Assembly: GCA_038326775.1 (NCBI GenBank)
Contig: JBBQKJ010000001.1
Span: 71,510 to 135,509, forward strand
Origin: Candidatus Geothermincolia bacterium
Lineage (GTDB): Bacteria; Actinomycetota; Geothermincolia; Fen-727; Anoxymicrobiaceae
Direction of reading: 5' to 3'
Length of the DNA: 64,000 bases
Shown here: positions 1 to 64,000 of the stretch, piece by piece
How the letters are laid out: each line of letters opens with the position of its first letter
How positions within the stretch are numbered: the first letter of the stretch is position 1
Made by a program: the position numbers and the translations under genes
Notes under the pieces: generated by a model
The model's database searches: none
What the model was told of the DNA's origin: nothing
Seen by the model: the letters and a program-made list of their open reading frames with translations, nothing else

Positions 1-113
1 CTACGAAAAGGTGGTCCCCCCTGTGGATGGCGTCGAACACCTTCGTCTCGGGCACGAACTTCTCGGGGTACGCTTTCTTCATCTCCTCAAGAGTCTTGGA
101 ACAGGTATCCTCG
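1..113 (-). CDS. Partial CDS: N-terminal 37 codons of a minus-strand gene running off the window (MAEDTCSKTLEEMKKAYPEKFVPETKVFDAIHRGDHLF...). Function not recognisable.
   Basis: ATG at 111-113 (minus) preceded by GGAGGAG RBS. ORF is open to the window edge. Manual reverse-complement translation. Confidence 0.4.
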
Positions 114-223
114 GCCATGTTATATGCTCCTCCAGCTTGTCCTAGCCCCCTCCGAGCGGGGAGCCCCTTCTCTTCACCCCGTTACGGGGTCGTTTCATCA
201 CCCGCCGAAGCAGGGCTCTCGTA

Positions 224-242
224 TAGATACATATTGTATCTA
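224..242. promoter_or_regulatory. 19-bp perfect palindrome TAGATACATATTGTATCTA, operator-like, about 110 bp upstream of the minus-strand partial gene. Core ATACATATTGTAT is identical to a site in the GRE promoter at 24949-24961.
   Basis: Palindrome read directly from the sequence. The shared 13-mer was checked by eye against 24949-24961. Confidence 0.35.
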
Positions 243-299
243 CAATGAAACTACAATAACTCCTGCCGGGAGCAGCGGCACAGGCGCTGTCTTTAGATT

Positions 300-1364
300 C
301 TAGTGGCAGCCCAGCATGCCGAAGCCGGGGACGGAACCGGGCAGGTTCCTGGTTTCGACGACACTGACCAGCCGCTCCGTGCGCGGGACTCCGAGCGTGT
401 TTATCACCTTCTCCATCGCGTCCACGTGCGGGCGGACGCGGTAGAAGACCTTGTTCTTGAAGTAGTACGCCGCCTTGAAGCGGCGGGTGATGCGGTGGAA
501 CTCCGCGGCCGCCTTCTCCCGGTCGCTGACGGCCATAGCCGCTATCTTGCCGGTCATGATGGCCCCCAGTATGCCGAACCACATGACCGGGTCCATGGCA
601 CCGCTCATGGTTCCGCACATTATGAGGTCTCCCCTGAAGAGGCCGGGGTTATCGGGGCCGGCAACCGGTACCGCGCCCGATACGTACTCCCAGTCGAGGT
701 GCTCCACGCCCTCGTTACGGCGCATGCAGTCCACGTACCGCTTCAGGGCCTCGCGGCTCACCTGGCCCGTCGAGTAGAAGAAGTCGAAGTAATAGTTGTT
801 GACCGAGGAGAGGTAGCCGAACTCGGTGATGGACGCCTCGAGGTAGATCCAGGCGTAGTTGCTGAAGCCGCACTCCCCGCGGGAGAGCCAGCCGTACCAT
901 CGGAGGTACGGGATATCCAGCATCTCGTACGCGGAGGGGCTTAGCCCGCAGGCGACTATCGTCCCGGGGTCTAGTTTGGGGATGTCCTCTTTCTTGAGCG
1001 GGGTATCAAAATGGAATGTCACGCCTAGGTCGAGGCACATCCCGTAGAGCATTGTGTCGATGCTGCCAGGGCGGCTGCCCCTCTCAACGGTGAAGAGCTT
1101 GCCGGCGGGCGCCTGCGCCTTCGTCTCGTTGTAGTACCAGGGGCAGGCCAGCAGGGGGTAGAAGACAGGCCTCAAGTCGATTCCGACGTACTCGCTGGTG
1201 CGCTCGAGGTCGATTGGCGTCGTGTGGGCCGAAGGGTTGTATATCCTGGACCCGCCGTAGCCGCTCTCCCGGTCGAGGACCTCCACCTCGTAGCCGTCGC
1301 GCGCCAGGTTGACGGCCGCGATCATGCCTGACATCCCCGCGCCGTATATGCTGACTTTCTTCAT
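300..1364 (-). CDS. FAD/NAD(P)-binding oxidoreductase, 354 aa, N-terminal Rossmann motif YGAGMSG. Paralog of 11869..12945, with a shared conserved C-terminal ...PGFG.L.CH. Divergent from the heliorhodopsin gene.
   Basis: GxGxxG dinucleotide-binding motif. Full-length alignment to the second copy in the window is visible by eye. Confidence 0.7.
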   Translation of the reverse strand: MKKVSIYGAGMSGMIAAVNLARDGYEVEVLDRESGYGGSRIYNPSAHTTPIDLERTSEYVGIDLRPVFYPLLACPWYYNETKAQAPAGKLFTVERGSRPGSIDTMLYGMCLDLGVTFHFDTPLKKEDIPKLDPGTIVACGLSPSAYEMLDIPYLRWYGWLSRGECGFSNYAWIYLEASITEFGYLSSVNNYYFDFFYSTGQVSREALKRYVDCMRRNEGVEHLDWEYVSGAVPVAGPDNPGLFRGDLIMCGTMSGAMDPVMWFGILGAIMTGKIAAMAVSDREKAAAEFHRITRRFKAAYYFKNKVFYRVRPHVDAMEKVINTLGVPRTERLVSVVETRNLPGSVPGFGMLGCH

Positions 1365-1472
1365 CTGCCTCTCCTCCCTTGCCGTCTGGCAGTTTTATTA
1401 TATCCCTGGCGGCCTGTGCAGGATTGGGAGCCCGTTCCCAGAAACAATTAACTCAGGACGAGGCGAAGGAGG

Positions 1473-2267
1473 TTGACCATGACGGACGCCACCGCTCCAG
1501 AGGGGATGGAACGACGGTTGAACCGACTCCGTGTCTTCAACTTTGTAGTGGGCATCGTGCTGCTGGCCCAGGGCCTGCTGATGCTTTTCATCAGCAACGA
1601 CTACGCGGCGCCCGTTACGACCCACTACCTCGGTGCAGGCACCCGCAGAGCTTTCCCGATCCCTGTCACCAGGCAGCCGGGCAGCCTGAGGCTGGGCCCG
1701 ATGGTAGCTCTTTTCCTACTCCTCAGCGGAATCGCCCTCCTGTTGATCGCGGCGCCGGGGATAAACAACTGGTACAGGAAGAACCTTCTGAAGGGGGCCA
1801 ACTACGGCAGGTGGATAGAGTATTCGATCACCGCGTCTCTGATGATAGTCGTTATCGCAATGCTTTCCGGAATATACGACTTGTCCACCCTCATCCTTCT
1901 CTTCTTCATGAACGCCATGATGATACTGTTCGGCTGGATGATGGAGCTGCACAACCAGACCACCGAAAAGACCGACTGGACAGCTTTCTATTTCGGATGC
2001 ATCGCCGGAGCTGTGCCGTGGGTGATAATCTGGCTGTACTTCATCTCCGCGGCCTCCGACCCGACCAGTAAGATGCCGGGTTTCGTGTACGGCATCATGG
2101 TCTCGCTGTTCATCTTCTTCAACATCTTCGCGGTAAACATGGTGCTGCAGTACAAGAAGGTAGGGCCGTGGAAGGACTACCTGTTCGGCGAGAAGGTTTA
2201 CATCATACTCAGCCTGGCGGCCAAGTCACTCCTGGCCTGGCAGGTGTTCTTCGGCACTCTTCGCTAA
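1473..2267 (+). CDS. Heliorhodopsin, a 7TM microbial rhodopsin of the heliorhodopsin family, 264 aa.
   Basis: Matches heliorhodopsin 48C12 blocks from memory: RW(I/V)EYS (Glu counterion position), MILFGW, FGCIAG.VPW, PGFVYGI, LQYK, YI.LSL.AKSLLAWQ.F.GTL (putative Schiff-base Lys). GAAGGAGG RBS 7 nt before the ATG. Confidence 0.8.
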   Translation: MTMTDATAPEGMERRLNRLRVFNFVVGIVLLAQGLLMLFISNDYAAPVTTHYLGAGTRRAFPIPVTRQPGSLRLGPMVALFLLLSGIALLLIAAPGINNWYRKNLLKGANYGRWIEYSITASLMIVVIAMLSGIYDLSTLILLFFMNAMMILFGWMMELHNQTTEKTDWTAFYFGCIAGAVPWVIIWLYFISAASDPTSKMPGFVYGIMVSLFIFFNIFAVNMVLQYKKVGPWKDYLFGEKVYIILSLAAKSLLAWQVFFGTLR

Positions 2268-2533
2268 CCCCAGGAACTCCTGTAGCCCTTGCCACCCGGT
2301 GGCCAGGAGAAGTCGACTGCGCCGCGCGTGCAGACGAACCAGCAGGCGGCGCACTCCATGCACTCTGCGAGGCTCTTGATGCGCGCCTTTTTATCGGCGA
2401 TCTCGTAGCAGCCGCCGAGGCATACCTTCACGCAGCGAGCGCACGCGTCGCACTTATCCTTGTCGATGGTGATGAAGTTGCCTGCGCCCTGGACCCATTC
2501 GACGCCCGGGAACTCTTCAGATGTTCTCGCCAT
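2264..2533 (-). CDS. fixX: FixX-like ferredoxin, 89 aa, with 4Fe-4S Cys motifs and a FixX-like C-terminus (DFSWPPGGKGY).
   Basis: CxxCxxC.../CxxC ferredoxin motifs. Resembles rhizobial FixX (C..CYE... EWSYPRGGFGV). Overlaps the stop of the FixC-like gene. Confidence 0.65.
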   Translation of the reverse strand: MARTSEEFPGVEWVQGAGNFITIDKDKCDACARCVKVCLGGCYEIADKKARIKSLAECMECAACWFVCTRGAVDFSWPPGGKGYRSSWG

Positions 2534-2534
2534 C

Positions 2535-4205
2535 TCATTTCCCTTTCGCGGGTGGGTTGTCGAACATGGCGGGGTCGGCGCGGCTTACGAAGCTCACCAG
2601 TTTCCTGCTCAACGGGTCGGTCAACGGCTCGAGAAATCTTATGACGGCCAGGTAGACGGGCTCCATCACCGGCAGAATGACCTTCATCACCGGGTTGGCG
2701 GCGGCCGAAGCCGGGGCCAGGAACGCGGCCGCTTTTCTGAGCGGGGACGCGAACCGGGCAAGGCCCCCGTCCAGGAGCTCGAGCGACTTTCCGAACGCCC
2801 TGTGTCCGAGGGTCTGCACCTTGCGCGGCCTGCGCCTGGAGGAAGCCTCGCCGTCGTAGCGCTCGTGGAGCCAGTTGTAGTAGTACCTTGGGAACATCCG
2901 TATCCAGGCGGCAACGATGGCGGGTTCGTCAGCGATCGAGTCCAGCACGGTCCTCAGCAGCGGGGTGCTCATGTGGGTGAAACCGCCCAGGCCCCATCCG
3001 TTGTGGACGAGCTTCCGGAGGAGCTTGATGTCGTGGTTCTGCTGGGCGTAGCGCAGGTCGTGGCGGTTGGTCCGGGAGATCGACCACTGGATTATGGGGT
3101 GCGCCTTTATCCGTTCGTCGTAACGTTTGAGGAAAGTCGCGGAGGTATCCCCGGCGCGTATCGCCTCGATCGTCACGTCCGCGGCGATGTCCGCGGAAAA
3201 CCAGGCCGCGGGCACCCCGTCGCAAAGCTCGGTGCTCTCGAGCCCGGCGGCGTCACCGATGAGCAGCATCCCGTCGGTGTGGTTGGGCATCTTGCGCGCT
3301 CGCTCGTCGAGCCCCACGAATATCTCGAAGCCGTCCCACATCCGGGCGCGCAAGCGTATGTGCGGGGCCACCTCCTCCCTCCACCAGGGCAGGCCTCCGG
3401 TGATGTTGCGATGGTACTCGTCGAAATCTTTGAGGCTCGGGACCTTTCCACTGCCGGTTTCAAGGCTCTGGTCCTGGATGAAGTGGAGGCTGTTTCTGTA
3501 GGGCCAGACCATGAGACCGTTTCCGAAGCCGAGGGGAGGCGCGACCCTCTGCTCGTCCCAACCCCAGCAAAAACGAAGGGTATGGCCGAATATCCTGTCC
3601 ACGTCCGCCTTGGACATCTCGTAGTCATAGCAGTCGGCGAGCGAGATGGCGTCCGGCGGGTACTTCTCGCGGATTCCCGCTTTTATCGCCAGCAGGCCCT
3701 GGCAGCCTTCCCCGTCGATGACCACCTTCGAGCTTATGTGCTCGCCGCCGTCGGTCAAGATGCCCGTGATGAAACCATCCTCCCGGATGACGTCCACCGC
3801 CACGGTGGAGGTCCGTAGCTCGACCCCCGATTCGACCGCCCTGTCCGCCTCCCACTCGCAGAACGGCTGGCAGTAGGCGTTGTAGCCGAAAGCGAGCACA
3901 GGGGAGAGGGGTTTGGGGATCTTAAGGGTATCATCGATCTCGATATCGCCCGTGGCGATATCTTTGACGATGTAGTTGATGATCCCGTCGGCCGGCCGCT
4001 CGATGGGCGGGTTCCCGTCACGGATGAACGCCGGACCGAAGAGGAAGCCGTAGAATGGGATCGTGAGGCCGGAGATGACCTTCTCGCCGACCCTTGCCCC
4101 CCTCTCGAGCATGAGCGTGCGCAGGCCGGCTTCGGCACATTTCTTAGCCGCCACCGGCCCGCCGAACCCGGCGCCGACAACTATGACATCGTATTCGTCG
4201 TCCAT
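2535..4205 (-). CDS. fixC: FixC-like FAD-dependent oxidoreductase (ETF-QO / geranylgeranyl reductase superfamily), 556 aa, with a C-terminal extension of about 120 aa.
   Basis: N-terminal DVIVVGAGFGGPVAAKK FAD motif. Gene order fixC-fixX. No fixAB was seen in the window. Confidence 0.65.
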   Translation of the reverse strand: MDDEYDVIVVGAGFGGPVAAKKCAEAGLRTLMLERGARVGEKVISGLTIPFYGFLFGPAFIRDGNPPIERPADGIINYIVKDIATGDIEIDDTLKIPKPLSPVLAFGYNAYCQPFCEWEADRAVESGVELRTSTVAVDVIREDGFITGILTDGGEHISSKVVIDGEGCQGLLAIKAGIREKYPPDAISLADCYDYEMSKADVDRIFGHTLRFCWGWDEQRVAPPLGFGNGLMVWPYRNSLHFIQDQSLETGSGKVPSLKDFDEYHRNITGGLPWWREEVAPHIRLRARMWDGFEIFVGLDERARKMPNHTDGMLLIGDAAGLESTELCDGVPAAWFSADIAADVTIEAIRAGDTSATFLKRYDERIKAHPIIQWSISRTNRHDLRYAQQNHDIKLLRKLVHNGWGLGGFTHMSTPLLRTVLDSIADEPAIVAAWIRMFPRYYYNWLHERYDGEASSRRRPRKVQTLGHRAFGKSLELLDGGLARFASPLRKAAAFLAPASAAANPVMKVILPVMEPVYLAVIRFLEPLTDPLSRKLVSFVSRADPAMFDNPPAKGK

Positions 4206-4215
4206 AGTGTCAGCC

Positions 4216-5793
4216 TCATTCCCGCGGGTCAGCCGGCTGTTCGTTGAACTGGACTCGCAAGTCTTTCTTCAGGATCTTTCCGGTTGGGGTGCGGGGCAGA
4301 GCGTCGGTGAACACCACCGACTTGGGCATCTTGAACTTCCCGATCTTGCCTTTCGTCCACTCGATTATCTCTTCCTCGGTAAGTGTCTCGCCTGGCGTGA
4401 CAACCACCACCGCCCTGACTGCCTCTCCCCACAACTCGTCCGGGTAGCCTATGACGCCGGCGTCCTGGATCTTGGGATGGTGCAACAGAAGGTCCTCGAT
4501 CTCTGCGGGATAAATGTTCTCGCCACCGGAGATTATCATGTCTTTCTTGCGGTCCATGATGTAAAGGAAACCGTCTGAGTCCATCCTGCCGATGTCCCCG
4601 GTGCAGAGCCAGCCGTCCTTGATGCTCTGGGCCGTGGCCTCGGGGTTGTTCCAGTAGCCTGTCATCACGAAATCGCCGCGCATGAGGACCTCGCCCAGCT
4701 CTTCGGGGCCGACCTCGTTGCCGTCATCATCAACGAGCTTGATCTCTGAGAAGAACTCCGGCAGCCCGCAGGAGCCGGCCTTCACCATGGAGTGCTCGCC
4801 GTCGATGACGGTACCCATGCCGCATGACTCGGTCAGGCCGTAGAGGTTGCGCACCTCTATTCCAGCTTCCGCGTACTCTTCGAGCACGGCGACGGGGAGG
4901 GGCGCGGCGTAAACAAATACCATCTTCACCGAGCTCCAGTCATACTTTTCGAAGTCGGGGACCATTTTGAGTATCTGCAGGAGGACGGGCACCGAGCCGA
5001 ACACGTTGACCTTCTCTTCCTCGATGAGCTCGAGAAAGCGTTTGGGGTCGAGGCTCCTGAGCATTATGCAGCGTAGGCCGGCCTGCACGCCCAGGGGAAC
5101 GTTGGCAAGGCCGCCTATGTGGAAGAGGGGTAATACGAGCATGGCGGTCTCACCCAGATGTCCCACCGTGGCGATGATGTTGGTCGAGCCCACGAAGTAG
5201 TTCCTGTGGGTGAGCATGGCGCCCTTGGGCCGCCCGGTGGTGCCCGAGGTGTATAGGATGGAGAGCACGTCATCATCGCCACCCGTTATCTCGGGCTCAT
5301 CTTCGGGCTCATCCTTTATCAGTTGGTTGTAGGAGAGCGCCCAATCAGGCGGATTGTCGCCGAGAGCCACGAGATGTTCGGCCGGTATGTCGCCGCGGAA
5401 TGAATCAACGACGTCCACGTACTCCGGGCCGAAGACGAACACATCAGCGCCGCTGTCGGAGAGGATGTACTGCATCTCCGGACCGGCAATACGGTAGTTG
5501 ATGGGCACCAGTATAGCCCCGATCTTCCCCAGGCCGAAGAACATGCTCAGGTACTCGGGCTCGTTCAGGGCGAGAAGGCCTACCCTTACGCCGCGCTCCA
5601 CACCGAGCTTTTTCATGGCGTGAGCGAGCTTGTTGGCCTCGGCGTTGGCCTCGGACCACGTGAGGCGGACGTCCTCGCAGACGATCGCCTCCTTTTCGGG
5701 GTCGAGCATTGCTCGCTGGGTAAGGTAACTGCCGATATTGATAGGCATGTCGACCAACTCCTTTCCGCCCTGAGGTACCGTCATGGGTAGCAC
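4216..5793 (-). CDS. AMP-dependent acyl-CoA synthetase/ligase, 525 aa.
   Basis: AMP-binding signature ILYTSGTTGRPKGAMLTHRN. Typical length. C-terminal ...PRTPTGKILK. Confidence 0.85.
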   Translation of the reverse strand: MLPMTVPQGGKELVDMPINIGSYLTQRAMLDPEKEAIVCEDVRLTWSEANAEANKLAHAMKKLGVERGVRVGLLALNEPEYLSMFFGLGKIGAILVPINYRIAGPEMQYILSDSGADVFVFGPEYVDVVDSFRGDIPAEHLVALGDNPPDWALSYNQLIKDEPEDEPEITGGDDDVLSILYTSGTTGRPKGAMLTHRNYFVGSTNIIATVGHLGETAMLVLPLFHIGGLANVPLGVQAGLRCIMLRSLDPKRFLELIEEEKVNVFGSVPVLLQILKMVPDFEKYDWSSVKMVFVYAAPLPVAVLEEYAEAGIEVRNLYGLTESCGMGTVIDGEHSMVKAGSCGLPEFFSEIKLVDDDGNEVGPEELGEVLMRGDFVMTGYWNNPEATAQSIKDGWLCTGDIGRMDSDGFLYIMDRKKDMIISGGENIYPAEIEDLLLHHPKIQDAGVIGYPDELWGEAVRAVVVVTPGETLTEEEIIEWTKGKIGKFKMPKSVVFTDALPRTPTGKILKKDLRVQFNEQPADPRE

Positions 5794-5920
5794 TATATTA
5801 ATCCATTCAGGTCACGGCGCAATAGCGGAATCGAACGCGCCTTCGCGGCCGTACTCGTCAATCGGGCTTTTGCGATATAATTCGCGGCGGAACAGGCACT
5901 TAAGAACACGGGAGTCTGCG

Positions 5921-6763
5921 ATGCTTGCACACCTCGACCACTCGGGAAAACGTCTTCACCACCATATCCCGTTTCCCCTCGACATCATCGGCGCGAAGTA
6001 CGAGTACCTGCTGATGAAAACGCTCGGGTGGATGACCGACAAGGAATGGCTCTACCGGCACGGGGCCGTCAAAGGATTTGTCGACTGGCTGGCCAACCAC
6101 GTGTTGCTCCCGATAATCCACGGTGAGGTGCTTACCCCCGACGAGCTCGAAAATCTTATCAGGCAGCTCGAGAACGAGGGCGTGGTCATGGCCGTCGGGA
6201 TATGTGAGTGCCGGCACGGCGAGAACAACATCGACCCGGAGCTCGTCGACGGGGCGGACCCCAACTATACGTGCGTGATGATAGGTGACTGGGGCAAGGG
6301 GCACCTCTATAACTATCCCTCTTTGTACAAGAGGGTCGGAGCGGACGAGCTTATCGAGAAGGCCCGCTTCTGGCACGCGCGGGGAAGAGTGCTGGACGCC
6401 TGGGGCTTGATCGATTCTCACGGCTTCGTGGTCAGCTACTGCCACTGCCTGCCGGAATACTGCGTGCCCCTGCGAAACCAGATCAAGCGAGGCACCAGGG
6501 TTTTTGCGCCCGGGAACAGCTACGCGGTGCACGACCCCGCCAGGTGTCTCGGGCCGGATAAATGCGACTGGGACTGCACCCGGCGGTGCTACTTCGGCGC
6601 CATCGAGGTGCGCGACGGAAAGGCGGTCTGTGACCCCTCGAAGTGCCACGGCTGCGGCCAGTGCTTCGTTTACTGTCCGGCCGGCGCCGCCACTTCGGTG
6701 CGCAAGAAGGACTACGAGCTTACCTACTGCTCGCCCGACCTGCTCGCCCGCGCCGGCAAGTGA
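5921..6763 (+). CDS. Cysteine-rich putative Fe-S/metal-binding protein of unknown family (motifs GICECRHG, YCHCLPEYC, CDWDC, CHGCGQCFVYCP).
   Basis: ORF with GGGAG RBS before the ATG at 5921. About 20 Cys, including a C-terminal ferredoxin-like CxxCxxCxxxCP. No confident family match from memory. Confidence 0.45.
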   Translation: MLAHLDHSGKRLHHHIPFPLDIIGAKYEYLLMKTLGWMTDKEWLYRHGAVKGFVDWLANHVLLPIIHGEVLTPDELENLIRQLENEGVVMAVGICECRHGENNIDPELVDGADPNYTCVMIGDWGKGHLYNYPSLYKRVGADELIEKARFWHARGRVLDAWGLIDSHGFVVSYCHCLPEYCVPLRNQIKRGTRVFAPGNSYAVHDPARCLGPDKCDWDCTRRCYFGAIEVRDGKAVCDPSKCHGCGQCFVYCPAGAATSVRKKDYELTYCSPDLLARAGK

Positions 6764-6826
6764 GCCGCCGGCCGGAGGGCCGGCTTAAGACTCCTTGCGC
6801 CGGTTCTCATACTCATCCTCCTCTTC

Positions 6827-7204
6827 ATGGCGGCCATCGCAGGATGCGCGGGCACCAGGAAGGTGAAGGAGGGCTCGCGGTGGGTCCAGACGGAGGTGTA
6901 CTTCGGCAGGAACATACCCGCGGGAGGCGCCGTCTCCGAGGAGCAGTTCGCCCGGTTCCTGGACGAAGTCATAACGCCTGAGTTCCCGCAGGGCCTCACC
7001 GTGTTCGACGCCTACGGCCAGATGCGCCACGAGGACGGTATGATCGAGAAGCAGCAGACGAAGGCCGTCCTGCTGGTCCACGAGAAGACCGGGGCTAACA
7101 GCGATGCCGTCGAGAGCATCATCTCCGAATACCGCGCGCGGTTCGGCAAGCCCCAGGTGATGCACACGACGCAGCCGCTGGAAGTTGAGTTCTTCGGCGA
7201 CTGA
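6827..7204 (+). CDS. DUF3574-like small protein, probably a lipoprotein. Start uncertain: a hydrophobic in-frame leader (...LLAPVLILILLF) sits upstream without a canonical start codon.
   Basis: Resembles DUF3574 (VYFGRN.P.GG.VSE..F..FLDEV.TP.FP.GLTV.DA.GQ). LAGC-like lipobox context AIAGCAG. Confidence 0.45.
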   Translation: MAAIAGCAGTRKVKEGSRWVQTEVYFGRNIPAGGAVSEEQFARFLDEVITPEFPQGLTVFDAYGQMRHEDGMIEKQQTKAVLLVHEKTGANSDAVESIISEYRARFGKPQVMHTTQPLEVEFFGD

Positions 7205-7468
7205 CGGGCCGGCGTGGCTGTTCGCGCCATATTCGCCATCGTGCGGCGCCTCGCGGGACCGATCTGGACCGGTAAGGACAGAGTCCCGATCCCGGGCATT
7301 TCCGCATTGTCTTTTTCTTCTCTTAGTAATACTCTTGAGCCGCCGGAGCGCATCGCCGTTCGCATGCGTCGAGCGATGCCGGCAGTCAATGCCCGGAAAG
7401 CTGGTGCGGGCGGCATATTTCGAGGATTGTGCGGCGCTGAGTCAACAGAGAACAGGCGGTGATGATTG

Positions 7469-8908
7469 ATGCGTTCAAAAGAGGAGTACCACGAGAGCCT
7501 CAAGGCCATGAAGCCAAACGTCTACATGGGGGGCGAGGTGCTGGGAAGGGACGATATCCCGGGGCAGGACATCCTGGACCTCACTTTCGACATGGCCCGC
7601 GCCCCCGAGTTCCAGCACCTTACCACCACGAAGTCTCACCTGACCGGCGAGACCATCAACCGGTTTTGCCACATACACCAGAGCCCGGAAGACCTCCTGG
7701 TCAAGCAGGAGATGACGCGCGCCTCCGCCAGGCTGGTTGGAGGCTGCATCGCTCGCTGCATGGGCATCGATTCTCTGAACGCTCTTTCAGTCATAACCCA
7801 CATGTGTGACCAGGCGCACGGCACCGAGTACCACGACAGGTTCCTCGAGTTCATCAAGAATTTCCAGAAGAACGACCTTGTCGGGTGCTGCGCGCAGTCC
7901 GACGTCAAAGGCGACAGGAGCCGCAGGCCCGGGGAGCAGACCGACCCGGACCTCTACTTGAGGGTTATAGAAAAGAAGAAGGACGGCATCGTGGTGCGGG
8001 GGGCCAAGGCCCATAACTCGTTCGCGCCTCTCGCCGAGGAGATAATAGCCATCCCCACCCGTTTTCTCCGCCCGAACGAGAGCGACTGGGCGGTGGCGGT
8101 GGCTGTTCCGGGCGACCACCCGGGCGTCAAGCTGGTTTGCCGCGGCTCTCGCTATCGCGACAGGTTGCCCGAGGTCGCCGGGTTGCATTCGGGCAAGGGC
8201 GAGATAGAGTCACTGACGATCTTCGACGACGTCTTCGTGCCGTGGGAGCGGGTGTTCCTTTGTGGCGAGGCCGAGTTCGGCGGGCAGCTCGCCCTGCTTT
8301 TCTCGCTCTATCACCGTCATTCCTATACCGGGTGCAAGCCCGCGATGAGCGACGTCATCATGGGCACCGCCGCCCTGGTGGCCGAGTACAGCGGCATCGC
8401 GAAGGAAGACCACATCGGCTCCAAGCTCGCCGAGCTCATCAGCACGGCCGAGCTGGTCTACGGGTGCGGCATAGCCGCCGCCGTGAAGTCGATCAAATCA
8501 CCATCGGGAACCCAGATACCCGACGTCGTATACTGCAACGTGGCCAGGAAGCACGCCGGGGTCAACATCTACCACGAGTACGACCTGCTGACCGAGATAG
8601 CGGGCGGCCTGCCGGCGACGCTGCCGTACGATACGGAGTTCGTTAGCCCCGAGGTCGGCGACCTGGTCAAGAAATACCTGATGCGCGTGGATGATGTGAG
8701 CCCCGAGGATATGTACAAGCTGTACGCCTGGGTGAGCGACTACACCTGCTCCGGCATGGCGGGTGTCATGCAGTACGCCGGCGTGCACGGGGGAGGCTCT
8801 CCCATCATGGAGGACATAGCGATACTCCGGACGTATGACATGGAGCCCAAGAAGCAGCTGGCAAGATGGCTCGCGGGCATCGAGAAACCGCCGTACGAGA
8901 TCACCTGA
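7469..8908 (+). CDS. 4-hydroxybutyryl-CoA dehydratase / vinylacetyl-CoA delta-isomerase family (AbfD / HpaB-like flavoprotein), 479 aa.
   Basis: HpaB/AbfD-type N-terminus (EY..SLK...NVY..GE.V) plus a CxxxC motif (GGCIARCMG) matching the [4Fe-4S] ligands of AbfD-type dehydratases. The ATG at 7469 follows an in-frame TTG. Confidence 0.7.
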   Translation: MRSKEEYHESLKAMKPNVYMGGEVLGRDDIPGQDILDLTFDMARAPEFQHLTTTKSHLTGETINRFCHIHQSPEDLLVKQEMTRASARLVGGCIARCMGIDSLNALSVITHMCDQAHGTEYHDRFLEFIKNFQKNDLVGCCAQSDVKGDRSRRPGEQTDPDLYLRVIEKKKDGIVVRGAKAHNSFAPLAEEIIAIPTRFLRPNESDWAVAVAVPGDHPGVKLVCRGSRYRDRLPEVAGLHSGKGEIESLTIFDDVFVPWERVFLCGEAEFGGQLALLFSLYHRHSYTGCKPAMSDVIMGTAALVAEYSGIAKEDHIGSKLAELISTAELVYGCGIAAAVKSIKSPSGTQIPDVVYCNVARKHAGVNIYHEYDLLTEIAGGLPATLPYDTEFVSPEVGDLVKKYLMRVDDVSPEDMYKLYAWVSDYTCSGMAGVMQYAGVHGGGSPIMEDIAILRTYDMEPKKQLARWLAGIEKPPYEIT

Positions 8909-8959
8909 ACCCGCGGGCAAAGCAGATCGAGGCCGAGATGTCGAGGGAGGTGGCGTTTG

Positions 8960-9892
8960 ATGATTATCGACGGTCACTGCCACTTGGTTGACGAGGGATG
9001 GCACGACATGAGTTTTTTCATCGGCATGGCCAGGGTGGCCACGGCGCCGATGGGAAAGCTGACCGGGGTCTATCCCGACCCGGCCGAGTTGATCAAGAAC
9101 CTGATGCCGGTGCTCGCCGACCCGACCGGCGAGAAGCTGATCGGCAGCATGGACACCGCGGGTGTGGATAAAACGTGTGTCTTCACGCATGACACCGGCA
9201 TGCAGGCGGGAGAGCCGGATGTGCCGATCGAGGAGCAGAACCTGCTGGTAGGCAAGGCCGCGGCCCGGTTCCCGGATCGCCTGGTATCGTTCTTCAGCAT
9301 CGACCCCCGCCGCGAGGGGGCTCTAGACCTGTTCAAGAGGGGCGTCGAGGACTGGGGGATGAAAGGGCTCAAGCTGCACCCCACTTCCGGGTTCTTCCCT
9401 CACGACGAGGCTTGCTACCCGTTCTACGAGAAGTGCATGGAATACGGCATACCGGTGCTGTTTCACACCGGAAACCAGCCCCTGCCGATGAAGGCTCGCT
9501 TTAGCCAGCCAATCCACGTCGACGACGTGGCGGCCGACTTTCCCGACCTGCCTATCATCATGGCGCACATCGGCCACCTTCTCTGGCACGAGGCCCTGTT
9601 TGTCGCGATCAGGAAGCCCAACGTCTACTTCGACTTCTCCGATTGGCAGGCGACGTTCAACGAACGCCCTGAAGAGTTCTACCGGATGCTGCGCCGGGTG
9701 ATCGACGACCTGGGGCCGTGGAGGGTGTTCTTCGGAACCGACGGCCCGTATCTAACCGTCCTATGTCCGTTGGACAGGTGGGTCAACGCGATCAGGGAGC
9801 CCGACCTGTCCAGCTGCCCTGAGGTAAGCTTCACCGACGAGGAAAAGCGCATCATCATGGGAGACGCTTTCGCGAGGCTTCTGGGAATATGA
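8960..9892 (+). CDS. Metal-dependent amidohydrolase (amidohydrolase-2 / TIM-barrel family), 310 aa.
   Basis: N-terminal IIDGHCHL motif and overall pattern of amidohydrolase-2 proteins. GGGAGGTGG RBS. Confidence 0.7.
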   Translation: MIIDGHCHLVDEGWHDMSFFIGMARVATAPMGKLTGVYPDPAELIKNLMPVLADPTGEKLIGSMDTAGVDKTCVFTHDTGMQAGEPDVPIEEQNLLVGKAAARFPDRLVSFFSIDPRREGALDLFKRGVEDWGMKGLKLHPTSGFFPHDEACYPFYEKCMEYGIPVLFHTGNQPLPMKARFSQPIHVDDVAADFPDLPIIMAHIGHLLWHEALFVAIRKPNVYFDFSDWQATFNERPEEFYRMLRRVIDDLGPWRVFFGTDGPYLTVLCPLDRWVNAIREPDLSSCPEVSFTDEEKRIIMGDAFARLLGI

Positions 9893-9905
9893 TCGTAAGA
9901 CGGGT

Positions 9906-10979
9906 GTGAAAGAGGAACCGCAAGAGCCCGGCAAATCGGCAAGGCGGAGAAGATCCATAAGGGTCCCTCCACGCGCCCGGCTGGTGCTGGTCCTGATGGC
10001 ATTCATCCTCATCGTGCTCTTGCTCATCGCGGCAGTGCTCGAGCTCGCAAACGTCGGGAAGGTTTTCAAGGGAGTGACGATAGCCGGCGAACCGGTCGGT
10101 GGCATGACTAAGTCGCAGGCTGTCAAGGTCGCCGAGGCAAAGGTCAAGCCGCTTGACGAGGACCTCGTTCTCTACCAAGCCGACAAGGAGTTCAAGCTCG
10201 ACCCCGAGTCGTACTCCTTGCGCCCCCAGCCGCAGGCGATGGCGTACGCCGCGTGGTTGAAGGGCAGGCAGGGTTTTCTGCCGGTCCGGTTGTTCAAGCG
10301 GTTGTTCGGCATCCCGGTGAAAGCTGATATCCCTTTGCTCTTCTCGTATAACGACACAAGGCTGAAGACATGCATCATGAGGGTTGCCCGGGCAGTCAAT
10401 TGCGAGCCCACCAGCGTGCGGATAAGCCTGGCGTCCGGCAGCCTTGAGATAGTGGCGTCGCGCAACGGGGTGAGGGTCAAGGTCGACGAGACCGCTCGTG
10501 ATGTCGTGGGGGCGATTCCCGGCGCGGACCGGCGGGTCCCGATCGTCGTGGAGTACGTCCACCCGGAGCTCACCGAGAAGGACATCGGTAGGATAGTCGT
10601 CATAAGCCTGAGCAAGTTTCGCCTGTACCTGTATGACAGAGAGAAGTACATCGATGACTACCTGATAGCGGTCGGGATGCCGGCTTACCCCACCCCAACC
10701 GGTAAGTTTCACGTCACTTACAAAGAGAAAAACCCGACCTGGCTTCCCACCTCCGAGTGGGCGAAGGACAAGCAAGGGATACCGCAGCCGCCCGGCAAGG
10801 ACAACCCTCTGGGGGACTACTGGTTAGACCTGGGCGGCGGCATAGGTATCCACGGCACGCCGTTCGTCAAGTCGCTCGGCGAGCAGGCGTCCCACGGCTG
10901 CATAAGGATGGCCAACGAGAACGCCAAGGTGCTCTACGAGACTGTCAACGTCGGGGCGCCGGTCTTCATAATCCCTTAG
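9906..10979 (+). CDS. L,D-transpeptidase (YkuD domain) with N-terminal signal-anchor, 357 aa.
   Basis: Catalytic motif SHGCIRM and flanking YkuD pattern (G.P..PTP.G.F.V......P.W...). GTG start is weakly supported; an internal Met at 9996 is the alternative. Confidence 0.8.
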   Translation: MKEEPQEPGKSARRRRSIRVPPRARLVLVLMAFILIVLLLIAAVLELANVGKVFKGVTIAGEPVGGMTKSQAVKVAEAKVKPLDEDLVLYQADKEFKLDPESYSLRPQPQAMAYAAWLKGRQGFLPVRLFKRLFGIPVKADIPLLFSYNDTRLKTCIMRVARAVNCEPTSVRISLASGSLEIVASRNGVRVKVDETARDVVGAIPGADRRVPIVVEYVHPELTEKDIGRIVVISLSKFRLYLYDREKYIDDYLIAVGMPAYPTPTGKFHVTYKEKNPTWLPTSEWAKDKQGIPQPPGKDNPLGDYWLDLGGGIGIHGTPFVKSLGEQASHGCIRMANENAKVLYETVNVGAPVFIIP

Positions 10980-11138
10980 TGCTCCCTTCCATAAATACGG
11001 TTACGTACCGAAGAGCGTCCGTGCGCCGCGCCCGACAAGGCTCGCGACCGAGTCGTACTCGGAAGTACGGCGAAGGAGCGGAACGCCCTCGGAGTGGATG
11101 CAGGGGCTCGAACGCCACCGTATTTATAGAAGGGAGCA
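10980..11138. mobile_element. MITE-like element, 159 bp, with 21-bp terminal inverted repeats (TGCTCCCTTCCATAAATACGG / CCGTATTTATAGAAGGGAGCA, 1 mismatch) and flanking 5-bp direct repeat CTTAG. Inserted exactly at the stop codon of the L,D-transpeptidase gene.
   Basis: TIRs and the TSD (10975-10979 and 11139-11143) read directly from the sequence. No coding capacity inside. Confidence 0.5.
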
Positions 11139-11442
11139 CTTAGCATCACCCCGGGAGCCGGATACCCGGCTTCAAGAGTCGTGAACAGACGGGGCTGCCA
11201 GCGTTTATTCCCCGTCATCCGGCCGCGCTGTTTTCACCCTGTGCCCTTTGAGTCCCAGCGTCAGGCGTAGTAGAGTTGAGATGCGCATTTCTCCCTCCTG
11301 TATTCTGGTCACGTTTACAGCAACCGGAAGATAGAGGGAGAATGACGTTATGACAAGGTTTGCGGGGGTTCAGCTACCCACAGATTCTTGTGAGGACCCA
11401 TATAATAACCGTGTCGTCGTACCGGTCGAGAGGAGAGCGCGC

Positions 11443-11826
11443 ATGCCGAAGATGAGCCACGACCCGGAGGTCAAGGAAGTCCTCGACTCGATGCTGCTCG
11501 ACAACGTGGAGGTCGAGCCTGGAAAGGCGTTCGGGCTTCCGGCGTATTACATAAACGGCAAGATGTTCGCGGCCGTATACGAGGACGGGGCGACCATCAA
11601 GGTCCCGGAGGAGATGGTCGCCGAACTCCTGGAACGTGACGGCATATACGAGTTTCGCCCGATGGAAAAACACGTCATGAAGAACTGGGTGCTAATAAGG
11701 AGAGAGAGCCCCGAGGATTACCGGGAGGACAGTGGGCTCTTCCAGTTGGCGTTCGAACATGTTTACGTGCTCTCCATGCAGAAAAAGCCTGTAAAGAAAA
11801 AGAAGAAGCCGGCGACGGGCGGATAG
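11443..11826 (+). CDS. TfoX N-terminal-domain-like small protein, 127 aa. The annotated longer ORF from 11350 is probably an over-extension.
   Basis: Pattern KAFGLPAYYINGKMFAAVYEDG...KVPEE typical of the TfoX_N fold. Lys-rich C-terminal tail. Confidence 0.45.
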   Translation: MPKMSHDPEVKEVLDSMLLDNVEVEPGKAFGLPAYYINGKMFAAVYEDGATIKVPEEMVAELLERDGIYEFRPMEKHVMKNWVLIRRESPEDYREDSGLFQLAFEHVYVLSMQKKPVKKKKKPATGG

Positions 11827-11868
11827 CGGCGAGGTCCCTGTCCTGAGAAGAACGGGAGGTGCGAGGAA

Positions 11869-12945
11869 ATGGCCAGTAAGGAAGTGCTTGTCTACGGAGC
11901 GGGGATGTCCGGGCTGGTGGCGGCTTACAACCTGGCGGCGGAGGGGCACTCGGTGCTGGTCCGCGACCAGGAGCCGGGGTACGGTGGTTCCAGCGTGTTC
12001 AACCCCTCCCTGCACACCACGCCTCTCGACGTGCCCGCCACCTCCGAGTATATCGGCATCGACGTCACGCCCGCTTTCCGGCCGGTGAGCGCGCTGACAA
12101 TCTACCTGCACGACCTCCCCGTGGAAGCCCCCGTTTTCATGGCGTACCACGTGGAGCGAAGCTCGCGCCCGGCGAGCCTCGACACCCTTCTCTACGAGAA
12201 GTGCCTCGGCGCCGACGTAAAGTTCGAGTTCGATTCGCCCCTGCGCTCCGACGACATACCGGGCCTTCCCCCGGGCACCATCATCGCCTGCGGGCTCAAC
12301 CAGCCAGCCTACGACTACCTGGGCATCCCGTACACCGACTGGTACGCGTGGATGGCCTCGGGCGAGATGGAGTCCGACGACTACGCCTGGATGTGGCTCG
12401 ACGAGTGCATCAACGAGTACGGCTATATCTCGTTCGCCAACGGCATCTACTACAACCTCCTTTTCGCCTACGGCCAGGAGGTGCCCCCGGAAGCCCTCGA
12501 GCGGTACCGGGGGTTCATGCGGCGGGTGCGCGACATGGACAACGAGGGCTGGGAGTACGTGCACGGGGTGGCGCCGGTCACCTCGCCAGATAACCCTCAG
12601 CTCTTCCGCGACGGGCTTATAATGTGCGGGACCATCTCCGGGGCCCTTGACCCGTTCATGGGCTTCGGTATCTCGGGGGCGCTGGTGTCCGGAAAGGTCG
12701 CCGCCATCGCGGTGACAGACAGGGAGAAAGCCGCCGAGGAGTTCGAGCGCTTCACCCGTAACTATGCGAAGGTGTTCCGGTTCAAGCACGATTTCTGGTA
12801 CGACCTGCGGGCGCGGGTGGACCTCCTGGAGGGCCTCGCCGGGGTCATCGGCCCTGAGCGCTCTGTGAGGATGCTTATCGAGGGCATCAAGCAGGGCAGG
12901 AAGAGCTCGGCTATTCCGGGCTTCGGCCCACTGGCCTGTCACTAG
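11869..12945 (+). CDS. FAD/NAD(P)-binding oxidoreductase, 358 aa, paralog of 300..1364.
   Basis: YGAGMSG Rossmann motif. Collinear similarity to the first copy. GGGAGGTG RBS. Confidence 0.7.
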   Translation: MASKEVLVYGAGMSGLVAAYNLAAEGHSVLVRDQEPGYGGSSVFNPSLHTTPLDVPATSEYIGIDVTPAFRPVSALTIYLHDLPVEAPVFMAYHVERSSRPASLDTLLYEKCLGADVKFEFDSPLRSDDIPGLPPGTIIACGLNQPAYDYLGIPYTDWYAWMASGEMESDDYAWMWLDECINEYGYISFANGIYYNLLFAYGQEVPPEALERYRGFMRRVRDMDNEGWEYVHGVAPVTSPDNPQLFRDGLIMCGTISGALDPFMGFGISGALVSGKVAAIAVTDREKAAEEFERFTRNYAKVFRFKHDFWYDLRARVDLLEGLAGVIGPERSVRMLIEGIKQGRKSSAIPGFGPLACH

Positions 12946-12960
12946 CAAGAAGGAGCGAGC

Positions 12961-14697
12961 ATGTTCGACATCATTCTCGAGAACGCCAGCGTGGTTGACG
13001 GCACCGGCAAACCGGCCTTCAACTCGGACGTCGGCATCAAGGGCGAGCGAATAAAGAAGATGGGCAACCTCGCGGACGCGGAAGCGGCGCGCAGGGTCGA
13101 CGTCTCGGGCAGGACGGTCTGCCCCGGGTTCATCGACGTCCACTCGCACGCCGACCTGGCTTTCTTCCGTGGGGACCACGCGAAGCTGCTGGCGCCCCTG
13201 GTCGCCCAGGGCATCACCACGTTCATGGGTGGCAACTGCGGGATGTCGTTATCGCCCATAACAGAGCACCACAGGGACGGCCAGCAGATGTACCTCGAGG
13301 TGTTCACGCAGATGGACTTCGACAAGGACGTCCGCTGGAGCGACATGGTCAGCTTCATGGAGCACATGGACTCCCAGGACATCGCGCTCAACTGCGGGCT
13401 GCTCGCGCCGCACGGCGTCATGCGCATCTCCGCCTGCGGGATGGAGACCAGGCTCGCCGAGAAGGACGAAGTGGCCGAGATGGCGCGGTCTCTAGAGGAA
13501 TGCATGGAGGCCGGCGCTTTCGGGCTCAGCACGGGGCTCCAGTATTTCCCGGGCAACCAGAGCGACACCGAAGAGCTGGTCGAGCTCGGTAAGACCGTCG
13601 CGAAGTACGACGGAATATTCACGAGCCACCTGCGGTCGTACACGGCGAGCACCCTGGGGAAGGCGATGGAGGAGGTGGCCGAGGTCTCGCGCAGGAACGG
13701 CATCCGGGGGCAGATATCGCACATCTTCTCCCTTCCGTGGTTCGGCCCGGTTCACAAGCCGGTTCTGAAGAGCCTCAAGTGGCTGATCAACCACCCGGAG
13801 GTCTCCCGGTTCATCCCCGACTTCGCGGTCGAGATGGAGATGAAGAACATACTGAAGAGGCTCGACAACCTGAACACCGGCAGCGCGCGGGTGGGCATGG
13901 ACTTCATGCCGACCACCGCCGGTTTCACCCACCTGATGGCGTTCTTCCCGTCCTGGGCGCTCACCGGGGGCCGGGAGGCGGTGCTCGAGCGCGTCGCGGA
14001 CCCGGCAGTGCGCAAGGAGATACTGGCCGACATCGAGAACGGCAAGCCCACCTGGCCCCACCGGGGCAGGAACGACTGGTCCTTGAACATCATGAGGCAG
14101 ATGGGGTGGGACGCGGTGACCATCATGGCGGTGCACAGCGAGAAGAACAAGCACCTCGAGGGCCGGAGGTTTACCGAGATAGGGGAGGAGCGCCGAAAGC
14201 ACCCGTTCGACGTCATGTGCGACCTGCTGCTGGAGGAAGAGGGCAGGGTGCTGGTGTTCGAGTCGATGTCCGAGCCCGACGACATCTTCACCGAGACGTA
14301 TACGTTCCCGGCCATACGGCACCCCGATACGATGGTCGTCACCGATACCATCCTCATGGGAATCGGTAAGCCCTCGTACCTGTTCTACGGCTGTTATCCG
14401 AAGTTCATCAACAGGTACGTCTTTAAGAAAGGTCTGATCGCCCTCCCGGACGCGATAAGACGCTGCACGTCGCTGCCCGCCGAGTGGTTCGGCATCAAGG
14501 ACAGGGGCCAGGTGCGCGAGGGGTACTACGCGGACCTGCTGGTCATGGACGCGCCCAACTTCAAGACTGAGGCGGTGTTCCGCGACCCCGAACGTTACCC
14601 GGAAGGCCTGGAGATGGTGATGATAAACGGCCGGGTCGTCATCGACGACGGGGAGATACTGCCCGGGGCGCTCCCCGGCAAGATGCTACGCAAATAA
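12961..14697 (+). CDS. D-aminoacylase / N-acyl-D-amino-acid deacylase family amidohydrolase, 578 aa.
   Basis: N-terminal ...ENASVVDGTG......DVGI.GERI......-VDVSGR.V.PGFIDVHSH, characteristic of D-aminoacylases. AAGGAG RBS. Confidence 0.75.
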   Translation: MFDIILENASVVDGTGKPAFNSDVGIKGERIKKMGNLADAEAARRVDVSGRTVCPGFIDVHSHADLAFFRGDHAKLLAPLVAQGITTFMGGNCGMSLSPITEHHRDGQQMYLEVFTQMDFDKDVRWSDMVSFMEHMDSQDIALNCGLLAPHGVMRISACGMETRLAEKDEVAEMARSLEECMEAGAFGLSTGLQYFPGNQSDTEELVELGKTVAKYDGIFTSHLRSYTASTLGKAMEEVAEVSRRNGIRGQISHIFSLPWFGPVHKPVLKSLKWLINHPEVSRFIPDFAVEMEMKNILKRLDNLNTGSARVGMDFMPTTAGFTHLMAFFPSWALTGGREAVLERVADPAVRKEILADIENGKPTWPHRGRNDWSLNIMRQMGWDAVTIMAVHSEKNKHLEGRRFTEIGEERRKHPFDVMCDLLLEEEGRVLVFESMSEPDDIFTETYTFPAIRHPDTMVVTDTILMGIGKPSYLFYGCYPKFINRYVFKKGLIALPDAIRRCTSLPAEWFGIKDRGQVREGYYADLLVMDAPNFKTEAVFRDPERYPEGLEMVMINGRVVIDDGEILPGALPGKMLRK

Positions 14698-14727
14698 TAA
14701 TCGGGGTCAGACCCCGATTATTATTTG
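14692..14727. terminator. Bidirectional intrinsic terminator: palindrome AATAATAATCGGGGTCAGACCCCGATTATTATT between convergent genes, overlapping both stop codons.
   Basis: GC-rich stem with A/T-rich arms on both strands. Core GGGGTCAGAC is shared with the palindromic repeat family (19007.., 48246..). Confidence 0.6.
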
Positions 14728-15230
14728 GAGGATTCGGTTTTGGCCTGGTCCTGCTTTATCGGGGCGAAGTACTCGACCTTGTGCGCCGGACGGCGGGAGA
14801 TGACGGTCCATGAAGTGACCGAGGCTCCCAGCGCCACGCAGGCCACGCAGAGGAGCAAGCCCGTCACGATGTTTAACCCACCCAGTATAATGACCAGGGC
14901 CAGGGCACCGGTCGTAACTGACGAGACGGCGGTTGAGACCCTGGCCACCATCTTCGTCTTCCGGTGGGGGTCGGTCTCTTCGTCAAGCCAGATGACCGGG
15001 CCGGGCGCGTCGATCCTGGCGCACTCCTCGCAGACTTCTTCCTGGATTTCGACCGGTATGGGTTGCCCGCAGCGAATGCAAGCTTTCAATTTATCGGGTG
15101 GGAGCAGGAGGCCGTCGCCACCCACCGGTCTCTGGATGGAGCCGCACTTGTCGCAGATGCGTCCGTAAGGGCCCAGGCCGTGCCCGCAGACGATGCACGT
15201 CCTGTCGACGGTTCCGCGTACTCTTGGCAT
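14721..15230 (-). CDS. Zinc-ribbon (three CxxC pairs) membrane protein, 169 aa, with two C-terminal TM helices.
   Basis: Strong GGAGGAG RBS. CxxC...CxxC x3, then hydrophobic segments. Confidence 0.55.
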   Translation of the reverse strand: MPRVRGTVDRTCIVCGHGLGPYGRICDKCGSIQRPVGGDGLLLPPDKLKACIRCGQPIPVEIQEEVCEECARIDAPGPVIWLDEETDPHRKTKMVARVSTAVSSVTTGALALVIILGGLNIVTGLLLCVACVALGASVTSWTVISRRPAHKVEYFAPIKQDQAKTESSK

Positions 15231-15631
15231 TCGCTGCTCCTCCAGCTAAAACATCACCGATACTCTATCGCAAACCATGAAATCGCGCTTGACACAACCC
15301 GGTCATTCTCACCCGGCGGCGCCCCGGGCCCGAGGGCCGGTCGCGTGTTCTCTCACTGATCAATGATACACCAAGTCCGGCCTCCAGCCGCCGCCTTTTC
15401 GGCTGCCGATCCCGGGTCTGAGGGATTCTGCGCAAAGCCCGGGAAGGAGAAGGCAAATGCTTCGGCCTGGTGGTAGCAATGGCCGAGTCGGAACCGCGCG
15501 TGACGGAAGTCGGGGAGATGATGCCTCGCCTTCCGCCCCGGCGGAGAATCCCCCATGTGCTCTCATTTTCATGTCATACCCCCGGTTCATAATTGGCATG
15601 CAGCTTGTATTGCTAACGAGGGAGGGGCGCA

Positions 15632-16090
15632 GTGGTGAGCCACCATACCAAGGACAAGGGAGACCGGGGTGTCTACGAGGTGATAGCCGATCTCGGCCGC
15701 AACGGGATACATGCCTGCATGCCCATATCGGAGCACCTGCCGTTCGATCTCGTAGCCGTCTCGAGTACGGCACAACTGAGGCGAGTTCAGGTCAAATACA
15801 GGTCACTCTGTGACAACGGCGCATTGGTCATACCTTTCAAGAGCGCATACTCGGATTCCAACGGTTACCACGAGCGTCCTGTTGACAGGACGCAATTCGA
15901 CTGCTACGCGGTGTACTGCCCTGACAGTCGTAAGGTATACTACATTCGGAACGATGAGATATCGATAGCGTATTCGAAGTGCCTCACCTTGAGAGTGCTT
16001 CCACCCAGAAACAACCAACGTGCCAACATATGTTTCGCGGCAGATTTCGAAGGAGCCGCCCGCATTTTCGAGGAGCAAGCGCCCCCGTAG
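15632..16090 (+). CDS. PD-(D/E)XK nuclease-fold (Hjc/endonuclease-like) hypothetical protein, 152 aa. Its 3' end overlaps the first 10 nt of tRNA-Arg.
   Basis: GAGGGAGGGG RBS. Pattern G.YEV...L...G......P.....FDLVAV......RVQVK matches the E...D...(E/Q)xK nuclease core. Confidence 0.4.
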   Translation: MVSHHTKDKGDRGVYEVIADLGRNGIHACMPISEHLPFDLVAVSSTAQLRRVQVKYRSLCDNGALVIPFKSAYSDSNGYHERPVDRTQFDCYAVYCPDSRKVYYIRNDEISIAYSKCLTLRVLPPRNNQRANICFAADFEGAARIFEEQAPP

Positions 16091-16157
16091 CTCAATTGGA
16101 TAGAGCAGTTGGTTTCTACCCAACAGGTTGAGGGTTCGAGTCCTTCCGGGGGCGCCA
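16081..16157 (+). tRNA. tRNA-Arg (anticodon TCT).
   Basis: Manual cloverleaf: acceptor GCCCCCG/CGGGGGC, D-arm GCTC-AATTGGAT-AGAGC, anticodon stem GTTGG/CCAAC with loop TTTCTAC, T-arm with GGTTCGAGTCC, 3' GCCA. Confidence 0.85.
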
Positions 16158-16182
16158 AACCCATTCAGGAGGCATCCGTAGA

Positions 16183-17232
16183 ATGGAGCGGAAACAAACG
16201 CCGGAGCGGATGGTCGAGAACGGCCGGGTCGCGGAATACGGCGCCTTCCGCTCGCCTTTTGCTCACATAGACCTCTACGATGCGCGGATATCCACCGCGG
16301 GCATGAGGATGCCGCGCTTCTATTCCCGTTTCAGGCTCAAGGAGTGGCAGCATATCGGGATAGTCGGCAGCGACTTCTACTTCGGCTTCGCGATAGTCAA
16401 CGCCAAATACCTGGGCAACACCTTCTGCTACTTCCTCGACCGCGCCGACGGCGTCACCGTCGAGCACGACCGGGTGGCCCCTCCCGGGGTAGCGAGGGTG
16501 GCCCGTGAGCTCTGGCGCGGCGAGTGCGGCTTTCGCTTCAGGGGATACGAGATAAAGATAGAGAACAGGCTCTCCGACGGCTACCACCGGGCGGTCGTGG
16601 ACATCGGCGAGTCGAAAGGCAAGCCGCCCATACACGCTGAGGTCGAGGTTGTCGAGGACCTCGGTGAAGTCGAGCCCCTCGAGCTCATCTGCCCGCTCAA
16701 AGGAGAGCGGCCCGCCTATACCCACAAGGTTGCCTGCCCCGCCAGGGGGGAGATAACCGTGGGAGACAAGACCCGCGCCTTCGACACCGACACCGGCATC
16801 GCGCTCGTCGACGTGCAGAAGACGTTCTTCCCTTACAACTCCTTCTGGAACTGGGCGACCTGCGCCGGGCATGACGAGCAGGGGCGTGCAATCGCCATAA
16901 ACCTGAGCAAGGGCATCAACCTTCGCTGGGAGGAGTACAACGACTGCTGCCTCTGGGTTGACGGCAAGATATCGTTCTTGAACCCGGCGACGTTCACCTT
17001 CGACGAGAAAGCGGTGCTCGAGCCGTGGCACATAGAGACCGAAGGCGGCCTTTGCGCGCTCGACTTCAAACCGGAGGGTGAGAGGTGGGGCAGGATAAAC
17101 GCTCTTCTGGTGAAGTCCGACTTCCACCAGCCGTACGGCACTTTCCGGGGCTCCGCCCTCGACTCGGAGGGGGTCGCCCACGAGATAAGCGACTACTTCG
17201 GTGTGGTCGAGCACCACCTTGCCAGGTTCTAG
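16183..17232 (+). CDS. Conserved hypothetical protein, DUF2804-like, 349 aa.
   Basis: AGGAGG RBS. Length and several conserved blocks recalled for DUF2804. No catalytic motif recognised. Confidence 0.5.
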   Translation: MERKQTPERMVENGRVAEYGAFRSPFAHIDLYDARISTAGMRMPRFYSRFRLKEWQHIGIVGSDFYFGFAIVNAKYLGNTFCYFLDRADGVTVEHDRVAPPGVARVARELWRGECGFRFRGYEIKIENRLSDGYHRAVVDIGESKGKPPIHAEVEVVEDLGEVEPLELICPLKGERPAYTHKVACPARGEITVGDKTRAFDTDTGIALVDVQKTFFPYNSFWNWATCAGHDEQGRAIAINLSKGINLRWEEYNDCCLWVDGKISFLNPATFTFDEKAVLEPWHIETEGGLCALDFKPEGERWGRINALLVKSDFHQPYGTFRGSALDSEGVAHEISDYFGVVEHHLARF

Positions 17233-17257
17233 GCGGTGCGACCCGGTACGGCCCTGC

Positions 17258-18028
17258 TCATTTTGACAGCGCCGACAGGATGAACGACAGAAGGAAACCA
17301 GCCGTAGCGGCCAACGGGGTGGCAAAGGGCGTTATCCGCCCCTCGTAGTCGAACGCCTCGGGTATCATCGTGGAGGAGACCATCGCCAGTATAGCTCCGC
17401 CGGCGAGCGCCGTGACGAAGGCGTTGGCGTCCACGCCCATGTGCCCCAGCACGAGGTAACCGAACAGCGAGCTGAGCGAGCTCATGATCGCAATGGAAGC
17501 CCACATGGCGATGGTGGAAGCTTTCTTCCATCCCGCGCCCGCCATGCTGATAGACCCGGATACTCCTTCGGGCAGGTTGCTGATGAACACCGCGGCCAGC
17601 ATCACCCCGCTCACGCCGTTGCCGCCGAGCAAGGTGATGCCTATAGCGGCGGATTCCGGGATGCCGTCCAGAAGGGCTCCGATGAAGATGGCGAGCCCCG
17701 AGCCATCCTTGCGCTCGGGCTTGTAGGCCTCGTACCTCTTGTGAAGCGTCAACCTTCTGAGGTGGCCCCCCTGGCTGTTAACCGCCAGGTCACCGATTAT
17801 AAAGAGCGCCGCCCCGACAATGAAACCGCTCACGGAGGAGTCGAAACCGCCTTTGATGTAAGCTTTCTCCACCAGCTCGAAGGAAAGGGTGGCTATCAGC
17901 ACCCCGGCGCCGAACGCGGTGACCACAGCAATGGTCCTTCTCTTTACCTTGACGTAGAGGCCTATGAGAGCCCCCAGCACCAGGGTGCTCCCGCCCAGCA
18001 GTCCGAAAAGCGCCGCCCTCAGTGCCAT
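17258..18028 (-). CDS. ZIP-family (ZupT-like) divalent metal transporter, 256 aa. The 619-aa ORF in the track is an upstream over-extension.
   Basis: MALRAALFGLLGG... with multiple TM helices and ZIP-like GIPE..A and HMGVD-type segments. GGGGAG RBS directly upstream of the ATG at 18028. Confidence 0.75.
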   Translation of the reverse strand: MALRAALFGLLGGSTLVLGALIGLYVKVKRRTIAVVTAFGAGVLIATLSFELVEKAYIKGGFDSSVSGFIVGAALFIIGDLAVNSQGGHLRRLTLHKRYEAYKPERKDGSGLAIFIGALLDGIPESAAIGITLLGGNGVSGVMLAAVFISNLPEGVSGSISMAGAGWKKASTIAMWASIAIMSSLSSLFGYLVLGHMGVDANAFVTALAGGAILAMVSSTMIPEAFDYEGRITPFATPLAATAGFLLSFILSALSK

Positions 18029-18076
18029 TTCTCCCCTTGTTGACTGTACTAGACCGGCTGCTGATATACTAAGCGC

Positions 18077-18997
18077 ATGAGTGGAAGAGTGATAGAGCTT
18101 GCCGAACTGAGCAGTCCGGAGATAGACGCCCTCGACCCCGCGAAGACGCTGTTCGTGATGGCGATGAGCCCCCTCGAGGTCCACGGCCCGCATCTCCCGC
18201 TCGGCACCGACGTCCGGGTGGCGGAGGAGCTCAAGGGCCGCGCGATAGCCAGGGTCGCCGAGCGCCACCCGGAGTTTGATTTCGTGGTCTTTCCGTCGTG
18301 CTACGTGGGGAGCGACACAATTCCGCGCTCGGTCGAGGTAGACAGCCGGGCCATCTACTACATCCTCAAGGCCAGCGGTGAGTTCCTCGCCGACCGGGGG
18401 TTTTACTACCTGCTGGTGCTTGACAACCACGGGGGCCCGCGGCACCAGATAGCGACCGCCAAGGCTGTCGTAAAGCTCTACAGCAAGCGCGGGTTCCACA
18501 TCATCGCCCCGTTCTTGTCGTTCTTCCGCAGGATGGTAGACCTTGACCCTGAGCTCGTGGAGCGCATCGGCGCGGGCCGGGGCGCCTGCGGCGACGTCGA
18601 GGACTCTCATGCCGGCCTCAATGAAACTTCCCTCATGCTCTGCGCGTACCCGGACTCCGTGCGCTCGGAGTACAAGGGTCTGCAACGTACCGCCATCAAC
18701 CCCCGCCGGTGGCCCGGCCTCCTGCTGGGCCTGCTCGGGCGCGGGCTGCGAGCGCTGGGTCTCGAGGAGATTGGTGGCGATATTCGATACGCCGGGGTCC
18801 TGCTCTCGTGGGTGACCATGAAGAACCCTCCCACGTACATCGGCGAGCCGCGCGCCGCGACACCGGAAGCCGGAGACCGCATGTTCGATGCCCACAGCGA
18901 CGAGGCGGCGGAGTTGGTGGAAGCGGCATTGCGAGGCGATCCCCCGTACAGCACCCCCATAGGCTGGTCGCTCCGCTTCATCGAGCCCAGCCGCTAG
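18077..18997 (+). CDS. Creatininase-family amidohydrolase, 306 aa.
   Basis: Signature ...MSPLEVHGPHLPLGTD... and the downstream HGG/His-rich pattern of the creatininase fold. Confidence 0.75.
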   Translation: MSGRVIELAELSSPEIDALDPAKTLFVMAMSPLEVHGPHLPLGTDVRVAEELKGRAIARVAERHPEFDFVVFPSCYVGSDTIPRSVEVDSRAIYYILKASGEFLADRGFYYLLVLDNHGGPRHQIATAKAVVKLYSKRGFHIIAPFLSFFRRMVDLDPELVERIGAGRGACGDVEDSHAGLNETSLMLCAYPDSVRSEYKGLQRTAINPRRWPGLLLGLLGRGLRALGLEEIGGDIRYAGVLLSWVTMKNPPTYIGEPRAATPEAGDRMFDAHSDEAAELVEAALRGDPPYSTPIGWSLRFIEPSR

Positions 18998-19006
18998 CCC
19001 GACATT

Positions 19007-19143
19007 CATGCTGGGGTCAGACACCTTGACATGAATTTTAGTCGGCTTTTCATGTGTCTCAAGGTGTCTGACCCCGGTGATGCTTTGCGAAAATGCAAGA
19101 AAGTGACCTGACCCCAATGTTACATATTGATTGAAATAGCGGG
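19007..19143. repeat. Palindromic intergenic repeat element, copy A (about 137 bp): arm GGGGTCAGACACCTTGACATGAATTT and its inverted copy, then a conserved tail AGTGACCTGACCCCAATGTTACAT...ATAGCG.
   Basis: About 80 percent identical over about 135 bp to 48246..48383. Nested inverted repeats read from the sequence. Lies between the creatininase gene and tRNA-His. Confidence 0.6.
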
Positions 19144-19223
19144 TCGAAAGCTCTATCTTTTATCTTGTTCTTATAGACACATTTGTGGGGCAGGCGCGTT
19201 AGACCCCATGGAGATATTCTCGC

Positions 19224-19301
19224 GGTGGACGTAGCTCAGTAGGTTAGAGCGCCGGGTTGTGGCCCCGGAGGTCGGGGGTTCGAGTCCCCTCGTTCACCCC
19301 A
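19224..19301 (+). tRNA. tRNA-His (anticodon GTG) with the His-specific extra 5' G(-1) and discriminator C.
   Basis: Manual cloverleaf: G-1 + GTGGACG/CGTTCAC acceptor, D-arm GCTC-AGTAGGTT-AGAGC, anticodon stem CCGGG/CCCGG with loop TTGTGGC, T-arm GGGGG-TTCGAGT-CCCCT, 3' CCCA. Confidence 0.85.
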
Positions 19302-19433
19302 ACGCTCGGGGTACTGGTTCACCCTAAGGTTGATATGCTCCCTCGCTACCCCCATCGTGGAGTATCTCTTGTTTGATGCGAGCGTGACGATGGGGACCCC
19401 GGCCACCTTATTGATGTCTTAGGGAGCAAACGA

Positions 19434-19775
19434 TTACTCCGCGCCCTCGCTCCTGTAGATGATCACGTGAGCGTCGCTCAAGGTCACCAGGCCCTCGGTT
19501 ACAAGCTCGTCGATCGCCGGGAGGACCGAGTTTATCCGCTCCTCTTTGTCGATGACCCAGATCACGATCGGCAGGTCCTCGGACATCCGCAAGACGGCTG
19601 CCGTGTGTATCCGGCTCGTCTTTCCGAACCCTTCTATTCCACGCAGAACTGTCGCGCCGGCCATCCCATGCTCGCGAAGCTTCTCAACGAGCACCTGGTA
19701 TAGAGGACGGTGGTGGTACCTGTCGCCTTCACCCACGTATATGGTTAACTGCTTCGCGTCTCCCTCGACCTTCAT
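19434..19775 (-). CDS. DUF190-domain protein (crcB-associated family), 113 aa.
   Basis: Characteristic N-terminus MK.EG.A..LTIYVGE.D......LY..LV..LRE.G.AGATVLRGIEGFG. Confidence 0.7.
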   Translation of the reverse strand: MKVEGDAKQLTIYVGEGDRYHHRPLYQVLVEKLREHGMAGATVLRGIEGFGKTSRIHTAAVLRMSEDLPIVIWVIDKEERINSVLPAIDELVTEGLVTLSDAHVIIYRSEGAE

Positions 19776-19927
19776 GAGGGCCCCCTTTCAAAGCAGCCGA
19801 CCACGTTGACCACGAGAGTCCCGTATGGAAACACTCCGTGACCAATGCGAGATACCAGGGTGCTCAGCCAGTACCGCCCGCCGGCGCCGATCATTCCCCC
19901 GGCGCACAAATAAATATAGTTGTTCAT
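19772..19927 (-). pseudogene. crcB: Truncated crcB (fluoride channel) remnant: 51 codons covering the first TM with the GG..GA..RY...FP.GTL.VNV.GCF motif. It stops where a full CrcB (about 120 aa) would continue, and its stop overlaps the DUF190 start (ATGA).
   Basis: Manual translation of the minus strand: MNNYIYLCAGGMIGAGGRYWLSTLVSRIGHGVFPYGTLVVNVVGCFERGPS*. Confidence 0.45.
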
Positions 19928-20089
19928 CAAACCTCATGAACGCACCCATGTTCGTCTCGGTGGAATGGGGCCTCCTGCTGCTGACCCCTCCTTAACGGTA
20001 ATTGAACTTCGCTCTGTGAACACGTATATAATCTGTCCCGGCGGATGGAAGCCCAGTTTGGCGGCTGTCCGAAAAGGCACACGAGGAGC

Positions 20090-21538
20090 ATGCTTGTGAG
20101 TGGCGCACCGGTATTGCCTCAAATGGAAAAGTCGATGCCACCGGGGCTTTTCAGCCGCATTCTCTCGTTTGCTCCCGCCCTCAAGGGCCTGCCGGCAACG
20201 TTGAGCAACGAGGAGGTGGAAGGCCTTCTCTTCTTCCTCCCCGGGGACACCGCGGACGCCTTGCGGTACCTGCTGAAGCCCGGTATCAGGGACGCGAGCC
20301 TCCTTTTCATAAACACCCTCCTTGGCTTCTTCGAGGAGGTCGCGGCCGCGAAGCGCGAGGGCAAAAAGGTGATCCTGACCGCGTTCAACTTCCCACCCGA
20401 GCTTATTCACGCGTTCAACAACGCGGCTGTGGTGACGAGCGAGGTCATCACCACGTTCGGGGTCATGACTCTTCAAGGCCAGGGCGAAAGATACTGGGAC
20501 TACGCCATCGGGCTGGGTTTGCCCGACCACCTGTGCTCGGCCAGCACAATAGAGGTGGGCTCAATGATCGCAGGGGGAGAGTACCCTCCCGACGCCATCA
20601 TCATCTCCGCGGCGGGAAGCTGCGACGCGAACGCCAAGGTCCACCAGTTCCTGGCCTATTACCTGGGCATCCCCGAGTTTGTTATAGACAAGCAGCCCGA
20701 CGACTCGGACAGGGGCCTCGAGGCTTTCAAGCGGGGCTACATGCGACTGGTAGCCGAGCTCGAGGAGTTTATCGGCGAGGAGCTCGACCTCGAGAACCTG
20801 CGCCGGGTCGCCGAGAACACCAACCGCTGCACCGAGCTCTACTACGAGCTCTGGGAGCTGCGAAAGCACACGCCCTGCCCGGTCCCCGGCATCTTCTCGC
20901 CTTTCACCTACGGCAACCGCTTCACCATGTGGGGCAGGGCCGAGGGCGTCGCGCTCCTCGATAAGTGCGTCGAGACAGCGAAGAGCAACCTCGAGGAAGG
21001 CCGGTTCCCGGTCCCGGATGAGAAGGCGCGCGTCTACTGGACTTACGTCAGCCATTACTTCGATGTCCTCAACTTCTTCGGGTGGATGGAGGAGCAGGGG
21101 ATCTCTTACATGGGCGACCTGGTCCTGCTGTGCTTCCCGCGCCCCATCTCGCTCGAGTCGAAGGAGTCCATCCTCAACGGCATGGCCGAGACGGCCTGGG
21201 ACATGTTCATGACCCGCCAGATGGGCTCGGAGATAATGTCGGCCCGGTGGGTGGAAGACCTCCTCTACATCATCAGGGAGCTCAAGGTCGACTGCTGCGT
21301 CTACTGCGGGCACCACTCGTGCAAACAGACATGGAGCGTCTTCTCACTGGTCAGCAACGAGGTGATGAAACGGGCGGGTGTGCCCACCCTGTGCCTCTAC
21401 GGCGATTCCTGGATAAAGAGGGTGACGCCGGTGACGATGCTCCAGGAAGATATCAAGAGGTTCATGGATAACGTGGTCGTCAAGGCAGGCAGGGGTCGCT
21501 GGTCGCGGCCGATCGCCGCGAGCCGGGGAGGTAAGTGA
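20090..21538 (+). CDS. 2-hydroxyacyl-CoA dehydratase / benzoyl-CoA reductase (HAD/BCR) family subunit, HgdAB/BcrB-like. Paralog of 42145..43641 and 43655..45058.
   Basis: Collinear similarity to the two downstream paralogs (LFDR...P..MS.EE..G..., K.ILT.FNFPPE.IHAF.N, GL.PDHLCSA..IE.GSM, ...CG.HSCKQTWSV...). GGAGG RBS before the ATG at 20090; the track ORF starts earlier, at 20045. Confidence 0.7.
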   Translation: MLVSGAPVLPQMEKSMPPGLFSRILSFAPALKGLPATLSNEEVEGLLFFLPGDTADALRYLLKPGIRDASLLFINTLLGFFEEVAAAKREGKKVILTAFNFPPELIHAFNNAAVVTSEVITTFGVMTLQGQGERYWDYAIGLGLPDHLCSASTIEVGSMIAGGEYPPDAIIISAAGSCDANAKVHQFLAYYLGIPEFVIDKQPDDSDRGLEAFKRGYMRLVAELEEFIGEELDLENLRRVAENTNRCTELYYELWELRKHTPCPVPGIFSPFTYGNRFTMWGRAEGVALLDKCVETAKSNLEEGRFPVPDEKARVYWTYVSHYFDVLNFFGWMEEQGISYMGDLVLLCFPRPISLESKESILNGMAETAWDMFMTRQMGSEIMSARWVEDLLYIIRELKVDCCVYCGHHSCKQTWSVFSLVSNEVMKRAGVPTLCLYGDSWIKRVTPVTMLQEDIKRFMDNVVVKAGRGRWSRPIAASRGGK

Positions 21539-21583
21539 TTGACCCGAGCGAAGAGTTGCAGCACTCGTAAGGGGAGGGTCCGC

Positions 21584-22816
21584 ATGAGCAGCTTCGAGTT
21601 ATTCCCATGCTCCGGGCACAGGCTTGCCGACCTGGACAGGGCACTCGCGACCAGCTTGAACGAGATGCTGGAGAAAGAGGTCAGGAGCAGGCGGCTCGAG
21701 CTGAAAGAGGACTATGAGGGTTTGCTGAGACCGGCGCTCGAGCGGCTTCTGGCGGATGTCGGTCTGCAGAGGGTGTTCTGGGACGAGTCCCTCGGCGGAG
21801 AGGGTCACAACGGGCCCGAGGCGGCCTTCACCGTGGCCGCCGCCCTCGAGCAGGTCGGATGGGCCGACACCGGGCTCGCGTTTGTCGCGGCCCACAGCCT
21901 GGCTCTGCAGGCGTCGATGGCGGGTGTGGGTGGGGCTGGAGCAGCCGCCTGCTCGCGGTTCGCGCCGCTCTTCTGCGCAAACGGCCCGCCGGTATTGGTG
22001 GCGTTCGTCCTGCCTGGGTATTCCGAGGCCGACGGTCCGACCTGGAAGGGCAGGTCCCTGCAGGTCGAGTCGCGCAGGGAGGACAAGGAGCTGGTCCTGA
22101 AAGGCGAGATGGTTCGCCCGACCTGCTCGGGCGCCGACGCCGACCTCTTCGGGGTGCTCTGCGCCCTGGAAGGGGCCGAGGAGCCCGCTTTCGTGCTGGT
22201 CCCGGGTGACGCGGCCGGGCTCGTGCGGGGGCCCGTGTTCAAGAAGACCGGGCTCGCGGCCAGCCTGAATGCCGACCTCCGCTTTGATTCGGTCCGGGTG
22301 CCGGTGGAGAACCTCATATGGAGCTCGGAGGAAGGCACGCATCTGCTCCTCTCCTGGTACTACCTCGGACTGGCCGCTGCCGGGGCAGGCTCGCTGATCG
22401 CCAGCTACGAGATACTCAAGGAATGGGGGGACACCCGGGTCATAAAGGGGAAGGGGAGCATATTCAAGGAGAACCCTCTCACCGCCGCGTTGATGGGGAA
22501 AGTGGCGGGGGACGTGGCGCTGGCCCGCGCGCTAGCCTACTGGCTGGCCGGGTTGCTGGCCGAGCCGGACTCCTTTGTTTCGGACGGCATCCAGGGCGCC
22601 TGGACCATCGCTTCGATGGTCGCCCAGCGGATCTACGCCACGGCCGAGCAGTGCCTCCACAACACTATGGAGCTTATGGCATCAGCGGGGTACGCCAGTG
22701 AGTGGCAGCTCGAGCGTTACTGGCGCGACCTTAAGACCGTGCAGTGCTGCCTGGGCTCCCAGGAGCTCGCGAACATAGACGTGGCACGGCGTTTCTACGA
22801 CTGCAAGACGCTTTGA
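21584..22816 (+). CDS. Acyl-CoA dehydrogenase-fold protein, degenerate 'alpha-type' partner, 410 aa. Paralog of 35744..36976.
   Basis: AAGGGGAGGG RBS. ACAD-like C-terminal helices (RYWRDLKTVQ..LGSQEL...VAR). The middle-domain TEP..GSD substrate/FAD motif is replaced (VLPGYSEADG). Confidence 0.6.
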   Translation: MSSFELFPCSGHRLADLDRALATSLNEMLEKEVRSRRLELKEDYEGLLRPALERLLADVGLQRVFWDESLGGEGHNGPEAAFTVAAALEQVGWADTGLAFVAAHSLALQASMAGVGGAGAAACSRFAPLFCANGPPVLVAFVLPGYSEADGPTWKGRSLQVESRREDKELVLKGEMVRPTCSGADADLFGVLCALEGAEEPAFVLVPGDAAGLVRGPVFKKTGLAASLNADLRFDSVRVPVENLIWSSEEGTHLLLSWYYLGLAAAGAGSLIASYEILKEWGDTRVIKGKGSIFKENPLTAALMGKVAGDVALARALAYWLAGLLAEPDSFVSDGIQGAWTIASMVAQRIYATAEQCLHNTMELMASAGYASEWQLERYWRDLKTVQCCLGSQELANIDVARRFYDCKTL

Positions 22817-22832
22817 TGGAGGTGCGCGCGTT

Positions 22833-24098
22833 ATGAGGACCATTGACGATTTCACCCGGCCCCTGGAGTACATATCCCCGATTGACAAAACCCTGGGCAA
22901 CATATTTCGCGAGTGGGTGAACAATGAGGTCATTCCCAACCGGCGCCTCTACGACGAGGACTGGAAAGAGCACAAGCTCATCGGCGAGCCGTTCAAGAAA
23001 CTCCTTGTGGATTACGGCATCCAGCGAATCCTGTTCCCCGAGGACCTGGGCGGCTGGGGCCTCGGGCATTCCGGTGTGCTGTGCAGCGCTTCCCAGCGGA
23101 TGTTCGAGGAGATAGCGCGCGCGGACTCGGGGATGGCGGTAGCTTTCGGGGTCGTCTTCTGGCCCCTGGTGTTCATCACGGTGGAGCCCCACGTCAACCG
23201 TCGCCTCTGCGAGGAGTTCGCCCCGCTTTACATGCGGGACAAACCGGTCTTCGCCGCGCTTGCGATGACCGAGCCGCAGGGCGGCTCCGACATCGAGAAC
23301 GTGGATGTGTTGAAGGGCAGCACCATCGAGACCACCGCTGTCCGGGACAAAGACGAGTGGGTCATCAACGGCCACAAGCTCTGGGCCACCAACACCGGCG
23401 GCGTGGCGGAGCTGCTCGGTGTTGTGTGCACCACCAACCCGGGCTCGAGAGATCCCGACGACATCGCGGTGATATTCGTGCCTACCGACCTGCCCGGGGT
23501 CACCCAGGGGCCACCGTACGAGAAAGCGGGAATGGCCGCCGACAAGAACGGCGACGTCTGGTTCGAGGACGTTCGGGTGCCGCTGTGGTACCGCGCCTGC
23601 GGCCCGGGCGATGACGCGAAGTACTACAACGAGGTGGTCGCGCTCGGCCACATGGGGAGCATCGGCTTCGCCGTCGGGGTCATGATGAACGTGTATGAGA
23701 AGCTGCAGGAGTTCGTGAACCTGAAGCGCCACAGGGGCAAGCCGCTAAAGGAGAACGACGCCATCGCCGGGGTGCTCGCCGACTACGCCGCAACCCTTCA
23801 GGCACTCAGGATAATCGCCTACCAGGCCGCGCGGATGTGCGACCGGCAGGACCTCTACGGCCCGCGCTGGAGCCACGAGGTAGTGGCAAAGACGAGGGCC
23901 CTGCGTTACTTCGCGATGGACCGCTGCCTGGAGATGCTGGGCAAGGCTATGAACGTGATGGAAACGTACGGCGCCGACCGCGACTGGGATGTCGAGAAGC
24001 ACTGGCGCGACGTGAAGATGGTACAGCTCTGGCTCGGGGGCAAGCAGCTCTGTCAGATGGAGGTCGCCCGCTGGTTCTTCGAGTGCGAGACGCTCTAA
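22833..24098 (+). CDS. Acyl-CoA dehydrogenase family protein ('beta-type'), 421 aa. Paralog of 37031..38296.
   Basis: ACAD middle-domain motifs ALAMTEPQGGSD, EWVINGHKLWATN, PGVT.G....K.GMAAD...DV.FEDVRVP. At the usual YEG(T) catalytic-Glu position the sequence reads VQLWLGGKQL. Confidence 0.7.
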   Translation: MRTIDDFTRPLEYISPIDKTLGNIFREWVNNEVIPNRRLYDEDWKEHKLIGEPFKKLLVDYGIQRILFPEDLGGWGLGHSGVLCSASQRMFEEIARADSGMAVAFGVVFWPLVFITVEPHVNRRLCEEFAPLYMRDKPVFAALAMTEPQGGSDIENVDVLKGSTIETTAVRDKDEWVINGHKLWATNTGGVAELLGVVCTTNPGSRDPDDIAVIFVPTDLPGVTQGPPYEKAGMAADKNGDVWFEDVRVPLWYRACGPGDDAKYYNEVVALGHMGSIGFAVGVMMNVYEKLQEFVNLKRHRGKPLKENDAIAGVLADYAATLQALRIIAYQAARMCDRQDLYGPRWSHEVVAKTRALRYFAMDRCLEMLGKAMNVMETYGADRDWDVEKHWRDVKMVQLWLGGKQLCQMEVARWFFECETL

Positions 24099-24171
24099 GA
24101 ATGCCGTCGGTGAAATCAGTCAAGGATGCCGGTTCCCGAAAAGCAGAAGTCTATCACGCGGGCAGACCGCC

Positions 24172-24846
24172 TCACTGGTCCTTGTCCCAGCCTTTCTTCT
24201 TTATGAACTCGACCGCGCGATCTCTTACGTGGTCGACAAGCTCGCGGATGACCTGGGCGGCCTCCTCGGCCTTCCGGTTGTGAAAGTGATCGGTTGCCGC
24301 GGCAAAGTAACTTACATTGCTCTTCAGCTTTTTCTTCTCCATGGTGAGTGCCGCGTACTGGACTCTGCTGACTAAAGGCCATATGTCGAGCAGGATCTGT
24401 TCGAGCAGGGGGTTCTTGGTGGCCTTCAGGGAGATAACCAGGTACTGGACTGTCGCTTCGAGGTAGCCCGGGATATCACCGTGCTCCGCGGCGTCGCGGA
24501 GCTCCCGGATAGCGATTCGCTGCTTCTGGAAATCCTCTTCGTCCCCGTTCTCGACGCCCCTTCTCGCGACAAGCGCCAGCAGCTCTTTTAACACGTCGCA
24601 CAAGCGCTCGATTCCTGGAATGGACATCGGCGCTACACTGGCGCCACGCCTGGGAAGGATCTCCACAAGCCGCATTCTCTCAAGTATCCGCAACGCTTCA
24701 CGCACGGGAGCGCGGCTCACACCCAGATCCGACGCAAGCCTGGTCTCGATCAGTCTCTCTCCCGGGCTCAGCTCCATCCTGATTATCCGCTGGCTCAAAT
24801 ACTGCGCAATCTGCTCCGAGAGATTGTCAGAGGCCTGGAATTCCAC
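24172..24846 (-). CDS. GntR-family transcriptional regulator (FadR/FCD-like C-terminal domain), 224 aa, divergent from the GRE operon.
   Basis: N-terminal winged-HTH pattern (...L.PGERL.E..LA..LGVSR.PVREAL..LE..) typical of GntR regulators. Confidence 0.8.
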   Translation of the reverse strand: MEFQASDNLSEQIAQYLSQRIIRMELSPGERLIETRLASDLGVSRAPVREALRILERMRLVEILPRRGASVAPMSIPGIERLCDVLKELLALVARRGVENGDEEDFQKQRIAIRELRDAAEHGDIPGYLEATVQYLVISLKATKNPLLEQILLDIWPLVSRVQYAALTMEKKKLKSNVSYFAAATDHFHNRKAEEAAQVIRELVDHVRDRAVEFIKKKGWDKDQ

Positions 24847-24936
24847 CGTTGGTCTCCAATTCGTTATTGTTGCGACTCTATTCTAATCGTTGACCCGGCC
24901 ACGCGGCATCCCGGCGTGAGAAGCACGGCAACTCTA

Positions 24937-24973
24937 TTGACAAAGAACATACATATTGTATATTGTCGACAAT
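24937..24973 (+). promoter_or_regulatory. Putative sigma70-like promoter of the GRE operon (TTGACA at 24937-24942, 16-nt spacer, TATATT at 24959-24964) overlapped by two palindromic operator candidates: ATACATATTGTAT (24949-24961) and ATTGTCGACAAT (24962-24973).
   Basis: Hexamers and palindromes read from the sequence. Located in the divergent GntR/GRE intergenic region about 50 nt upstream of the GRE1 start. Confidence 0.4.
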
Positions 24974-25014
24974 TGAGGGGGAAGCTGGCACCTGGTGCAA
25001 AGGGGATGGTCTGT

Positions 25015-27681
25015 ATGAGCACCGCTACCCAAACTCTTAATTCCGAGAGGGTTTACCGCGTCATCCACATCAAGGTGGCAGAGGAGCCCAACGTGCACGT
25101 GCCCATCAAGCCCACGCTCGATTCCAGGGTAAAGATCTGCCTCGAAAGAGCGGAGCTGGTCACGGAATCCTACAGGCTCACCGAAGGCGAACCGTGGATA
25201 CTGCGCCGCGCCAAAGCCCTGGATCACCTGCTGCGCAATATGACCATTTACATCCTCGAGGGCGAAGAGATCGTGGGTAATTATTCCAGCACACCGGACA
25301 GTTTGCCCACCCATCCCGAATACTCCTACCGTTGGCTGGAGGACGCGCTTGAGACCGATTTCACGGACGCCCTGGATGAGGAAGGCAGGAGAAGACTGCG
25401 GCAAATCAATGAGTATTGGGCCGGACACAGCGTGGAGAGCAGGTTCCTCGAGACGGTGCCGGATGACTTGAAGCCATATACGGAATGGACGGGGGCCGTG
25501 GGAGGGACCTGGCTGTGGCCCCTGGGATGCATGGTGCTGAATTACGAAGGGGCCTTTGAAGAAGGGCTGAAGGGGTTGCTGGACGAGGTGCGGGAGCACA
25601 GCTCCAGGCTCGAGCCGGATGACCGGGATTATCAGGAGAAGCACGAGTTCTATATGGCTGCGGAGATCTGCGCTGAGGCGTTAATGGCCTTCGCCAGCCG
25701 TTTTGCCGCTCTGGCTGAGGAAAAGGCGGTCGGGGCTGAGGGCGAGCAGAAGGAGAGGTACGAGAGGATCGCCCACATCTGTTCGCGCATCCCGGAAAAC
25801 CCTCCCGAGAGTTTCCATGAAGCACTGCAGGCCTTCTGGTTCTACCACCTCGTGACCACGCAGATCGACTGGAACAGCGTGGGTCTGGGGCAGCGTTTCG
25901 ACCAGCTCTTCTGGCCATATTACGAGAAGGACAAAATGGAGAAACGCATCACCTACGAACGGGCGGTGGAGCTCTTTGAACACCTTTGGATAAAACTGGA
26001 TGACCTGGGGCAGATCAATCCCCAGATCTCCTCAATGCTCCAGGTAGGTGGCACCAAGTTTCAGAGCGCAACCCTTGGCGGGGTTGACAGGTACGGCAAC
26101 GACGCTACTAACGAGCTTTCATTCGCCATGATCGACGCTACAATGAATATCCGGACGCTGCAGCCCAGCCTCAGCGTTCGCTATCACGATAATATTGATC
26201 CGAGGATTATCGACAGGGCGGTGGACTGCATCGCCACGGGCATAGGCATGCCGGCTATATTCAATGACAACGCGGTCATCCCCTGGTCCCTGTACAAAGC
26301 GCTGGAACACCTCTATCCCGAATCGGGAAAGCTGTTCGGAGTGGGCTGCCTTCCGATACTTCAGAAGACCCATCATGCAGCGAAAAAGGCCATATCGCAC
26401 CTCCCGAAGTCATGGGAGGAAGGCCTGGAGAGCTACTTCCATAACTGGCCCTATAAGTTGTGTACCGCCGGCGGCAGGGCAGGGGACGCCTTACGCTATC
26501 TTACGAAACGTGCCCGGATATTCGATGCCGAGGAGATCATGTACCTTGCCCGAAACTGGTCAAACACGGCCTGTGTAGGGCCGGGATTTACGGGAATGGC
26601 CTCCCTCCAGGGCACGCTGGCAACCCTCATCACCGCCGCCATCCTCAATTACGCAAAGTGCCTGGAGTATGTCCTCTACCAGGGTGTGGAGCCGACCACC
26701 GGCGAGCAGTTGGGGGCAAGAACCCCAGACCCGCGCACTTTCAAGGCCTACGATGAGTTTCTGGATGCCTTCCTCTCTCAGATCAAGTACGCGCTGGAGC
26801 AAAACGCGAAAGTGTACGAGATAAGCGAGAAGCTCTACCAGGAGATGATGCCCCGTCCCCTCGCCTCCATGCTGGTGGGAAGGAAGACATCCATAGAGCG
26901 GGGCAAGGACGCGACCCGCAAGGGGGACGCCGCCTACAGCGAAGTCTTCCTGGCGGGCGGCGTGAACGCCGCGGACTCTCTGGCGGTCATAAAGAAACTC
27001 GTCTGCGAGGAGAAGTCGGTCAGCATCGACGAATTGATCAGAGCCTGTCAGTCAGACTGGGCGGGATGCGAGGACCTGCGCGGCAAGTGCCTGGCCGTTC
27101 CCAAGTTCGGCAACGATGACGACTCCGTGGACCTGGTCCTGGAGGATATGTACCGTAAGTCTGTAAAGGTCTTCAATGGAGTGAAGGACCATTTCGGCAA
27201 GCCCTTCGTACCGGAGGCGACCCTGGCCGGAGGGTACTTCGCCACCGGGCTTTCCACGGGCGCCACTCCTGACGGCCGCCGGGCCGCCGAGACCCTTTCG
27301 GACGGGCAGCTCTCGCCCATGCACGGTCGGGACTTGAGCGGTCCGACCGCCGTTCTCAAGTCATGCTCCAAGGTGAACCCCACGCGCTGCGGCAACCAGC
27401 TGGTCAACCAGAAGTTCCTGCCATCCGCACTCAAAGCCGCGAACAAGAAGCTGTTCGCCGATTACCTCAAGACCTGGTCCGAGTTCGGCAACTGGCATAT
27501 CCAGTTCAACTGTATCGACGCGGACACCCTGAGGGAAGCACGCGAGTATCCGGAAAGGCACAAGAACCTCATCGTGCGCGTTGCAGGGTACAGCGCTTTC
27601 TTCACCGAGCTTAATCCCGAGATACAAGCGGATATCATCAGGCGTTCCGAGCAGGACCTGGGTTCCTCGAGGTGTTGTTGA
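25015..27681 (+). CDS. Glycyl radical enzyme paralog 1 (GRE1), 888 aa, unknown substrate specificity.
   Basis: C-terminal glycyl-radical motif IVRVAGYSAFF plus TPDGR...SDGQLSPMHGRD...GPTAV. Putative thiyl Cys loop NTACVGPG about 338 residues before the Gly. Start chosen at MSTATQTLNSE by alignment with GRE3; RBS AAGGGGATGG. Confidence 0.9.
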   Translation: MSTATQTLNSERVYRVIHIKVAEEPNVHVPIKPTLDSRVKICLERAELVTESYRLTEGEPWILRRAKALDHLLRNMTIYILEGEEIVGNYSSTPDSLPTHPEYSYRWLEDALETDFTDALDEEGRRRLRQINEYWAGHSVESRFLETVPDDLKPYTEWTGAVGGTWLWPLGCMVLNYEGAFEEGLKGLLDEVREHSSRLEPDDRDYQEKHEFYMAAEICAEALMAFASRFAALAEEKAVGAEGEQKERYERIAHICSRIPENPPESFHEALQAFWFYHLVTTQIDWNSVGLGQRFDQLFWPYYEKDKMEKRITYERAVELFEHLWIKLDDLGQINPQISSMLQVGGTKFQSATLGGVDRYGNDATNELSFAMIDATMNIRTLQPSLSVRYHDNIDPRIIDRAVDCIATGIGMPAIFNDNAVIPWSLYKALEHLYPESGKLFGVGCLPILQKTHHAAKKAISHLPKSWEEGLESYFHNWPYKLCTAGGRAGDALRYLTKRARIFDAEEIMYLARNWSNTACVGPGFTGMASLQGTLATLITAAILNYAKCLEYVLYQGVEPTTGEQLGARTPDPRTFKAYDEFLDAFLSQIKYALEQNAKVYEISEKLYQEMMPRPLASMLVGRKTSIERGKDATRKGDAAYSEVFLAGGVNAADSLAVIKKLVCEEKSVSIDELIRACQSDWAGCEDLRGKCLAVPKFGNDDDSVDLVLEDMYRKSVKVFNGVKDHFGKPFVPEATLAGGYFATGLSTGATPDGRRAAETLSDGQLSPMHGRDLSGPTAVLKSCSKVNPTRCGNQLVNQKFLPSALKAANKKLFADYLKTWSEFGNWHIQFNCIDADTLREAREYPERHKNLIVRVAGYSAFFTELNPEIQADIIRRSEQDLGSSRCC

Positions 27682-27695
27682 GAGGGGTGGGTAGA

Positions 27696-30359
27696 ATGAG
27701 CGAGACGGCGAGAAGATTGAATGAAGAGAGGCTGATCAAGGCGGTCCAGATCACCGACGCGGAGAGCCCGTCGGTGAGCATGCCGGTCAAAGTGAAGCTC
27801 GATCCCAACGTTAAGATCTGCCTGGAGAGGGCGGAGCTGGTGACGGAGTCTTACCGGCGCACCGAGGGTGAGCCTTGGATAATCCGGCGCGCCAGGGCCC
27901 TGGACCACCAACTCCGGAACATGACCATTTATATACTCGAGGGCGAACAGATAGTGGGCAACTATGCCAGCACGCCGGACAGCCTGCCCACCTACCCGGA
28001 GATCTCCTGCCGCTGGTTGGACGAAGAGCTCGACGACGCCTACACACACGCGCTTGACGAGGAAGGAAAAAGAAGGCTGCGGGAGATACACCAGTACTGG
28101 TACGATGTGAACGTCGAGGGGACTATCCTCAGGGACCTGCCGGAGGAGCTGGAAGATTTCATCAGTTCCAGCAAGACCACGGCCATGTTCACCATGTTCT
28201 GGCCCGCGGGCGCCTTCCCCCTGGACCTTAAGGACTGGGTCTTTCCGCGTGGCTTGAACGGTATCCTGGAAGAGGTGGGCGAGCGGCGCGCCGCGTTGTC
28301 GAAAGACGACGTGGATTTCCAGGAGAAAGAAGATTTCTATAACGCTGCCGAGATAAGCACCAGGGCCGTGATTGCCTTCGCCCGTCGCTACTCCGCGCTG
28401 GCCTGGGAGAAGGCGGCATCGGCCGGCGGGAAGGCCAGGGAGGATTACCTGAAGGTGGCCGAGGTCTGCGCGCGCGTGCCAGAGCATCCCCCCCGGACCT
28501 TCCATGAAGCCCTGCAAACTTTCTTCTTCTGCCACCTGGTAACCGCCCAGATAGACTGGTACGGCCTGGGCCTTGGACAACGCTTCGACCAGCTCTTCTG
28601 GCCCTGCTACGCACGCGAAAAGGAAGAAGGAAGCATCACCTACGACCGCGCCGTGGAGCTGCTGGAGTTTCTCTGGATAAAACTGGACGACCTGGGCCAG
28701 ATCAATCCCGTCAGCACTTCCATCTACCAGGCGGGAGGGACCAAGTTCCAGAACGTATCCGTGGGCGGCGTGGACGAGAACGGCGAGGACGCGAGCAATG
28801 AGCTCTCCCTGGCGGTCCTGGACGCCACCATCAATATCCGTACTCCCCAGCCCGGCGTCTGTGTGTTATACCACGACAGGATCGACCCCAGGTTGCTCGA
28901 CAAGGCCATAGATTGCATCGCCTCGGGGATGGGGCAGCCCGCACTTTTCAATAACGATGTGTGTGTAAAGTGGCACCTTAACCTGGCGTTGGATATCCTC
29001 TACCCGGATTCGGGGGGATTCATCGGCGTCCCCTACCTTGGTCTGGTCCAGAAGACGGACAACCTCGTGAGGAAGGTTGTCTCTCACCTCCCGGCATCCC
29101 TGCGTAAAAAGATAGAGGAAAGATACGACGAATGGCCTTACGCAGTATATACGGGAGGCGGAAAGCCGGGTGACTTGTTGCGGGCGGCCTTGAAGAAGGT
29201 TCACCTCTGGGACGCTCAGAAGGGGTTGGCCCTGGCCCGGGGGTGGGCTCCCACCTCCTGCGTGGGAGGGGGATTGCAGGGCAAGGTGACCATACAGGGT
29301 ACCCTCACCTCAATACTCATCTTCACCGTATTGGATTTCCTGAAGTGCTTCGAGTACGTCATGTACCAGGGGGTGGAGCCTGAGACCGGCGAGCTGGTGG
29401 CGGTCCCCACCCCGGACCCCGGTTGCTTCCAGACCTACGACGAGTTCCTCGACGCCTACCTGGAGCAGGTCGAGTTCCAGGTGGACAGGGCCAACCGGGC
29501 TTACCAGATCGCCGAGATGACTTACGAGGAGCACATGCCCCGTCCTTTCGCCTCGGCCTGCACCGAGACCTGCGTCGCGAGGGGCAGGGACGGTATGCGG
29601 CGGGGAGACGCCTCCATCAGCGAGATCTTCAGTATGGGCAGCGTGAACGCCGCCGAATCCCTGGCCGCGGTGAAAAAACTGGTCTTCGATGATGGAGCGG
29701 TGACCATGGAGGAGCTGCTGAAGGCTTGCGACTCCAACTGGGAAGGCTATGAGGACGTGCACCGCAAATGCCTGGAGGTCCCCAAGTTCGGCAACGACGA
29801 CGACTACGTCGATCATATCCTGGACGACCTCTATCGCAAGGCCCAGGCCCTGGTCTACAGCCACAAGGACCATTGGGGCAACGGGCTGCACCTGGAGTCG
29901 TCCCTGGCGGCCGGTTATTACGTGGGCGGGCTCACCTGCTCTGCCACCCCGGACGGAAGGGTAAAGGGGGAGACCGTCTCCGACGGACAGCTCTCGCCAA
30001 TGCACGGCAGAGACATAAACGGCCCCACCGCGGTGCTCAAGTCCTGCTCGAAGGTGGACCCCCTCAAGAGCTGGAACCAGCTCTGCAATCAGAAGATAAA
30101 CCCCACCTTCCTCAAGGGAAAGAACAAGAGGCTTTTCGCTGATTACCTGCGTACCTGGCTCGGGTTCGGCAACTGGCATATCCAGTTTAACTGCCAGGAC
30201 GCGGAGAGCCTCAGGGATGCCATGGTTTATCCGGAGAGGCACCGGGATCTGATCGTGCGCGTAGCCGGATACAGCGCCTTCTTCATAGACCTGGCGCCCG
30301 GCTTGCAGCAGGATATCATCAGGAGAACGGAGCAGAGCCTGAAGGATACGGTTCACTGA
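27696..30359 (+). CDS. Glycyl radical enzyme paralog 2 (GRE2), 887 aa, the most divergent of the three.
   Basis: RVAGYSAFF Gly motif, TPDGR block, Cys loop TSCVGGG. Start at MSETARRL with RBS GAGGGGTGGG. Confidence 0.9.
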   Translation: MSETARRLNEERLIKAVQITDAESPSVSMPVKVKLDPNVKICLERAELVTESYRRTEGEPWIIRRARALDHQLRNMTIYILEGEQIVGNYASTPDSLPTYPEISCRWLDEELDDAYTHALDEEGKRRLREIHQYWYDVNVEGTILRDLPEELEDFISSSKTTAMFTMFWPAGAFPLDLKDWVFPRGLNGILEEVGERRAALSKDDVDFQEKEDFYNAAEISTRAVIAFARRYSALAWEKAASAGGKAREDYLKVAEVCARVPEHPPRTFHEALQTFFFCHLVTAQIDWYGLGLGQRFDQLFWPCYAREKEEGSITYDRAVELLEFLWIKLDDLGQINPVSTSIYQAGGTKFQNVSVGGVDENGEDASNELSLAVLDATINIRTPQPGVCVLYHDRIDPRLLDKAIDCIASGMGQPALFNNDVCVKWHLNLALDILYPDSGGFIGVPYLGLVQKTDNLVRKVVSHLPASLRKKIEERYDEWPYAVYTGGGKPGDLLRAALKKVHLWDAQKGLALARGWAPTSCVGGGLQGKVTIQGTLTSILIFTVLDFLKCFEYVMYQGVEPETGELVAVPTPDPGCFQTYDEFLDAYLEQVEFQVDRANRAYQIAEMTYEEHMPRPFASACTETCVARGRDGMRRGDASISEIFSMGSVNAAESLAAVKKLVFDDGAVTMEELLKACDSNWEGYEDVHRKCLEVPKFGNDDDYVDHILDDLYRKAQALVYSHKDHWGNGLHLESSLAAGYYVGGLTCSATPDGRVKGETVSDGQLSPMHGRDINGPTAVLKSCSKVDPLKSWNQLCNQKINPTFLKGKNKRLFADYLRTWLGFGNWHIQFNCQDAESLRDAMVYPERHRDLIVRVAGYSAFFIDLAPGLQQDIIRRTEQSLKDTVH

Positions 30360-30434
30360 GGCGCCAGCATTCGGGTATTTTGGTTGAGGGCAGGACCAGA
30401 ATCGGCCTGCTGATTTGTCAAGGGGGTAGTTTCG

Positions 30435-33110
30435 ATGAGCGTCATCACACAAACTCTTAATTCCGAGAGGCTTTATCGCGTCATCCACATCAGGACGGCA
30501 GACAATCCCAACGTGCATAGACCGATAGACTGTGTCCTGGATCCCAGGGTGAAGATCTGCCTGGAGAGAGCAGAACTGGTGACTGAGTCCTACATGCGTA
30601 CCGAGGGTGAACCCTGGATTATGCGCAGAGCCAAGGCGCTGGACCACCTGTTGCGCAACATGACGATTTACATACTGGAGGGAGAAGAGATCGTCGGCAA
30701 TTATTCCAGTTCACCGGACAGCCTGCCTACGCATCCGGAATTCTCCTACCGCTGGCTGGAGAAAGCCCTCGAGGATGAGTTCAGGCACGCCCTGGACGAG
30801 GAGGGCAAGAGAAGGCTCAGGGAGATCAACAGATACTGGCAGGACGACAGCGTTGAGAGCAGGTTCCTTGAGGCTGCGCTGTCCTTTCCTGAGGAACTCA
30901 AGCCTTTTACCGGCTGGACGGGTGCGGTCGGAGCGGCCTGGGAATGGCCACTGGGTTGTATGGTACTCAACTACGAGCTTGCCTTCGAGGAAGGGCTGAA
31001 CGGGATGCTGGCCGAGGTGCGCAGATACCGCTCCATGCTTTCTGCAAAAGACCCGGAATATAAGGAGAAGCAGGAATTCTACCAGGCGGCGGAGATCTGC
31101 GCCGAGGCTGTGATGGCTTTCGCCAGGCGTTTTGCCGCCCTGGCCGAGGAGAAGGCAACCGGGGCTGAGGGCGAGCAGAAACAAAGATATGAGCGGATTG
31201 CCCGTATCTGCTCACGCGTGCCCGATAACCCCCCGGAGAACTTCCATGAGGCCCTGCAGGCTTTCTGGTTCTACCACCTCATAACCAGCCAGATCGATTG
31301 GAATAGCGTAGGGCTGGGCCAGCGTTTCGATCAACTCTTCTGGCCCTACTACGAGAAGGACAAGTTTGAGGAGAGGATAACCTATGAAGGTGCGGTAGAA
31401 CTCTTCGAGCACCTGTGGATAAAGCTGGACGACCTTGGCCAGATCAACCCTTGGAAGCACGCTATGCTCCAGGTGGGAGGCACCAAGTTCCAGAGCGCCA
31501 CCCTGGGCGGTGTTGACAGGTACGGCAACGACGCCACCAACGAACTCTCCTTCGCCATGATCGACGCCACCATGAACATCCGCACCCTGCAACCCAGCCT
31601 CAGCCTGCGCTATCACGAAAACATCGACCCCCGCATCGTCGAAAAGGCGGTGGACTGCATCTCCACCGGTATCGGCATGCCGGCCATCTTCAACGATAAG
31701 CCGGTCATATCCTGGATGCTCAATGCCGCAATGGAACATCTCTATCCTGAGAGTGGAAAGATCTTCGGGGTGGCCTGTATGCCAGTCCTCAAGAAGGTGC
31801 ACGACCAGGCAAAGAAGGCCATCTCATTTCTGCCCAAGTCCTGGGAGGAAGGCCTGGAGAGCTACTTCCACAACTGGCCCTACAAGCTTTGCACCGCAGG
31901 TGGCAGGGCAGGGGACGCCCTTCGCGGCATTACCAAGCACCTGGGCATCTTCGACGCCGACGAGGTCCTCTACTTCGCTCGCAATTGGTCCAACACCGCC
32001 TGCGTGGGGCCGGGATTTACCGGCATGGCCGCTGTCCAGGGTAGCCTCGCCACTATTATCTGCGCCGCCGTCTTCAACTACGCCAAGTGCCTGGAATACG
32101 TCCTTTATCAAGGCGTGGAACCGACTACCGGTGAACAGCTGGGAGCGCGGACCCTCGACCCGCGTACCCTCAAAACCTATGACGAGTTCCTGGACGCCTT
32201 CCTGGCGCAGGTGAAGTACGCCCTGGAGCAGATCGCCAAGGTCTACGAGATAAGCGAGAAGCTCTTCGAGGAGATGATGCCACGCCCCCTGCCTTCCATG
32301 CTGGTAGGAAGAAAGAGTTCCATCATACGCGGCAAGGACGCCACCCGTAAGGGCGACCTCGGCTACAGCGAGGTCTTCCTGGCCGGCTCCGTGAACACGG
32401 CCGATTCCCTGGCGGTGATCAAGAGACTGGTCTATGAGGAGAAGACGGTGACCATGAGTGAGATCATCGAGGCCTCCAGGTCCGACTGGGCGGGGAATGA
32501 GGACCTGCGCCGCAAGTGCCTGGCGGTACCCAAGTTCGGCAACGACGACGACTACGTGGACCTCGTCCTGGAGGAAATGTACCGCAAGACCGTTAAGGTG
32601 TTCAAGGGGGTGAAGGACCACTTCGGAAATCACTTAGTGCCGGAAGCCACCATGGCGGGAGGCTATTTCGCTATCGGCGTCTCCACCGGAGCCACGCCCG
32701 ACGGCCGCCGGGCGCGCGAAACCCTCTCGGACGGTCAGCTCTCGCCCATGCACGGCCGTGACGTGAAGGGACCCACGGCGGTGCTAAAGTCCTGTTCGAA
32801 GGTGGATCCCACGCGCTGCGGCAACCAACTGGTCAACCAGAAGTTCCTGCCCTCTGCACTCAAAGGCGAGAACAAGAAGCTGTTCGCCGATTACCTCAAG
32901 ACCTGGTCCGAGTTCGGCAACTGGCACATCCAGTTCAACTGCATCGACGTGGATACATTGCGAGAAGCACAGGCGCATCCCGAGAGCCACGGGAACCTCA
33001 TCGTACGCGTGGCCGGATACAGCGCTTTCTTCACCGAGCTCAATCCCGAGATACAAGCGGATATCATCAGGCGTTCAGATCAGGATCTGGGCAAGTCCAG
33101 ACGCTGTTGA
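30435..33110 (+). CDS. Glycyl radical enzyme paralog 3 (GRE3), 891 aa, about 80 percent identical to GRE1.
   Basis: RVAGYSAFF Gly motif, Cys loop NTACVGPG. Long near-identical stretches to GRE1 at protein and DNA level. Confidence 0.9.
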   Translation: MSVITQTLNSERLYRVIHIRTADNPNVHRPIDCVLDPRVKICLERAELVTESYMRTEGEPWIMRRAKALDHLLRNMTIYILEGEEIVGNYSSSPDSLPTHPEFSYRWLEKALEDEFRHALDEEGKRRLREINRYWQDDSVESRFLEAALSFPEELKPFTGWTGAVGAAWEWPLGCMVLNYELAFEEGLNGMLAEVRRYRSMLSAKDPEYKEKQEFYQAAEICAEAVMAFARRFAALAEEKATGAEGEQKQRYERIARICSRVPDNPPENFHEALQAFWFYHLITSQIDWNSVGLGQRFDQLFWPYYEKDKFEERITYEGAVELFEHLWIKLDDLGQINPWKHAMLQVGGTKFQSATLGGVDRYGNDATNELSFAMIDATMNIRTLQPSLSLRYHENIDPRIVEKAVDCISTGIGMPAIFNDKPVISWMLNAAMEHLYPESGKIFGVACMPVLKKVHDQAKKAISFLPKSWEEGLESYFHNWPYKLCTAGGRAGDALRGITKHLGIFDADEVLYFARNWSNTACVGPGFTGMAAVQGSLATIICAAVFNYAKCLEYVLYQGVEPTTGEQLGARTLDPRTLKTYDEFLDAFLAQVKYALEQIAKVYEISEKLFEEMMPRPLPSMLVGRKSSIIRGKDATRKGDLGYSEVFLAGSVNTADSLAVIKRLVYEEKTVTMSEIIEASRSDWAGNEDLRRKCLAVPKFGNDDDYVDLVLEEMYRKTVKVFKGVKDHFGNHLVPEATMAGGYFAIGVSTGATPDGRRARETLSDGQLSPMHGRDVKGPTAVLKSCSKVDPTRCGNQLVNQKFLPSALKGENKKLFADYLKTWSEFGNWHIQFNCIDVDTLREAQAHPESHGNLIVRVAGYSAFFTELNPEIQADIIRRSDQDLGKSRRC

Positions 33111-33126
33111 AGGAGCTTTCCGACAC

Positions 33127-34155
33127 ATGGCTCTTGATAGAATCAATTCCTGGAAGAAAAAAGCGGTCGCGTTAGCCAGGAATTCTGGCGGGGGGCGGCT
33201 GAACATGGACCTCGATATTCAGGGGCTGGTCTTCAATATCCAAAAATTCAGCATCGACGACGGCCCGGGAATCCGGACCACCGTCTTCATGAAGGGATGT
33301 CCCTTCAGATGCCCGTGGTGTTCCAACCCAGAGTCCATCAACCCCTATCCCGAGGTCATCACGAAATTCGACGCTCTCTGCAAAGACTGCGGTCGCTGCC
33401 AGGATTCCTGCGAGATTGGGGCTATTAAGGTGATCGAGAGCCTGCTACCCGGAGACGACCGGCCGCGGGAGCGCACCCGCGACCTCGACCGCCATCTGTG
33501 CAACAGATGTATGAAATGCGTGGAAGCCTGCCCGACCGGCGCCTTGAGTAGCGTGGGAGAGGCCAAGACTGTAAGGGAAGTTCTCGAGGTTGTGGAACAG
33601 GACCGCCCGTTCTACGAAAACAGCGGTGGGGGAGTGACCCTTTCTGGCGGAGAGCCTCTCATGCAGCCCGATTTCGCTCTGGCGCTGCTGAGGGAAAGCA
33701 AGAGGAGGGGTCTTCATACGGCCCTGGACACATGCGGTCAAGCGCCAACCGATTCCCTGGAGGCCCTGCTGCCCTTCCTGGACCTGGTCCTCTACGACGT
33801 AAAACACACTGACCCCACAGCCCACGAGAAGGCGGTGGGCTCGGATAACCTGACCATTCTCGAGAACCTGCGATTCCTCAGCGGCAAGGTCGCCATCTGG
33901 CTCCGCGTTCCGTTGATACCCGGCTTCAACGATGACCTCGAGACCCTGCGGGATATCGTGGAGCTGGCCGGGGAAGTCTGCATCGAAAGATTGTTTTTCC
34001 TGCCCTACCACCGATGGGGATCTGGCAAATATCCCGGTTTGGGAAGGGAGTACGAGCTCGCGAATACAGGCGAGATCTCGGCGAACAAGCTGGAAACGGT
34101 GAAGGAGCTTTGTGGCTCATCGGGAATCGCCGCCTGCGAGATCGCCAGCGAATGA
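33127..34155 (+). CDS. Glycyl radical enzyme activating enzyme (radical SAM) with an inserted ferredoxin-like two-cluster domain, 342 aa. An alternative start at 33205 (MDLDIQGLVFNIQKFS...) is possible.
   Basis: CPFRCPWCSNPE radical-SAM CxxxCxxC immediately after FSIDDGPGIRTTVF. CKDCGRCQDSC and CNRCMKCVEAC extra clusters. GGEPL SAM motif. Confidence 0.9.
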   Translation: MALDRINSWKKKAVALARNSGGGRLNMDLDIQGLVFNIQKFSIDDGPGIRTTVFMKGCPFRCPWCSNPESINPYPEVITKFDALCKDCGRCQDSCEIGAIKVIESLLPGDDRPRERTRDLDRHLCNRCMKCVEACPTGALSSVGEAKTVREVLEVVEQDRPFYENSGGGVTLSGGEPLMQPDFALALLRESKRRGLHTALDTCGQAPTDSLEALLPFLDLVLYDVKHTDPTAHEKAVGSDNLTILENLRFLSGKVAIWLRVPLIPGFNDDLETLRDIVELAGEVCIERLFFLPYHRWGSGKYPGLGREYELANTGEISANKLETVKELCGSSGIAACEIASE

Positions 34156-34165
34156 TTCTGCCGAA

Positions 34166-34762
34166 ATGGATAGAGGAGAGAGCCAGTTGGGTAAGAAAGA
34201 GGAGTTGATCGAGGAGATCCTCCAGGTGGAGTGGGAGATGTTCACTTCGGTCCGCGCCAGGGGAAGAAGTGCCCTCTGCCAGGAAGATCCCGATTCCTTC
34301 CGGATCATCAGAGCGGCCAACTTCATGACCTGGTCAGATGACACCCTTACCAGCTACCTGGACGATGTAAAGACGGCCGGGAGCCTGGGCAGGAACCTGA
34401 TGACCGAGAAATACGCCCGCATGGAGGGCATCATCCCACCGCTCAACCCGGCGGTCCAACCGATTATTGACAAAATCGTAGAACAGGAATGCCTGTGGGC
34501 GGAGGATTTCTCGCGGAGCAACCCGAGCGCAAGATTAGCCCGTCCCATATATGCTCGCGACGAATCACCTGGCGTCGTCTCCTCCGAGACCTACTCCAGG
34601 GCAGAGCTGGAAACGTATTCCGCCCGCACCCTCGAACAGTACTACTCGGATGTCATGGGCATGTTGTCCGGGGGTGAGAACCGCATCGAGTTCGCGGTTC
34701 GCTACATGCGGGAGCTGGCATCGATTAGAAAGAGGAGCGGGCGTGTTCGGTTACGTTCCTGA
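34166..34762 (+). CDS. Conserved hypothetical protein, about 199 aa, immediately downstream of the activase. No Fe-S motif. Possibly DUF4125-like.
   Basis: ORF in operon position with the GRE/activase genes. Family assignment from memory only; low certainty. Confidence 0.4.
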   Translation: MDRGESQLGKKEELIEEILQVEWEMFTSVRARGRSALCQEDPDSFRIIRAANFMTWSDDTLTSYLDDVKTAGSLGRNLMTEKYARMEGIIPPLNPAVQPIIDKIVEQECLWAEDFSRSNPSARLARPIYARDESPGVVSSETYSRAELETYSARTLEQYYSDVMGMLSGGENRIEFAVRYMRELASIRKRSGRVRLRS

Positions 34763-34876
34763 CGCAAAGACTTGAGAAAGTGCAAGCTGCGGAGGTCGAG
34801 CAGGATAAGCACCCTACCGGTGGTTGATTGTTTCTCCGGCCTGTTGACAGTTGCTGGAAACCATATTTACAATGGC

Positions 34877-34900
34877 GCGCATAGGGAACATACATACATG
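34877..34900. promoter_or_regulatory. 24-bp palindrome GGAACATACAT-AC-ATGTATGTTCC (11-bp arms), about 40 bp upstream of the TetR gene. Candidate TetR operator.
   Basis: Perfect inverted arms read from the sequence. The ATACAT/ATGTAT half-sites echo the GRE-promoter motif. Confidence 0.45.
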
Positions 34901-34938
34901 TATGTTCCATCCTCAACCTCAATGCACGATTGGTTGAA

Positions 34939-35674
34939 CATGAGTTCTGTCGAGAAGCGGGACCAGATTATCGCGGCCGGCGTCCGCGTATTCCCGAAGC
35001 TCGGCTATCACGGGACGACCGTCGAGGACGTCATTCGCGAAGCCGGGGTCGCGCGGGCGACTTTCTACGCTTACTTCGCGGACAAGCGCGGGCTTTTCAT
35101 CGAGATCGCCACGGGAAGAACCACACAGATCGTGCACATTCTCACTGTCGGTGTCGACTCGGTCATCGAACAATATGAAACCCTGGGGGCTGAAGCGCTC
35201 GACCAGGAAACGTTCCAGGCGCCTCTCTCCGACCTGGTGGAAGCCATATTCCGATTCGTGAGGAGTAACCGCGGGGTAACGAAGATCTTCTTCCACGACA
35301 TGGTCGGCGCGGACAAAGAGTTCACCCGCATCTTCAACGACTACCAGGAGGCGCTGATCAACCAGATGGAGCGCTTGATGGAATACGGAGTCGGCCATGG
35401 GGTGCTCAAGAAGACCGACTGCAGGAAGGCCGCGGAGTTCATAATAAGCGGGCACATGCACCTGGCCAGGAGCTTCAGCGCCGGCACCGGCAGGTACGAT
35501 GTCGAGGAGGTCGCGCGCCAGTTCATCGACTATCAGTTCAACGGTCTTATGGAGAGAAACGACCCCCCTTCAGCGGACGGCAAGAAGAAAAGCGCGGCGG
35601 CAGGGGCAGGAGCACGGGGCCAGGAGCGCCCAGGGGGCATCAACACCGGCGGAGCCCCGGAAACCCGCCGTTAG
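34939..35674 (+). CDS. TetR-family transcriptional regulator with a low-complexity basic/Ala-Gly C-terminal tail.
   Basis: N-terminal HTH: GYHGTTVEDVIREAGVARATFYAYFADKRGLF (canonical TetR_N). Start at MSSVEKRDQ; an ATG at 34921 is also possible. Confidence 0.8.
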
Positions 35675-35743
35675 AATAGAGAAGTAGAGAGTAGGCGTAC
35701 CGGTTGGTCGAAGCGTCGATAAGAGAAGCCTTGAGGTGGTGCT

Positions 35744-36976
35744 ATGAGATACCAGGAATTGTTCCCCGTTCCGATCGAGTGGCTTCAGGATTCTGACAGG
35801 TCGATGGTCGAGACGATCTCCTTATGGGCCGAGCAGGAGGTGAAGTCGAAGCGCCTCGAGCACAAGGAAGATTACGAAGGTCTCCTGCTGCCGGCGATGC
35901 GCAAGCTCTTTTTAGACATCGGCCTCCAGTCCATGATGCTCCCCGAGGAGCTGGGCGGCGGCGGGATAGACTCGCCGGATGCCGCTGTAACGACTACCGC
36001 GGTCCTTGAGCAGGTCGCCGCGGCGGATTCAGGCATCGGGTTCCTGTTCGCCAACGCGCTCGCCCTGCAGTACGCCCTCGCGATATCGCCCAACAAGAGC
36101 GCCGAGCCCCTCAAGGAGGCGGCCCCGGTGTTCACCGGTGGCGACATCGCGCTCTGCTCGCTTGTGCTCCCCGCCTACGGCTCCGACACGAAAGAGCGCC
36201 CGCGCTATTACGGCCTGGACTACCCCGCCACGGCCGTGAAGACCGGCGCCGGTTGGGTCGTGAGCGGCGGACCGGCGCGCCCACAGTGCTGCGGCGCGAC
36301 CGCGAGCATATTCGGGGTGGTCTGCGACCTGGGCGACGGTACTCCCGGGATGCTGATAGTCCCCGCCGGCGCGAAGGGCGTGAAGAAAGGCAAGCCGTTC
36401 AAGAAGACCGGCCTGGCCGCGAGCGTGAATGCCGACGTGACCTTCAAGGATGTCAAGGTGCCGGGAAGCGCCCTGGTGCTCGAGGGGATCGAAGCGCTGC
36501 GCGCTGTGCTCTCATGGTATTACATGGCCTGCGCCGCGGTGTGTGCGGGCTCGCTGCAGACGACTCACGAGATACTCCAGGAGTGGGGCGACACCCGGGT
36601 CATAAAGGGCAAGGGCCAGGTGTTCAAGGAGAACCCGCTGGTCGCCTCCCTGATGGGTGAGATCGGTGGCAAGATGGGCACGAGCCGCCTGCTTACCTAT
36701 AACCTGGCCAGGATGCTCTCGCGCCCCGATGTCTACGGGCCCGCCGGTGCGGGCAGCCTTCACGTGTCGGCTATCTCGGCTTTCAAGCAGGTGGGACGCA
36801 TGGCCATGGAGGCCATGGACAACACGATGGAGCTCATGGCCTCCGCCGGGTACGCCACCGAGTGGAACCTCGAGCGATACTGGCGTGACGTCAAGACAGT
36901 GGAGACTTACGTGGTCCCCGAGACTGTCGCCCAGACCTGCATGGCCAGGCAGTACTTCAACCTCAAACAACTCTAA
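35744..36976 (+). CDS. Acyl-CoA dehydrogenase-fold protein, degenerate 'alpha-type', 410 aa. Paralog of 21584..22816.
   Basis: Collinear with 21584..22816 (…KRLE.KEDYEGLL.PA...L..D.GLQ..., C-terminal ERYWRDVKTVE). GAGGTGG RBS. Confidence 0.6.
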   Translation: MRYQELFPVPIEWLQDSDRSMVETISLWAEQEVKSKRLEHKEDYEGLLLPAMRKLFLDIGLQSMMLPEELGGGGIDSPDAAVTTTAVLEQVAAADSGIGFLFANALALQYALAISPNKSAEPLKEAAPVFTGGDIALCSLVLPAYGSDTKERPRYYGLDYPATAVKTGAGWVVSGGPARPQCCGATASIFGVVCDLGDGTPGMLIVPAGAKGVKKGKPFKKTGLAASVNADVTFKDVKVPGSALVLEGIEALRAVLSWYYMACAAVCAGSLQTTHEILQEWGDTRVIKGKGQVFKENPLVASLMGEIGGKMGTSRLLTYNLARMLSRPDVYGPAGAGSLHVSAISAFKQVGRMAMEAMDNTMELMASAGYATEWNLERYWRDVKTVETYVVPETVAQTCMARQYFNLKQL

Positions 36977-37030
36977 AGCCGGGACCGACCGCCGGGCTTT
37001 GCTCGGACGGCTCTCTAGCAGGAGGAGCGA

Positions 37031-38296
37031 ATGCGGACAATAGATGACTTTACCAGGCCCCTCGAGTACCTGAGCCCGCTCGACCGTTACCTCGGAGAGA
37101 TAGGCCGCAAATGGGCGGACACCGAGGTGATACCCATCAGGCGCGATTTCGACGAGGACTGGGAGCACCACAAGTTGATCGAGCCGTGCTTCAGGTCTCT
37201 CCAGGCAGAGATCGGCTTCCAGCGAATGCTGTTCCCGGAGGACCTCGGGGGCTGGGGCCTCGGCCATTCCGGGTACATGGGCACGGGCGCGGCCCGTCTT
37301 TTCGAGGAAGTCGCGAGGGCCGACTCGGGCATGGCCGTCGCGTTCGGCGTCCTCTTCTGGCCGCTGGTGATGATATGCGTAGAGCCGCATGTCAACCGGC
37401 GCCTTTGCGAGGAGTTCGCGCCGATGTTCATGGAGTCCCGCCCGGTGTTCGCCGCAAACGCGATGACCGAACCCCAGGGTGGAGCGGATATCGAGAACAT
37501 GGAGATCGTCGGTGGCAGCACCATTCAGACGACCGCGGTCCTCGAAGGCGACGAGTGGGTGATAAACGGGCATAAGCTCTGGCCCACTAACTCCGGCGGG
37601 GTGGCCGACCTTTTCGGGGTCGTATGCACCACCAACCCGGGCTCGAAAGACCCTGACGACTTAGCCTTCATATTCGTCCCCGCCAAGACCCCTGGCTGCA
37701 CCCAGGGCGGGCCTTACGAGAAGGCGGGTATGGCCGCGGACAAGAACAGCGACATCTGGTTCGACAACGTGCGGGTGCCTTCCTGGTTCCGGGCCTGTGG
37801 CCCGGGCCTCGACGCATTGTACTTCAAGGAGGTCGTCTCGCTCGGCAACCTTGGCAGTCTGGCGTTCGTCAGCGGCGCCATGATGAACGTCTGGGAGATC
37901 TTAAGGGATTTCACAAGCGAGACTACGTTCCGGGGTAAGCCGCTGAAGGAGAACGACGACGTGGCGGGGGTGCTCGCCAACTTCGCGGGTGGCGTTGACA
38001 TCATCAGGGTCCTCACTTATCAGTACGCGAGGATGCTCGACAGGCCGGACCTCTACGGGGACCGGTGGTCCGAAGAGATAGTCGCCAAGGGCAGGGCTTA
38101 TAAGTATTTCGCCTGCGACAAGGCCGTCGAGGACCTCAAGAAGGTCATGAACCTGATGGGGGCGCACGGAAGCGACCGCGCGCACGACGTGGAGAAGCAC
38201 TGGCGAGACATCAAGATAGTCCAGCTCTGGATGGGCGGCAAGCAGCTTTGCCAGATGGAGGTCGCCCGCTGGTTCTATGAATGCGAGACCCTGTGA
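37031..38296 (+). CDS. Acyl-CoA dehydrogenase family protein ('beta-type'), 421 aa. Paralog of 22833..24098.
   Basis: MRTIDDFTRPLEY... N-terminus shared with 22833. Motifs NAMTEPQGGADIEN, EWVINGHKLWPTN, GMAADKN. AGGAGGAG RBS. Confidence 0.7.
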   Translation: MRTIDDFTRPLEYLSPLDRYLGEIGRKWADTEVIPIRRDFDEDWEHHKLIEPCFRSLQAEIGFQRMLFPEDLGGWGLGHSGYMGTGAARLFEEVARADSGMAVAFGVLFWPLVMICVEPHVNRRLCEEFAPMFMESRPVFAANAMTEPQGGADIENMEIVGGSTIQTTAVLEGDEWVINGHKLWPTNSGGVADLFGVVCTTNPGSKDPDDLAFIFVPAKTPGCTQGGPYEKAGMAADKNSDIWFDNVRVPSWFRACGPGLDALYFKEVVSLGNLGSLAFVSGAMMNVWEILRDFTSETTFRGKPLKENDDVAGVLANFAGGVDIIRVLTYQYARMLDRPDLYGDRWSEEIVAKGRAYKYFACDKAVEDLKKVMNLMGAHGSDRAHDVEKHWRDIKIVQLWMGGKQLCQMEVARWFYECETL

Positions 38297-38339
38297 GTTC
38301 GCGAATGCCGGGTTGGAGACGATTCAAGGCGGTGAGGTG

Positions 38340-39044
38340 ATGGAAGAGACGTCGTTGCCGCGCAGAGGGCCGATCGAGGGCACCAGCAGGGTGGTCCGCG
38401 AGCTCCTGCGAACCCCGAGGTTCAAGAAAACGGTGAACATCCTCCTGAGCGAGCTGGACCCTGAGAACACCGGCTTGCTCGTGAAGACGCTGATGTGGGA
38501 AGACCCGGAGTTATTCCTGAGCCTGTTCGGTGCCACGCCCGATATCGCGAATGTCGCCATCAACGGGTTGCTCGAGCTGTCCCGCCAGCTGTCCAACTTC
38601 CCCCCCGGGCTTCTCGCGAGCTTCCTGTCCGTCCTGATGGAGGGGCTCGAGATGGAGAGCCTCGGCACGGCTGTCGGGAAGGTGCGGGATCTTCTGGTGG
38701 AAGTCCGCGACAGCGGAGGACAGCCGCTCGTAGATTCTCTTACAGACCTCCTCAGAAGGTTCGCCAGGGGGGCAACGGGCTTCACACCGGTTTCCGGCGC
38801 TCCCTCGGTATCGGCGGACAAGGTCGTGGACAGCGTCTTGCCAGTGCTCGCTTCGGCCGCCGCGAGATTCGGCGGGGAGGCCGCGCGCGAGGGTTCGGAG
38901 ACGAGCGCCGCGGTCAAGAAGCTGGCGGACGGCGTGAGGGATATCGCCTCCAGGAACCCCGAGTTCATGAAATCGGTCGTAGCCCCGCTGGTGGAGGCAG
39001 GCAAAGCCGCGCTGGCCGGAACGGACGCAGGGGAGGGCTCCTGA
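38340..39044 (+). CDS. Hypothetical alpha-helical protein, 234 aa, paralog of the next gene. No Cys, Ala/Leu-rich.
   Basis: GGTGAGGTG RBS then ATG. Shared block ...R.PAF.......L.....DPE....L....LWED.EL.LS..G..P.I.N.....LEL.RQ..NFP.GLL... with 39044..39643. Confidence 0.5.
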   Translation: MEETSLPRRGPIEGTSRVVRELLRTPRFKKTVNILLSELDPENTGLLVKTLMWEDPELFLSLFGATPDIANVAINGLLELSRQLSNFPPGLLASFLSVLMEGLEMESLGTAVGKVRDLLVEVRDSGGQPLVDSLTDLLRRFARGATGFTPVSGAPSVSADKVVDSVLPVLASAAARFGGEAAREGSETSAAVKKLADGVRDIASRNPEFMKSVVAPLVEAGKAALAGTDAGEGS

Positions 39045-39643
39045 TGGAAAACGCAATATTGGGGTCAGGTCAGATTTCTGCAATTGGAAAGCCGTCCCAG
39101 GCGGGGGCGGGCTCTCGAGTCCTTAGGGAGATAATAAAAACCCCCGCATTCCTGGAAATAATCAAGCTCCACGCCAAGGGCTTCGACCCCGAGTCCGCCC
39201 GCGAGTTGGTGCGCGCGTTCCTGTGGGAGGACGTGGAACTCTCGCTCAGCTTTGTGGGCACGGTCCCCGAGATAGTCAACTACCTGGCCGCCGCGGTGCT
39301 GGAACTGGGCAGGCAGATGAACAACTTCCCCGGCGGGCTCCTCGACCAGTACGTGATGCAGAGTGGCTCGGAGATCGACGTGGAGGTGCTCAAGGAGCTT
39401 CCCGGCGTCTTCGGCCCGTTGCTTGACAACATCAGGTTCAAGAAGACCGCGGCGATGGGGCTCGGCAAGGCGGTGAACGCGGGTGCCGGGTTTGTGAACC
39501 GCGCGGCCGCGAGTAACCCGCACTTCGTACGGGACGTCCTCTCGGAGGTCGACGGGCTGGAGGTTTTACGCGCGTCGTTCGCGGTGGCGCGTTCGGTAAT
39601 GAAGTGGTTCGTATCAGGTGTTTCACGTCTATTCGGCAGGTAG
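39044..39643 (+). CDS. Hypothetical alpha-helical protein, 199 aa, paralog of 38340..39044. Start overlaps the previous stop (TGATG). The first ~17 codons coincide with a partial copy of the palindromic repeat.
   Basis: Manual frame analysis. Similarity to the upstream paralog begins at ...GSRVLREIIKTP. Confidence 0.5.
   Translation: MENAILGSGQISAIGKPSQAGAGSRVLREIIKTPAFLEIIKLHAKGFDPESARELVRAFLWEDVELSLSFVGTVPEIVNYLAAAVLELGRQMNNFPGGLLDQYVMQSGSEIDVEVLKELPGVFGPLLDNIRFKKTAAMGLGKAVNAGAGFVNRAAASNPHFVRDVLSEVDGLEVLRASFAVARSVMKWFVSGVSRLFGR
39046..39095. repeat. Partial inverted copy of the palindromic repeat tail (CAATATTGGGGTCAGGTCAGATTTCTGC is the reverse complement of the GCAAGAAAGTGACCTGACCCCAATGTTACAT-type tail).
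   Basis: About 24/30 matches to the reverse complement of the tail of copy A, by eye. Confidence 0.4.
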
Positions 39644-39680
39644 TAGGCAATAGTGCCTTATCCATGTGAGGTGATGCGAG

Positions 39681-40967
39681 TTGAGCGCTAAAGAGACGGG
39701 AAAGGAAGTTATGGAGCTCTCCGGCGAGGAGAGGGCGGCGCGTTTCAAGGAAGCGTTCGCAAGCTACGATGGGAAGGCCCTGGCACAGAGCGCCAACCAG
39801 TTCTCCCTGATGATGATGGCGGCGCACGGCGAGAACCCCGACCTGGCGAGCGAGGCTTTTCCGGCCATCGAGACGGCGCTCGCCGACATAGACTTCGGCA
39901 AGATGCGTGAGGCTATCATGGCGTTGCTCGACTACGGCGGCGCGGTGGTGTCCAAAGCGCTCGAGGAGGGGCTCGCGAACCCGGTCGTGATAGCCAACCT
40001 GGTGGGAGTCCTGCCACCGCTGGCGAACAGTCTCATCGACGCGCTCGCGGTCCTGCTGGACAACCTGGACCTCCCGGCCGAGATACTGGCAAGCGCGCTG
40101 TTCAACGTCCTGAGCGCGCTCGACGCGGAGAAGCTCGGGCACGTGCTCTCGGAGATATCAAAACAACTGAACCTACTGCACGCAGGCAACTACATCTTGG
40201 GGGGCGACGAGCCGCGCCTCCGGGCGGTGTTCACCGAGTTCACAAAGAAGGTCCTTGACAACATGGACGCCGACGTAGTGGCGAAGGCCCTGGTGGCCCT
40301 TGGCGAGGACGGCGAGATAATCGCCGGAGTCCTCGTGGACCTCCTCGCGCGGGACCCGGAGCTCATCGATACCATGGCATGGGCGTCCGTGGAACTCACC
40401 AACACCGTGGCACGGGTGCTGGCGAACGCGCTGAGCCGGGTCGCGGAGTGGCCGGACGAGGTGCTCGCCGTTCTGGGCAAGGAGGGGCGCATACTCGATA
40501 CCGTGGAGATGGGTCGCGCCGCCGACTCTTTCGTGACGTATGCCTTGCGCCTCAGAGAGGCGAATCCCGGCCTGCATAGAGAGCTCTACACCCGGGCGCT
40601 CCAGCCGGTGAACACCGAGAGCGTGGAGGTTCACCTGCGGGCCGTCGCGGGCGACCTCAAGGCCGCCGCGGTCGCACACCCTGGAATCAGCAAAGCCCTG
40701 GAGCCGGAGGAGATGGGCCGGCGCGTGAACGAGATGCTGGCGGGTTTCAACAAGGCGGCGAGCCCCGCCGGGGTCAAGGAATATCTCTCGAGGGTGTTCT
40801 CGGAAATCGACTCGCGCGAGCTCGAGGTGGCCGTTCGAAACATCGCCGGCGGAGTTGTGGACGGCCTCTTCGCGAACGCACAGGCGGCAAAGTCGATATT
40901 GAAGGCTGTCGCCTCGAGCGCATGGAAGTTGACGAAAAACATGGTCGGCCTTCTCGTCAAGCGGTAA
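39681..40967 (+). CDS. Hypothetical alpha-helical protein, 428 aa, Ala/Leu-rich, no Cys, TTG start.
   Basis: ORF in co-oriented gene string between the ACAD-like and HAD/BCR genes. No recognisable motif. Confidence 0.45.
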   Translation: MSAKETGKEVMELSGEERAARFKEAFASYDGKALAQSANQFSLMMMAAHGENPDLASEAFPAIETALADIDFGKMREAIMALLDYGGAVVSKALEEGLANPVVIANLVGVLPPLANSLIDALAVLLDNLDLPAEILASALFNVLSALDAEKLGHVLSEISKQLNLLHAGNYILGGDEPRLRAVFTEFTKKVLDNMDADVVAKALVALGEDGEIIAGVLVDLLARDPELIDTMAWASVELTNTVARVLANALSRVAEWPDEVLAVLGKEGRILDTVEMGRAADSFVTYALRLREANPGLHRELYTRALQPVNTESVEVHLRAVAGDLKAAAVAHPGISKALEPEEMGRRVNEMLAGFNKAASPAGVKEYLSRVFSEIDSRELEVAVRNIAGGVVDGLFANAQAAKSILKAVASSAWKLTKNMVGLLVKR

Positions 40968-41002
40968 CGGTAGAGTCTAACCTGAGTTTTGAGGTGATTT
41001 AA

Positions 41003-42148
41003 GTGGCAAGCGTAAAAGTAGGAAGCGCCATGGAGCAGGTCATCAAGCAGTCGGAGGTCGTGGAGAACGACTTTGTCAAGAAGTGGAAAGAGGGCGGCGG
41101 CAAGGTGCTGGGGTACGCCTGCGTCACCACTCCGCCCGAGATAATCGACGCGGCGGGCATCCTGCCCTACCGCCTCAGGGCGCTCGGCAACCCCAACACG
41201 GAGATAGCCGACGCGCACCTTGCGCGATTCAACTGCAGCTTCTGCCGCTCCTGCCTGCAGCTCGGCCTGGACGGTACCTACGCGTTCCTGGACGGGTCTA
41301 TCGAGACCAACGGGTGCGACCACCTGCGGGGGATGTTCGAGAACTGGGAGTATGTCCAGCCGTCGGAGTTCTTTCACTACGTCAAGGTGCCGCACCAGGT
41401 CAATGAGGACGCGATGGTGTACTACATCGAGGAGCTCAGGCTCTTCAAGTCCGCCATCGAAGAGCACTTCGGGGTCAAGATAACCGACGAGGCGATGAAG
41501 GGCGCGATAGAGCGCCAGGAGACGATAAGGGACAAGCTGCGCGAGGTGTACGAGATGCGGATGGGCCGGAAGCCGGCGTTCACCGGCACGGAGGCACTCT
41601 CCATATTCCTGCTCGCCTCCGCGGTGCCTTACGACGACTTTATCAGGCTGGCCGAAAGCGCCATCGAGGAGCGCAGGGGAACGGGCGTGTCCGGCTACCG
41701 CGCGCGCCTGATGCTCTGCGGCGCCGCAACCGACGAGCTCGAACTCATCAACGCCATCGAGGACGTTGGCGGACTGGTCGTCACCGACGGGCTGTGCTAC
41801 GGGGCCAGGGCGTTCTGGAGCCCGGTCGACACGACCAGGGACCCGATAGAGGCGCTCGCCGACGTTTACCTCAAGGACCTGCTATGCCCCAGGATGTACG
41901 AGGACTATCCGCGGCGGCGGGATTTTGTCCTGGACGCCGTGAAGAAGTACGACGTGGACGGCGTGATGGTCATGCATAACAAGTTCTGCGACGTGCACGG
42001 CGTCGATAACGTGCAGCTCAGGCTAGATCTGGAGAAGCGCAGCATCCCCGTGCTGCAGCTCGAGAAGGAGTACGGCTCGACAGCCGACATAGGCCGCATC
42101 AGGACCAGGGTTCAGGCTTTCCTGGAGAGGATTGGTGATCAGTCATGA
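41003..42148 (+). CDS. HAD/BCR family subunit, BcrC/HgdB-like, 381 aa. An ATG at 41030 with an AGGAAG RBS is an alternative start.
   Basis: K.LGYACVTTPPEIIDAAGILPYRL and conserved Cys (CSFCRSC, NGCDHL, ...FCDVHG) typical of the beta-type dehydratase/reductase subunits. Confidence 0.7.
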   Translation: MASVKVGSAMEQVIKQSEVVENDFVKKWKEGGGKVLGYACVTTPPEIIDAAGILPYRLRALGNPNTEIADAHLARFNCSFCRSCLQLGLDGTYAFLDGSIETNGCDHLRGMFENWEYVQPSEFFHYVKVPHQVNEDAMVYYIEELRLFKSAIEEHFGVKITDEAMKGAIERQETIRDKLREVYEMRMGRKPAFTGTEALSIFLLASAVPYDDFIRLAESAIEERRGTGVSGYRARLMLCGAATDELELINAIEDVGGLVVTDGLCYGARAFWSPVDTTRDPIEALADVYLKDLLCPRMYEDYPRRRDFVLDAVKKYDVDGVMVMHNKFCDVHGVDNVQLRLDLEKRSIPVLQLEKEYGSTADIGRIRTRVQAFLERIGDQS

Positions 42149-43641
42149 ACGCTGTCACCGCTACCGCAACCCAATCGTACACCTCGGGGGGTAAGGGGCC
42201 CCAGGATTTGAAGCTCGGCCTGTTCGATCGCGTGTCCGGCCTTTTCGAGATTATCGGAAAGCTTCCAGACGTGATGAGCGACGAGGAGGTCGACGGCCTT
42301 ATGGCCGTGCTGGCTGAGGACACGCGCAAGTCGTTGAGCGCAATGCTGATACCACGCGCCCGGGAGGGCAGCATGGCGTTCATGAAGATGCTTGCCAGGT
42401 GGCTCGAGGACGCCAGGAACGCCCCGCTGGAGGGAAAGAAATCCATCCTGATTCCCTTCTGCTTTCCCCCGGAGATCATTCACTGTTTCGAAAACTCCTT
42501 TCCATTAACAAGTGAGGTGCTCTCCTCGCTGGGGGTGATAGCGCTCGAGGGACAGGGCGAGCGGTACTACGACATGGCTCTCGGCCTCGGACTGCCCGAC
42601 CACATCTGCTCGGCCAACGCCGTGGAGGTGGGGTCCATGCTGGGCAGCGACGACTTTCAGCCGCAGGCGATAGTCAGCGCCGCGGTCGGCTCCTGCGATA
42701 TCAACTCCAAGACCCACGAGCTGGTATCCAACTACTTCGGCATCCCCCTGTTCATACTGGAGAAGCCTGTGGATGGCTCCGAGCGTGGCCGCGCGCAGTA
42801 TCAGAAGAACTTCGACAGGCTGGTCCGCGAGCTCGAGGAGTACCTCGGGGAGGAGCTTACGGATGACATGCTGCGGCGGACCTGCGAGAAGGTCAACAAG
42901 GCAAACAGGCTGATGGCAGAGCTGTGGGACCTGCACAAGGCGGTTCCAGACCCGGTGCCCAACCTGTTCTCTCTCTACTCATACGCGGCCAGGTTTGCCA
43001 TGTGGGGCACGGACCTGGCCATCGAGAGTATGAGGACCCTTGTCGACGTTTCCAAAAGGCGCTTGAAGGAGGGGGCTTACCCTGCCGACAGCGAGGTCGC
43101 CCGCTGCTTCCTGACCTATACCAGCTACTACTTCGACCTGGCGGGGCTTTTCAACTGGATGGAGGAACGGGGTTACACTTACCTCGGTGACGGGCTCGGC
43201 CTGCTATTCCCAGGTGTCATAGACACCTCTTCGCGCGAAAGCATGCTCTGGGGGATGGCCGAGGAGGCATGGAACATGCCGATGACCAGGCAGGTGGGCG
43301 GAGAATCGATGTCAATGTGCTGGCTGGAGGACGCGCTCTACGCGGCAAAGGATCTCGGCGCCGACTGCGCGATCTACTCAGGCCACCACTCCTGCAAGCA
43401 GACCTGGAGTGTGGCCTCGATCCTGCGCACGGAGTTGATGAAGCGGGCGGGCGTGCCCATGCTCGCCCTGCAGGGCGACTCCTGGCTCAAGCGGACCACT
43501 CCCATAACAGTCATACAGCAGGAGATAGACGAGTTCATCAAGAACGTGGTATTGCCGAAGAGCGGGGCCAAGAGGAAGTTGCGCAGGCGGGGGGTCGGGG
43601 CCGCGGGCACCGCGAGCACAGCGGAAACCACGAGCGCTTGA
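42145..43641 (+). CDS. HAD/BCR family subunit, HgdA/BcrB-like, 498 aa. Start overlaps the previous stop (ATGA).
   Basis: Paralogous to 20090..21538 and 43655..45058 (SILIPFCFPPEIIHCFEN, GLPDHICSANAVE, SGHHSCKQTWSV). Confidence 0.75.
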   Translation: MNAVTATATQSYTSGGKGPQDLKLGLFDRVSGLFEIIGKLPDVMSDEEVDGLMAVLAEDTRKSLSAMLIPRAREGSMAFMKMLARWLEDARNAPLEGKKSILIPFCFPPEIIHCFENSFPLTSEVLSSLGVIALEGQGERYYDMALGLGLPDHICSANAVEVGSMLGSDDFQPQAIVSAAVGSCDINSKTHELVSNYFGIPLFILEKPVDGSERGRAQYQKNFDRLVRELEEYLGEELTDDMLRRTCEKVNKANRLMAELWDLHKAVPDPVPNLFSLYSYAARFAMWGTDLAIESMRTLVDVSKRRLKEGAYPADSEVARCFLTYTSYYFDLAGLFNWMEERGYTYLGDGLGLLFPGVIDTSSRESMLWGMAEEAWNMPMTRQVGGESMSMCWLEDALYAAKDLGADCAIYSGHHSCKQTWSVASILRTELMKRAGVPMLALQGDSWLKRTTPITVIQQEIDEFIKNVVLPKSGAKRKLRRRGVGAAGTASTAETTSA

Positions 43642-43654
43642 GAGAGGAGAAGCA

Positions 43655-45058
43655 ATGCCTGTGATAGCCAGCACCATCCCCGGCTCGGGACTCTTCGACA
43701 GGGTCCAGCAGCTCTTCGAGGTTGTTCTCAAGGTACCCGACGAGATGAGCCACGAGGAGGCCCGGGGTATCATCGACGTGATGCCCCCGGACGTTGCCGC
43801 CACGCTCGAGGCTGTCCTTGAAGACCGGATCCGGCGCGCCGGGATCATCTTCCTGAAGATGGTCGGGCAGTGGCTGAAGAACGCCAGGGAGGCTAAGGCC
43901 GCGGGAAAGAAGGTCATCCTCGTGCCGTTCAACTTCGTTCCCGAGCTCGTACACGCGTTCGAGAACGCGGTGCCGCTGACCAGCGAGATACTCTCCACGC
44001 TGGCGGGCAGCGCCACCGAGGGCAAGGGGCACCGCTACTGGGATTACGCGATGGGCCTCGGCATCCCCGACCACCTGTGCTCCGCGAGCGCCATCGAGCT
44101 GGGCTCGATGCTGACCGGCGTGGACTTCGAGGCGGATGCCATCATCTCCTGCACCGCCGGCGCATGCGACGCCAACTCGAAGATCCACGAGTTCGTCGCC
44201 AACTACATGGGCATCCCGCAGTTCGTGGTGGAGAAGCCGGTGGACGACACAGAGCGCGGCATAGAGCAGTACAAGAAGAACTTCTTCAGAATGGTCGAGC
44301 AGCTCGAGGAGTTCGTGGGGGAGACCATCAAGGAAGAGCGCCTGCGCGAGGTCGTCGATTACTGCAACCGCTCCGCGGAGCTACACTACCAGCTCTGGGA
44401 GCTCAAGAAGAACGCCCCCTGCCCGGTGCCGAACATATACAACATGTTCATCTACGCCGCCCGCTTCACGCAGTGGGGCAGGCCCGAGTCGCTGAGGACG
44501 ATGGAAGTCATGGTGGAGGAGGCTAAAAAGCGGCTGGAGGCGGGCGATTACCCGGCGGAAAAGGAGCTCGCGCGCGTCGGATGGCTGTACACGAGCTACT
44601 ACATAGACTTCGCCGGGCTCTTCAACTGGATGGAGGAGCAGGGATACACGCACCTCTTCGACGTGCTCGACCTCTTCTTCCCGGAACCGATCTCGACGGA
44701 GAGCAGGCAGACGATGCTCGAGGGCATCTGCGAGGCGGCCAGGACGTTTCCCATGACCCGCCAGATGGGTGCCGAGTCGATGTCGGTGGCGTGGATAGAT
44801 GACGCCATCAGCATGGCGAAGATGCTGGACGCGAACTGCGCCATCTACTGCGGTCACCACGCCTGCAAGCAGACCTGGAGCGTCATCTCCATAGTCCAGA
44901 AGGAGCTGATGGACCGCATAGGGGCGCCGGTGCTGTCCCTTCAGGGCGACGCCTGGCTGAGCGGAATGACCCCGGTGTCGACCCTGCAGGAAAACATCGA
45001 CGAGTTCATGCGTAACGTTGTGGTCAAGAAGCGAAAGGTCAAAACACGAAAAAGGTAA
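43655..45058 (+). CDS. HAD/BCR family subunit, HgdA/BcrB-like, 467 aa.
   Basis: Paralogous blocks (VILVPFNFVPELVHAFEN, GIPDHLCSASAIE, CGHHACKQTWSV). Confidence 0.75.
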   Translation: MPVIASTIPGSGLFDRVQQLFEVVLKVPDEMSHEEARGIIDVMPPDVAATLEAVLEDRIRRAGIIFLKMVGQWLKNAREAKAAGKKVILVPFNFVPELVHAFENAVPLTSEILSTLAGSATEGKGHRYWDYAMGLGIPDHLCSASAIELGSMLTGVDFEADAIISCTAGACDANSKIHEFVANYMGIPQFVVEKPVDDTERGIEQYKKNFFRMVEQLEEFVGETIKEERLREVVDYCNRSAELHYQLWELKKNAPCPVPNIYNMFIYAARFTQWGRPESLRTMEVMVEEAKKRLEAGDYPAEKELARVGWLYTSYYIDFAGLFNWMEEQGYTHLFDVLDLFFPEPISTESRQTMLEGICEAARTFPMTRQMGAESMSVAWIDDAISMAKMLDANCAIYCGHHACKQTWSVISIVQKELMDRIGAPVLSLQGDAWLSGMTPVSTLQENIDEFMRNVVVKKRKVKTRKR

Positions 45059-45059
45059 A

Positions 45060-45090
45060 GTGGGGTCAAGCCACTTTCTTGTTCTCAGCA
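45060..45090. repeat. Short partial copy of the palindromic repeat tail (GTGGGGTCAAGCCACTTTCTTG, similar to GGGGTCAGGTCACTTTCTTGC).
   Basis: About 19/21 identity by eye. Intergenic between the HAD/BCR subunit and the activator genes. Confidence 0.35.
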
Positions 45091-45141
45091 CTACCGCGAC
45101 AGCGACCGAAGCGCTATGACCAAAAAAGAAAGGGAGATTGA

Positions 45142-45960
45142 ATGTCGTTTGCTGGAATCGACGTGGGCTCGCTGACCGCGCAGGCGGTCCTGATAGAGGA
45201 CGGCCGCACCCCGTTACTCAAGACGATAGGCGTAAAGCTCCTCTCGAAAAGCATAAGGGTGAAACCCAACCCTTTGGATTCTGCCCGCACCGTGATGGGG
45301 CAACTCCTCGATGAGCATAGCCTGTCGTGGGGTGACATCACCTACTGCGTGAGCACCGGGTACGGACGCGACAAGGTCCAGGGCGAAGGGCTGGCCCAGG
45401 AGAACGTGAGCGAGATATCCTGCCACGGGATAGGTGCTTTCACCATCGCCCCGCAGGTCCGCACCATAATCGACATCGGTGGCCAGGACGCCAAGGTCAT
45501 CCGCGTCAACGAGAGCGGAGACCTGGTCAACTTCGTCATGAACGACAAGTGCGCCGCGGGCACCGGCCGCTTCCTGGAGGTCATGAGCCGCACCCTGGGC
45601 GTCTCGTTCGAAGACCTGGGCGGCATCGCGCTCAGGGCGCGGGGGAAGATCGAGCTCAGCTCGAGGTGCAGCATCTTCGCCGAGACCGAAGTCCTGCACT
45701 ATCTTCAGAAGGGTTTCGACAAGGCCGACCTGGCGGCCGGGACGTGCAAGTCCATGGCGGACAGGGTGATGGCCCTGGTGCGACGCGTGGGCTGGGAGAA
45801 AGAGGTCATGATGACAGGTGGCGTGGCCAAGAACGTCGCGGTCAAGGCGGAGCTGGAGAGGGTGCTCAACCTGAGGATGTTCGTCCCGCACCTCGACCCG
45901 CAACTGATGGGCGCTTTCGGCGCCGCCGTGCTGGCGCAGAAGGCAGGTGCTGCCCTGTGA
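45142..45960 (+). CDS. CoA-substrate-specific enzyme activase (HgdC/BcrAD/BadFG-type ASKHA ATPase), 272 aa.
   Basis: N-terminal ...GIDVGS...AVL... ; DKCAAGTGRFLE and the two-Cys [4Fe-4S]-bridging pattern of HgdC-like activators. Confidence 0.8.
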   Translation: MSFAGIDVGSLTAQAVLIEDGRTPLLKTIGVKLLSKSIRVKPNPLDSARTVMGQLLDEHSLSWGDITYCVSTGYGRDKVQGEGLAQENVSEISCHGIGAFTIAPQVRTIIDIGGQDAKVIRVNESGDLVNFVMNDKCAAGTGRFLEVMSRTLGVSFEDLGGIALRARGKIELSSRCSIFAETEVLHYLQKGFDKADLAAGTCKSMADRVMALVRRVGWEKEVMMTGGVAKNVAVKAELERVLNLRMFVPHLDPQLMGAFGAAVLAQKAGAAL

Positions 45961-45965
45961 AGACA

Positions 45966-46739
45966 ATGGGGATAGACATCGGCAACCTGCTCTCGAAGGT
46001 GGTCATCCTTGATGGGGACAAGTTGGTCGCGAGCGGAATAATGGACACCACCGGGAACGTGGCGAGCGAGATCGACATGCTGGTGAGCTCCGTCCTGCTG
46101 GACGCGGGCTTCGGGCTCGAAGGGCTGGATGCGCGCGCCGCCACCGGTGGCGGGGCCGAACTGCTGAGGGGCCTGGACTTCACCGAGGACGAGGTGACCT
46201 GCGTGGCGGCGGCGGGCGCTTACCTCCTGCCCGAGATAAACATGATAGTGCACGTCGGCGGCCAGAGCATCGCCTCGATTCTCATCAACGAGGACGGCGA
46301 CGTGGTCAACTTCATGCGCAACGACAAGTGCGCCTCGGGGTCCGGGCGCTTCCTGGAGGTCATGAGCCACGCTATTGGCGTGGGCATCGACGACATCGAT
46401 GGCGTGGTGGAGGGGGCCGAAAAGCCGGTTTCCATAAGCAGCCAGTGTGGTGTTTTCGCGGAGAGCGAGGTCATCACTCATGTTAACGACGGCGAGAAGC
46501 CGGCGGATATTGTCGCCGGTCTGTGCGACTCGGTGGCGAGCATCGTGTCCGCGCAGGCCCGCAAATTCACCGAGGGGGACAAGTATACCCTTACCGGTGG
46601 TGTAGCGAGGATAGACGCAGTCAGGGGACGTATAACGCAGAAGATGAACGGGACGTTCTACGAGTTTCCCCATGACCCGAGGCTGGCGGCCGCCGTCGGC
46701 GCGGCCCTGCTCGCCGGCATGGAAGAAGAAGAGGAGTAA
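45966..46739 (+). CDS. Second CoA-substrate-specific enzyme activase (HgdC-type ATPase), 257 aa. The 396-aa track ORF is an out-of-context upstream extension.
   Basis: MGIDIGNLLSKVVIL..., DKCASGSGRFLE. ATG at 45966 immediately after the stop of the first activase. Confidence 0.8.
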   Translation: MGIDIGNLLSKVVILDGDKLVASGIMDTTGNVASEIDMLVSSVLLDAGFGLEGLDARAATGGGAELLRGLDFTEDEVTCVAAAGAYLLPEINMIVHVGGQSIASILINEDGDVVNFMRNDKCASGSGRFLEVMSHAIGVGIDDIDGVVEGAEKPVSISSQCGVFAESEVITHVNDGEKPADIVAGLCDSVASIVSAQARKFTEGDKYTLTGGVARIDAVRGRITQKMNGTFYEFPHDPRLAAAVGAALLAGMEEEEE

Positions 46740-46785
46740 GAGACCGCTTTTGGGAGCTTTCAGCCCCACGAAGCATTGAGACGAC

Positions 46786-47502
46786 ATGGCCTTGTTCGAT
46801 GAACAGCTTGGCGAAGTAAGACGGATTCTCGCCGACTGGCGGGAAGGAGCCGGAGCGCGCGAGTTCAGCGCCGGGGAGCGGGCACCCTGGCCCGAAGGGC
46901 AGAGCCTCGTGCTGGAGGAGGACACAGCCCTCGAGCTCGGCAACCCCTCTGTCGCGTCCCTGTCTCTTCTGCTCTGGAGCGAGGGAGGCGACGTCGAGGA
47001 CGGGCGTATTACTCTCGTGGGGCCCGACGTACCTGAGGCGAAAGAGCGCAACGTGCCTTTCGCGCAGGTTGTCATAGCGGGTGGCTCCTTCGCAAGCGAG
47101 TACGACTCCTACCGCGACGCTCGGGACGCCGTTTACGATACCAGGCTCCATGGCTTCTCGGTGCGAACGATGCCCAGCAGGCAGAGCATCTGGTGCAGGG
47201 TGGCGCGCGTTGCCAGGGAGGAGGGTTTTTCCCTGGTGGATCTGGGGGCGGCCTTTATCGAGGCGCTCAAGAGCCTGGACGAGGTCTCGGCCGCACAGGT
47301 CGTCTTCGTGACCGCGAGCGTCGAGGACGTGAAGAAGCTGTCGGGCGCCGCGGCGGGCGCCCAGAGGATAGTCGACGCTATGATGAAGATGTACCAGGAG
47401 GAGAACTTCGACTGTGAGACCTGCGAGTACCAGGAGGTCTGCGACACCGTGATGGACCTGAAGATGATAAGGAAGAAGCTGACCGAAGGAAAGGTGCCCT
47501 GA
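46786..47502 (+). CDS. Hypothetical protein, 238 aa, with C-terminal Cys cluster FDCETCEYQEVCD. Stop overlaps the start of the CooC-like gene.
   Basis: ORF in operon position. No family recognised. Confidence 0.45.
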   Translation: MALFDEQLGEVRRILADWREGAGAREFSAGERAPWPEGQSLVLEEDTALELGNPSVASLSLLLWSEGGDVEDGRITLVGPDVPEAKERNVPFAQVVIAGGSFASEYDSYRDARDAVYDTRLHGFSVRTMPSRQSIWCRVARVAREEGFSLVDLGAAFIEALKSLDEVSAAQVVFVTASVEDVKKLSGAAAGAQRIVDAMMKMYQEENFDCETCEYQEVCDTVMDLKMIRKKLTEGKVP

Positions 47503-48245
47503 TGATCCTGTCGGTGTGCGGTAAGGGAGGCGTCGGCAAGACCACCGTTTCCGCGGTTGCGGCGCAGGCTCTCTCGGCCAGGGATGGAGTGCGCGCGCTA
47601 ATCGTCGACGCCGACCCGGCGGGCGGGCTTGGCATGGCGCTCGGGCTCACCCCTCGAAAGACGCTCAACGATGTTCGAAAGGAGATAATCGAGGAGGTCA
47701 AAGCTGGAGGGCGCGACGAGAAGGACCTGGCCGTCTCGCTCGATTACCTGCTCGCCGAAGCGCTTACGGAAAAGGGCAACCTGGCGTTCCTGTCCATCGG
47801 GCGGCCCGAGGACGTGGGCTGCTACTGCAAGGTGAACGTCATCCTCAAGGACGCAATCGAAGGCCTGGCGGGCCGCTTCGACGCGACCGTCATAGACGCC
47901 GAAGCGGGTATCGAGCAGGTCAACCGCAAGGTGATGAGCCCGGTCGATTACGTTTTGCTCGTGTCGGACACCTCGGCCAAGGCGGTCAGGGTCGCGGAGA
48001 CCATAAAGGGCGTCGCGGACAGCATGATCGGCGGCGAGGATGCCGGCCTGCTGGTCAACAGGGCGCGCGAAGGGCGCGAGGCCGAGAAGATTCGCATGGG
48101 GACCTCGCTCGAGGTGCTGGGCTGGATACCGGAGGACGACACCATCCGCCGGTTCGACGGCGAGGAGATATCCTTCCTCGAGCTGCCGGAGTGCCCCGCC
48201 CGCGAGGCCATCACCGCCGCTCTCGAGAAGACCGGCCTGCTATAA
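47502..48245 (+). CDS. CooC/AcsF-family P-loop ATPase (MinD/ParA superfamily), a putative metallocentre (Ni) insertion/maturation ATPase, 247 aa.
   Basis: Deviant Walker A GKGGVGKTT at the N-terminus plus the CooC-type CxC motif (EDVGCYCKVN) at the expected position. Confidence 0.7.
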   Translation: MILSVCGKGGVGKTTVSAVAAQALSARDGVRALIVDADPAGGLGMALGLTPRKTLNDVRKEIIEEVKAGGRDEKDLAVSLDYLLAEALTEKGNLAFLSIGRPEDVGCYCKVNVILKDAIEGLAGRFDATVIDAEAGIEQVNRKVMSPVDYVLLVSDTSAKAVRVAETIKGVADSMIGGEDAGLLVNRAREGREAEKIRMGTSLEVLGWIPEDDTIRRFDGEEISFLELPECPAREAITAALEKTGLL

Positions 48246-48383
48246 TTCATCTTGGGGTCAGACACCCTGACATGAATTTTCAGCGGCATCCGGATGTCTC
48301 GGATACAAATTCATGTCAGGGTACCTGACCCCAGGGTGAGAATGCACAAAAGTGACCTGACCCCAATGTTGCATTATGGATGA
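48246..48383. repeat. Palindromic intergenic repeat element, copy B (about 138 bp). Its tail reaches into the annotated start of the metallophosphoesterase gene.
   Basis: Alignment with copy A: ATTCAT..TGGGGTCAGACACC(T/C)TGACATGAATTTT ... inverted arm ... AAAGTGACCTGACCCCAATGTT(A/G)CAT...ATAGCG. Confidence 0.6.
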
Positions 48384-49488
48384 AGATAGCGAGAAGAATG
48401 GAAGGAAGCGCGCGGGCGGTGGGTCGCGCCGACACATCGCGGTGGAGGCACGCCGCCGTATCGAGCTCATCGCCTCTCGCATTCCGGGGGCCCGGGCGCT
48501 TGTAAAACACCAGTTGCCCGAAGCGGTGGCCGACCGCCTGGTTGTTGTTTCCGACATGCATTTCGGGAACGATTACGGAGCGCTGGGCACCGCTGATAAC
48601 AGGATGAGGCTCACAAATGGCCTGAGGGAGCTCGGGCAAATCGACGAGCTGGTCCTGCTCGGCGATATCTTCGACTTCTGGACCGCTACCCTCGACAACG
48701 CGCTGGAGCAGTCAAGGGAGCTCATTTCTTCGCTGTTCAAGCTTGAGAACGTCGGGCGCATAATATATATACCGGGAAACCACGACCACCACGCGGTACG
48801 CCTTTACCACAACGAGCAGGTAAGCAAGAGGCTGCGCTCGGGCGAGCTGGAGGCGCCACCTCTCACCATCCCGCTGGTCGCCGACTGCCCGGTGCTGGAG
48901 CCTTTGAGGCCGGAAGGGGCGACGGTACCCTCGTTCATGGCCTATCCGTGGCACCACGTGGCGGTGCGCGGCAAGACGGCGCTTCTAACCCACGGCCACC
49001 TTCTGGGGTTTTTCGAGCGCTCGCTCTGGCGCCCGAAGCGAAGGTTCCTGAACGCCTTTCTACTGAAGAAAAACCCGAGTGTGGGCCTCGACGACATGGA
49101 GGCGTTCCTGTCTCCCTATTACGAGATGTTGTCACTGAGCACAGCGGTGCCGGGTGTCGTAGACGGCAGGTACCGTTTCTATCGAATAGTGAGCCGGACG
49201 GCGAAGATGCTCGGTTTCGAGCGGGAGTACAGGGTGTCGTCGTTCCGCGATACCAGTATCGAGGAAAACGCTGTCGAGATAGAGGCCCTTCTCGACCACT
49301 TCTACGAGGTGAAGCCAGACTACTTCATCTACGGGCACACACACAGGGCGGCCACCCTGGACCTTCCCCTGTCCGGCACCACCGCGGTTAACACCGGCGC
49401 CTGGTTCAACAACCCCGCCGACGCCGAGAATCACTCCAGGTACACAATCGTCGAGGTCACGGACAAGCCCCGCATCATCGACCTGTAG
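48376..49488 (+). CDS. Calcineurin-like metallophosphoesterase, 370 aa. The true start is possibly downstream, because the first codons lie inside the repeat.
   Basis: Motifs VVSDMHFG, GDIFDFW, GNHDHH, GHLL...GHTH characteristic of metallophosphoesterases. Confidence 0.7.
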   Translation: MDEDSEKNGRKRAGGGSRRHIAVEARRRIELIASRIPGARALVKHQLPEAVADRLVVVSDMHFGNDYGALGTADNRMRLTNGLRELGQIDELVLLGDIFDFWTATLDNALEQSRELISSLFKLENVGRIIYIPGNHDHHAVRLYHNEQVSKRLRSGELEAPPLTIPLVADCPVLEPLRPEGATVPSFMAYPWHHVAVRGKTALLTHGHLLGFFERSLWRPKRRFLNAFLLKKNPSVGLDDMEAFLSPYYEMLSLSTAVPGVVDGRYRFYRIVSRTAKMLGFEREYRVSSFRDTSIEENAVEIEALLDHFYEVKPDYFIYGHTHRAATLDLPLSGTTAVNTGAWFNNPADAENHSRYTIVEVTDKPRIIDL

Positions 49489-49585
49489 ACGGTCGGGGTT
49501 GCGTCGCTCACCCCCGCTTTGAACTTGTTAAACGCGAGCCCGATGTATAATAGCGGCACGACTGACCAAAGTGATGGGAGGAGTC

Positions 49586-52500
49586 ATGAAGAGGCTGCCG
49601 GGAAAAGCTCTTTCTTCGACGATAATCTTCTTGATAGCGGCAGTCCTTATGGCGTTCGCGTTAGCGCCGGCCGGTGCGCTGGCGGCCGACGGATATGTCT
49701 GGAGCTGGCAGAACCCGCTGCCGCAAGGGAACGACCTTTTCAGCATCTCTGCCGCGGACACGGCGCACGTCTGGGCCGTCGGGGCCGGCGGCACCATCCT
49801 CTTCAACAACGGGGATTACTGGGTCCGGCAGACCGTCGGCACCACTGGTACTCTCAACGACGTGCTGGCGGTGGACCCGACACATGTCTGGGCCGTCGGG
49901 GCAGGCGGCACCATACTTTTCTACAACGGCACATCCTGGACCGCGCAGGCCGGCGGCACCATCAACAGCCTTAACGGGCTCGCCGCTGTCGACGCGACCC
50001 ATGTCTGGGCTGTGGGTTCCGGCGGCACGGTCCTTTTCTTCAACGGCTCCAGCTGGACCGCGCAGGTGACCGGCACGACCAACGCCCTGATCTCCGCCTC
50101 CGCCGTGGACGCCACGCACGCCTGGGCGGTGGGGTCCGGTGGAACTGTCATCTTCTACAACGGTACGACGTGGACCGGCCAGGCCGGCGGCGTCAGCGAC
50201 GGCTGGATAAACGGGGTCTCGGCTGTAGACGCCACGCACGCCTGGGCGGTCGGCTACCGGCAGGTCAGCCACACTCTTTCCTACTTCATCCTTTTCTTCA
50301 ACGGCTCGTCCTGGGTGACGCAGGCCACCGGCGAGGACTGCTGGCTGACAGACGTTTCCGCGGTCGACGCCTCGAATGCCTGGGCGGTGGGTTCGGACGG
50401 GAAAGCGCTCTTTTTCAAGGGAACGACCTGGGCCGAACAGATGACCGGCTCCTCGGAGACGCTTCACAGTGTCCTGGCCCTCAATGCGACCCACGTCTGG
50501 GCCGCGGGTAACGCCGGCGAGATCCTCTCCTACGACGGCGCCTGGAACCGACAGACAGCCGGCGAGAGTTTCGACATCCTCGGGATGTCCGCGTTCGATC
50601 AGAACCAGGCCTGGGCGGTCGGGGCCAGTGGAGATATCCTCCACTACAACGGCTCGGCCTGGACGGCCCAGCCGAGCGGCGCAAGCGGACCGTACTTTGA
50701 CGTATTCGCGCTCGACTCCGAACACGTATGGGCCGTAGGTGAGGGGGGCAAGGTCGCTTTCTGGAACGGGGCCGCCTGGGCCCTGCAGAGCAGCGGGACT
50801 TCAAGCACGCTCTTCGCCGTGACCGCCGCGGACGAGAACCACGTATGGGCTGTCGGCGCGTCGGGCACGGTGCGCTTCAGCAACGGGTCTGCATGGAGCG
50901 GGCAGACGTCGGGCACCACCCAGTGGCTCAACGGCGTTTCCGCCGCGGACTCGAAGCACGTCTGGGCGGTCGGCAGCGGAAAGACCCTCCTCTATTACAA
51001 CGGCGCTTCCTGGAAGGGCACGGATACAGGCGCCTTCAACGGGCTCAACTCGGTTTCTGCGCTGGACGCGACCCATGCCTGGGCAGTGGGCCCCGGCGGC
51101 TTCATCATGTTCATAAACGGGCCCGGCACCTGGAGCCAGCAGGCCAGCGGCACCACGGCCGACCTTTTCGCCGTGGCGGCGGTGTCCGCCGGCCGTGTAT
51201 GGGCGGTGGGCGATGGAGGGGTCGCCCGTTACTATGACGGGAACACCTGGACCGCGCAGAACACCGGCTCGGTGAACAACCTCGGAGGTTTGACCGCACC
51301 GGACGGCGGCCATGCGTGGGTGGGTGGTGACGATGGCAATATTCTGCTGGGCCAGGTCGTCCTACCCCCGACCAGCCGCACCTGGGGGACCGGCTCCATA
51401 GCCGCCGCGGCGCCGGCGACCGACTGGTTCCTGGCCGAGGGCTCCACGGGCCCGGGCTTTGAGACATGGGTCCTGGTTCAGAATCCCGGCGACGTGACGG
51501 CCACGGTCGAGCTCGACTACATGACCTCCACGGGCCAGGTCGACGGACCGACGCTGAACATACCGGCCAGGTCGCGCTCAACGGTCAACGTCGCCGCCAC
51601 GGTGCCCAACTCCTGGGACGTCTCAACGAAGGTGGGCAGCAACAAACCGGTCATCGGGGAGAGGTCCATGTATGGAGGGGACCGGACCTGGGGCACCGAC
51701 TCCATCGGCGCATCGGCTCCCGCGAAGACCTGGTACCTTGCCGAGGGCTCGACCGGGACCGGCTTCGAGACCTGGGTCCTGGTGCAGAACCCCAACGATA
51801 CTTCGGCGAACGTAGAGATAACCTACATGACAGGCTCCGGCCCGGTGAGCGGGCCCAGGGTCAACCTCCCCGCCAGGACGCGGAGGACTTTCGACGTTGC
51901 CGATACCGTGCCCGGCAAATTCGACGTGTCGACCATGGTCAAGGCCAACAAGCCGGTGGTGGTCGAGCGCTCGATGTACGGCAGCGGCAGGACCTGGGGC
52001 ACCGACTCGATCGGCGCGGCCGCCCCTTCGGGGTTGTGGTACCTCGCCGAGGGCTCGACGGGCCCGGGCTTTGAGACCTGGATACTGGTACAGAACCCGA
52101 ACGGGCTTCCGGCCGAGGTTACCCTGACCTACATGACTCCCGCGGGCGCCGTGGCGCAAAAGGTCGATAAGGTGCCCGCGAACGCGCGCAAATCGTTTGA
52201 CGTCGGGCGCGTCGTGCCGGGCGCCTGGGAAGTCTCCACCAAGGTCGAGGCCAACCGTCCGGTGGTGGCAGAGCGGGCGATGTACGGCAACAACCGGGTC
52301 TGGGCGCACGACTCCATCGGCGCCTCGGCTCCCGCGAAGACCTGGTACCTCGCCGAGGGCTCGACCGGGACCGGCTTCGAGACCTGGATACTGGTGCAGA
52401 ACCCGGGCGGCGACCCGGCTGAAGTCAGGGTCGACTACCTGACCACCGCGGGCGAGGTAAAAGGCCCGGCCGTGATGGTCCCCGCACGCTCACGCATGAA

Positions 52501-52606
52501 CTTCAACGCGGGAGAGACCGTACCCGGGACCTGGGATGTCTCGACCAGGGTCGAGAGCGACAAACCGGTCATCGCCGAGCGGGCGATGTACGGCAGCCCC
52601 AAATGA
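49586..52606 (+). CDS. Large secreted repeat protein, 1006 aa: signal peptide, about 13 beta-propeller-type blades of ~47 aa (HVWAVG.GGTILF.NG..W..Q..GTT..LN.VSAVD.T, BNR/Ycf48-like), then four tandem 102-aa repeats (RTWGTDSIGA.AP...WYLAEGSTG.GFETW.LVQNP....A.V...YMT..G.V.GP....PARSR.....A.TVP..WDVST.V..NKPV..ER.MYG).
   Basis: GGGAGGAG RBS before the ATG at 49586. Signal peptide ...AFALAPAGALAADG. Repeats counted by eye in the translation; near-identical DNA stretches occur between C-terminal repeat units. Confidence 0.75.
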   Translation: MKRLPGKALSSTIIFLIAAVLMAFALAPAGALAADGYVWSWQNPLPQGNDLFSISAADTAHVWAVGAGGTILFNNGDYWVRQTVGTTGTLNDVLAVDPTHVWAVGAGGTILFYNGTSWTAQAGGTINSLNGLAAVDATHVWAVGSGGTVLFFNGSSWTAQVTGTTNALISASAVDATHAWAVGSGGTVIFYNGTTWTGQAGGVSDGWINGVSAVDATHAWAVGYRQVSHTLSYFILFFNGSSWVTQATGEDCWLTDVSAVDASNAWAVGSDGKALFFKGTTWAEQMTGSSETLHSVLALNATHVWAAGNAGEILSYDGAWNRQTAGESFDILGMSAFDQNQAWAVGASGDILHYNGSAWTAQPSGASGPYFDVFALDSEHVWAVGEGGKVAFWNGAAWALQSSGTSSTLFAVTAADENHVWAVGASGTVRFSNGSAWSGQTSGTTQWLNGVSAADSKHVWAVGSGKTLLYYNGASWKGTDTGAFNGLNSVSALDATHAWAVGPGGFIMFINGPGTWSQQASGTTADLFAVAAVSAGRVWAVGDGGVARYYDGNTWTAQNTGSVNNLGGLTAPDGGHAWVGGDDGNILLGQVVLPPTSRTWGTGSIAAAAPATDWFLAEGSTGPGFETWVLVQNPGDVTATVELDYMTSTGQVDGPTLNIPARSRSTVNVAATVPNSWDVSTKVGSNKPVIGERSMYGGDRTWGTDSIGASAPAKTWYLAEGSTGTGFETWVLVQNPNDTSANVEITYMTGSGPVSGPRVNLPARTRRTFDVADTVPGKFDVSTMVKANKPVVVERSMYGSGRTWGTDSIGAAAPSGLWYLAEGSTGPGFETWILVQNPNGLPAEVTLTYMTPAGAVAQKVDKVPANARKSFDVGRVVPGAWEVSTKVEANRPVVAERAMYGNNRVWAHDSIGASAPAKTWYLAEGSTGTGFETWILVQNPGGDPAEVRVDYLTTAGEVKGPAVMVPARSRMNFNAGETVPGTWDVSTRVESDKPVIAERAMYGSPK

Positions 52607-52619
52607 CAGCCGGTCATAG

Positions 52620-53777
52620 GTGAGCGACGAGCGAGTATCACTGGCGAGGTGCGGTGGTTACCACCGGGAGCTTGTAAGAAAGAGCGTCGCCACGGTGCTC
52701 GAGTCGCTGGGCGGGGCAGGCAGCATAGCCGGGCCCGGACAGACCGTCTTTCTCAAGGTCAACGCGGCCGTGGCCGTCGCGCCCGAGACCGCCCGGGTGA
52801 CCCATCCCGAGGTCGTTCGGGCCGTCGCCGAGGAGTTCAGAAAGGTCACCGACAGGGTACTGATAGGCGACAGCCCCGGCGGCCCGTTCAACCCGGCGCT
52901 GCTCAAGAGGGTTTACGAGAAGAACGGCCTGGCCGAAGTCGCCCGACAGACCGGGGCCGAACTCGCGTTCGACACGCGCACGGTGGATGTCTCCCTGCCT
53001 GATGGCACGGCCATGAAGCGCTTGAAACTCTGCGCGGCAATGGTCGAGGCCGACCGACTTGTCTCCATCTCCAAGTTCAAGACCCACAGCTATCTGAACA
53101 TCACCGGACCCATCAAGAACCTCTACGGGGCGGTGCCGGGCACCACCAAGTTCTCTTACCACTCCCGGTTTGACAACGAGCGCGATTTTGCCGACCTCAT
53201 AGTGGACGTGCATCTTGCGGCCCGTCCCGCTTTCCACGTGGTGGACGCCGTCGACGTGATCGACGGCGACGGCTCCCGGCGTGGGGCCATAAGGAAGATG
53301 GGTGTCATCGCGGCGGGGGCGAACGCGTTCGCGTTGGAGTCGCTTCTTATGAAGCTGGTCGGCCTCGAGATGCGCGACAGCCTGGCCTTGAGGGCCGCGA
53401 TAGAGCGAGGCGTCTGCGGCGAGGGCACCGGTTGGTTCGAGGTGCTCGGCGACGTCGCCAGCGAGCCGTTATTGAGCGACTTCCGACTGCCCGCTGGGAG
53501 CGTTTTCAGCGAGCGAATACCCGCCCTGCTCGTCGAACGCCTCAGCCGGTGGCTCTCGGCGAGGCCCGTCCCCCTGCCCGGGGCATGCACCCTCTGCGGG
53601 ACGTGCGTGAAGGTCTGCCCGCGCCGCGCCGTGACACTTGGCGAGGACGCGGCCCTGGTGGACGCCGGGAAGTGCATCAGGTGCTTCTGCTGCTCGGAGC
53701 TGTGCGAGTACGGAGCGATCGACATACGGACGCCGGCGCTCCTGCGCGCTTTCCGCCGAAAAGTACATATTTTCTAA
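52620..53777 (+). CDS. DUF362-domain protein with C-terminal 2x[4Fe-4S] ferredoxin domain, 385 aa, GTG start.
   Basis: DUF362-like N-terminus (V.L..C..Y........V...L..LGG.......G..V.LKVN). C-terminal CTLCGTCVKVCP and CIRCFCCSELCEYGAI. Confidence 0.65.
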   Translation: MSDERVSLARCGGYHRELVRKSVATVLESLGGAGSIAGPGQTVFLKVNAAVAVAPETARVTHPEVVRAVAEEFRKVTDRVLIGDSPGGPFNPALLKRVYEKNGLAEVARQTGAELAFDTRTVDVSLPDGTAMKRLKLCAAMVEADRLVSISKFKTHSYLNITGPIKNLYGAVPGTTKFSYHSRFDNERDFADLIVDVHLAARPAFHVVDAVDVIDGDGSRRGAIRKMGVIAAGANAFALESLLMKLVGLEMRDSLALRAAIERGVCGEGTGWFEVLGDVASEPLLSDFRLPAGSVFSERIPALLVERLSRWLSARPVPLPGACTLCGTCVKVCPRRAVTLGEDAALVDAGKCIRCFCCSELCEYGAIDIRTPALLRAFRRKVHIF

Positions 53778-53890
53778 GAATCTTATGGTGGTAACCGGGG
53801 ATTCCTAATATGATTCAGGCAGAGCACCCGTGTGGGGCTCGGGCCGCGAATCTTTTTGCGCCAGGGCGCATGAAGCTGGAGGTGGATGTT

Positions 53891-55552
53891 ATGGCAGAGA
53901 TCTTCGGGGGGCAGATCGTAGCGAAATACATCAAGGAAGTCGAGGGAATCGACACGATCTTTTCGCTCTCGGGCGGGCACATCGCGCCTGTCTTCGACGG
54001 GTGCCTGGACTACGGGGTCCGCAACATCGACGTGCGCCACGAGCAGGCCGCGGTCATGGCGGCGCATGCCTGGTCTGTCTTCACCGGCAAGCCCGGTGTC
54101 TGCCTGGTCACCGCCGGCCCCGGTTTCACGAACGCCCTCACCGGCGTGGCGAACGCCTTCATGGAGAACGTCCCCGTGGTGGTGCTGAGCGGCATGGCAC
54201 CCATCCGCGACCTCGACAGGGGAGCCCTGCAGGACATGAACCAGGTCGATATGATAAGGCCCGTGGTCAAGTGGATCGGCAGGTGCTACGACGTCGCCCG
54301 GATACCGGAGTACCTCGGGATGGCGTTCAGGCACGCGGTCTCCGGCAGGCCCGGCCCGGTGTTCCTCGAGATACCCCCTGATGAGCTTTATATCTCCACC
54401 GAGGAGTCCGAGATGAAGTGGCCCGCGAGGCCGTCGAAGAAGTACGCGGTCGTCCCCGACGAGGAATCCGTCAACGAGGCTCTCGAGCTGCTCGATGGCG
54501 CCGAGAAACCGCTGCTGCTCGGGGGCAGCGGAATAGCGGCGAGCGGGGCGGCTGACGAGCTTCGCGCTTTCCTGGACAAGACCGGCATGCCCTTCATACT
54601 GATGGATAACGGGCGGGGAGCCGTCCCCGACGAGCACCCGCAGTCGCTCTGGGACGGAGGGCTGATGGGTGTGCTCGCGGCGGCCTCGATGGCCGACGTG
54701 GTCTTCACGGTGGGCATCAGGCTCAACTGGGTGCTCGGCTTCGGCGACGTGCTGGCGAACGCGAAGGTCGTAAGACTCGACATCGACTCCGCGGAGGTGG
54801 ACCGGAACCGCCAGGCCGACGTCGGCCTGGCAGGCGATGCCCGCGCCACGTTGAAGCTGTTGAACGAAAGCGTAAAAGAGGCTGACCGCGGTGAATGGTT
54901 GGGCTCCCTCAAGGGAATATTCGCCGGGCTGACCGAGACCGACAGGCAGCAGCGGGAGAACCCCGCCGACCCCATCCACCCGTTCTACCTGATGCAGCAG
55001 GTCAGGCAGACCGCGGGCGACGATACTGTATTTGTGCTCGACGGCGGCGACGCGCTCTACTTCTCCCTGATGACCTTCAGGGCCACGCGGACGTCCGGTG
55101 TCATCGGCAGCGGTACGTTGTTCGGTTGCCTCGGCACCGGAATGCCGTTCGCCCTGGGCGCCCAGGTCGCCCTTCCGGACAAGCGTGTCGTCCTTGTCAC
55201 CGGCGACGGCTCGTTCGGGCTTAACGCCATGGAGTTTGAGACCGCCGTACGCCACGGCATCCCCATGGTCTGCGTCATCAGCAACGATGAGGGGTGGGGC
55301 ATGGTCAAGCACCACCAGAGGCTCTGCTACTCGGACGACAGGGTGTGCGGGACCGAGCTCGGCACGATCCACTACGAGAAGATAGTGGAGGCGCTGGGCG
55401 GCTACGGCGAGTTCGTGGACAAGGCCGAGGGCATTGCGCCGGCCATCAAGCGCGCGCTGGAATGCGGCAAGCCCGCCTGCGTGAACGTCATGACCGACCC
55501 GACGGTATTCAGCCCCGCGACAGCGATGTTCGCCGAGGGGTTCAAGTTCTAG
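53891..55552 (+). CDS. Thiamine-pyrophosphate-dependent enzyme (acetolactate synthase / oxalyl-CoA decarboxylase-like family), 553 aa.
   Basis: TPP-binding motif GDGSFGLNAMEFETAVRHGIPMVCVISNDEGWG. N-terminal pyrimidine-binding domain pattern. Start moved to the internal ATG (MAEIFGG...). Confidence 0.8.
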   Translation: MAEIFGGQIVAKYIKEVEGIDTIFSLSGGHIAPVFDGCLDYGVRNIDVRHEQAAVMAAHAWSVFTGKPGVCLVTAGPGFTNALTGVANAFMENVPVVVLSGMAPIRDLDRGALQDMNQVDMIRPVVKWIGRCYDVARIPEYLGMAFRHAVSGRPGPVFLEIPPDELYISTEESEMKWPARPSKKYAVVPDEESVNEALELLDGAEKPLLLGGSGIAASGAADELRAFLDKTGMPFILMDNGRGAVPDEHPQSLWDGGLMGVLAAASMADVVFTVGIRLNWVLGFGDVLANAKVVRLDIDSAEVDRNRQADVGLAGDARATLKLLNESVKEADRGEWLGSLKGIFAGLTETDRQQRENPADPIHPFYLMQQVRQTAGDDTVFVLDGGDALYFSLMTFRATRTSGVIGSGTLFGCLGTGMPFALGAQVALPDKRVVLVTGDGSFGLNAMEFETAVRHGIPMVCVISNDEGWGMVKHHQRLCYSDDRVCGTELGTIHYEKIVEALGGYGEFVDKAEGIAPAIKRALECGKPACVNVMTDPTVFSPATAMFAEGFKF

Positions 55553-55624
55553 CAGTACTGAAACGCATCCGGGGAACCGGTGCTGTTTATTGGAATAGCC
55601 CGACCGGCGACAGGAGGGGATGAC

Positions 55625-56026
55625 ATGGCGGCACAGCGTATCGATGTTTACAGGGTCGAGATCGAAGACAGGCCGGGCGCGCTCCAGGAGATGCTCTCGG
55701 GAATCGCGGAAGCCGATCTGAACATCTTCCACCTCGCGGCTTTCTCTTGCGGTGGTGCGAAGGGGATGGCCTACTGCGTTCCCGACAAGCCGGACGGTCT
55801 GCGGGAATTCGCAGGTTCCCGGGGGCTCGGCGTCGAGAAATGCGCGGGCTTCCTGTTGAGCGGCATCGACCGGGTTGGCGTTGGTGCCGAGGTCACCAGG
55901 CCGCTATCAAACGCGGGTATCAACGTAGTGGTGGGAACAGCCACGGTCTCTGCAGGCGATTACTACCTCCTGATAATAGTGGAGGACAAGGACGGGGACG
56001 CCGCAGCGGCAGCGCTCGGCGCGTAG
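55625..56026 (+). CDS. ACT-domain-containing small protein, about 133 aa.
   Basis: Pattern YRVEIEDRPGALQEMLSGIAEADLNI..., then a second similar half (GVGAEVTRPLSNAGINVV...). Weak RBS, so the start is uncertain. Confidence 0.5.
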   Translation: MAAQRIDVYRVEIEDRPGALQEMLSGIAEADLNIFHLAAFSCGGAKGMAYCVPDKPDGLREFAGSRGLGVEKCAGFLLSGIDRVGVGAEVTRPLSNAGINVVVGTATVSAGDYYLLIIVEDKDGDAAAAALGA

Positions 56027-56038
56027 AGTTCCGCGCGG

Positions 56039-57243
56039 TCAGTCCTCATAGCGCGAAGCGAACTTCCAGAGCGCAGCGATCGACCTCAGGGCGCGGGCTG
56101 GGGAGGGGTAGGCCGGAACGCCGCCGCCCTCGATCGAGCTCTTCCACTCGGCGCACATCCGGGCGTCACCGCCCATCAGCACCGCCGCGAGCGGCTTTTT
56201 AGGGTAATGCGCGCGGAGCGAGGCGAACATCGCCGCCGAGTCCATGCCGGATTCCGGTATAACGGTGAAGATCACAACCACCGAGTCGATGCGCTCCTCT
56301 TCAAGCATCGTTTTCGCGGCCAGTGTAAAGCTTTCTTCGGGGCCGCGGGCCTCGATGGCGGCCCAGATGTCTGCCGGGTTTCGATACGGAACCCAGGCGG
56401 GCGCGACTTCTCTCATGCTGGCCGCGAACCGCTCCGAGAGCTGCGGCATCTCAAGGCCGAGACGCCCCACCGCGTCGGCGGAGAGAACGCACCCGGCACC
56501 GGTGATCGAGACCACCCCGACCCGGTTTCCGGCCGGAAGCGGCAAAGACGCGAACGCCTTCGCGCAGTCGAGCATCTCCTCGAAGTCGTCGACCCTGACG
56601 GCCCCTGCCTGCTCGACGAGCCCGTTGAAAATGCTGTCGTTGCCCGAAAGGGAGCCGGTGTGACTCGCCACCGCGCTTCGCCCCTGTTCGGTGCGACCGC
56701 TCTTGAGGAGGAGCACCGGCTTGGCCGCCGCGGCGAGCTTCAGCGAGTCGGCGAAGCCCCTGCCGTCGGACACGCCCTCGGTGTAGGCGCAGATGACTTT
56801 CGTCTCGGGGTCCCGGCGCAGGCAATGGAGCATGTCCACCTCGTCGATGTCCGCCTTGTTACCGAGGCAGGCTATCCTGCTGACAGCGAACCGCTCGCCG
56901 GTGTTTATCCAGCGCGCGATGCCGCTCGAGAAAAGCCCCGACTGGCCGAACATGGCGACCGTGCCGGGGCGCATCCGGTCGAGAGAGACGATGGAGGTGG
57001 CGAGCCCGGACGACGGGCAGACCGTGCCGATGCTGTTCGGGCCCATCACCCTTATCCCCGCGCCGCGGGCGACCTCCATCACGCCCTCTTCCAGGCGCCT
57101 GCCCTCCTCACCGGCGTCGGAGAAGCCCGCCGCGGGAATGATGACGTTTCTGATGCCTGCCCTCGCCTCGACGCTCCGACAACCGCCACCGACCGCGGGT
57201 GGAAGAAGGCTTGCAGCGCATCGACGGCGTGCCCGGTCATCTG
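56039..57243 (-). pseudogene. ADP-forming acyl-CoA synthetase (NDP-forming, succinyl-CoA-synthetase-like fold) remnant. N-terminal MTGHAVDALQAFFHPRSVAVVGAS is in one frame; the body (...AGIRNVIIPAAGFSDAGEEGRRLEEGVMEVARGAGIRVMGPNSIG...) is in another. About 100 aa of the CoA-binding Rossmann domain are missing between them.
   Basis: Manual two-frame translation of the minus strand 57085-57243. The 347-aa ORF (56039..57082) starts mid-domain. Confidence 0.5.
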
Positions 57244-57417
57244 GAAACCTCCTTTTCCGCGACGCTCAGCCGGTCCGCGGGCAATTCTATCACCGGCAGC
57301 CGCAGGCAGGAGTCCGACAGGTACCGTCGAATGTAGCAGGGCAGATCAAGAGGGCGGGAGACCGGCGGCCCCGCCGGCGCCCCGGGGACGGCTCGCGGGA
57401 TGAAAGGAGTGAACCAG

Positions 57418-58536
57418 ATGAGGGTAGTAGCGCTGGGAGGAGGCGGAGTCATGGGCCGGCTGGGGGTCAAGGACCTCGCCTCGAAGGAGAGCGTCGAGGA
57501 GATCCTGATCGCCGACCACGACCTCGACGCGGCGGAGGCGGTCGCGCGCGAGCTCGGGAGCAAGTGCAGCGCGAAGAAGGTGGACGCGAACAACCACGCC
57601 CAGATGGTGGAGACGGTCAGGGGCTTCGACGTGGCCATGGGGACCATCGGGCCGTTCTACAAGTACGAGAAGAAGGTGGCGAGCGCCTGCATCGACGCGG
57701 GCGTAAATTACGTGAGCATCTGCGACGACTATGACGCGGCAGCCGACTTCCTGGAGCTCGACGCCGCCGCCAAGAAGGCCGGCGTTACCGCGATCACAGG
57801 GGTCGGCTGGACCCCGGGCATCACCAACGTCTTCGCGCGCTTCGGTGCCGACCAACTCGACGAGGTGGAGGAGATAGCCGTCTCCTGGGCGTGCGACCCG
57901 GCGGACACCGCCGGCAAGGCGGTCACATTCCACTATATCCACGCGGTGACAGGCATGATACCTTCGTACATCGAAGGCCGGATGCAGAATATAAAGGCGG
58001 GCTCCGGCCTCGAGAGGATAAATTTCCCGGCGACCGTTGGGCCGGTCAACGTGTTCCACGCCGGGCACCCGGAGCCGGTGACAATTCCCCGCTACATTGA
58101 CGCGAGGACTGTTACGCTCAAGGGTGGCCTTACCGACGCGTTCCTGGTCGGCCTCACCAACGTGCTGGTCGGCTTGCGCTTGACGAACACCATGCGCAAG
58201 AAGGACCTGATAGGAGCGTTGTTCAACATGGTGCTGCCGTATCTCGAGAGCATCGGCAAGCCCCCCGAGACGTGCTCCGCCTGCCGGACCGACATCACCG
58301 GCAAAAAGAACGGTAAGTGGACGCACCTGGCCTACGGGGCCGCCGATCACATGGACAAGCTCACCTGCCTGCCGACTTCGATAGTGGTCCAGATGGTGGG
58401 GGAGGGCCTCATCACCGATAAAGGAGCCATGCCTCCGGAGGCATGCGTCGACCCAGGGGATTTTCTGAAGCGGCTCGTAGAGAGCGGGGTGCGCGTCTAT
58501 GAAGGCGACGAGATGGTCAAACCGCTGAAAGTCTGA
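57418..58536 (+). CDS. Saccharopine dehydrogenase-like NAD(P)-binding oxidoreductase, 372 aa.
   Basis: N-terminal MRVVALGGGGVMGRLGVKDLA Rossmann motif and family-typical layout. AAAGGAG RBS before the ATG at 57418. Confidence 0.7.
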   Translation: MRVVALGGGGVMGRLGVKDLASKESVEEILIADHDLDAAEAVARELGSKCSAKKVDANNHAQMVETVRGFDVAMGTIGPFYKYEKKVASACIDAGVNYVSICDDYDAAADFLELDAAAKKAGVTAITGVGWTPGITNVFARFGADQLDEVEEIAVSWACDPADTAGKAVTFHYIHAVTGMIPSYIEGRMQNIKAGSGLERINFPATVGPVNVFHAGHPEPVTIPRYIDARTVTLKGGLTDAFLVGLTNVLVGLRLTNTMRKKDLIGALFNMVLPYLESIGKPPETCSACRTDITGKKNGKWTHLAYGAADHMDKLTCLPTSIVVQMVGEGLITDKGAMPPEACVDPGDFLKRLVESGVRVYEGDEMVKPLKV

Positions 58537-58695
58537 ATCCGGCTCTTCCTGAGTCGACCGTGAGGTCGAGCCATTGGCGGTAGTGGATACGAACAGGTCT
58601 TTTGTGAACATGACGGCGCCCTCACAATAGTGAAGACCCGACTCGGCGTTTTTGAGGCCATGCAGGTTAACGCGAACGGCGATGTATTTGAACGG

Positions 58696-58920
58696 CTACA
58701 TCCTTTGTGTCAGGTTCGCGAAGCCAGCCTCGACTCCCCACGCCATCAGGCCCATCCGGCAGAACCGCCATTGGCCCCCGAAGTCGATGGCGGGCATCTT
58801 TCCCTGCCCGACCAGGTCAAGGATGGTGCCCCGGTCTATTCCGAGGTATGTGGCTACTTGTTCCGTGTCCATGAAGTCGGTCGCTCCATCGTCGCCCGGC
58901 TTGAGTGCTTCCTGCGCCAT
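58696..58920 (-). CDS. Excisionase/MerR-like helix-turn-helix DNA-binding protein, 74 aa.
   Basis: MDTEQVATYLGIDRGTILDLVGQGKMPAIDFGGQWRF... matches the excisionase-family HTH_17 pattern. Strong AAAGGAGA RBS upstream of the ATG at 58920. Confidence 0.5.
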   Translation of the reverse strand: MAQEALKPGDDGATDFMDTEQVATYLGIDRGTILDLVGQGKMPAIDFGGQWRFCRMGLMAWGVEAGFANLTQRM

Positions 58921-59125
58921 GCTGTCTCCTTTCGACCCGTTCTCTTGGGGCGGTGGGTTCTTATTCGTTACTCGGTTCATGACCTGTTGATTGTAGCGAA
59001 ACCAGGGGTTCGCCGGTGAACCGCGGCAGCTCAGCAGCCGGGATTATCGCGCTCATATACATCATGATACAGAACAACGAAATCTGATATAGTATGGCAA
59101 CGGTTCTCTGACAAAGGGAGGCAAC

Positions 59126-59320
59126 ATGGAGGGCAAGGGGATAGTCAAGAAGGCAGCGATAGCTATCGCGATAGCGCATATCACAGAGGCGCTCTTCGCC
59201 ATGCGCATGGCGAAGAAGAGAGGGAAGAGCCCCGTGCTCTACTTCTTCCTGACCCTGCCGATCGGCTTCCCGGTCATGCTGCGCCTGAGGAAGACCGAGT
59301 GCGTCGAGGAGTCCGCCTGA
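59126..59320 (+). CDS. Small hypothetical protein, 64 aa, with two hydrophobic segments.
   Basis: AAGGGAGG RBS. A hairpin (GCCGGAG...CTCCGGC) follows the stop. Confidence 0.35.
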   Translation: MEGKGIVKKAAIAIAIAHITEALFAMRMAKKRGKSPVLYFFLTLPIGFPVMLRLRKTECVEESA

Positions 59321-59472
59321 GGCCGGAGTCATCGCTATCGCCCGGCTCCGGCGTGGGAGACCGGCTAAGAACTGATGAAGTGAGCAGAATCCCCGGGGTG
59401 TACTTCTCAACGGGGAATTGGTGCGCAATTGCGAGCGATCAGATGGGCCACTCCCCGCCCCCGGTTCGGCTT

Positions 59473-60096
59473 CTATAGCGGATGTCGCTCCTTGACCAAC
59501 CCGGCCACTGCTTCGGCCGAGGCGGCCGCCTGCCACGTGCCGATGCCCCTGGCGCAAGCGTCGGACATGTAGATGATGGCGGGCATATCGAGGACCTGTT
59601 TGTCGAGCAGGTACTTGGCCACTACTCCCGACCCCGAGTAATCGAGCCCCGCGACATACCTGGCATAATCCAGGCCCATCGACTCCTCCCCCGCGAGCTG
59701 CAGCGTCAGGTCGATGCCGACGTTGGAGACTACGACATCGGCGGCAATCTTACCGTCGTCGGTGAGCACGCCGGTCACCTTTCCTCCATCGCTAAGCACA
59801 CGCACGACACCCCGACCCAGGTGGAGCTGCCCGCCGTGCCGCTCGAGCCCTCGCAGGTAGGCATCGGCTATGGCGCCCGAGCCGCCGCGCGGGTAGCTCG
59901 TGTCGGCTGCCTTGAACATCTCGCGGAAGCAGTGGACGAACTCCCCGGCCGAAGCCCCGCGGCACGACATAGCGAACATCATGTAGCAGAAAGTATTGAT
60001 GAAACGGTGCACCTGGGGGTCGCTGGTGTAGCTGTCGAGAAAGTCGGAAAGGATAACCTCGTCGTGGGCATCGATGAAAGCGTCGCTCGCTCTCAT
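59473..60096 (-). pseudogene. Fragment of a phytoene desaturase (CrtI)-like FAD oxidoreductase: about 200 aa from the middle of the fold. The N-terminal FAD-binding GxGxxG region and the C-terminal third are both missing.
   Basis: ...YPRGGSGAIADAYLRGLERHGGQLHLGRGVVRVLSDGGKVTGVLTDDGKIAADVVVSNVG... matches the central region of CrtI-family proteins (about 500 aa when intact). Confidence 0.45.
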
Positions 60097-60474
60097 CAGC
60101 TTTGAAAAAAGGCGCGCCGCATCCGGAGCCTTCTACCACTTGACCCCCAGGTTGAGCGCCATGCGGGCCCTGGCCGCCAGGGACCGGATATCGAGAGGCT
60201 GGGGATAGATGCATAGCTTGCCCTGCTGCAAGTCGTATATCAGGGCCGCCGGGTCGTGCTTTCTGAACTTGAGGGGCTCGCCGGGGGAACGTGCCATGGG
60301 GCGTTCTTGTGGATGGTCGTCGCTTCAAGACGAACGAGGGATGAGGGTGTTTAATGAGAATTCATGGATGTAATTCCCGCTGTTGATTTGTATGAAGAAC
60401 GGGAGAGAAAGCAATGCTATCGCAAAGAGGTTAGAATTTGCTGCTCGGGCAAGAGACGGTAATGCAGAGGTAAT

Positions 60475-61638
60475 GTGGACAACGCGGAAAGCGATACACG
60501 GATAGACGAGCGAAACGAGGGCGGCCGCGAGGATTCCCCGGCGGCCGCGAAGAAACCTTCACTCCTTAAACGTCTCGTGATGACCGTTTTCACCATCGCG
60601 ATAGTCGCGCTGGTCTTTTCTTACATCCTGCCCAAATTCGCCAGCTACAAGGACGTCTTCAAGGCCATGGGCGAGCTGAGCGTCCTGCAGCTGGCGGTCC
60701 TGCTGGTGGTCGCGCTTCTGAACCTTGCCTGCGCCTGGTCCATGAACCAGGCCTCGCTGCCCGGGATGCGCAACTGGCAGGCAGCCCAACTGACGCTCTC
60801 CCAGAACCTCATATCCAGCACGCTGCCACTGGGCGGCGCCTGGTCGATCGGGCTCGGGTACGCCATTATCCATTCCTACGGCTTCGGGGTGGCGCAGTAC
60901 TCCCTCATGCTGGGGGTTTCCGGCATCTGGAACACCTTCGCGAAACTCGCGCTCCCGGTGGTGGCGGTGCTGATGCTGGTCATAGTGGGCGGCGAGCAAA
61001 CGGGGGGTACGATCATCCTGGCGCTCATCGGCGCGGGTACCCTCCTTGGCGCCCTGGCGGTCTTCGGGCTAGTCCTCTGGAAACGCTCGATGGCCTTCCG
61101 CCTCGGTGACCTTGCGGGGAGGGCCGCCTCCAGGCTTATGCGCGTTTTTCACCGGGGCCCCTTCACCACATGGGGCGAAGCGCTCGCCCGCTTCCGGGAC
61201 CAGACCGTCCACGTTGCCAGGAAGCGCTGGTTCGCGCTTTCGGTTATCGCCGTCCTCTACCAGTTGAGCACCTTCTGGGTGTTTCTCCTGGCGCTGCGCT
61301 TCTCGGGCGTGCCTGCCACCGGCGACAACAGCGTGTCCTGGGTCGTGGCCTTCGGCGTGTTCGCTTTCGTGAGGCTTATCTCTGCCATTCCCATCACCCC
61401 GGGCGCGGTAGGCATCGCCGAGGCATCCTACACGAGCCTCCTTATTGCCGCCGGCGGATCCCGGGCCGAGGTGGTTGCGGGGGTCCTGCTGTTCCGAGGC
61501 CTTACCTGGCTGATGCCTATTCCGCTGGGAATCCCGGCATACGTCGCATGGTTGGTGAAGCAGCGCAAGAAGAATAGAGCGGTCGCCCCAGCCGGGGCGG
61601 CCGATGACGCCGTTGCGTACAAGGAGGATGGGCAATGA
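60475..61638 (+). CDS. Flippase-like membrane protein (lysylphosphatidylglycerol-synthase TM-region / UPF0104 family), 387 aa, GTG start.
   Basis: Basic N-terminus then multiple TM helices, with a family-typical layout. Confidence 0.6.
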   Translation: MDNAESDTRIDERNEGGREDSPAAAKKPSLLKRLVMTVFTIAIVALVFSYILPKFASYKDVFKAMGELSVLQLAVLLVVALLNLACAWSMNQASLPGMRNWQAAQLTLSQNLISSTLPLGGAWSIGLGYAIIHSYGFGVAQYSLMLGVSGIWNTFAKLALPVVAVLMLVIVGGEQTGGTIILALIGAGTLLGALAVFGLVLWKRSMAFRLGDLAGRAASRLMRVFHRGPFTTWGEALARFRDQTVHVARKRWFALSVIAVLYQLSTFWVFLLALRFSGVPATGDNSVSWVVAFGVFAFVRLISAIPITPGAVGIAEASYTSLLIAAGGSRAEVVAGVLLFRGLTWLMPIPLGIPAYVAWLVKQRKKNRAVAPAGAADDAVAYKEDGQ

Positions 61639-62360
61639 GCTTCTGGGAATGGCTGGCCCCGAGCGGCCGCGCCGAGCAGGCGGGCATGTTCCTGGCGGGT
61701 GCCTCAGTGCCCTTCACGTTCCAGCGCACCCTCATGCCGCGCGGTGTGCTCGACCAGGCGCTGGCCACCGGCATCGTAATGGCGTTGGAATACGCTGTCG
61801 GCGCACTTGTGCAGGACAGCGTGGAGGCGGTGGCCGCGCGGACGGCGAACGCTCACGAGCACGGTGTCGAGCTGGAGGACCGCTCCTGGCGGCGATATAC
61901 CATGGCGTTGGACCTGGCAGCCATCGGGCTCGGAGGAGCGCTGAAGAACACCTTCAAGCAGAGGGAGGGCGAGAACGTGGGGCGCGCCTGGGCCCGCCTC
62001 GCCGGGAGGTTCATCGCAAACGGCGCTTTCGCCGGGCTCTGCGTCGCGGTATTCCAGGAGGGGGCTGACGACCTTCACCTGCGCCGCCTGCGCGCCTTTC
62101 CGGTGGCCTTGCCGGGAGGGGTGATAGTCGCCGGAGTGCTCGATTCGCGCCGCCGACGCGCCGAGCGAGCCGCCGGCCCTGACCACCCGGCTCCCTTGAA
62201 AGCGTGGGAAGCACTGGGGATAAGCCAGCCCCGAACGGCTCTGGAGACCCCCGGGTCACTTCGCGGCTATCTCGGGTATAGGGTACGGGATAGGTTTGCT
62301 GATAAAGCTCGTATACGGCCGCATCGAGGAGGGCGCGAGCCGTATCGAACCCGCTTTTGA
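61635..62360 (+). CDS. Hypothetical membrane-associated protein, 241 aa. Possibly the N-terminal domain of the downstream alpha/beta hydrolase, separated by a frameshift.
   Basis: Start overlaps the previous stop (ATGA). Overlaps the next ORF by 65 nt in another frame. Confidence 0.4.
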   Translation: MSFWEWLAPSGRAEQAGMFLAGASVPFTFQRTLMPRGVLDQALATGIVMALEYAVGALVQDSVEAVAARTANAHEHGVELEDRSWRRYTMALDLAAIGLGGALKNTFKQREGENVGRAWARLAGRFIANGAFAGLCVAVFQEGADDLHLRRLRAFPVALPGGVIVAGVLDSRRRRAERAAGPDHPAPLKAWEALGISQPRTALETPGSLRGYLGYRVRDRFADKARIRPHRGGREPYRTRF

Positions 62361-63537
62361 CACTCCTCCGACGAGCGCGTTGGTGAGCGGGGGGCCGGGG
62401 AGCCTAGTGCCCTGGGAAACCTTATCCAGGCAGGGGCGTCGCTACGTCAGCACCTACCTGCGCTCCGAATGGATCGAGCGCGTGATGACGGAGCCGGCGT
62501 ATGCCGAGCCGATCCGCGTCTTCGCGGCCCTCGACTGCGCCGCTTCCGATGAAGAGCGCGTGGAGCTCACACTGCGCGAGCTGGAGCGAACCGGCGCGTT
62601 CGACCGCCCTTTGCTGATGGTCATCTCTCCGACCGGGACGGGTTACGTGAATTACGTTGCGGTGGAAGCGGCCGAGTACCTGACCCCGGGGCACATGGCG
62701 TCGGTTGCCCTGCAGTATTCCAAGCGCCCCTCGGTGCTGTCGATGGACCGGGTGCCCGAGGGGGTCAGGCAGTACCGGATGTTCCTGGAGGCGCTCCAGG
62801 CCAAACTGGCGGAGCTTCCCCGCGAGCGCAGGCCGCGCGTGGTGCTTTTCGGCGAGAGCCTGGGCGCCTGGACGAGCGAGGGGGCTTTTGACGGCACCGG
62901 CACTGAGGGGATGCTCGCCCTGGGGGTGGACCGCGGCCTCTGGATCGGGACACCCCACGCCACCAGGTGGAAAGACCAGGCACTGGGCCCGCCGCGCCCG
63001 GACGTCGATAAATCCCTGGTGGGAGCGTTCAACGATTTCGAGCAGGTCGAGGCGCTTTCGCAGGAGGAGCGGGCCCAGCTTCGCTACGTGATGATCACCC
63101 ACTACAACGACGCCGTGGCGCAGTTCGGCCTGGACCTGCTGGTGCGGGAGCCAAGGTGGCTGGGGGAGCCCGATAAACGGCCGCCGACGGTACCGGCGAC
63201 CGAGGAATACTACCCGCTGGTCACGTTCATCCTGACCTTGATCGACATGAAGAACTCGGCCAACGTGGTGCCGGGCAGGTTCGAGGCGAAGGGGCACGAC
63301 TACCGTAAAGACCTGGCGCGATTCGTGCGAGAGGTGTACTCGCTGCACTGCGGCGACGAAAGGCTCGACCGCGTCGAGAAGGCTCTCAGGGAATACGAGC
63401 TGGCGCGCCAGGAGTGGATAGACAGACTGGATAAGCCTGAGAAGAAGACGGTCAAGGCGGAGAACAAGAAGGAGAATGGCGGGAAGACCGAAGCGGAACA
63501 AAAGAAAGCGAAAGAGAACGGGGAGAAAAGAACTTGA
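62296..63537 (+). CDS. Alpha/beta-hydrolase family protein (Abhydrolase_9-like) with GESLG nucleophile motif and Lys/Glu-rich C-terminal tail. TTG start in the track; the frame stays open back to 62224.
   Basis: LVPWETLSRQGRRYV... and VLFGESLGAWTSE (GxSxG). Confidence 0.55.
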   Translation: MLIKLVYGRIEEGASRIEPAFDTPPTSALVSGGPGSLVPWETLSRQGRRYVSTYLRSEWIERVMTEPAYAEPIRVFAALDCAASDEERVELTLRELERTGAFDRPLLMVISPTGTGYVNYVAVEAAEYLTPGHMASVALQYSKRPSVLSMDRVPEGVRQYRMFLEALQAKLAELPRERRPRVVLFGESLGAWTSEGAFDGTGTEGMLALGVDRGLWIGTPHATRWKDQALGPPRPDVDKSLVGAFNDFEQVEALSQEERAQLRYVMITHYNDAVAQFGLDLLVREPRWLGEPDKRPPTVPATEEYYPLVTFILTLIDMKNSANVVPGRFEAKGHDYRKDLARFVREVYSLHCGDERLDRVEKALREYELARQEWIDRLDKPEKKTVKAENKKENGGKTEAEQKKAKENGEKRT

Positions 63538-63581
63538 GCGATGATCCCGCCGGGCGCCTTGCGGCTTACACCGGACCCGGA

Positions 63582-64000
63582 ATGGAGGTCGCCGCATCCA
63601 CCCTCGTGCTCGGATACGGGGTGGTGCTGGACCGGGTGCTGCCCGATTTTAGCCACGTCCCGGCGAACCTTGCCGCGGCCGCGGCGGCGGTCTACCTCGC
63701 GAGCCTTGCCGGGGTCTCCCTGGAAGATATGGGCCTGGAGCGATCACGGCTCGCGCCGGGGCTGAAGGCCGGGCTTTGTTCAGTCGCTCCCATCGCGGCC
63801 GCCGTGGCGGTGGGCGTGGCCCTCCCGTGGAGCAGGCGCTTCTTCCTCGACGGCGACGTGGTGAACGCGAGCACCGGGCGCGCCCTCTACGAGATGCTCG
63901 TTCGCATACCCCTGGCGACTGCCCTCGCCGAGGAGCTGATATTCCGGGGTGCGCTGCTGGGGCTGTTCTTGCAGAGGCATGAGCCCCGTGCCGCGGTGGC
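63582..64000 (+). CDS. Partial CDS: CPBP-family (CAAX-type) intramembrane metalloprotease, N-terminal part, continuing beyond the window. Start could instead be the TTG at 63534, which overlaps the upstream stop.
   Basis: Hydrophobic helices and the CPBP motif-1 EELIFRG in-frame. Manual translation. Confidence 0.55.
   Translation, partial: MEVAASTLVLGYGVVLDRVLPDFSHVPANLAAAAAAVYLASLAGVSLEDMGLERSRLAPGLKAGLCSVAPIAAAVAVGVALPWSRRFFLDGDVVNASTGRALYEMLVRIPLATALAEELIFRGALLGLFLQRHEPRAAV

Follow-up and report, generated by a model that had tools for sequence, protein, structure and literature searches.

Within the 64,000-nucleotide stretch of Candidatus Geothermincolia DNA analyzed here (the window), three co-oriented genes of no evident family, here called A, B, and C, lie between a pair of acyl-CoA dehydrogenase (ACAD) genes and a set of genes for a BCR/HAD-type radical enzyme. 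This raises the questions of whether they are genuine genes, what kind of proteins they encode, and what such proteins could do between two enzymes of this type.

Reading Frames and Composition of the Trio

All three reading frames were found where the preliminary description had placed them (Table 1). Gene A starts with the ATG at 38340, with GGTGAGG just 5' of it. Its TGA stop codon (39042–39044) shares the sequence TGATG with the ATG of B (39044–39046), and this overlap bears out the stop/start coupling that had been proposed for the pair; an RBS-type stretch, GGGGAGGG, is situated 5' of the B start. For C, the sequence GAGGTGA just precedes a TTG at 39681. A public annotation begins C at the ATG at 39711, but its orthologs open with an ATG (MSAKE... 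or MSPE...) at the position homologous to 39681, and the upstream start is therefore favored. The intergenic gaps measure 35–43 nt, and no terminator-like site was found on the + strand from 38296 to 41003. The GC3 values of A, B, and C are 0.83, 0.80, and 0.85, and those of the neighboring genes are 0.84–0.87. Codon-position GC3, RBS, and homologs all agree with real genes, and A, B, and C are genuine genes. The notion of spurious or decaying ORFs without function draws on their absent annotation and nothing further; it can be dismissed with near certainty, being refuted by the conservation of hundreds of homologs in two phyla, the neighbor-like GC3, the RBS and coupling, and confident AlphaFold2 models.

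The proteins had been described as helical and devoid of cysteine, and C as rich in alanine and leucine, and each of these statements holds. There is no cysteine in A, B, or C of the window. Across the three families cysteine makes up 0.12–0.17% on average, compared with 1.6–2.4% in the neighboring enzymes, and a conserved Cys column, as in an Fe-S or Cys-ligated redox subunit, is present in none of the families. C consists of 16% Ala and 14% Leu. The AlphaFold2 models of A and C are all-helical, with 11 helices (pLDDT 80.5) and 19 helices (pLDDT 81.4), respectively. The GRAVY of the proteins is positive (0.08–0.23), and transmembrane prediction gave no convincing segment in them. Residues 91–116 of C are hydrophobic (KD 1.78), yet contain an invariant Asn and Pro.

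Table 1. Features of the helical block and of the surrounding gene module (positions in the window)
Feature	Position	Strand	Description
ACAD1	35744..36976	+	Divergent acyl-CoA dehydrogenase-like subunit; no Pfam middle-domain match; conserved module partner
ACAD2	37031..38296	+	Acyl-CoA dehydrogenase, directly upstream of helical block
Protein A gene	38340..39044	+	234 aa; ORF, RBS, 49 homologs, AlphaFold2 model
N-domain of A	38361..38693	+	Residues 8–118; module also in B and long/fused C; gap-free alignment
Protein B gene	39044..39643	+	199 aa; ORF, 25 homologs, paralogy to A
N-domain of B	39089..39421	+	Residues 16–126; gap-free alignment, hhalign
Protein C gene	39681..40967	+	428 aa from TTG 39681 (418 aa from ATG 39711); 62 homologs
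C repeat unit 1	39714..40070	+	Residues ~2–120 (418-aa numbering); DFGK.RE, NPVV.AN.VG..PP..NS.; self-hhalign, conserved columns
C repeat unit 2	40068..40445	+	Residues ~120–245; LP.EILASALFN, LHAGN.ILGG.EP.; self-hhalign, conserved columns
C repeat unit 3 + cap	40446..40865	+	Residues ~246–385; hhalign 246–384 vs 2–155: 90.4%
Cationic amphipathic C-terminal helix of C	40878..40961	+	AAKSILKAVASSAWKLTKNMVGLLVKR; helix 390–417; pLDDT 69 falling to 58
HGD-D subunits (three)	41003..45058	+	HGD1 41003–42148, HGD2 42145–43641, HGD3 43655–45058
BcrAD/BadFG-type ATPase subunits (two)	45142..46739	+	45142–45960; 45957/45966–46739
CdhC-like domain protein	46786–47502	+	Conserved end of module
CooC/AcsF-like P-loop ATPase	47502–48245	+	GCYCK motif; conserved end of module

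Shared Domains and Repeats

A and B align by BLASTP with 42% identity over 91 aa (E 2e-22), and a comparison of their families with hhalign gives 99.9% (E 1.8e-33). They have in common an N-domain of 105–110 aa, which aligns without gaps over ~110 columns in the A family, the B family, and the fused forms; the block that the preliminary description had recognized in both proteins lies inside this alignment. The paralogy of A and B is thus confirmed, but its limitation to these two does not stand, because C is related as well (hhalign 96.6% with A and 95.2% with B). In A, the single canonical N-domain is followed by helices, an 'NPEF' helix, and an acidic C-terminal tail; in B, the single canonical N-domain is followed by a cap that carries a cationic amphipathic tail at its end. 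Residues E14, F21, and N64 are invariant in the N-domain, and R13, R17, T18, P19, W46, E47, and D48 are nearly so.

C is made up of three tandem copies of a ~120-aa helical unit related to the N-domain and is completed by a cap and a tail that is cationic. Comparison of C with itself by hhalign matches residues 120–394 with 2–328 (99.1%, E 4.9e-19), and the off-diagonal shifts are about 120 and 245 aa. In the model of C, the five helices of unit 2 (lengths 14/26/15/27/29) mirror those of unit 1 (13/21/17/26/28), and the N-domain HMM matches internal units of C in many loci. With supported internal repeats and an all-helical unit, C falls in the class of tandem helical-repeat proteins. Most of the invariant residues in the families are a P, N, G, or D with which a helix starts (NP.., DPE, TP.F, FP..LL), a pattern typical of helical repeats. 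C also contains invariant polar residues with no evident helix-cap role, namely E124, H157, N160, and E167, plus the motif DFGK.RE.

The longer C orthologs are B-C fusions, since they carry a full N-domain; B(1–145) is joined to C(41–418) in P0047, P0049, P0051, P0055, and P0059–62. Seven A-B double-domain proteins of 354–386 aa also occur. Judged by their sequences, A, B, and C constitute one helical-repeat superfamily that was previously undescribed.

Comparison with Known Families and Structures

The preliminary description could place the proteins in no known family, and systematic searches lead to the same result. Scans against Pfam-A and NCBIfam gave no match above the curated cut-off for A, B, or C, and PDB sequence-profile searches and Foldseek against the PDB revealed nothing significant for the trio families. 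When 50 C-family members, 49 A-family members, and 10 further architectures were scanned against Pfam/NCBIfam, a single protein, the C ortholog P0015, passed any cut-off. It matches FliG_C (PF01706) with 25.3 bits (cut-off 23.3, E 1.9e-5), at positions 26–68 of 108 only. Matches to FliG_C, over ~40 residues, occur in 5 of the 50 C members, the four besides P0015 at E 0.06 or worse, and the C of the window has none. FliG and MgtE-N (ARM-like) resemble A, B, and C in their tandem helical modules of ~100–120 aa with 'D.E.L'-type motifs, and they are non-catalytic, cofactor-free, and connect other proteins, a role that A, B, and C may share. In contrast to FliG and MgtE-N, the trio is encoded in a setting that has nothing to do with flagella or Mg transport, and there is no PDB-sequence or Foldseek match. 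At most, A, B, and C are candidate members of the FliG/MgtE-N group.

The Apolipoprotein family (PF01442) matches A with 15 bits against a 90-bit cut-off (E 0.02), and weak matches are seen in 10 of the 49 A-family members (best E 1e-3). An apolipoprotein identity of A was rejected, because these scores are far below threshold and look compositional. Like A, B, and C, the apolipoproteins, apolipophorin-III, and phasins are Ala/Leu-rich, Cys-poor, all-helical, and amphipathic, and ApoA-IV and ApoLp-III are weakly matched in the PDB (E 0.3–0.7). However, A, B, and C lack the 11/22-mer repeats of apolipoproteins, and their conserved motifs, like the residues at their helix caps, point to a repeat fold that is globular and defined, unlike that of apolipoproteins or phasins. 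ACBP, SCP2, Phasin/Phasin_2, and ETF/ETF_alpha are absent from the hmmscan output for A, B, and C, even at E 0.1–1. Apart from that of P0015, the Pfam/NCBIfam matches in the trio and about 110 relatives (Apolipoprotein, FliG_C, DUF4702, TetR_C, and others) were sub-threshold and inconsistent and were set aside. The best PDB profile match, a globin (E 0.0017), falls on N-terminal-extension columns of the C profile and was judged compositional, as were APP E2, Vipp1, ApoA-IV, and designed repeats, all at E > 0.01. No literature on this gene cluster was found.

Distribution and Gene Order

Word-based searches retrieved 62 homologs of C, 49 of A, and 25 of B, and scanning 1.84 billion proteins with a profile HMM of the N-domain yielded 426 clusters at 50% identity. 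The earlier suggestion that these genes are candidates for uncharacterized families is well founded, the clusters forming an unannotated superfamily. The homologs, which number in the hundreds, share 28–90% identity and come from two phyla, and their length, order, and motifs are preserved.

The preliminary description had left the conservation of the three genes next to ACAD and HAD/BCR genes as a point to be checked, and the gene order proves to be nearly invariant in about 60 loci of two phyla. The module reads ACAD1-ACAD2-[A][B][C], two to four HGD-D genes, two BcrAD genes, CdhC-like, and CooC-like, and the trio occurs almost only within this ACAD/HGD-D/BcrAD context. Its hosts are uncultured Actinomycetota (Geothermincolia) and Bacillota MAGs. 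Directly upstream of the helical block lies ACAD2 (41 of 44 loci), and directly downstream lies HGD1 (34 of 40). The block itself is composed of A-B-C in 14 loci, A-C in 10, B-C in 5, C in 3, A-B in 2, and B in 1, so that no single one of the three is universally required. Loci with more HGD-D genes do not clearly have more canonical N-domains. In split clusters, A and B remain with the ACADs and C with the HGD genes: a TetR gene separates ACAD1-ACAD2-AB from C-HGD in L030 and L031, ACAD-ACAD-AB stands alone in L033 and L070, and L016 has C with four HGD genes and no ACAD. At its head the module has a conserved TetR gene; Bacillota loci are without it but keep the trio proteins. An SCP2 gene was seen near one related locus.

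In the window, HGD1 is BzdN-like (E 1.2e-54 to BzdN), the matches of the ACAD pair to pimC/pimD are weak, and no ETF genes were seen in the locus. A second ACAD pair, at 21539–24098, is without helical partners. Glycyl-radical enzyme (GRE) genes nearby are outside the conserved module; a GRE/microcompartment link was rejected, as related loci have no GRE genes and shell proteins were not encountered. The had, fld, lcd/acr, and bzd operons, in which an ACAD accompanies a 2-hydroxyacyl-CoA dehydratase or class I benzoyl-CoA reductase, likewise place ACAD, HGD-D subunits, and BcrAD-type ATPases side by side. These known operons carry etfBA or ferredoxin genes and are not known to contain a helical-repeat trio. 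The module differs from them in its paralogous pair of ACADs, in its HGD-D genes, of which there can be four, and in having genes for a CdhC-like domain protein and a CooC-like ATPase.

C-terminal Tails

B ends in a cationic amphipathic tail, SVMKWFVSGVSRLFGR, and C in a helix of the same character (Table 1). The net charge of the C tail is +6 in the window. Over the last 25 aa, the family mean is +5.0 ± 1.1 for C (n = 62), +4.1 ± 1.3 for B (μH 0.50), and −2.2 ± 1.6 for A (n = 49). The tails of B and C contain W/F and have μH values of 0.3–0.6. Proteins that fuse B to C have lost the internal B tail and retain the terminal tail alone; a terminal cationic amphipathic helix of net +4 to +5 is conserved in B, C, and the fusions. 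B, C, and every fused form end in a short cationic helix with W, F, or L, similar to the membrane-targeting helices of MinD and FtsA. MinD has a KRLFGG-type end, which the end of B (...SRLFGR) resembles. The rest of B and C is unrelated to MinD and FtsA and has no homology to them, and the likeness is a functional analogy only. Taken as sequence features, the B and C tails are suggestive of membrane-binding elements.

Possible Roles of the Trio

The reading that we favor, though tentatively, is that A, B, and C have no catalytic function and belong to the module as dedicated subunits, forming an adaptor that would bridge the ACAD and the BCR/HAD-type radical enzyme. The trio would assemble into a hetero-oligomer in which A and B face the ACAD and C faces the HGD-D proteins, and would keep both enzymes in one assembly. 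For example, an enoyl- or dienoyl-CoA intermediate, being reactive, could then be handed directly between them, an idea modeled on 2-hydroxyacyl-CoA dehydratase/ACAD pathways. With their cationic amphipathic helices at the C terminus, B and C may anchor the assembly at the cytoplasmic membrane, or they may bind an acidic partner such as the tail of A. An accessory or scaffolding role specific to the pathway, as had been suggested from gene position, would fit a synteny that is strict and pathway-specific, the fused genes, and the absence of cofactor motifs. Also counted in favor of the adaptor are the coupling of the genes, the paralogy of all three proteins, their partition in split clusters, the conservation at helix starts, the tails, and the positive GRAVY of proteins in which no transmembrane segment was predicted. 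As a counterpoint, the invariant polar residues of C hint at a ligand or active site and not at a passive scaffold. The variable block composition and the ACAD pair at 21539–24098 were likewise noted as counterpoints to the adaptor reading.

An alternative that we regard as unlikely, but worth weighing, is that the helical modules are ligand carriers, comparable to acyl-CoA-binding proteins or apolipophorin-type helix bundles, whose ligand would be the acyl-CoA substrate, the intermediate, or a hydrophobic moiety of either, and which would shuttle or solubilize this ligand on its way between ACAD and radical enzyme. Such a role would suit the conserved N-domain residues R13, E14, R17, W46-E47-D48, and N64, the invariant polar residues in C, and the positive GRAVY. 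Heteromeric ACAD pairs elsewhere (PimCD, ChsE-type) serve bulky substrates, and the heteromeric ACAD pair with its weak pimC/pimD matches, the weak apolipoprotein-type matches in the A family, and the SCP2 gene near one related locus point the same way. However, the apolipoprotein scores (15 versus 90 bits) look compositional, neither ACBP nor SCP2 matches any of the three proteins, and three to five module copies per operon, together with fusions, are more typical of structural assembly. It is more doubtful still that the trio acts transiently, in chaperone-like folding, assembly, or cofactor loading of the ACAD or the Fe-S enzyme, perhaps with the CooC-like ATPase. Accessory proteins without cofactors in metalloenzyme operons are often chaperones, and the module has maturation-type genes of its own, for the CooC/AcsF-like ATPase (GCYCK) and the CdhC-like protein. 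Yet the trio lies about 6 kb from the CooC-like gene, follows ACAD or HGD genes and not CooC/CdhC in split clusters, and has no metal-binding Cys or His motifs, and its location among structural genes and the translational coupling of A and B suggest stoichiometric subunits.

The invariant E124, H157, N160, and E167 of C, and the TetR gene at the module head, which in L030 lies between AB and C, could also be taken to indicate that C or the trio is an all-α enzyme or a regulatory or sensor component, controlling for example the adjacent TetR regulator or the ATPase. We consider this very improbable: similarity to any enzyme or signaling family is lacking, the architecture is one of repeats with conservation mostly at helix caps, and the Bacillota loci without TetR retain the proteins. 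A more far-reaching proposal, to which we give little credence, is that the trio is the self-assembling core of a membrane-tethered supercomplex, in which A and B would sit on the heteromeric ACAD and C on an ATP-driven radical enzyme with an ACS-like, possibly Ni-dependent domain, and dehydrogenation would be coupled to radical chemistry without ETF. If true, uncultured Geothermincolia and Syntrophomonadaceae would possess a metabolic machine of a new kind.

As a genomic marker, the superfamily indicates almost perfectly a 10–12-gene anaerobic module that had not been studied before. The module unites ACAD and ATP-dependent BCR/HAD-type radical enzymes, enzyme types at the heart of the anaerobic metabolism of aromatics, amino acids, and fatty acids, with a domain resembling acetyl-CoA synthase and a maturase of the CooC type. 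Even if its role is modest, the family merits domain definition, and the start-codon corrections improve the annotation of these MAGs. If the trio does form the bridging scaffold of the adaptor reading, it would represent a new way to organize oxygen-sensitive radical enzymes and flavoenzymes in one machine, and co-purification would provide a handle on the module's substrate.

Results

The three open reading frames that the preliminary description had proposed, including the stop/start overlap between A and B, were all found at their positions on the + strand. Genes A, B and C lie between an acyl-CoA dehydrogenase pair (ACAD1, ACAD2) and HGD-D family subunits (HGD1–3). Their GC3 values (A 0.83, B 0.80, C 0.85) are like those of the flanking genes (0.84–0.87), and no terminator-like hairpin was found on the + strand between 38296 and 41003. 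The start of A used here is common to most orthologs; the public call is 255 aa. For C, the orthologs have an ATG at the residue homologous to the TTG (MSAKE.../MSPE...), so the start chosen earlier is better than the ATG at 39711 of the public record (418 aa). The calculated pI is 4.9 for A, 6.8 for B and 4.9 for C.

Features of the module and its surroundings in window coordinates
Feature	Position	Details
Partial second module copy	20045-24098	HGD-D gene, then ACAD pair
Glycyl-radical enzyme paralogs	24916-27681, 27672-30359, 30435-33110	three in tandem
Activase	33127-34155	
DUF4125 protein	34112-34762	
Promoter match	34844-34873	sigma-70-like, TTGACA-18-TACAAT, 11/12
ACAD1	35744-36976	
ACAD2	37031-38296	
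A	38340-39044	234 aa; 43 nt after ACAD2; ribosome-binding site GGTGAGG
A/B junction	39042-39046	TGATG: TGA stop of A overlapping ATG of B; preceded by GGGGAGGG
B	39044-39643	
C	39681-40967	start TTG 39681; GAGGTGA just 5'
HGD1-3	41003-45058	
Second BcrAD gene start	45957-45968	probably GTG 45957, or ATG 45966
CdhC-like, then CooC/AcsF-like	46786-48245	
Metallophosphoesterase	48376-49488	
1011-aa protein	49571-52606	

A and B are paralogs, as had been proposed (BLASTP E 2e-22, 42% identity over 91 residues; hhalign 99.9%, E 1.8e-33). The part they share is an N-domain of ~105–110 residues, which aligns without gaps over both families and the fused proteins and carries the motif R-[VIL]-[LV]-R-E-[LI]-[LI]-[RK]-T-P-x-F ... 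D-P-E ... V ... W-E-D ... P-x3-N ... E-[LM] ... F-P-x2-L-L ... D. C, which had been listed outside the paralog pair, is related too: hhalign matches it to the A-family profile (96.6%, E 5e-10) and to the B profile (95.2%). Off-diagonal matches of C to itself (residues 120–394 on 2–328, 99.1%, E 4.9e-19; 246–384 on 2–155, 90.4%) show that it is built of three ~120-aa units in tandem and a cap, in accordance with the repeating helix lengths of its AlphaFold2 model (13/21/17/26/28 in unit 1, 14/26/15/27/29 in unit 2).

Orthologs of C occur in three forms: short, as in the window; ~489 aa with a degenerate N-domain; and 502–557 aa with a canonical B-like N-domain. The longest consist of B residues 1–145 followed directly by C residues ~41–418 and are B-C fusions. 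Seven proteins of 354–386 aa with two strong N-domains each came out of a full HMM scan using the N-domain profile; these are A-B fusions. Fusions thus connect B with both A and C.

No above-threshold match to Pfam or NCBIfam was obtained for A, B and C of the window. When 50 C-family and 49 A-family members were scanned singly, only scattered weak matches appeared: FliG_C over ~40 residues in 5 of the 50, and Apolipoprotein in 10 of the 49 (best E 1e-3). The C ortholog P0015 just passed the FliG_C cut-off (25.3 against 23.3 bits), at profile positions 26–68 only. Ten further architectures gave no domain at all, and profile searches of PDB sequences gave no significant match. The AlphaFold2 models of A (pLDDT 80.5, pTM 0.60) and C (pLDDT 81.4, pTM 0.63) are confident enough for fold searching, and Foldseek against the PDB found no match to them at E <= 0.001. 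The earlier failure to place the proteins in a known family therefore stands. Neither by sequence nor, so far as tested, by fold does the superfamily belong to any described family; it may be distantly related to ARM-like folds. Literature searches brought up nothing about the cluster or the proteins.

As described previously, C is rich in Ala (16%) and Leu (14%), and A, B and C contain no cysteine. Family-wide, Cys makes up 0.12–0.17% of residues versus 1.6–2.4% in the neighbours, a roughly ten-fold depletion, and there is no conserved Cys column; an Fe-S role is therefore excluded. Helix-start P, N, G or D residues account for most invariant positions (NPVV, DPE, TP.F, FP..LL, LP.E, EP.F), which is the pattern of a helical repeat fold. 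No transmembrane segment was found, and GRAVY is positive (0.08–0.23). The last 25 residues form an acidic tail in A (-2.2 +/- 1.6, n = 49). In B (+4.1 +/- 1.3, n = 26), C (+5.0 +/- 1.1, n = 62) and the A-B fusions (+5 to +9) they are cationic and amphipathic and contain Trp or Phe. The B-C fusions have lost the internal B tail and retain the terminal one alone. The last helix is the lowest-confidence part of the C model, as expected if it is exposed.

Word-indexed searches yielded 62 clusters for C, 49 for A and 25 for B, every one unnamed or 'hypothetical'; their sources are MAGs of Actinomycetota (Candidatus Geothermincolia, Anoxymicrobiaceae), with a few Bacillota. An exhaustive profile search gave 426 clusters at E <= 1e-3, 324 of them at <= 1e-10. 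Genes follow a nearly invariant order in 24 species-representative genomes and 35 metagenome contigs, (TetR)-ACAD1-ACAD2-[A]-[B]-C-HGD1-(HGD2)-HGD3-BcrAD-BcrAD-CdhC-like-CooC-like, a positive outcome for the check proposed earlier on conservation beside the ACAD and HAD/BCR genes. ACAD2 is immediately 5' of the helical block in 41 of 44 loci, and HGD1 immediately 3' in 34 of 40. The block is A-B-C (14 cases), A-C (10), B-C (5), C only (3), A-B (2) or B only (1).

Where the cluster splits, A and B go with the ACADs and C with the HGD-D genes. At loci L030/L031 a TetR gene divides ACAD1-ACAD2-AB from C-HGD-HGD-BcrAD-BcrAD-CdhC-CooC-HGD-HGD; at L033 and L070 the ACAD pair and an AB fusion are followed by unrelated opposite-strand genes; at L016 C stands first, ahead of four HGD-D genes, and no ACAD precedes it; and L064 reads ACAD-ACAD-A-B-HGD1-HGD3, without C. 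Four HGD-D genes occur in some module versions (L013/L038 and L030/L031), and in L030 the CooC-like gene is followed by a further HGD pair and separated from the CdhC-like gene by an additional 66-aa ORF.

ACAD2 is remarkably well conserved: it is 72–93% identical in most related loci (L001–L068), in Actinomycetota and Bacillota alike, and 56–61% in the A-B-fusion lineage that diverges most. For ACAD1 the identity is only 44–79%, and it has no Pfam middle-domain match, pointing to a pair made up of a catalytic and a structural subunit. HGD1 is BzdN-like (1.2e-54) and the module ATPases are BzdQ/HgdC-like. The GTG of the second BcrAD gene overlaps the stop of the first as GTGA, and the two ATPase genes therefore look translationally coupled. 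The match of the CdhC-like protein (238 aa) is confined to the N-terminal domain of archaeal CdhC, the equivalent of domain 2 of bacterial acetyl-CoA synthase; the protein has a C-terminal CETCEYQEVC motif, and the CooC/AcsF-like ATPase a GCYCK motif. This pair is conserved at the module's end in two phyla, a hint that a BCR/HAD-type system may contain an unusual metal site.

The related loci rule out the glycyl-radical enzyme genes upstream as part of the module. None of the three, which are followed by the activase and then the DUF4125 protein, reaches an NCBIfam equivalog cut-off (best ~430–450 bits vs 1000–1100), which gives no substrate assignment for them. In the partial second copy, also upstream, the HGD-D gene is ~48% identical to HGD2/HGD3, and the ACAD pair shares 44% identity with ACAD1 and 68% with ACAD2; this copy contains no helical protein, BcrAD, CdhC-like or CooC-like genes. 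The region's best promoter match lies within the longest TetR ORF, 5' of its internal ATG codons, and a TetR start later than 34772 is probable. Downstream, the 1011-aa protein begins with a hydrophobic, signal-like segment, is rich in 'WAVG..G.I..' repeats and has a four-fold repeated unit at its C-terminal end. It follows the module together with the metallophosphoesterase in several Actinomycetota loci; in L001 a DUF5719 protein takes its position.

Discussion

A, B and C are a dedicated, non-redox, helical-repeat trio exclusive to this module. That they are not genes at all has a negligible chance and is refuted by their conservation. The favoured, though tentative, reading is that the trio forms a hetero-oligomeric adaptor. 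A and B would attach to the heteromeric ACAD, C to the BCR/HAD-type enzyme; the adaptor would hold the two together, and a reactive enoyl- or dienoyl-CoA would plausibly be handed over between them. Through its cationic tails the assembly might be held at the membrane or on acidic partners.

It is unlikely that the proteins are instead ligand carriers, and slightly less likely still that they serve as assembly factors. In C, E124, H157, N160, E167 and DFGK.RE are also invariant or almost invariant; an enzymatic or regulatory C is improbable.

New accessory families are not rare, but this trio marks, and may organise, a wholly uncharacterised ATP-dependent radical-enzyme/ACAD/ACS-like module in uncultured anaerobes.

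Follow-up and report, generated by a model that had tools for sequence, protein, structure and literature searches.

What is encoded by an operon in which genes of the HAD/BCR enzyme family are directly followed by a gene for a CooC-type ATPase, and which protein would such an ATPase serve? The question arises from seven plus-strand genes at positions 41003-48245 of the window (the whole 64,000-nucleotide stretch of DNA that was analyzed). Three of them encode HGD-D proteins and two encode HgdC-type ATPases; the last two specify an ACS-like protein of 238 aa and a CooC-like ATPase. This set bears out the original prediction of an atypical HAD/BCR-family enzyme. As a whole, the explanation towards which we lean, with modest conviction, is that the operon encodes an ATP-driven Bzd-type acyl-CoA reductase together with an accessory pair from the CODH/ACS machinery; the architecture described in this explanation is held with high confidence.

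Operon Layout

The operon begins upstream of the genes described in the original prediction, at 35744. The segment 35744-48245 is a single 12-gene operon, and the gaps between its genes are 83 nt or less throughout. A TetR-family gene (34772..35674, plus strand; Pfam TetR_N and TetR_C) is the probable regulator of this operon. A TetR gene is also found upstream of the cassette in locus L062 and near the cassette in L026 and L032.

The first gene of the operon (35744..36976, plus strand) encodes ACAD-like protein a (410 aa), which matches the Pfam Acyl-CoA_dh N and C domains. Its middle domain was not matched in Pfam, and the protein scores far under all NCBIfam cutoffs. Homologs are located upstream of the cassette in L001, L002, L007, L026, L031, L061, L062, and L063. 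ACAD-like protein b (421 aa; 37031..38296, plus strand) contains all three ACAD Pfam domains and shares 57-64% identity with its homologs from loci of Thermodesulfobacteriota and Smithella; the YEG of the canonical ACAD 2dvl is replaced by WMGG. Three genes for helical proteins without family follow on the plus strand. X1 (38337..39044, starting at GTG 38337 or ATG 38340) and X2 (39044..39643, its ATG overlapping the X1 stop by 1 nt) are paralogs (42% over 91 aa, E 2e-22), and neither has a match in Pfam or NCBIfam. X1 recurs in other phyla between the ACAD pair and the gene for the N-like subunit. X3 (428 aa; 39681..40967) is also without a family match in Pfam and NCBIfam; weak homologs occupy the equivalent place in L001, L002, L005, L007, L027, L036, and L049, and unannotated genes fill it in L061-L063.

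Subunits of the Reductase

Classification with HMMs, which the original prediction had proposed, assigned three subunits to HGD-D (Pfam PF06050, cutoff 28 bits) and two to BcrAD_BadFG; the small HGD-D protein is BzdN-like, and the others are O-like. All three HgdAB-like genes predicted in 41003-48245 were confirmed, but the window contains a fourth HGD-D gene at 20045-21538.

The N-like subunit (381 aa; 41003..42148, plus strand; 296 bits) has BzdN (8s02_B) as its top PDB match (189 bits, E 1e-54). Its cysteines C40, C78, C105, C265, C295, and C329 align one-to-one with Cys36, Cys73, Cys100, Cys263, Cys293, and Cys327 of BzdN, whose six cysteines ligate an [8Fe-9S] double cubane (PMC11971306). 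Across 43 homologs, C40 is kept in 42 and the remaining five in all 43. From this correspondence, the N-like subunit is predicted to carry an [8Fe-9S] double cubane. The original prediction had suggested that the catalytic subunit may carry an unusual metallocluster, as in double-cubane proteins; a double-cubane site is indeed predicted, but its six cysteines belong to the BzdN-like, non-substrate-binding subunit and not to the catalytic O-like one.

The two O-like subunits, of 498 aa (42145..43641, plus strand; 158 bits) and 467 aa (43655..45058, plus strand; 148 bits), are tandem paralogs with 52% identity. Among 54 O-like proteins, only C155, C184, and C417 are conserved (54/54, 53/54, and 54/54, respectively), and O-like 2 has the three conserved cysteines as in O-like 1. 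BzdO and the O-like proteins gave no significant direct alignment, and the correspondence to Cys95, Cys128, and Cys380 of BzdO is one of three-cysteine count and pattern only. With this pattern, the O-like subunits are predicted to be catalytic and to hold an open-site [4Fe-4S] cluster like that of BzdO, at which the acyl-CoA would bind. The near-invariant E124 may correspond to Glu65 of BzdO. Position 187 is mostly Asn, and the O-like proteins have no counterpart of the His found after the second Cys of BzdO; for this reason, Birch-type arene reduction is not established for the O-like enzyme, and a dehydratase-type reaction may be the alternative. In a neighbor-joining tree, the duplication of the O-like gene is lineage-specific and arose again independently in other phyla. 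The two copies probably act in catalysis as alternatives to each other, on related substrates.

As predicted, there are two HgdC-sized ATPases, both matching BcrAD_BadFG and both above the cutoff (125 bits) of TIGR00241, the acyl-CoA dehydratase activase model. ATPase 1 (272 aa; 45142..45960, plus strand) scores 200 bits to BcrAD_BadFG and 231 bits to TIGR00241; its top PDB matches are HgdC (1hux, 203 bits), HadI, and MbdQ. It retains the cysteines in its NDKCAAGTGRF and SSRCSIFAE motifs, which we take, from what is known of HgdC, to be cluster ligands. ATPase 2 (257 aa; 45966..46739, plus strand; starting MGIDIGN) scores 133 and 173 bits, respectively; it is 32% identical to ATPase 1 and retains both Cys motifs. 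If they work as their counterparts in BCR and HAD enzymes do, the two would pair as a heterodimer and inject low-potential electrons upon ATP hydrolysis.

A Stand-Alone ACS A2 Domain

The 238-aa protein (46786..47502, plus strand) matches Pfam CdhC (PF03598, 47 bits vs. a cutoff of 24). The profile of its family matches ACS chains only, and a Foldseek search with the AF2 model (pLDDT 87) likewise returned only ACS; confidence in the model is low over the Cys motif (pLDDT 54-66). This motif, FDCETCEYQEVCD, spans residues 208-220; it does not end the protein, as originally described, since an 18-residue tail follows. In the alignment, C210 and C213 fall on the first two cysteines of the ACS A-cluster (YsCllCQ motif), presumably Cys506 and Cys509 in M. 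thermoacetica numbering; the counterpart of C213 would then be Cys509, which we take to bridge to the proximal nickel. The invariant W136 aligns with the Trp of the ACS A2 domain that stacks on the adenine of CoA. On sequence grounds, these matches identify the protein as a stand-alone ACS A2 (CoA-binding) domain with the start of the A-cluster cubane motif.

C137, C210, C213, and C219 form a four-Cys site and are the only cysteines in the protein. The fourth Cys is present in all 77 members of the family, although its position shifts between subfamilies in a complementary pattern: it is found at position 137 in 64/77, about seven residues before C210 in 11/77, and, by inspection, apparently in the C-terminal tail in 2/77.

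The ACS descent, the retained CoA-binding Trp, the alignment of C213 with the second Cys of the CxxC, a dedicated CooC-type partner, and the occurrence of the pair beside an acyl-CoA synthetase gene without the reductase would all fit an ACS-like protein that is itself catalytic. In this reading, the CooC-like ATPase would mature a nickel or Ni-Fe-S site in the protein, which the CxC cysteines of the ATPase might complete in trans, and the site would carry out chemistry of the thioester, C-S, or C-C type on acyl-CoA with electrons from the ATP-driven module. However, the protein has neither the Cys-Gly-Cys nickel site nor an A1 or A3 domain, the equivalents of the catalytic Arg383 and His386 of ACS are Ala in the alignment, and four cysteines are all it has; we regard this alternative as very unlikely.

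The CooC-Like ATPase and Its Likely Client

The last gene (47502..48245, plus strand) encodes a CooC/AcsF-type P-loop ATPase of the MinD/ParA class (247 aa). The CxC signature noted in the original prediction (GCYCK) is real: the closest solved relative is CooC1 (3kje, E 2e-13), GCYCK aligns with its metal-binding CYC motif, and C107 and C109 align with Cys112 and Cys114. Neither GKGGxGKT nor GC[YF]C varies among 47 neighboring homologs. JGI labels homologs of this protein as 'CO dehydrogenase maturation factor'.

This gene begins on the last nucleotide of the ACS-like gene, so that the two share 1 nt. In a subclade of Actinomycetota the two genes persist as a pair without the reductase genes. 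Because the genes overlap and remain paired when split from the reductase, and because the ACS-like protein has a conserved four-Cys site of its own and there is the precedent of ACS and AcsF, the ACS-like protein is the likelier client. We therefore think it somewhat probable, judging from the sequences, that the CooC-like ATPase matures the ACS-like protein and not the HGD-D subunits. The absence from the ACS-like protein of the Cys-Gly-Cys site that a CooC-type nickel insertase would fill speaks against this assignment.

The original prediction had the insertase dedicated to the reductase cluster. In a version of this idea, an HGD-D cluster (the double cubane or the catalytic one) would receive nickel or another heterometal from the CooC-like ATPase, and the ACS-like protein would be a mere adaptor. 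The conservation of the gene in the reductase cassette, the invariant CxC motif, and the complex eight-iron site of the N-like subunit are in its favor. However, the six-Cys pattern is identical to that of BzdN, and BzdNO acquired its all-iron [8Fe-9S] cluster in E. coli with no CooC present (PMC11971306); the double cubane thus gives no reason for a dedicated insertase. The alignments of N-like and O-like proteins contain no further conserved Cys or His, the four-Cys site is on the ACS-like protein itself, and where the genes are separated, it is the ACS-like gene, not N or O, that the CooC-like gene accompanies. Insertion into an HGD-D subunit is accordingly judged unlikely.

The pair could also be an iron-sulfur assembly or repair system for the oxygen-labile clusters of the reductase that stands outside the working enzyme, with the CooC-like ATPase as a carrier in the style of Mrp, NBP35, or ApbC and the ACS-like protein as scaffold. 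Weak matches of the ATPase to ParA/NUBPL, MrpORP, and NifH-type models agree with this, the four-Cys site with its movable ligand fits a transient [4Fe-4S] cluster, and the gene overlap suggests coupled translation. However, the motif has the CooC form, CxC, where the Mrp/NBP35 carriers have CxxC; CooC1 is the nearest structural relative; and a mere scaffold would hardly account for the invariant Trp that stacks on CoA or for the conserved A2 surface. In addition, to our knowledge, other BCR, HAD, and DCCP enzymes do without such a system. We consider this role improbable.

Conservation of the Cassette across Genomes

Of the 38 loci whose upstream flank measures 5 kb or more, 31 have N-like, O-like, and ATPase genes no further than 6 kb from the ACS-like gene. 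A CooC-like gene is found inside the same 6 kb in 44/55 loci; the other 11, two of which have it about 7 kb away, weigh against the explanation preferred here. The hosts belong to seven bacterial phyla and to Jordarchaeia, one archaeal class (Asgard archaea). In L061-L065, found with the ACS-like or the CooC-like protein as seed, the N-O-P-Q-ACSlike-CooClike block stands amid unrelated flanking genes. Since the gene combination recurs in dozens of unrelated genomes, it is far beyond chance.

The annotations 'CdhC' (Pfam) and 'CO dehydrogenase maturation factor' (JGI) might suggest that the last two genes are passengers unrelated to the reductase, e.g., the remnant of a CODH/ACS maturation operon. 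Neither CODH nor full-length ACS was found among the Pfam-annotated genes of L061-L065 or the scanned genes of the window, and the short intergenic gaps also argue against passengers. This reading is extremely improbable and effectively refuted by the synteny of the N, O, and ATPase genes across phyla. The expectation that the CooC-like gene is conserved beside HAD/BCR genes therefore held, and the possibility named as its refutation, an unrelated CODH operon, failed. The combination of reductase, ACS-like, and CooC-type genes was not found in the literature searched. The [8Fe-9S] cluster is already known in class I BCR.

Proposed Mechanism

The CooC-type ATPase would dimerize upon binding ATP, take up metal at its CxC motif, and, in the way that AcsF serves ACS, load or complete the metal center of the ACS-like protein. 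Once matured, the ACS-like protein would join the reductase as a stoichiometric partner, most likely in the role of its dedicated iron-sulfur electron-entry or adaptor protein, and may additionally bind the CoA moiety. The positional analogy behind this role is that the ACS-like gene fills the place of the ferredoxin in bzd/bcr operons (bzdM in bzd clusters); no ferredoxin gene was found in the cassette in L061-L065. The exact role proposed for the ACS-like protein is tentative, and we would not be surprised to see it revised.

Comparison with Known Systems

The class I BCR BzdNOPQ of Azoarcus/Aromatoleum (8S02, 8S1T, 8S2R) shares the six-Cys [8Fe-9S] N subunit, the three-Cys O subunit, two distinct HgdC-type ATPases with both Cys motifs, and the N-O-P-Q order. 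However, all subunits score far under the Bzd equivalog cutoffs (182 vs. 454, ~20 vs. 449, and 193 vs. 380 bits). The O-like proteins are extended by about 100 residues at the N-terminus and lack the His three residues past the second Cys, and their gene is frequently duplicated. In place of a ferredoxin (BzdM) and dienoyl-CoA pathway genes, the operon has the ACS-like protein, the CooC-like ATPase, the ACAD-like pair, and the three helical proteins.

DCCP/DCCP-R (6ENO, 7YYL) has in common the six-Cys double-cubane motif, the HGD-D fold, and an ATP-dependent HgdC-type donor. DCCP is a homodimer with small-molecule chemistry at the double cubane, whereas here the double-cubane subunit always occurs with a three-Cys O-like protein, in BCR style; the DCCP score of 194 bits falls short of the cutoff of 350. 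The 2-hydroxyacyl-CoA dehydratases (HgdAB/HgdC, HadBC/HadI) share the HGD-D fold and the HgdC-type activator (the best PDB match of ATPase 1 being HgdC), and the adjacent ACAD-like pair recalls dehydratase/enoyl-CoA reductase pathways. The small subunit here has the full six-Cys double-cubane pattern, and the aligned HadC sequence does not, having Ala at the position of C265; the operon has two different ATPases, its scores are far under the Had equivalog cutoffs, and CoA-transferase and 2-hydroxyacid dehydrogenase genes are absent from it.

Unlike ACS (AcsB/CdhC) with AcsF and CODH with CooC, the pair has no CODH, CoFeSP, or methyltransferase genes beside it and sits in a BCR-type reductase operon; the ACS-like protein is without the A1 and A3 domains, nickel site, and Arg/His catalytic pair of ACS. 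ACS and the ACS-like protein have in common the A2 fold, the adenine-stacking Trp, and the first two cysteines of the A-cluster cubane, and a CooC/AcsF-type CxC ATPase adjoins the client here too, so that the pairing of client and insertase is preserved.

Gene Content and Operon Structure

The original prediction listed seven genes, and all seven were recovered on the plus strand. They encode an N-like protein of 381 aa (41003-42148), two O-like proteins of 498 and 467 aa (O-like 1, 42145-43641; O-like 2, 43655-45058), two HgdC-type ATPases of 272 and 257 aa (45142-45960 and 45966-46739), an acetyl-CoA synthase (ACS)-like protein of 238 aa (46786-47502), and a CooC-like ATPase of 247 aa (47502-48245). 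The letters N, O, P, and Q follow the naming of the Bzd subunits. In Pfam searches, the 381-, 498-, and 467-aa proteins matched HGD-D with 296, 158, and 148 bits, respectively (cutoff 28). The 272- and 257-aa proteins matched BcrAD_BadFG, and both scored above the TIGR00241 activase cutoff.

The GC content of the window is about 62%. The closest homologs that carry a name are from MAGs of Candidatus Geothermincolia and Anoxymicrobiaceae, and the DNA probably derives from an uncultured actinomycetote in this group. Between 35744 and 48245, all intergenic gaps are 83 nt or shorter and there are three overlaps; this stretch is a 12-gene operon. A promoter and terminator scan returned counts that were not above the shuffled expectation. 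Only a weak hairpin (48252-48270) is located 3' of the stop codon of the CooC-like gene.

The Reductase Core

The closest PDB match to the N-like protein was BzdN (8s02_B, 189 bits, E 1e-54), followed by HadC, DCCP, and MbdN. The [8Fe-9S] cluster of BzdN is ligated by Cys36, Cys73, Cys100, Cys263, Cys293, and Cys327 (BzdNO structure paper, PMC11971306). In the alignment to 8s02_B, these six residues correspond one-to-one to C40, C78, C105, C265, C295, and C329 of the N-like protein, and the six cysteines are kept in 42-43 of 43 homologs from related loci. Manual mapping on the same alignment revealed that equivalents of BzdN Arg53, Arg267, and His330 are also present.

The two O-like proteins are paralogs with 52% identity. 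C155, C184, and C417 are the only cysteines conserved among 54 O-like proteins, and they align with three cysteines of DCCP. Their match to BzdO Cys95, Cys128, and Cys380 is one of count and pattern only, as no direct alignment to BzdO was obtained; by this pattern, the O-like proteins would be consistent with an open-site [4Fe-4S] cluster of the BzdO/HadB type. In BzdO, the catalytic residues Glu65 and His131 adjoin the water bound to the cluster. Judged by sequence spacing, a near-invariant glutamate (E124, 51 of 54 sequences), located about 30 residues before the first of the three cysteines, may correspond to Glu65; the position three residues after the second cysteine, that of His131, is mostly Asn. 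The two ATPases share 32% identity, have their best matches to HgdC, HadI, and MbdQ, and each keep both cysteine-containing motifs, which we take to be the cluster ligands of HgdC-family activators.

The core is thus predicted to be an N-O-P-Q reductase of the Bzd type in which the O-like gene is present twice. All of its subunits have scores far below the equivalog cutoffs for Bzd, Bcr, Had, and DCCP proteins. As classified by sequence, the reductase is a distinct subfamily. In a neighbor-joining tree, the O-like duplications were independent in Actinomycetota, Smithella, Chloroflexota, and Jordarchaeia. These lineage-specific duplications rule out a fixed N-O1-O2 heterotrimer composed from two conserved O-like orthologous groups; they argue for the O-like copies being alternative catalytic subunits and not parts of an ancient fixed heterotrimer.

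A fourth HGD-D gene (20045-21538) encodes an O-like protein of 497 aa with 45-47% identity to the 498- and 467-aa proteins. It is followed by a second ACAD-like pair (region 20045-24098), with no N-like or ATPase gene adjoining. In one of the loci from other genomes (L031), the ACS-like gene occurs with an ACAD pair and an O-like gene, and the N-like gene is missing. Given these two arrangements, an O-like gene plus an ACAD pair looks like a recurrent unit, which may share an N/P/Q module.

The ACS-like Protein

The 238-aa protein matched Pfam CdhC (PF03598) with 47 bits (cutoff 24). When the profile of its family was searched against the PDB, only acetyl-CoA synthase chains were retrieved. 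The top 23 Foldseek matches to its AF2 model (pLDDT 87, with low confidence over the cysteine-motif region) were likewise all ACS, with TM-scores of about 0.6. The protein aligns with the A2 domain of ACS; the A3 domain and its Cys-Gly-Cys nickel site are absent, and the chain ends 19 residues after C219. Its NCBIfam score for acetyl-CoA synthase was 53 bits (cutoff 800). Its homologs are stand-alone proteins of about 240 aa, 114 of which were found in a database clustered at 90% identity. Among 1.84 billion representatives, the family comprised 262 clusters at E 1e-30 or better; the top 150 were all 177-308 aa in length and included no fusions. This family of proteins consisting of only the ACS A2 domain appears to be undescribed.

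The cysteine motif had been predicted to lie at the very C-terminus; instead, it spans residues 208-220 of 238. The protein from the window contains C137, C210, C213, and C219, and no other cysteines. C210 and C213 align with the cysteine pair in the A-cluster motif 'YsCllCQ' of ACS (Cys506 and Cys509 in M. thermoacetica numbering). These first two are the only A-cluster cysteines with an aligned counterpart; a third cysteine follows the pair after a shorter spacer. C210, C213, and C219 are kept in all 77 aligned members of the family. The fourth cysteine is at position 137, with none just upstream of C210, in 64 of the 77; 11 members have Ser or Thr at 137 and a cysteine about seven residues before C210 instead. 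The remaining two have a cysteine at neither position, and inspection revealed one in their C-terminal tail. This complementary swapping of the fourth cysteine is the signature expected of a four-cysteine metal site. The predicted site is most likely a [4Fe-4S] cubane like that of the A-cluster; a mononuclear site is an alternative, although not the most likely, reading.

In the alignment, an invariant tryptophan (W136) occupies the place of the Trp in the 'TWVRIS' motif of ACS. In the A2 domain of ACS, Trp405 stacks on the adenine of acetyl-CoA (C. autoethanogenum numbering; bioRxiv 10.1101/2024.08.05.606187). With Arg383, His386, and Trp405 as alignment anchors, we equate W136 with this adenine-stacking residue, a putative assignment. 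The equivalents of the catalytic Arg383 and His386 (same numbering) are Ala in the ACS-like protein.

The CooC-like ATPase

The last gene of the operon encodes a MinD/ParA-class protein whose best solved relative is CooC1 (3kje, E 2e-13). Its GCYCK sequence aligns with the CYC metal-binding motif of CooC1, at the position of Cys112 and Cys114. Both the deviant Walker A motif GKGGxGKT and the GC[YF]C motif are invariant in all of the 47 neighboring homologs; homologs of the protein are named 'CO dehydrogenase maturation factor' by JGI. No genes for CODH or full-length ACS were found among the window genes scanned or in five Pfam-annotated contigs from other genomes (L061-L065). By its motifs, the protein fits CooC/AcsF as defined by sequence; by its gene neighborhood, it does not.

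Conservation Across Genomes

A pattern scan using one genome per species yielded 60 loci that encode the ACS-like protein, all from MAGs. The window proteins were searched with BLASTP against the six-frame ORFs of these loci. The loci were seeded via the ACS-like protein, except for three via the CooC-like protein, and the counts apply to loci chosen in this way. Among the 38 loci whose upstream flank measures 5 kb or more, 31 have genes for N-like, O-like, and ATPase proteins within 6 kb of the ACS-like gene. The downstream flank was long enough in 55 loci; 44 of these have the CooC-like gene, usually immediately downstream of the ACS-like gene. Several loci have the ACS-like gene beside the reductase without a CooC-like gene nearby. 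Most loci contain one or two O-like copies (three in two loci), and usually one or two ATPases.

The host genomes belong to Actinomycetota, Thermodesulfobacteriota (including Smithella and Syntrophales), Chloroflexota (Dehalococcoidia), Bacillota, Bacteroidota, Lernaellota, and the Asgard Jordarchaeia, with one further MAG from the Bacteriovoracaceae. In the five Pfam-annotated contigs, found from either an ACS-like or a CooC-like seed, the same N-O-P-Q-ACS-like-CooC-like block lies amid unrelated flanking genes. In L061, L062, L063, and the window, an ACAD-like pair and two or three proteins without annotation precede the block; a TetR gene also precedes it in L062 and in the window (34772-35674). 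The synteny across the 60 loci and the five annotated contigs rules out that the ACS-like and CooC-like genes belong to an unrelated downstream operon. The cassette is widespread and horizontally shared, and is so far found only in uncultured organisms.

Eight Actinomycetota loci (L010, L013-L018, and L020) contain the ACS-like and CooC-like pair, and N-like and O-like genes were absent from them even in searches with HMMs; five of the eight retain 5 kb or more of upstream sequence. In the two loci that were scanned for neighbors, L010 and L018, the pair adjoins a flavin amine-oxidase-like protein and an acyl-CoA synthetase on the opposite strand. We read the pair as a separable unit and not as evidence against its association with the reductase.

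Neighboring Genes in the Window

The ACAD-like pair at the start of the operon (ACADa, 35744-36976; ACADb, 37031-38296) looks non-canonical, without the canonical catalytic Glu. ACADb has WMGG where the canonical acyl-CoA dehydrogenase 2dvl has YEG, and it is unusually conserved (57-64% identity across phyla). ACADa had no match to the Pfam middle domain. The three helical proteins that follow (X1, 38337-39044; X2, 39044-39643; X3, 39681-40967) had no match in Pfam or NCBIfam. X1 and X2 are paralogs (42% identity over 91 aa). In Lernaellota, Smithella, and other loci, the X1-X3 set again lies between the ACAD pair and the N-like gene.

Three tandem glycyl radical enzymes of the PFL2 family (921, 895, and 891 aa) are encoded at 24916-34762, together with a DUF4125 protein and a single glycyl radical activase (33127-34155). 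They scored below every cutoff for characterized enzymes, and no small subunits are present. No homolog was found in any related locus, and we rejected these enzymes as part of the system; they are local context only. The ACAD-like pair, the three glycyl radical enzymes, and the CoA ligases nearby suggest an acyl-CoA pathway. An HpaB-family protein of 480 aa (7466-8908), from a family that includes 4-hydroxybutyryl-CoA dehydratase, and a nearby AMP-binding CoA ligase (4216-5793, minus strand) may add to the radical- or flavin-dependent acyl-CoA chemistry of this neighborhood.

Genes for a DUF362 protein (52620-53777; the window copy has a ferredoxin domain), a DUF2804 protein (16183-17232), and a TPP-dependent enzyme (53810-55552) each also occur near the cassette in some unrelated loci (L015, L064, L065, L001, L054, and L056), and a loose functional association with the cassette is possible. 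The window also encodes a heliorhodopsin (1473-2267; Pfam PF18761, 324 bits), in what is apparently an anaerobic actinomycetote MAG, and a probable secreted protein of 1011 aa (49571-52606) with about 20 repeats that contain 'WAVG', followed by DUF5719-like repeats.

Proposed Mechanism

The sequences describe an ATP-driven Bzd-type reductase with predicted [8Fe-9S] and open-site [4Fe-4S] clusters, accompanied by a conserved, putatively metal-binding four-cysteine protein of the ACS A2 type and a conserved CooC-type ATPase with a CxC motif, the last two encoded by overlapping genes. The CooC-like ATPase had been proposed as a possible cluster insertase. On the precedent of ACS and AcsF, we infer that a dimer of this ATPase loads or completes the metal center of the ACS-like protein. 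The ACS-like protein is the probable client because the two genes overlap by one base, the pair stays together away from the reductase, and the ACS-like protein has a cysteine site of its own. The double cubane would need no CooC-type helper, since BzdNO formed this cluster in E. coli (PMC11971306).

A more tentative proposal is that the ACS-like protein, once matured, may serve the reductase as its dedicated iron-sulfur protein, either for electron entry or as an adaptor, as the cassette contains no ferredoxin gene and the ACS-like gene directly follows the ATPase genes. This is the position of the ferredoxin genes bzdM and fdx in bzd and bcr operons. With the CoA-stacking Trp kept, the ACS-like protein may also help to hold the acyl-CoA.

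On a reading that we consider unlikely, the CooC-like ATPase would metallate the ACS-derived protein, either with nickel or to form a Ni-Fe-S site, and a widespread family of ATP-driven double-cubane reductases would have this protein as an obligatory third component. It would then have a direct part in the chemistry of the acyl-CoA or in delivering electrons at ultra-low potential. Were nickel bound, the candidate site could be a four-cysteine [Ni-3Fe-4S]-type cubane, or it could be completed in trans by the CxC cysteines of the ATPase.

Novelty and Implications

To our knowledge, the ATP-driven enzymes of the BCR, HAD, and DCCP types reach the lowest redox potentials known in biology, and they are thought to need only HGD-D subunits, an HgdC-type ATPase, and ferredoxin. 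In the cassette, two more components are present, both borrowed from the ancient CODH/ACS machinery. No paper connecting CooC or CdhC-like genes to operons of the HAD, BCR, or DCCP type was found in a literature search. The combination is described neither in the isoprene-reductase paper, which deals with HypA/HypB and a different enzyme, nor in the double-cubane review. The reductase is of a recognizable type, and the accessory pair appears to be undescribed.

One possibility is that these reductases have a new nickel or iron-sulfur cofactor protein as a partner; the other is that the clients of CooC-type ATPases are not limited to CODH and ACS. The nickel reading considered unlikely above, if true, would for the first time connect the nickel-insertion machinery of CODH/ACS functionally with the BCR/HAD radical-enzyme superfamily. 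The present names, 'benzoyl-CoA reductase', 'acetyl-CoA synthase beta subunit', and 'CO dehydrogenase maturation factor', are all misleading for this operon and could distort metabolic reconstructions of subsurface MAGs. Annotations of 'class I benzoyl-CoA reductase (bzdNOPQ)' in deep-sea Chloroflexi may include such cassettes and could be over-interpreted (PMC5736913).

Comparison with Known Systems

Class I BCRs of the Bzd type share with the cassette an N subunit with the six double-cubane cysteines and two different HgdC-type ATPase subunits with two cluster cysteines each. The NCBIfam equivalog cutoffs were not reached for BzdN (182 versus 454 bits), BzdO (17-21 versus about 450), or BzdQ (193 versus 380), and neither the operon nor the five Pfam-annotated loci contained genes for ferredoxin or the dienoyl-CoA pathway. 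The core is predicted to work like a class I BCR, yet we do not file it as a benzoyl-CoA reductase, because its scores are below these cutoffs and no benzoyl-CoA pathway or ferredoxin genes were found in the cassette.

In HgdAB and HadBC, each HGD-D subunit has a single [4Fe-4S] cluster and there is one homodimeric activator, whereas here the small subunit has the six-cysteine double-cubane pattern and the window encodes two ATPase paralogs. The Had equivalog cutoffs were also not reached (149 versus 700 bits, and 29-49 versus 750). The double-cubane cluster protein (NF040772) has the six-cysteine motif in common with the N-like protein, which scored 194 bits against its cutoff of 350. DCCP is a homodimer that acts alone with DCCP-R, whereas an O-like partner is co-encoded here in 32 of 38 well-flanked loci.

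For the accessory pair, the A2 fold is common to acetyl-CoA synthase (AcsB/CdhC) and the ACS-like protein, but the latter does not have the complete set of A-cluster ligands. The genomic partner of CooC/AcsF is cooS or a full-length acsB/cdhC, whereas the partner of the CooC-like gene in the cassette is a truncated ACS-like protein.

Follow-up and report, generated by a model that had tools for sequence, protein, structure and literature searches.

A single gene in the stretch of DNA analysed here (64,000 nt in full, hereafter the window) encodes a protein that joins 14 beta-propeller blades to a block of exactly four tandem 102-aa (306 nt) modules, aa 592-999, belonging to the DUF5719 family and related to the ASRT and TM1070 proteins. 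The best explanation as a whole, which we hold with somewhat better than even confidence, is that the gene specifies a protein exported by the Sec pathway in an uncultured anaerobic actinobacterium allied to Geothermincolia/Anoxymicrobiaceae, a protein in which a double propeller is combined with a four-module pseudo-tetramer that would bind a glycan of the cell envelope. This explanation is built on the domain architecture, the fold, the homology, the fixed copy number of the modules and the permutation of one of their linkers. It is the domain architecture that is new; the DUF5719/ASRT-like family itself is known and uncharacterised. The features of the gene, in window coordinates, are the following:

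49576..49583, + strand: Shine-Dalgarno-like GGGAGGAG, 2 nt upstream of the ATG (read from the sequence)
49586..52606, + strand: coding sequence, 1006 aa plus stop (translation; 100% identical to database protein P0001)
49586..49684, + strand: predicted Sec signal peptide, aa 1-33, AXA site ALA↓AD (read from the translation)
49724..50563, + strand: blades 1-7, aa 47-326, inferred first seven-bladed propeller (39-aa period and model)
50564..51355, + strand: blades 8-14, aa 327-590, inferred second seven-bladed propeller (period and model)
51374..51424, + strand: linker element displaced to the front of module 1, about aa 597-613, SRTWGTGSIAAAAPATD (linker-profile positions 8-24, 15.6 bits)
51359..51664, + strand: ASRAH/DUF5719 module 1, aa 592-693 (family profile, E 2e-36)
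51665..51970, + strand: ASRAH/DUF5719 module 2, aa 694-795 (family profile, E 4e-39)
51971..52276, + strand: ASRAH/DUF5719 module 3, aa 796-897 (family profile, E 5e-35)
52277..52582, + strand: ASRAH/DUF5719 module 4, aa 898-999 (family profile, E 5e-38)
52583..52603, + strand: C-terminal stub AMYGSPK, the other half of the split fourth linker (linker-profile positions 1-5, 7.1 bits)

The reading frame of 1006 aa at 49586-52606 given by the initial annotation stands: it is a single long ORF on the + strand, with a Shine-Dalgarno element at one end and a stop codon ending at 52606 at the other. The ATG at 49586 was preferred to an in-frame GTG at 49571 because of the Shine-Dalgarno-like sequence at 49576-49583, and the database copy (P0001), also 1006 aa long, is in line with this start. 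The protein had further been described as secreted, and its N-terminus (MKRLPGKALSSTIIFLIAAVLMAFALAPAGALAADG) indeed looks like a Sec signal peptide, composed of MKRLPGK, a hydrophobic stretch and an AXA-type cleavage site; aa 1-33 contain no cysteine and therefore no lipobox. A scan for promoters and terminators around the gene retrieved nothing above chance.

The four modules carry the motif W[YF]LAEG...LVQNP, the Asn of which is invariant in 66 diverse modules and 98-100% conserved at each of the four positions. The module had at first not been recognised as a named domain; Pfam, however, assigns the protein to DUF5719 (PF18986) with 79.3 bits (E 3.8e-22, cut-off 26.2), in three matched stretches of which the best covers aa 711-895, the precomputed annotation of P0001 also gives PF18986, and the module falls in the ASRT/"ASRAH" superfamily (PMC2739507). 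NCBIfam returned no match for this protein. Searching PDB sequences (hmmsearch) with a profile of 66 modules retrieved 1NC7 (TM1070; E 2.2e-6), 2IIA (2.8e-5) and 2II7 (3.7e-5). An AF2 model of aa 585-1006 (pLDDT 95.8, pTM 0.93) was compared with known structures by Foldseek, and among the 50 matches listed all ASRAH-domain structures had a probability of 1.00 and every other match 0.75 or less. The superposition on 1NC7 gave a TMt of 0.75 (rmsd 2.3 Å, 110 columns) and that on 2IIA (ASRT) a TMt of 0.82 (rmsd 1.6 Å), with 25-31% identity in the matches to ASRT, whose TMt reached 0.82. The model predicts that the modules share the eight-stranded beta-sandwich fold of TM1070/ASRT. Of the two published hallmarks of ASRT/ASRAH domains, a conserved Trp starting strand 1 and a near-invariant Asn ending strand 2 (PMC2739507), the Trp is aligned in TM1070 and 2IIA and the Asn in TM1070, 2IIA and 2II7. 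The Pfam ASRT model itself (PF07100) reaches 22.0 bits here, under its cut-off of 25, and is passed by some relatives (P0196 with 35.2 bits, P0125 with 27.4 bits). The ASRT ligand signature, SHEshChhN, reads FETW[IV]LVQN in this protein, with Glu at the His position and Leu/Val at the Cys position. The initial annotation had envisaged as a competing identification a well-known domain with an annotated function: a named domain with solved homologues was found, an annotated function was not, sugar binding being only predicted.

The ASRAH superfamily was described in 2009 by de Souza, Iyer and Aravind, sugar binding being predicted for it from its pocket and gene contexts, and the only bound molecule reported was an ethanediol in TM1070 (PMC2739507). 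DNA binding by ASRT has been reported as well (PMC8660804), and function in the ASRT superfamily is for that reason unsettled. Our literature search found no paper mentioning DUF5719, "ASRAH" in the 2009 paper only, and no experimental test of the sugar-binding prediction made there.

With ASRT and TM1070 (PDB 2II7-2IIA and 1NC7; PF07100) the block has in common the beta-sandwich fold (TMt 0.75-0.82), the profile match and the hallmark Trp and Asn. Those proteins are intracellular, single-domain and about 125 aa long, and form homotetramers (PMC2739507), whereas the present protein is secreted and holds four fused, diverged copies in one chain. Secreted ASRAH domains have been described as amidase-linked tetrads or as dyads (PMC2739507). 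The amidase-associated tetrads of Chloroflexi (family 2) are likewise secreted, with four tandem ASRAH domains beside another extracellular domain, and were proposed to form a hetero-tetramer-like unit binding a cell-wall sugar (PMC2739507). The two differ in their heads, an N-acetylmuramoyl-L-alanine amidase in family 2 as opposed to a double beta-propeller here (Pfam found no amidase domain in this protein), and in their lineages, Chloroflexi as opposed to Actinomycetota MAGs; we liken them by the published description only. The actinomycete ASRAH lipoprotein of the same 2009 paper (family 3) we take to be Pfam DUF5719 (PF18986). It is also extracellular and also comes from Actinomycetota, but as published (PMC2739507) it has an absolutely conserved lipobox cysteine, a WhiB / glycosyltransferase / inactive zincin neighbourhood and a dyad with flanking extensions, whereas our protein lacks the lipobox cysteine, has no such neighbourhood around the gene or its orthologues, and follows its 590-aa propeller region with four distinct copies.

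The propeller region is made of blades with the regular motif HVWAVGxGGTILFxNGxxW. An earlier count had given about 13 repeats of about 47 aa; the spacing of the blade anchors (39, 39, 39, 40, 46, 39, 38, 39, 39, 39, 39, 40 and 39 aa) instead yields a period of 39 aa (117 nt) and 14 blades, with a 7-aa insertion in blade 5. That the blades would suffice for two propellers was correctly anticipated: the predicted model of aa 36-590 (pLDDT 95.5, pTM 0.88) suggests a 7+7 division into two seven-bladed propellers, and the PDB structures that it resembles most are double seven-bladed propellers (2YMU, AIP1, GH74 and UTP proteins; TMq 0.54-0.76). In sequence searches no Pfam threshold was reached in this region, except by a trivial 17-residue DUF2510 match. 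PF14870 gave no match at E up to 1 with the whole protein or 0.01 with the two halves separately; its gathering threshold of 27 bits is passed by the propellers of relatives (P0062 with 59.7 bits, P0067 with 40.3 bits). The only phmmer match of the region in the PDB was a weak and uninformative one to Toxoplasma TLAP2. That the propeller head has no significant family match of its own counts against our explanation. With Ycf48/BNR-like propellers (PSII_BNR, PF14870) and with double seven-bladed propellers (2YMU, AIP1 1NR0 and GH74) the protein has in common its 14 blades, in which NGxxW is a degenerate motif of Asp-box type. Neither the number of blades nor the fold conflicts with Ycf48. The protein has no link to photosynthesis, and no catalytic signature is apparent in it.

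One alternative, which we regard as unlikely, is that the block binds carbohydrate in a substrate from the environment and that the protein, instead of being anchored to the wall, captures or degrades polysaccharide, its double propeller acting like a GH74-type glycosidase or a lectin. Sugar binding as predicted for the superfamily (PMC2739507) would agree with this, as would weak, sub-threshold Pfam matches to Agarase_CBM and the superposition of the double propeller on GH74 xyloglucanases (TMq 0.63-0.69). However, at 12-13% identity the latter is a generic structural resemblance, no better than that to the tandem WD propellers of AIP1 or UTP proteins (TMq up to 0.76), and neither Pfam nor the PDB gave a sequence match to GH74. 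No glycoside hydrolase family was found by sequence in this protein, nor in the heads carried by over 100 relatives (TIG, FG-GAP, NHL, peptidases and propellers), and the neighbouring genes include none for sugar uptake or catabolism. A GH74-like enzyme was therefore rejected as the main reading, the structural match being generic and sequence support absent.

The arrangement of the modules bears on the pseudo-tetramer that we favour. Consecutive modules are joined by a 24-aa linker element, ER-AMYWxxRxxGHDSIG, present exactly four times per protein. Here the profile match in the C-terminal stub (positions 1-5) is complementary to that in the leader before module 1 (positions 8-24), and the leader forms a strand in the model (model residues 16-21; mean pLDDT of 91 and 98 in 10-residue blocks). 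Across 88 proteins, the linker profile matched only ahead of module 1 in 16 (this protein included) and only behind module 4 in 66; neither end was clear in the other 6, and none had a full match at both ends. By these profile matches, the fourth linker is split in this clade by a circular permutation, with AMYG at the extreme C-terminus and RTWGTGSI before module 1. Since the fourth linker is circularly permuted, the ends of the block should adjoin, and this argument together with the pTM of the model suggests adjacent ends and a symmetric assembly. The pTM of 0.93 for the modelled four-module block, the module count of mostly 4 or 8 and the permuted fourth linker lend indirect support to a pseudo-tetramer.

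Such a rigid body (by its modelled pTM of 0.93) could also be a unit of self-association or of a lattice, either an S-layer base or a platform for protein-protein docking, that does not bind glycan. We consider this quite improbable. The solved homologues are homo-oligomers (PMC2739507), and the same block occurs in many paralogues, some proteins having two; but no direct evidence speaks for a lattice, the invariant polar residues (E, R, ER and N) kept at all four positions could equally mark four equivalent small-ligand sites or interfaces, and the published amidase-linked tetrads point to cell-wall binding (PMC2739507).

The copy number of the modules is quantised, which we count in favour of the preferred explanation. 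Almost all intact relatives in two samples from protein searches have four modules and a few have eight, as two blocks of four: exactly four were found in 107 of 109 module-bearing homologues, and an exhaustive profile search of 1.84 billion representatives gave four in 132 of the 144 top proteins and eight, arranged as two tetrads, in 9. DUF5719 and the ASRT-like superfamily around it form a large group, for the same module profile matches 9,778 clusters at 50% identity (E up to 0.001). Of 80 complete ORFs in genome loci, 63 have four modules and none has more; several of the rest come from genes split by a frameshift or contain identical adjacent units, and where a short-read MAG shows a relative with under four modules, the cause is probably a frameshift or a collapsed assembly. 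Comparing repeat copy number among relatives, as the initial annotation had proposed, thus revealed constancy and not variation. In 97-99 of 107 proteins a given unit is most similar to the unit at the same position in the other proteins, so that unit positions are orthologous across the family, and conservation differs by unit position.

Four tandem 102-aa modules with a strict core, as first described, are thus present, but they are not near-identical: pairwise identity between modules is 54-63% for protein and 62-70% for DNA. The exact repeats of 40-50 nt ascribed to them were not recovered, no exact direct repeat anywhere in the CDS being longer than the 36 nt found at 51740 and 52352 (units 2 and 4), and every other unit pair shares an exact run of at most 23 nt. 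Identity between units is only 49-59% at codon position 3 as compared to 64-78% at positions 1 and 2, which argues for an old duplication under purifying selection and not for the high DNA identity and recent amplification initially claimed. The potential for copy-number variation did not hold up either, for all full-length orthologues compared (58-71% identity; NCBI, ENA, JGI and Logan; five independent assemblies) have four modules and 1003-1007 aa, which makes an assembly artefact in the window very improbable. A recently amplified tandem array in an adhesin, prone to copy-number change or mis-assembled, is given almost no credence by us and is refuted for this locus by the divergence of the units and the shortness of their exact matches, by the near saturation of codon position 3, by Tandem Repeats Finder, which did not call the 306-nt period, by the four units of the orthologues and by the orthology of unit positions across the family, even though other members of the family do show repeat collapse or gene conversion (MAG contigs L016, L054 and L061, with 2-3 modules and identical neighbouring units).

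The neighbours of the gene are HGD-D, BcrAD, CdhC-like, CooC-like, metallophosphoesterase, DUF362-Fer4 and TPP enzyme genes, of which the upstream ones (HGD-D, BcrAD, CdhC-like, CooC-like and metallophosphoesterase) recur beside orthologues. A functional link to the upstream metallophosphoesterase, syntenic in orthologues, was set aside: that protein has no signal peptide, and the synteny, confined to closely related genomes, spans the whole upstream metabolic cluster. The downstream DUF362-Fer4 gene was likewise discounted as a functional partner, as no DUF362 homologue lies beside the orthologues, and its adjacency had rightly been called coincidental.

The envelope-glycan reading draws on the company that the block keeps. 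It is joined to Ycf48-like propellers, IPT/TIG, FG-GAP, NHL/YVTN, S8 peptidase and papain-like peptidase heads, 6-8 block-bearing loci are found per genome among the best 80 genome matches, and the neighbourhoods of these genes are unrelated to one another. Because the block is found on a wide range of unrelated extracellular heads, is encoded by several genes in each genome and comes with no other anchor, we infer, by an argument from architecture, that it is a glycan-binding unit keeping the protein on the cell envelope; the surface or binding role initially thought plausible remains a sound suggestion. Against binding, a ligand has been demonstrated for no member of the superfamily, and the ligand-contact His and Cys are replaced here by Glu and Leu/Val. 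Moreover, stand-alone secreted tetrads exist (P0159, P0191 and P0236) and actinomycete DUF5719 proteins are lipoproteins (PMC2739507), so the block can be a functional part rather than an anchor.

In the mechanism that we propose, the two seven-bladed Ycf48/BNR-like propellers would form an N-terminal binding head, to which we assign no specificity. The C-terminal 415 residues are four ancient, position-specific copies of an ASRT-like beta-sandwich (ASRAH, Pfam DUF5719), which would be packed into one rigid pseudo-tetramer as a single-chain version of the ASRT/TM1070 homotetramer. The fourth linker copy, split between C-terminus and leader in this clade, would close the assembly. Judging by the other members of the superfamily, carbohydrate is the most likely ligand of the block, which may bind a cell-envelope glycan and thereby retain the protein on the cell surface. 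Its function would then be analogous to that of an SLH trimer or a LysM array. Repeats that bind the wall non-covalently, SLH-domain trimers among them, likewise have a fixed small repeat number, a pseudo-symmetric unit and many secreted proteins per genome. The fold and sequence of SLH trimers are unrelated to the block, and binding to wall polymers is demonstrated for SLH, whereas it is only inferred here.

For annotation, the lesson is that this locus is not a hypervariable repeat. That the extracellular form always occurs as an undivided set of four, that its ends appear to meet, and that it is carried by many different surface proteins within one bacterial class supply a testable structural hypothesis and a clean binding construct (aa 585-1006). 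It is possible, and we suggest it tentatively, that the block is a general envelope retention device of the deep-branching uncultured class Geothermincolia/Anoxymicrobiaceae: a pseudo-tetramer made of one chain, offering as many as four glycan sites and having a velcro-like split beta-hairpin closure, permuted in one clade, which would replace or work alongside sortase/LPXTG or SLH in displaying propellers, adhesin-like repeats and proteases. If true, such a retention device would be the first concrete mechanism for the widespread DUF5719 family.

The gene at 49586-52606 encodes a secreted protein that joins a predicted double propeller to a predicted rigid block of four ASRT-fold modules; the block has a constant module count and a permuted closure. 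This domain architecture is without description in the searchable literature. The reading frame, which has GGGAGGAG just upstream of its ATG as read from the sequence, has a G+C content of 66% (62% for the window), and an identical 1006-aa copy exists in the public protein collection, on a single NCBI contig of 138,754 bp. By eye, the N-terminus carries Sec-type n-, h- and c-regions and an ALA|AD site, with no lipobox cysteine, in agreement with the secretion proposed in the initial annotation. The features discussed below are:

49586 (ATG) to 52606 (end of stop codon), + strand: coding sequence, 1006 aa, read from the sequence
From aa 592, + strand: module 1, exactly 102 aa (306 nt)
From aa 694, + strand: module 2, exactly 102 aa (306 nt)
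From aa 796, + strand: module 3, exactly 102 aa (306 nt)
From aa 898, + strand: module 4, exactly 102 aa (306 nt)
52620-53777, + strand: DUF362 plus 2x[4Fe-4S] (DUF362-Fer4) gene, starting 13 nt past the stop of the studied gene

Fourteen copies of the blade anchor motif [HNQR][AV]W[AV][VAG]G lie between aa 61 and 576, at spacings of 39, 39, 39, 40, 46, 39, 38, 39, 39, 39, 39, 40 and 39 aa (a DNA period of 117 nt), giving 14 blades of ~39 aa in place of the "about 13" of 47 aa counted initially. Modelled with AlphaFold2 from 43 aligned sequences, aa 36-590 reached a mean pLDDT of 95.5 and a pTM of 0.88, and the top PDB matches of the model, all at probability 1.00, were proteins with two seven-bladed propellers: the designed-looking 14-repeat protein 2YMU, AIP1 (1NR0, 1PGU), GH74 xyloglucanases and UTP tandem WD proteins (TMq 0.54-0.76 over ~600-700 columns, 9-15% identity). 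No Pfam family was reached in this region of the window protein, and the propellers of its relatives match PSII_BNR/Ycf48. Together, the structural matches and the relatives' Pfam matches argue for a predicted double seven-bladed propeller of the Ycf48/BNR-like type, in line with the earlier suggestion that the blades suffice for two propellers. Blade 5 (aa 204-249; window 50195-50332) measures 46 rather than 39 aa owing to a 7-residue insertion in the YRQVSHTLSYF region, where model confidence is slightly lower (10-residue block means down to 83). The one significant phmmer match of the propeller region among PDB sequences, between window 50603-50896 (aa 340-437) and Toxoplasma TLAP2 (9YA3_H, E 9.7e-6), probably reflects a common blade motif.

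The 102-aa module, initially not recognised as a named domain, scored 79.3 bits against Pfam DUF5719 (cut-off 26.2); the ASRT model reached 22.0 bits, under its cut-off of 25, which two relatives pass. A profile of 66 diverse modules (A1), run against 177,635 PDB sequences, retrieved Thermotoga TM1070 (1NC7, E 2.2e-6) and Anabaena ASRT (2IIA and 2II7, ~3e-5), with nothing comparable below them. Modelling of the four modules (aa 585-1006, 89 aligned sequences) gave a pLDDT of 95.8, and a pTM of 0.93 over these 422 residues points to one confident, rigid arrangement of the modules in the model. Among the 50 Foldseek matches listed, those of probability 1.00 were exclusively to TM1070, at a TMt of 0.75 and an rmsd of 2.3 Å, and to ASRT, at 25-31% identity and a TMt of up to 0.82; all others had a probability of at most 0.75. 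The hallmarks of the "ASRAH" superfamily as defined by De Souza, Iyer and Aravind (PMC2739507), a Trp opening strand 1 and a near-invariant Asn closing strand 2, are found in the modules as W[YF]LAEG and LVQNP, with the Asn invariant in A1 and conserved to 98-100% in every one of the four unit positions. Where ASRT-type proteins have ligand-contacting His and Cys, the modules carry Glu and Leu/Val, which agrees with the remark in PMC2739507 that pocket residues differ family by family. The window protein is a member of a known, uncharacterised family (DUF5719, in the ASRT-like superfamily).

The initial annotation described four tandem 102-aa modules that were near-identical, shared exact 40-50 nt repeats and had recently been amplified. 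The reading frame and the four tandem modules stand, but the units share only 54-63% identity in protein and 62-70% in DNA, and the longest exact DNA match in the coding sequence is 36 nt (units 2 and 4; other pairs at most 23 nt). Tandem Repeats Finder did not report the 306-nt array. Between units, third codon positions are 49-59% identical as compared to 64-78% at first and second positions, a pattern that, as judged from the sequence, argues for an old duplication maintained under purifying selection and against recent amplification.

Copy number, for which the initial annotation saw a potential to vary, is quantised in fours. Exactly four modules were present in 107 of the 109 module-bearing proteins among the best 120 homologues, across heads made of 7 or 14 blades, IPT/TIG, FG-GAP, NHL/YVTN or S8 peptidase domains, and with the block on the N-terminal side in a few. 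A single-module query of genomes returned 76 loci with 80 complete ORFs, 63 of them with four modules and none with more. The exceptions examined there include frameshift-split genes (3+1), contigs with identical adjacent units, which suggest assembly collapse, and a few cases without explanation such as loci L063 (three modules) and L048 (one). When 1.84 billion representative proteins were searched exhaustively with the profile, 9,778 clusters matched at E up to 0.001; of the best 144 new proteins, 132 had four modules and nine had eight, always as two blocks of four, and the other three were two truncated proteins and one 1+4. No intact protein among these 144 had six or seven. Unit i best matches unit i of other proteins in 97-99 of 107 cases, and each of the four positions has its own conservation pattern; together with the fixed count, this points to a fourfold duplication older than the family and to a block that behaves as one domain-like unit.

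In some of the eight-module proteins (P0123-P0125, P0127-P0131, P0134) the two blocks are adjacent, and in the remaining ones they lie up to ~1,100 residues of IPT/TIG repeats apart. The module regions of three MAG contigs (L016, L054, L061) show only 2-3 modules, the adjacent ones identical or nearly so in protein, whereas the units of the window are well diverged; these look like four-module blocks collapsed in short-read assembly, or recent gene conversion.

A conserved 24-residue linker (consensus AMYWDNGRWTGGHDSIGVTSPATT) bridges each module to the next; in the model it continues the long last strand into a tight turn and a short strand. Each protein has exactly four linker elements. The fourth copy comes after module 4 in 66 of 88 proteins, with nothing ahead of module 1; in 16, the window protein and its nearest relatives among them, linker positions 8-24 stand ahead of module 1, which leaves only positions 1-5 (AMYG) behind module 4. 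The match was unclear at both ends in six, and none of the 88 had a full copy at both ends. By its sequence, the linker hairpin of the window protein appears cut at the turn, one half lying at each end of the block, and the leader strand is modelled confidently (10-residue blocks with mean pLDDT 91 and 98). Since the fourth linker is split, the most economical interpretation places the N-terminus of the block next to its C-terminus, the two together rebuilding the fourth junction, much like the velcro closure of propellers. The assembly may be a ring or a dimer of dimers. As far as we could find, the quantised copy number and the circularly permuted linker are new observations.

Named relatives come from MAGs of Candidatus Geothermincolia, Anoxymicrobiaceae, Solincola and "Actinomycetota bacterium". 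Orthologues (58-71% identity) keep the upstream HGD-D, BcrAD, CdhC-like protein, CooC-like ATPase and metallophosphoesterase (the last without a signal peptide), which is synteny between close genomes. Given the 13-nt gap, the DUF362-Fer4 gene is probably co-transcribed with the studied gene in the window; the orthologous loci lack it, having in its place an unrelated ferredoxin-domain gene in the opposite orientation. This agrees with the initial interpretation of the adjacency as coincidental. Overall, the initial observation holds in part and its interpretation finds partial support, failing on recent amplification. Paralogues have unrelated neighbourhoods and at times occur in pairs, with 6-8 loci per single genome among the top 80 genome hits.

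The conserved cluster upstream (window 42145-49488; syntenic in loci L001, L003 and L005) comprises two HGD-D, two BcrAD/BadFG ATPases, a 238-aa CdhC-like protein, a CooC/ParA-type ATPase and the metallophosphoesterase. It is unusual for a CdhC fragment and a CooC-like maturation ATPase to accompany a benzoyl-CoA-reductase/dehydratase-like set. Within the cluster, the 396-aa ORF at 45549-46739 (+) overlaps the preceding gene (45142-45960) and matches BcrAD_BadFG only from residue 141; its true start is probably near 45966, giving ~258 aa as in L001. At locus L085 (10001-18080), two block-bearing genes on one strand lie 8 nt apart, encoding P0067 (an S8 peptidase with TIG domains) and a 1104-aa product with a DUF5719 match, probably P0022, a propeller protein of equal length whose contig is also equal in size; they may be co-expressed surface proteins. 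The closest genome record (DYIU01000004.1, loci L001/L009) is titled 'Acidimicrobium ferrooxidans isolate FI88_64_18', a label that looks doubtful: in every search the MAGs related to it were of the Geothermincolia/Anoxymicrobiaceae type, and its genes look anaerobic.

The block would correspond, within a single chain, to the ASRT/TM1070 tetramer, with polar pocket residues that may be specific to the family. By analogy with the amidase-linked ASRAH tetrads and actinomycete ASRAH lipoproteins discussed in PMC2739507, its ligand is probably a carbohydrate. Putative alternatives are that the block captures environmental polysaccharide or self-assembles into a lattice. We favor the possibility that the block would retain the protein on a cell-envelope glycan, because no membrane, sortase or lipid anchor was found in the window protein and because many different heads, proteases included, carry the same block.
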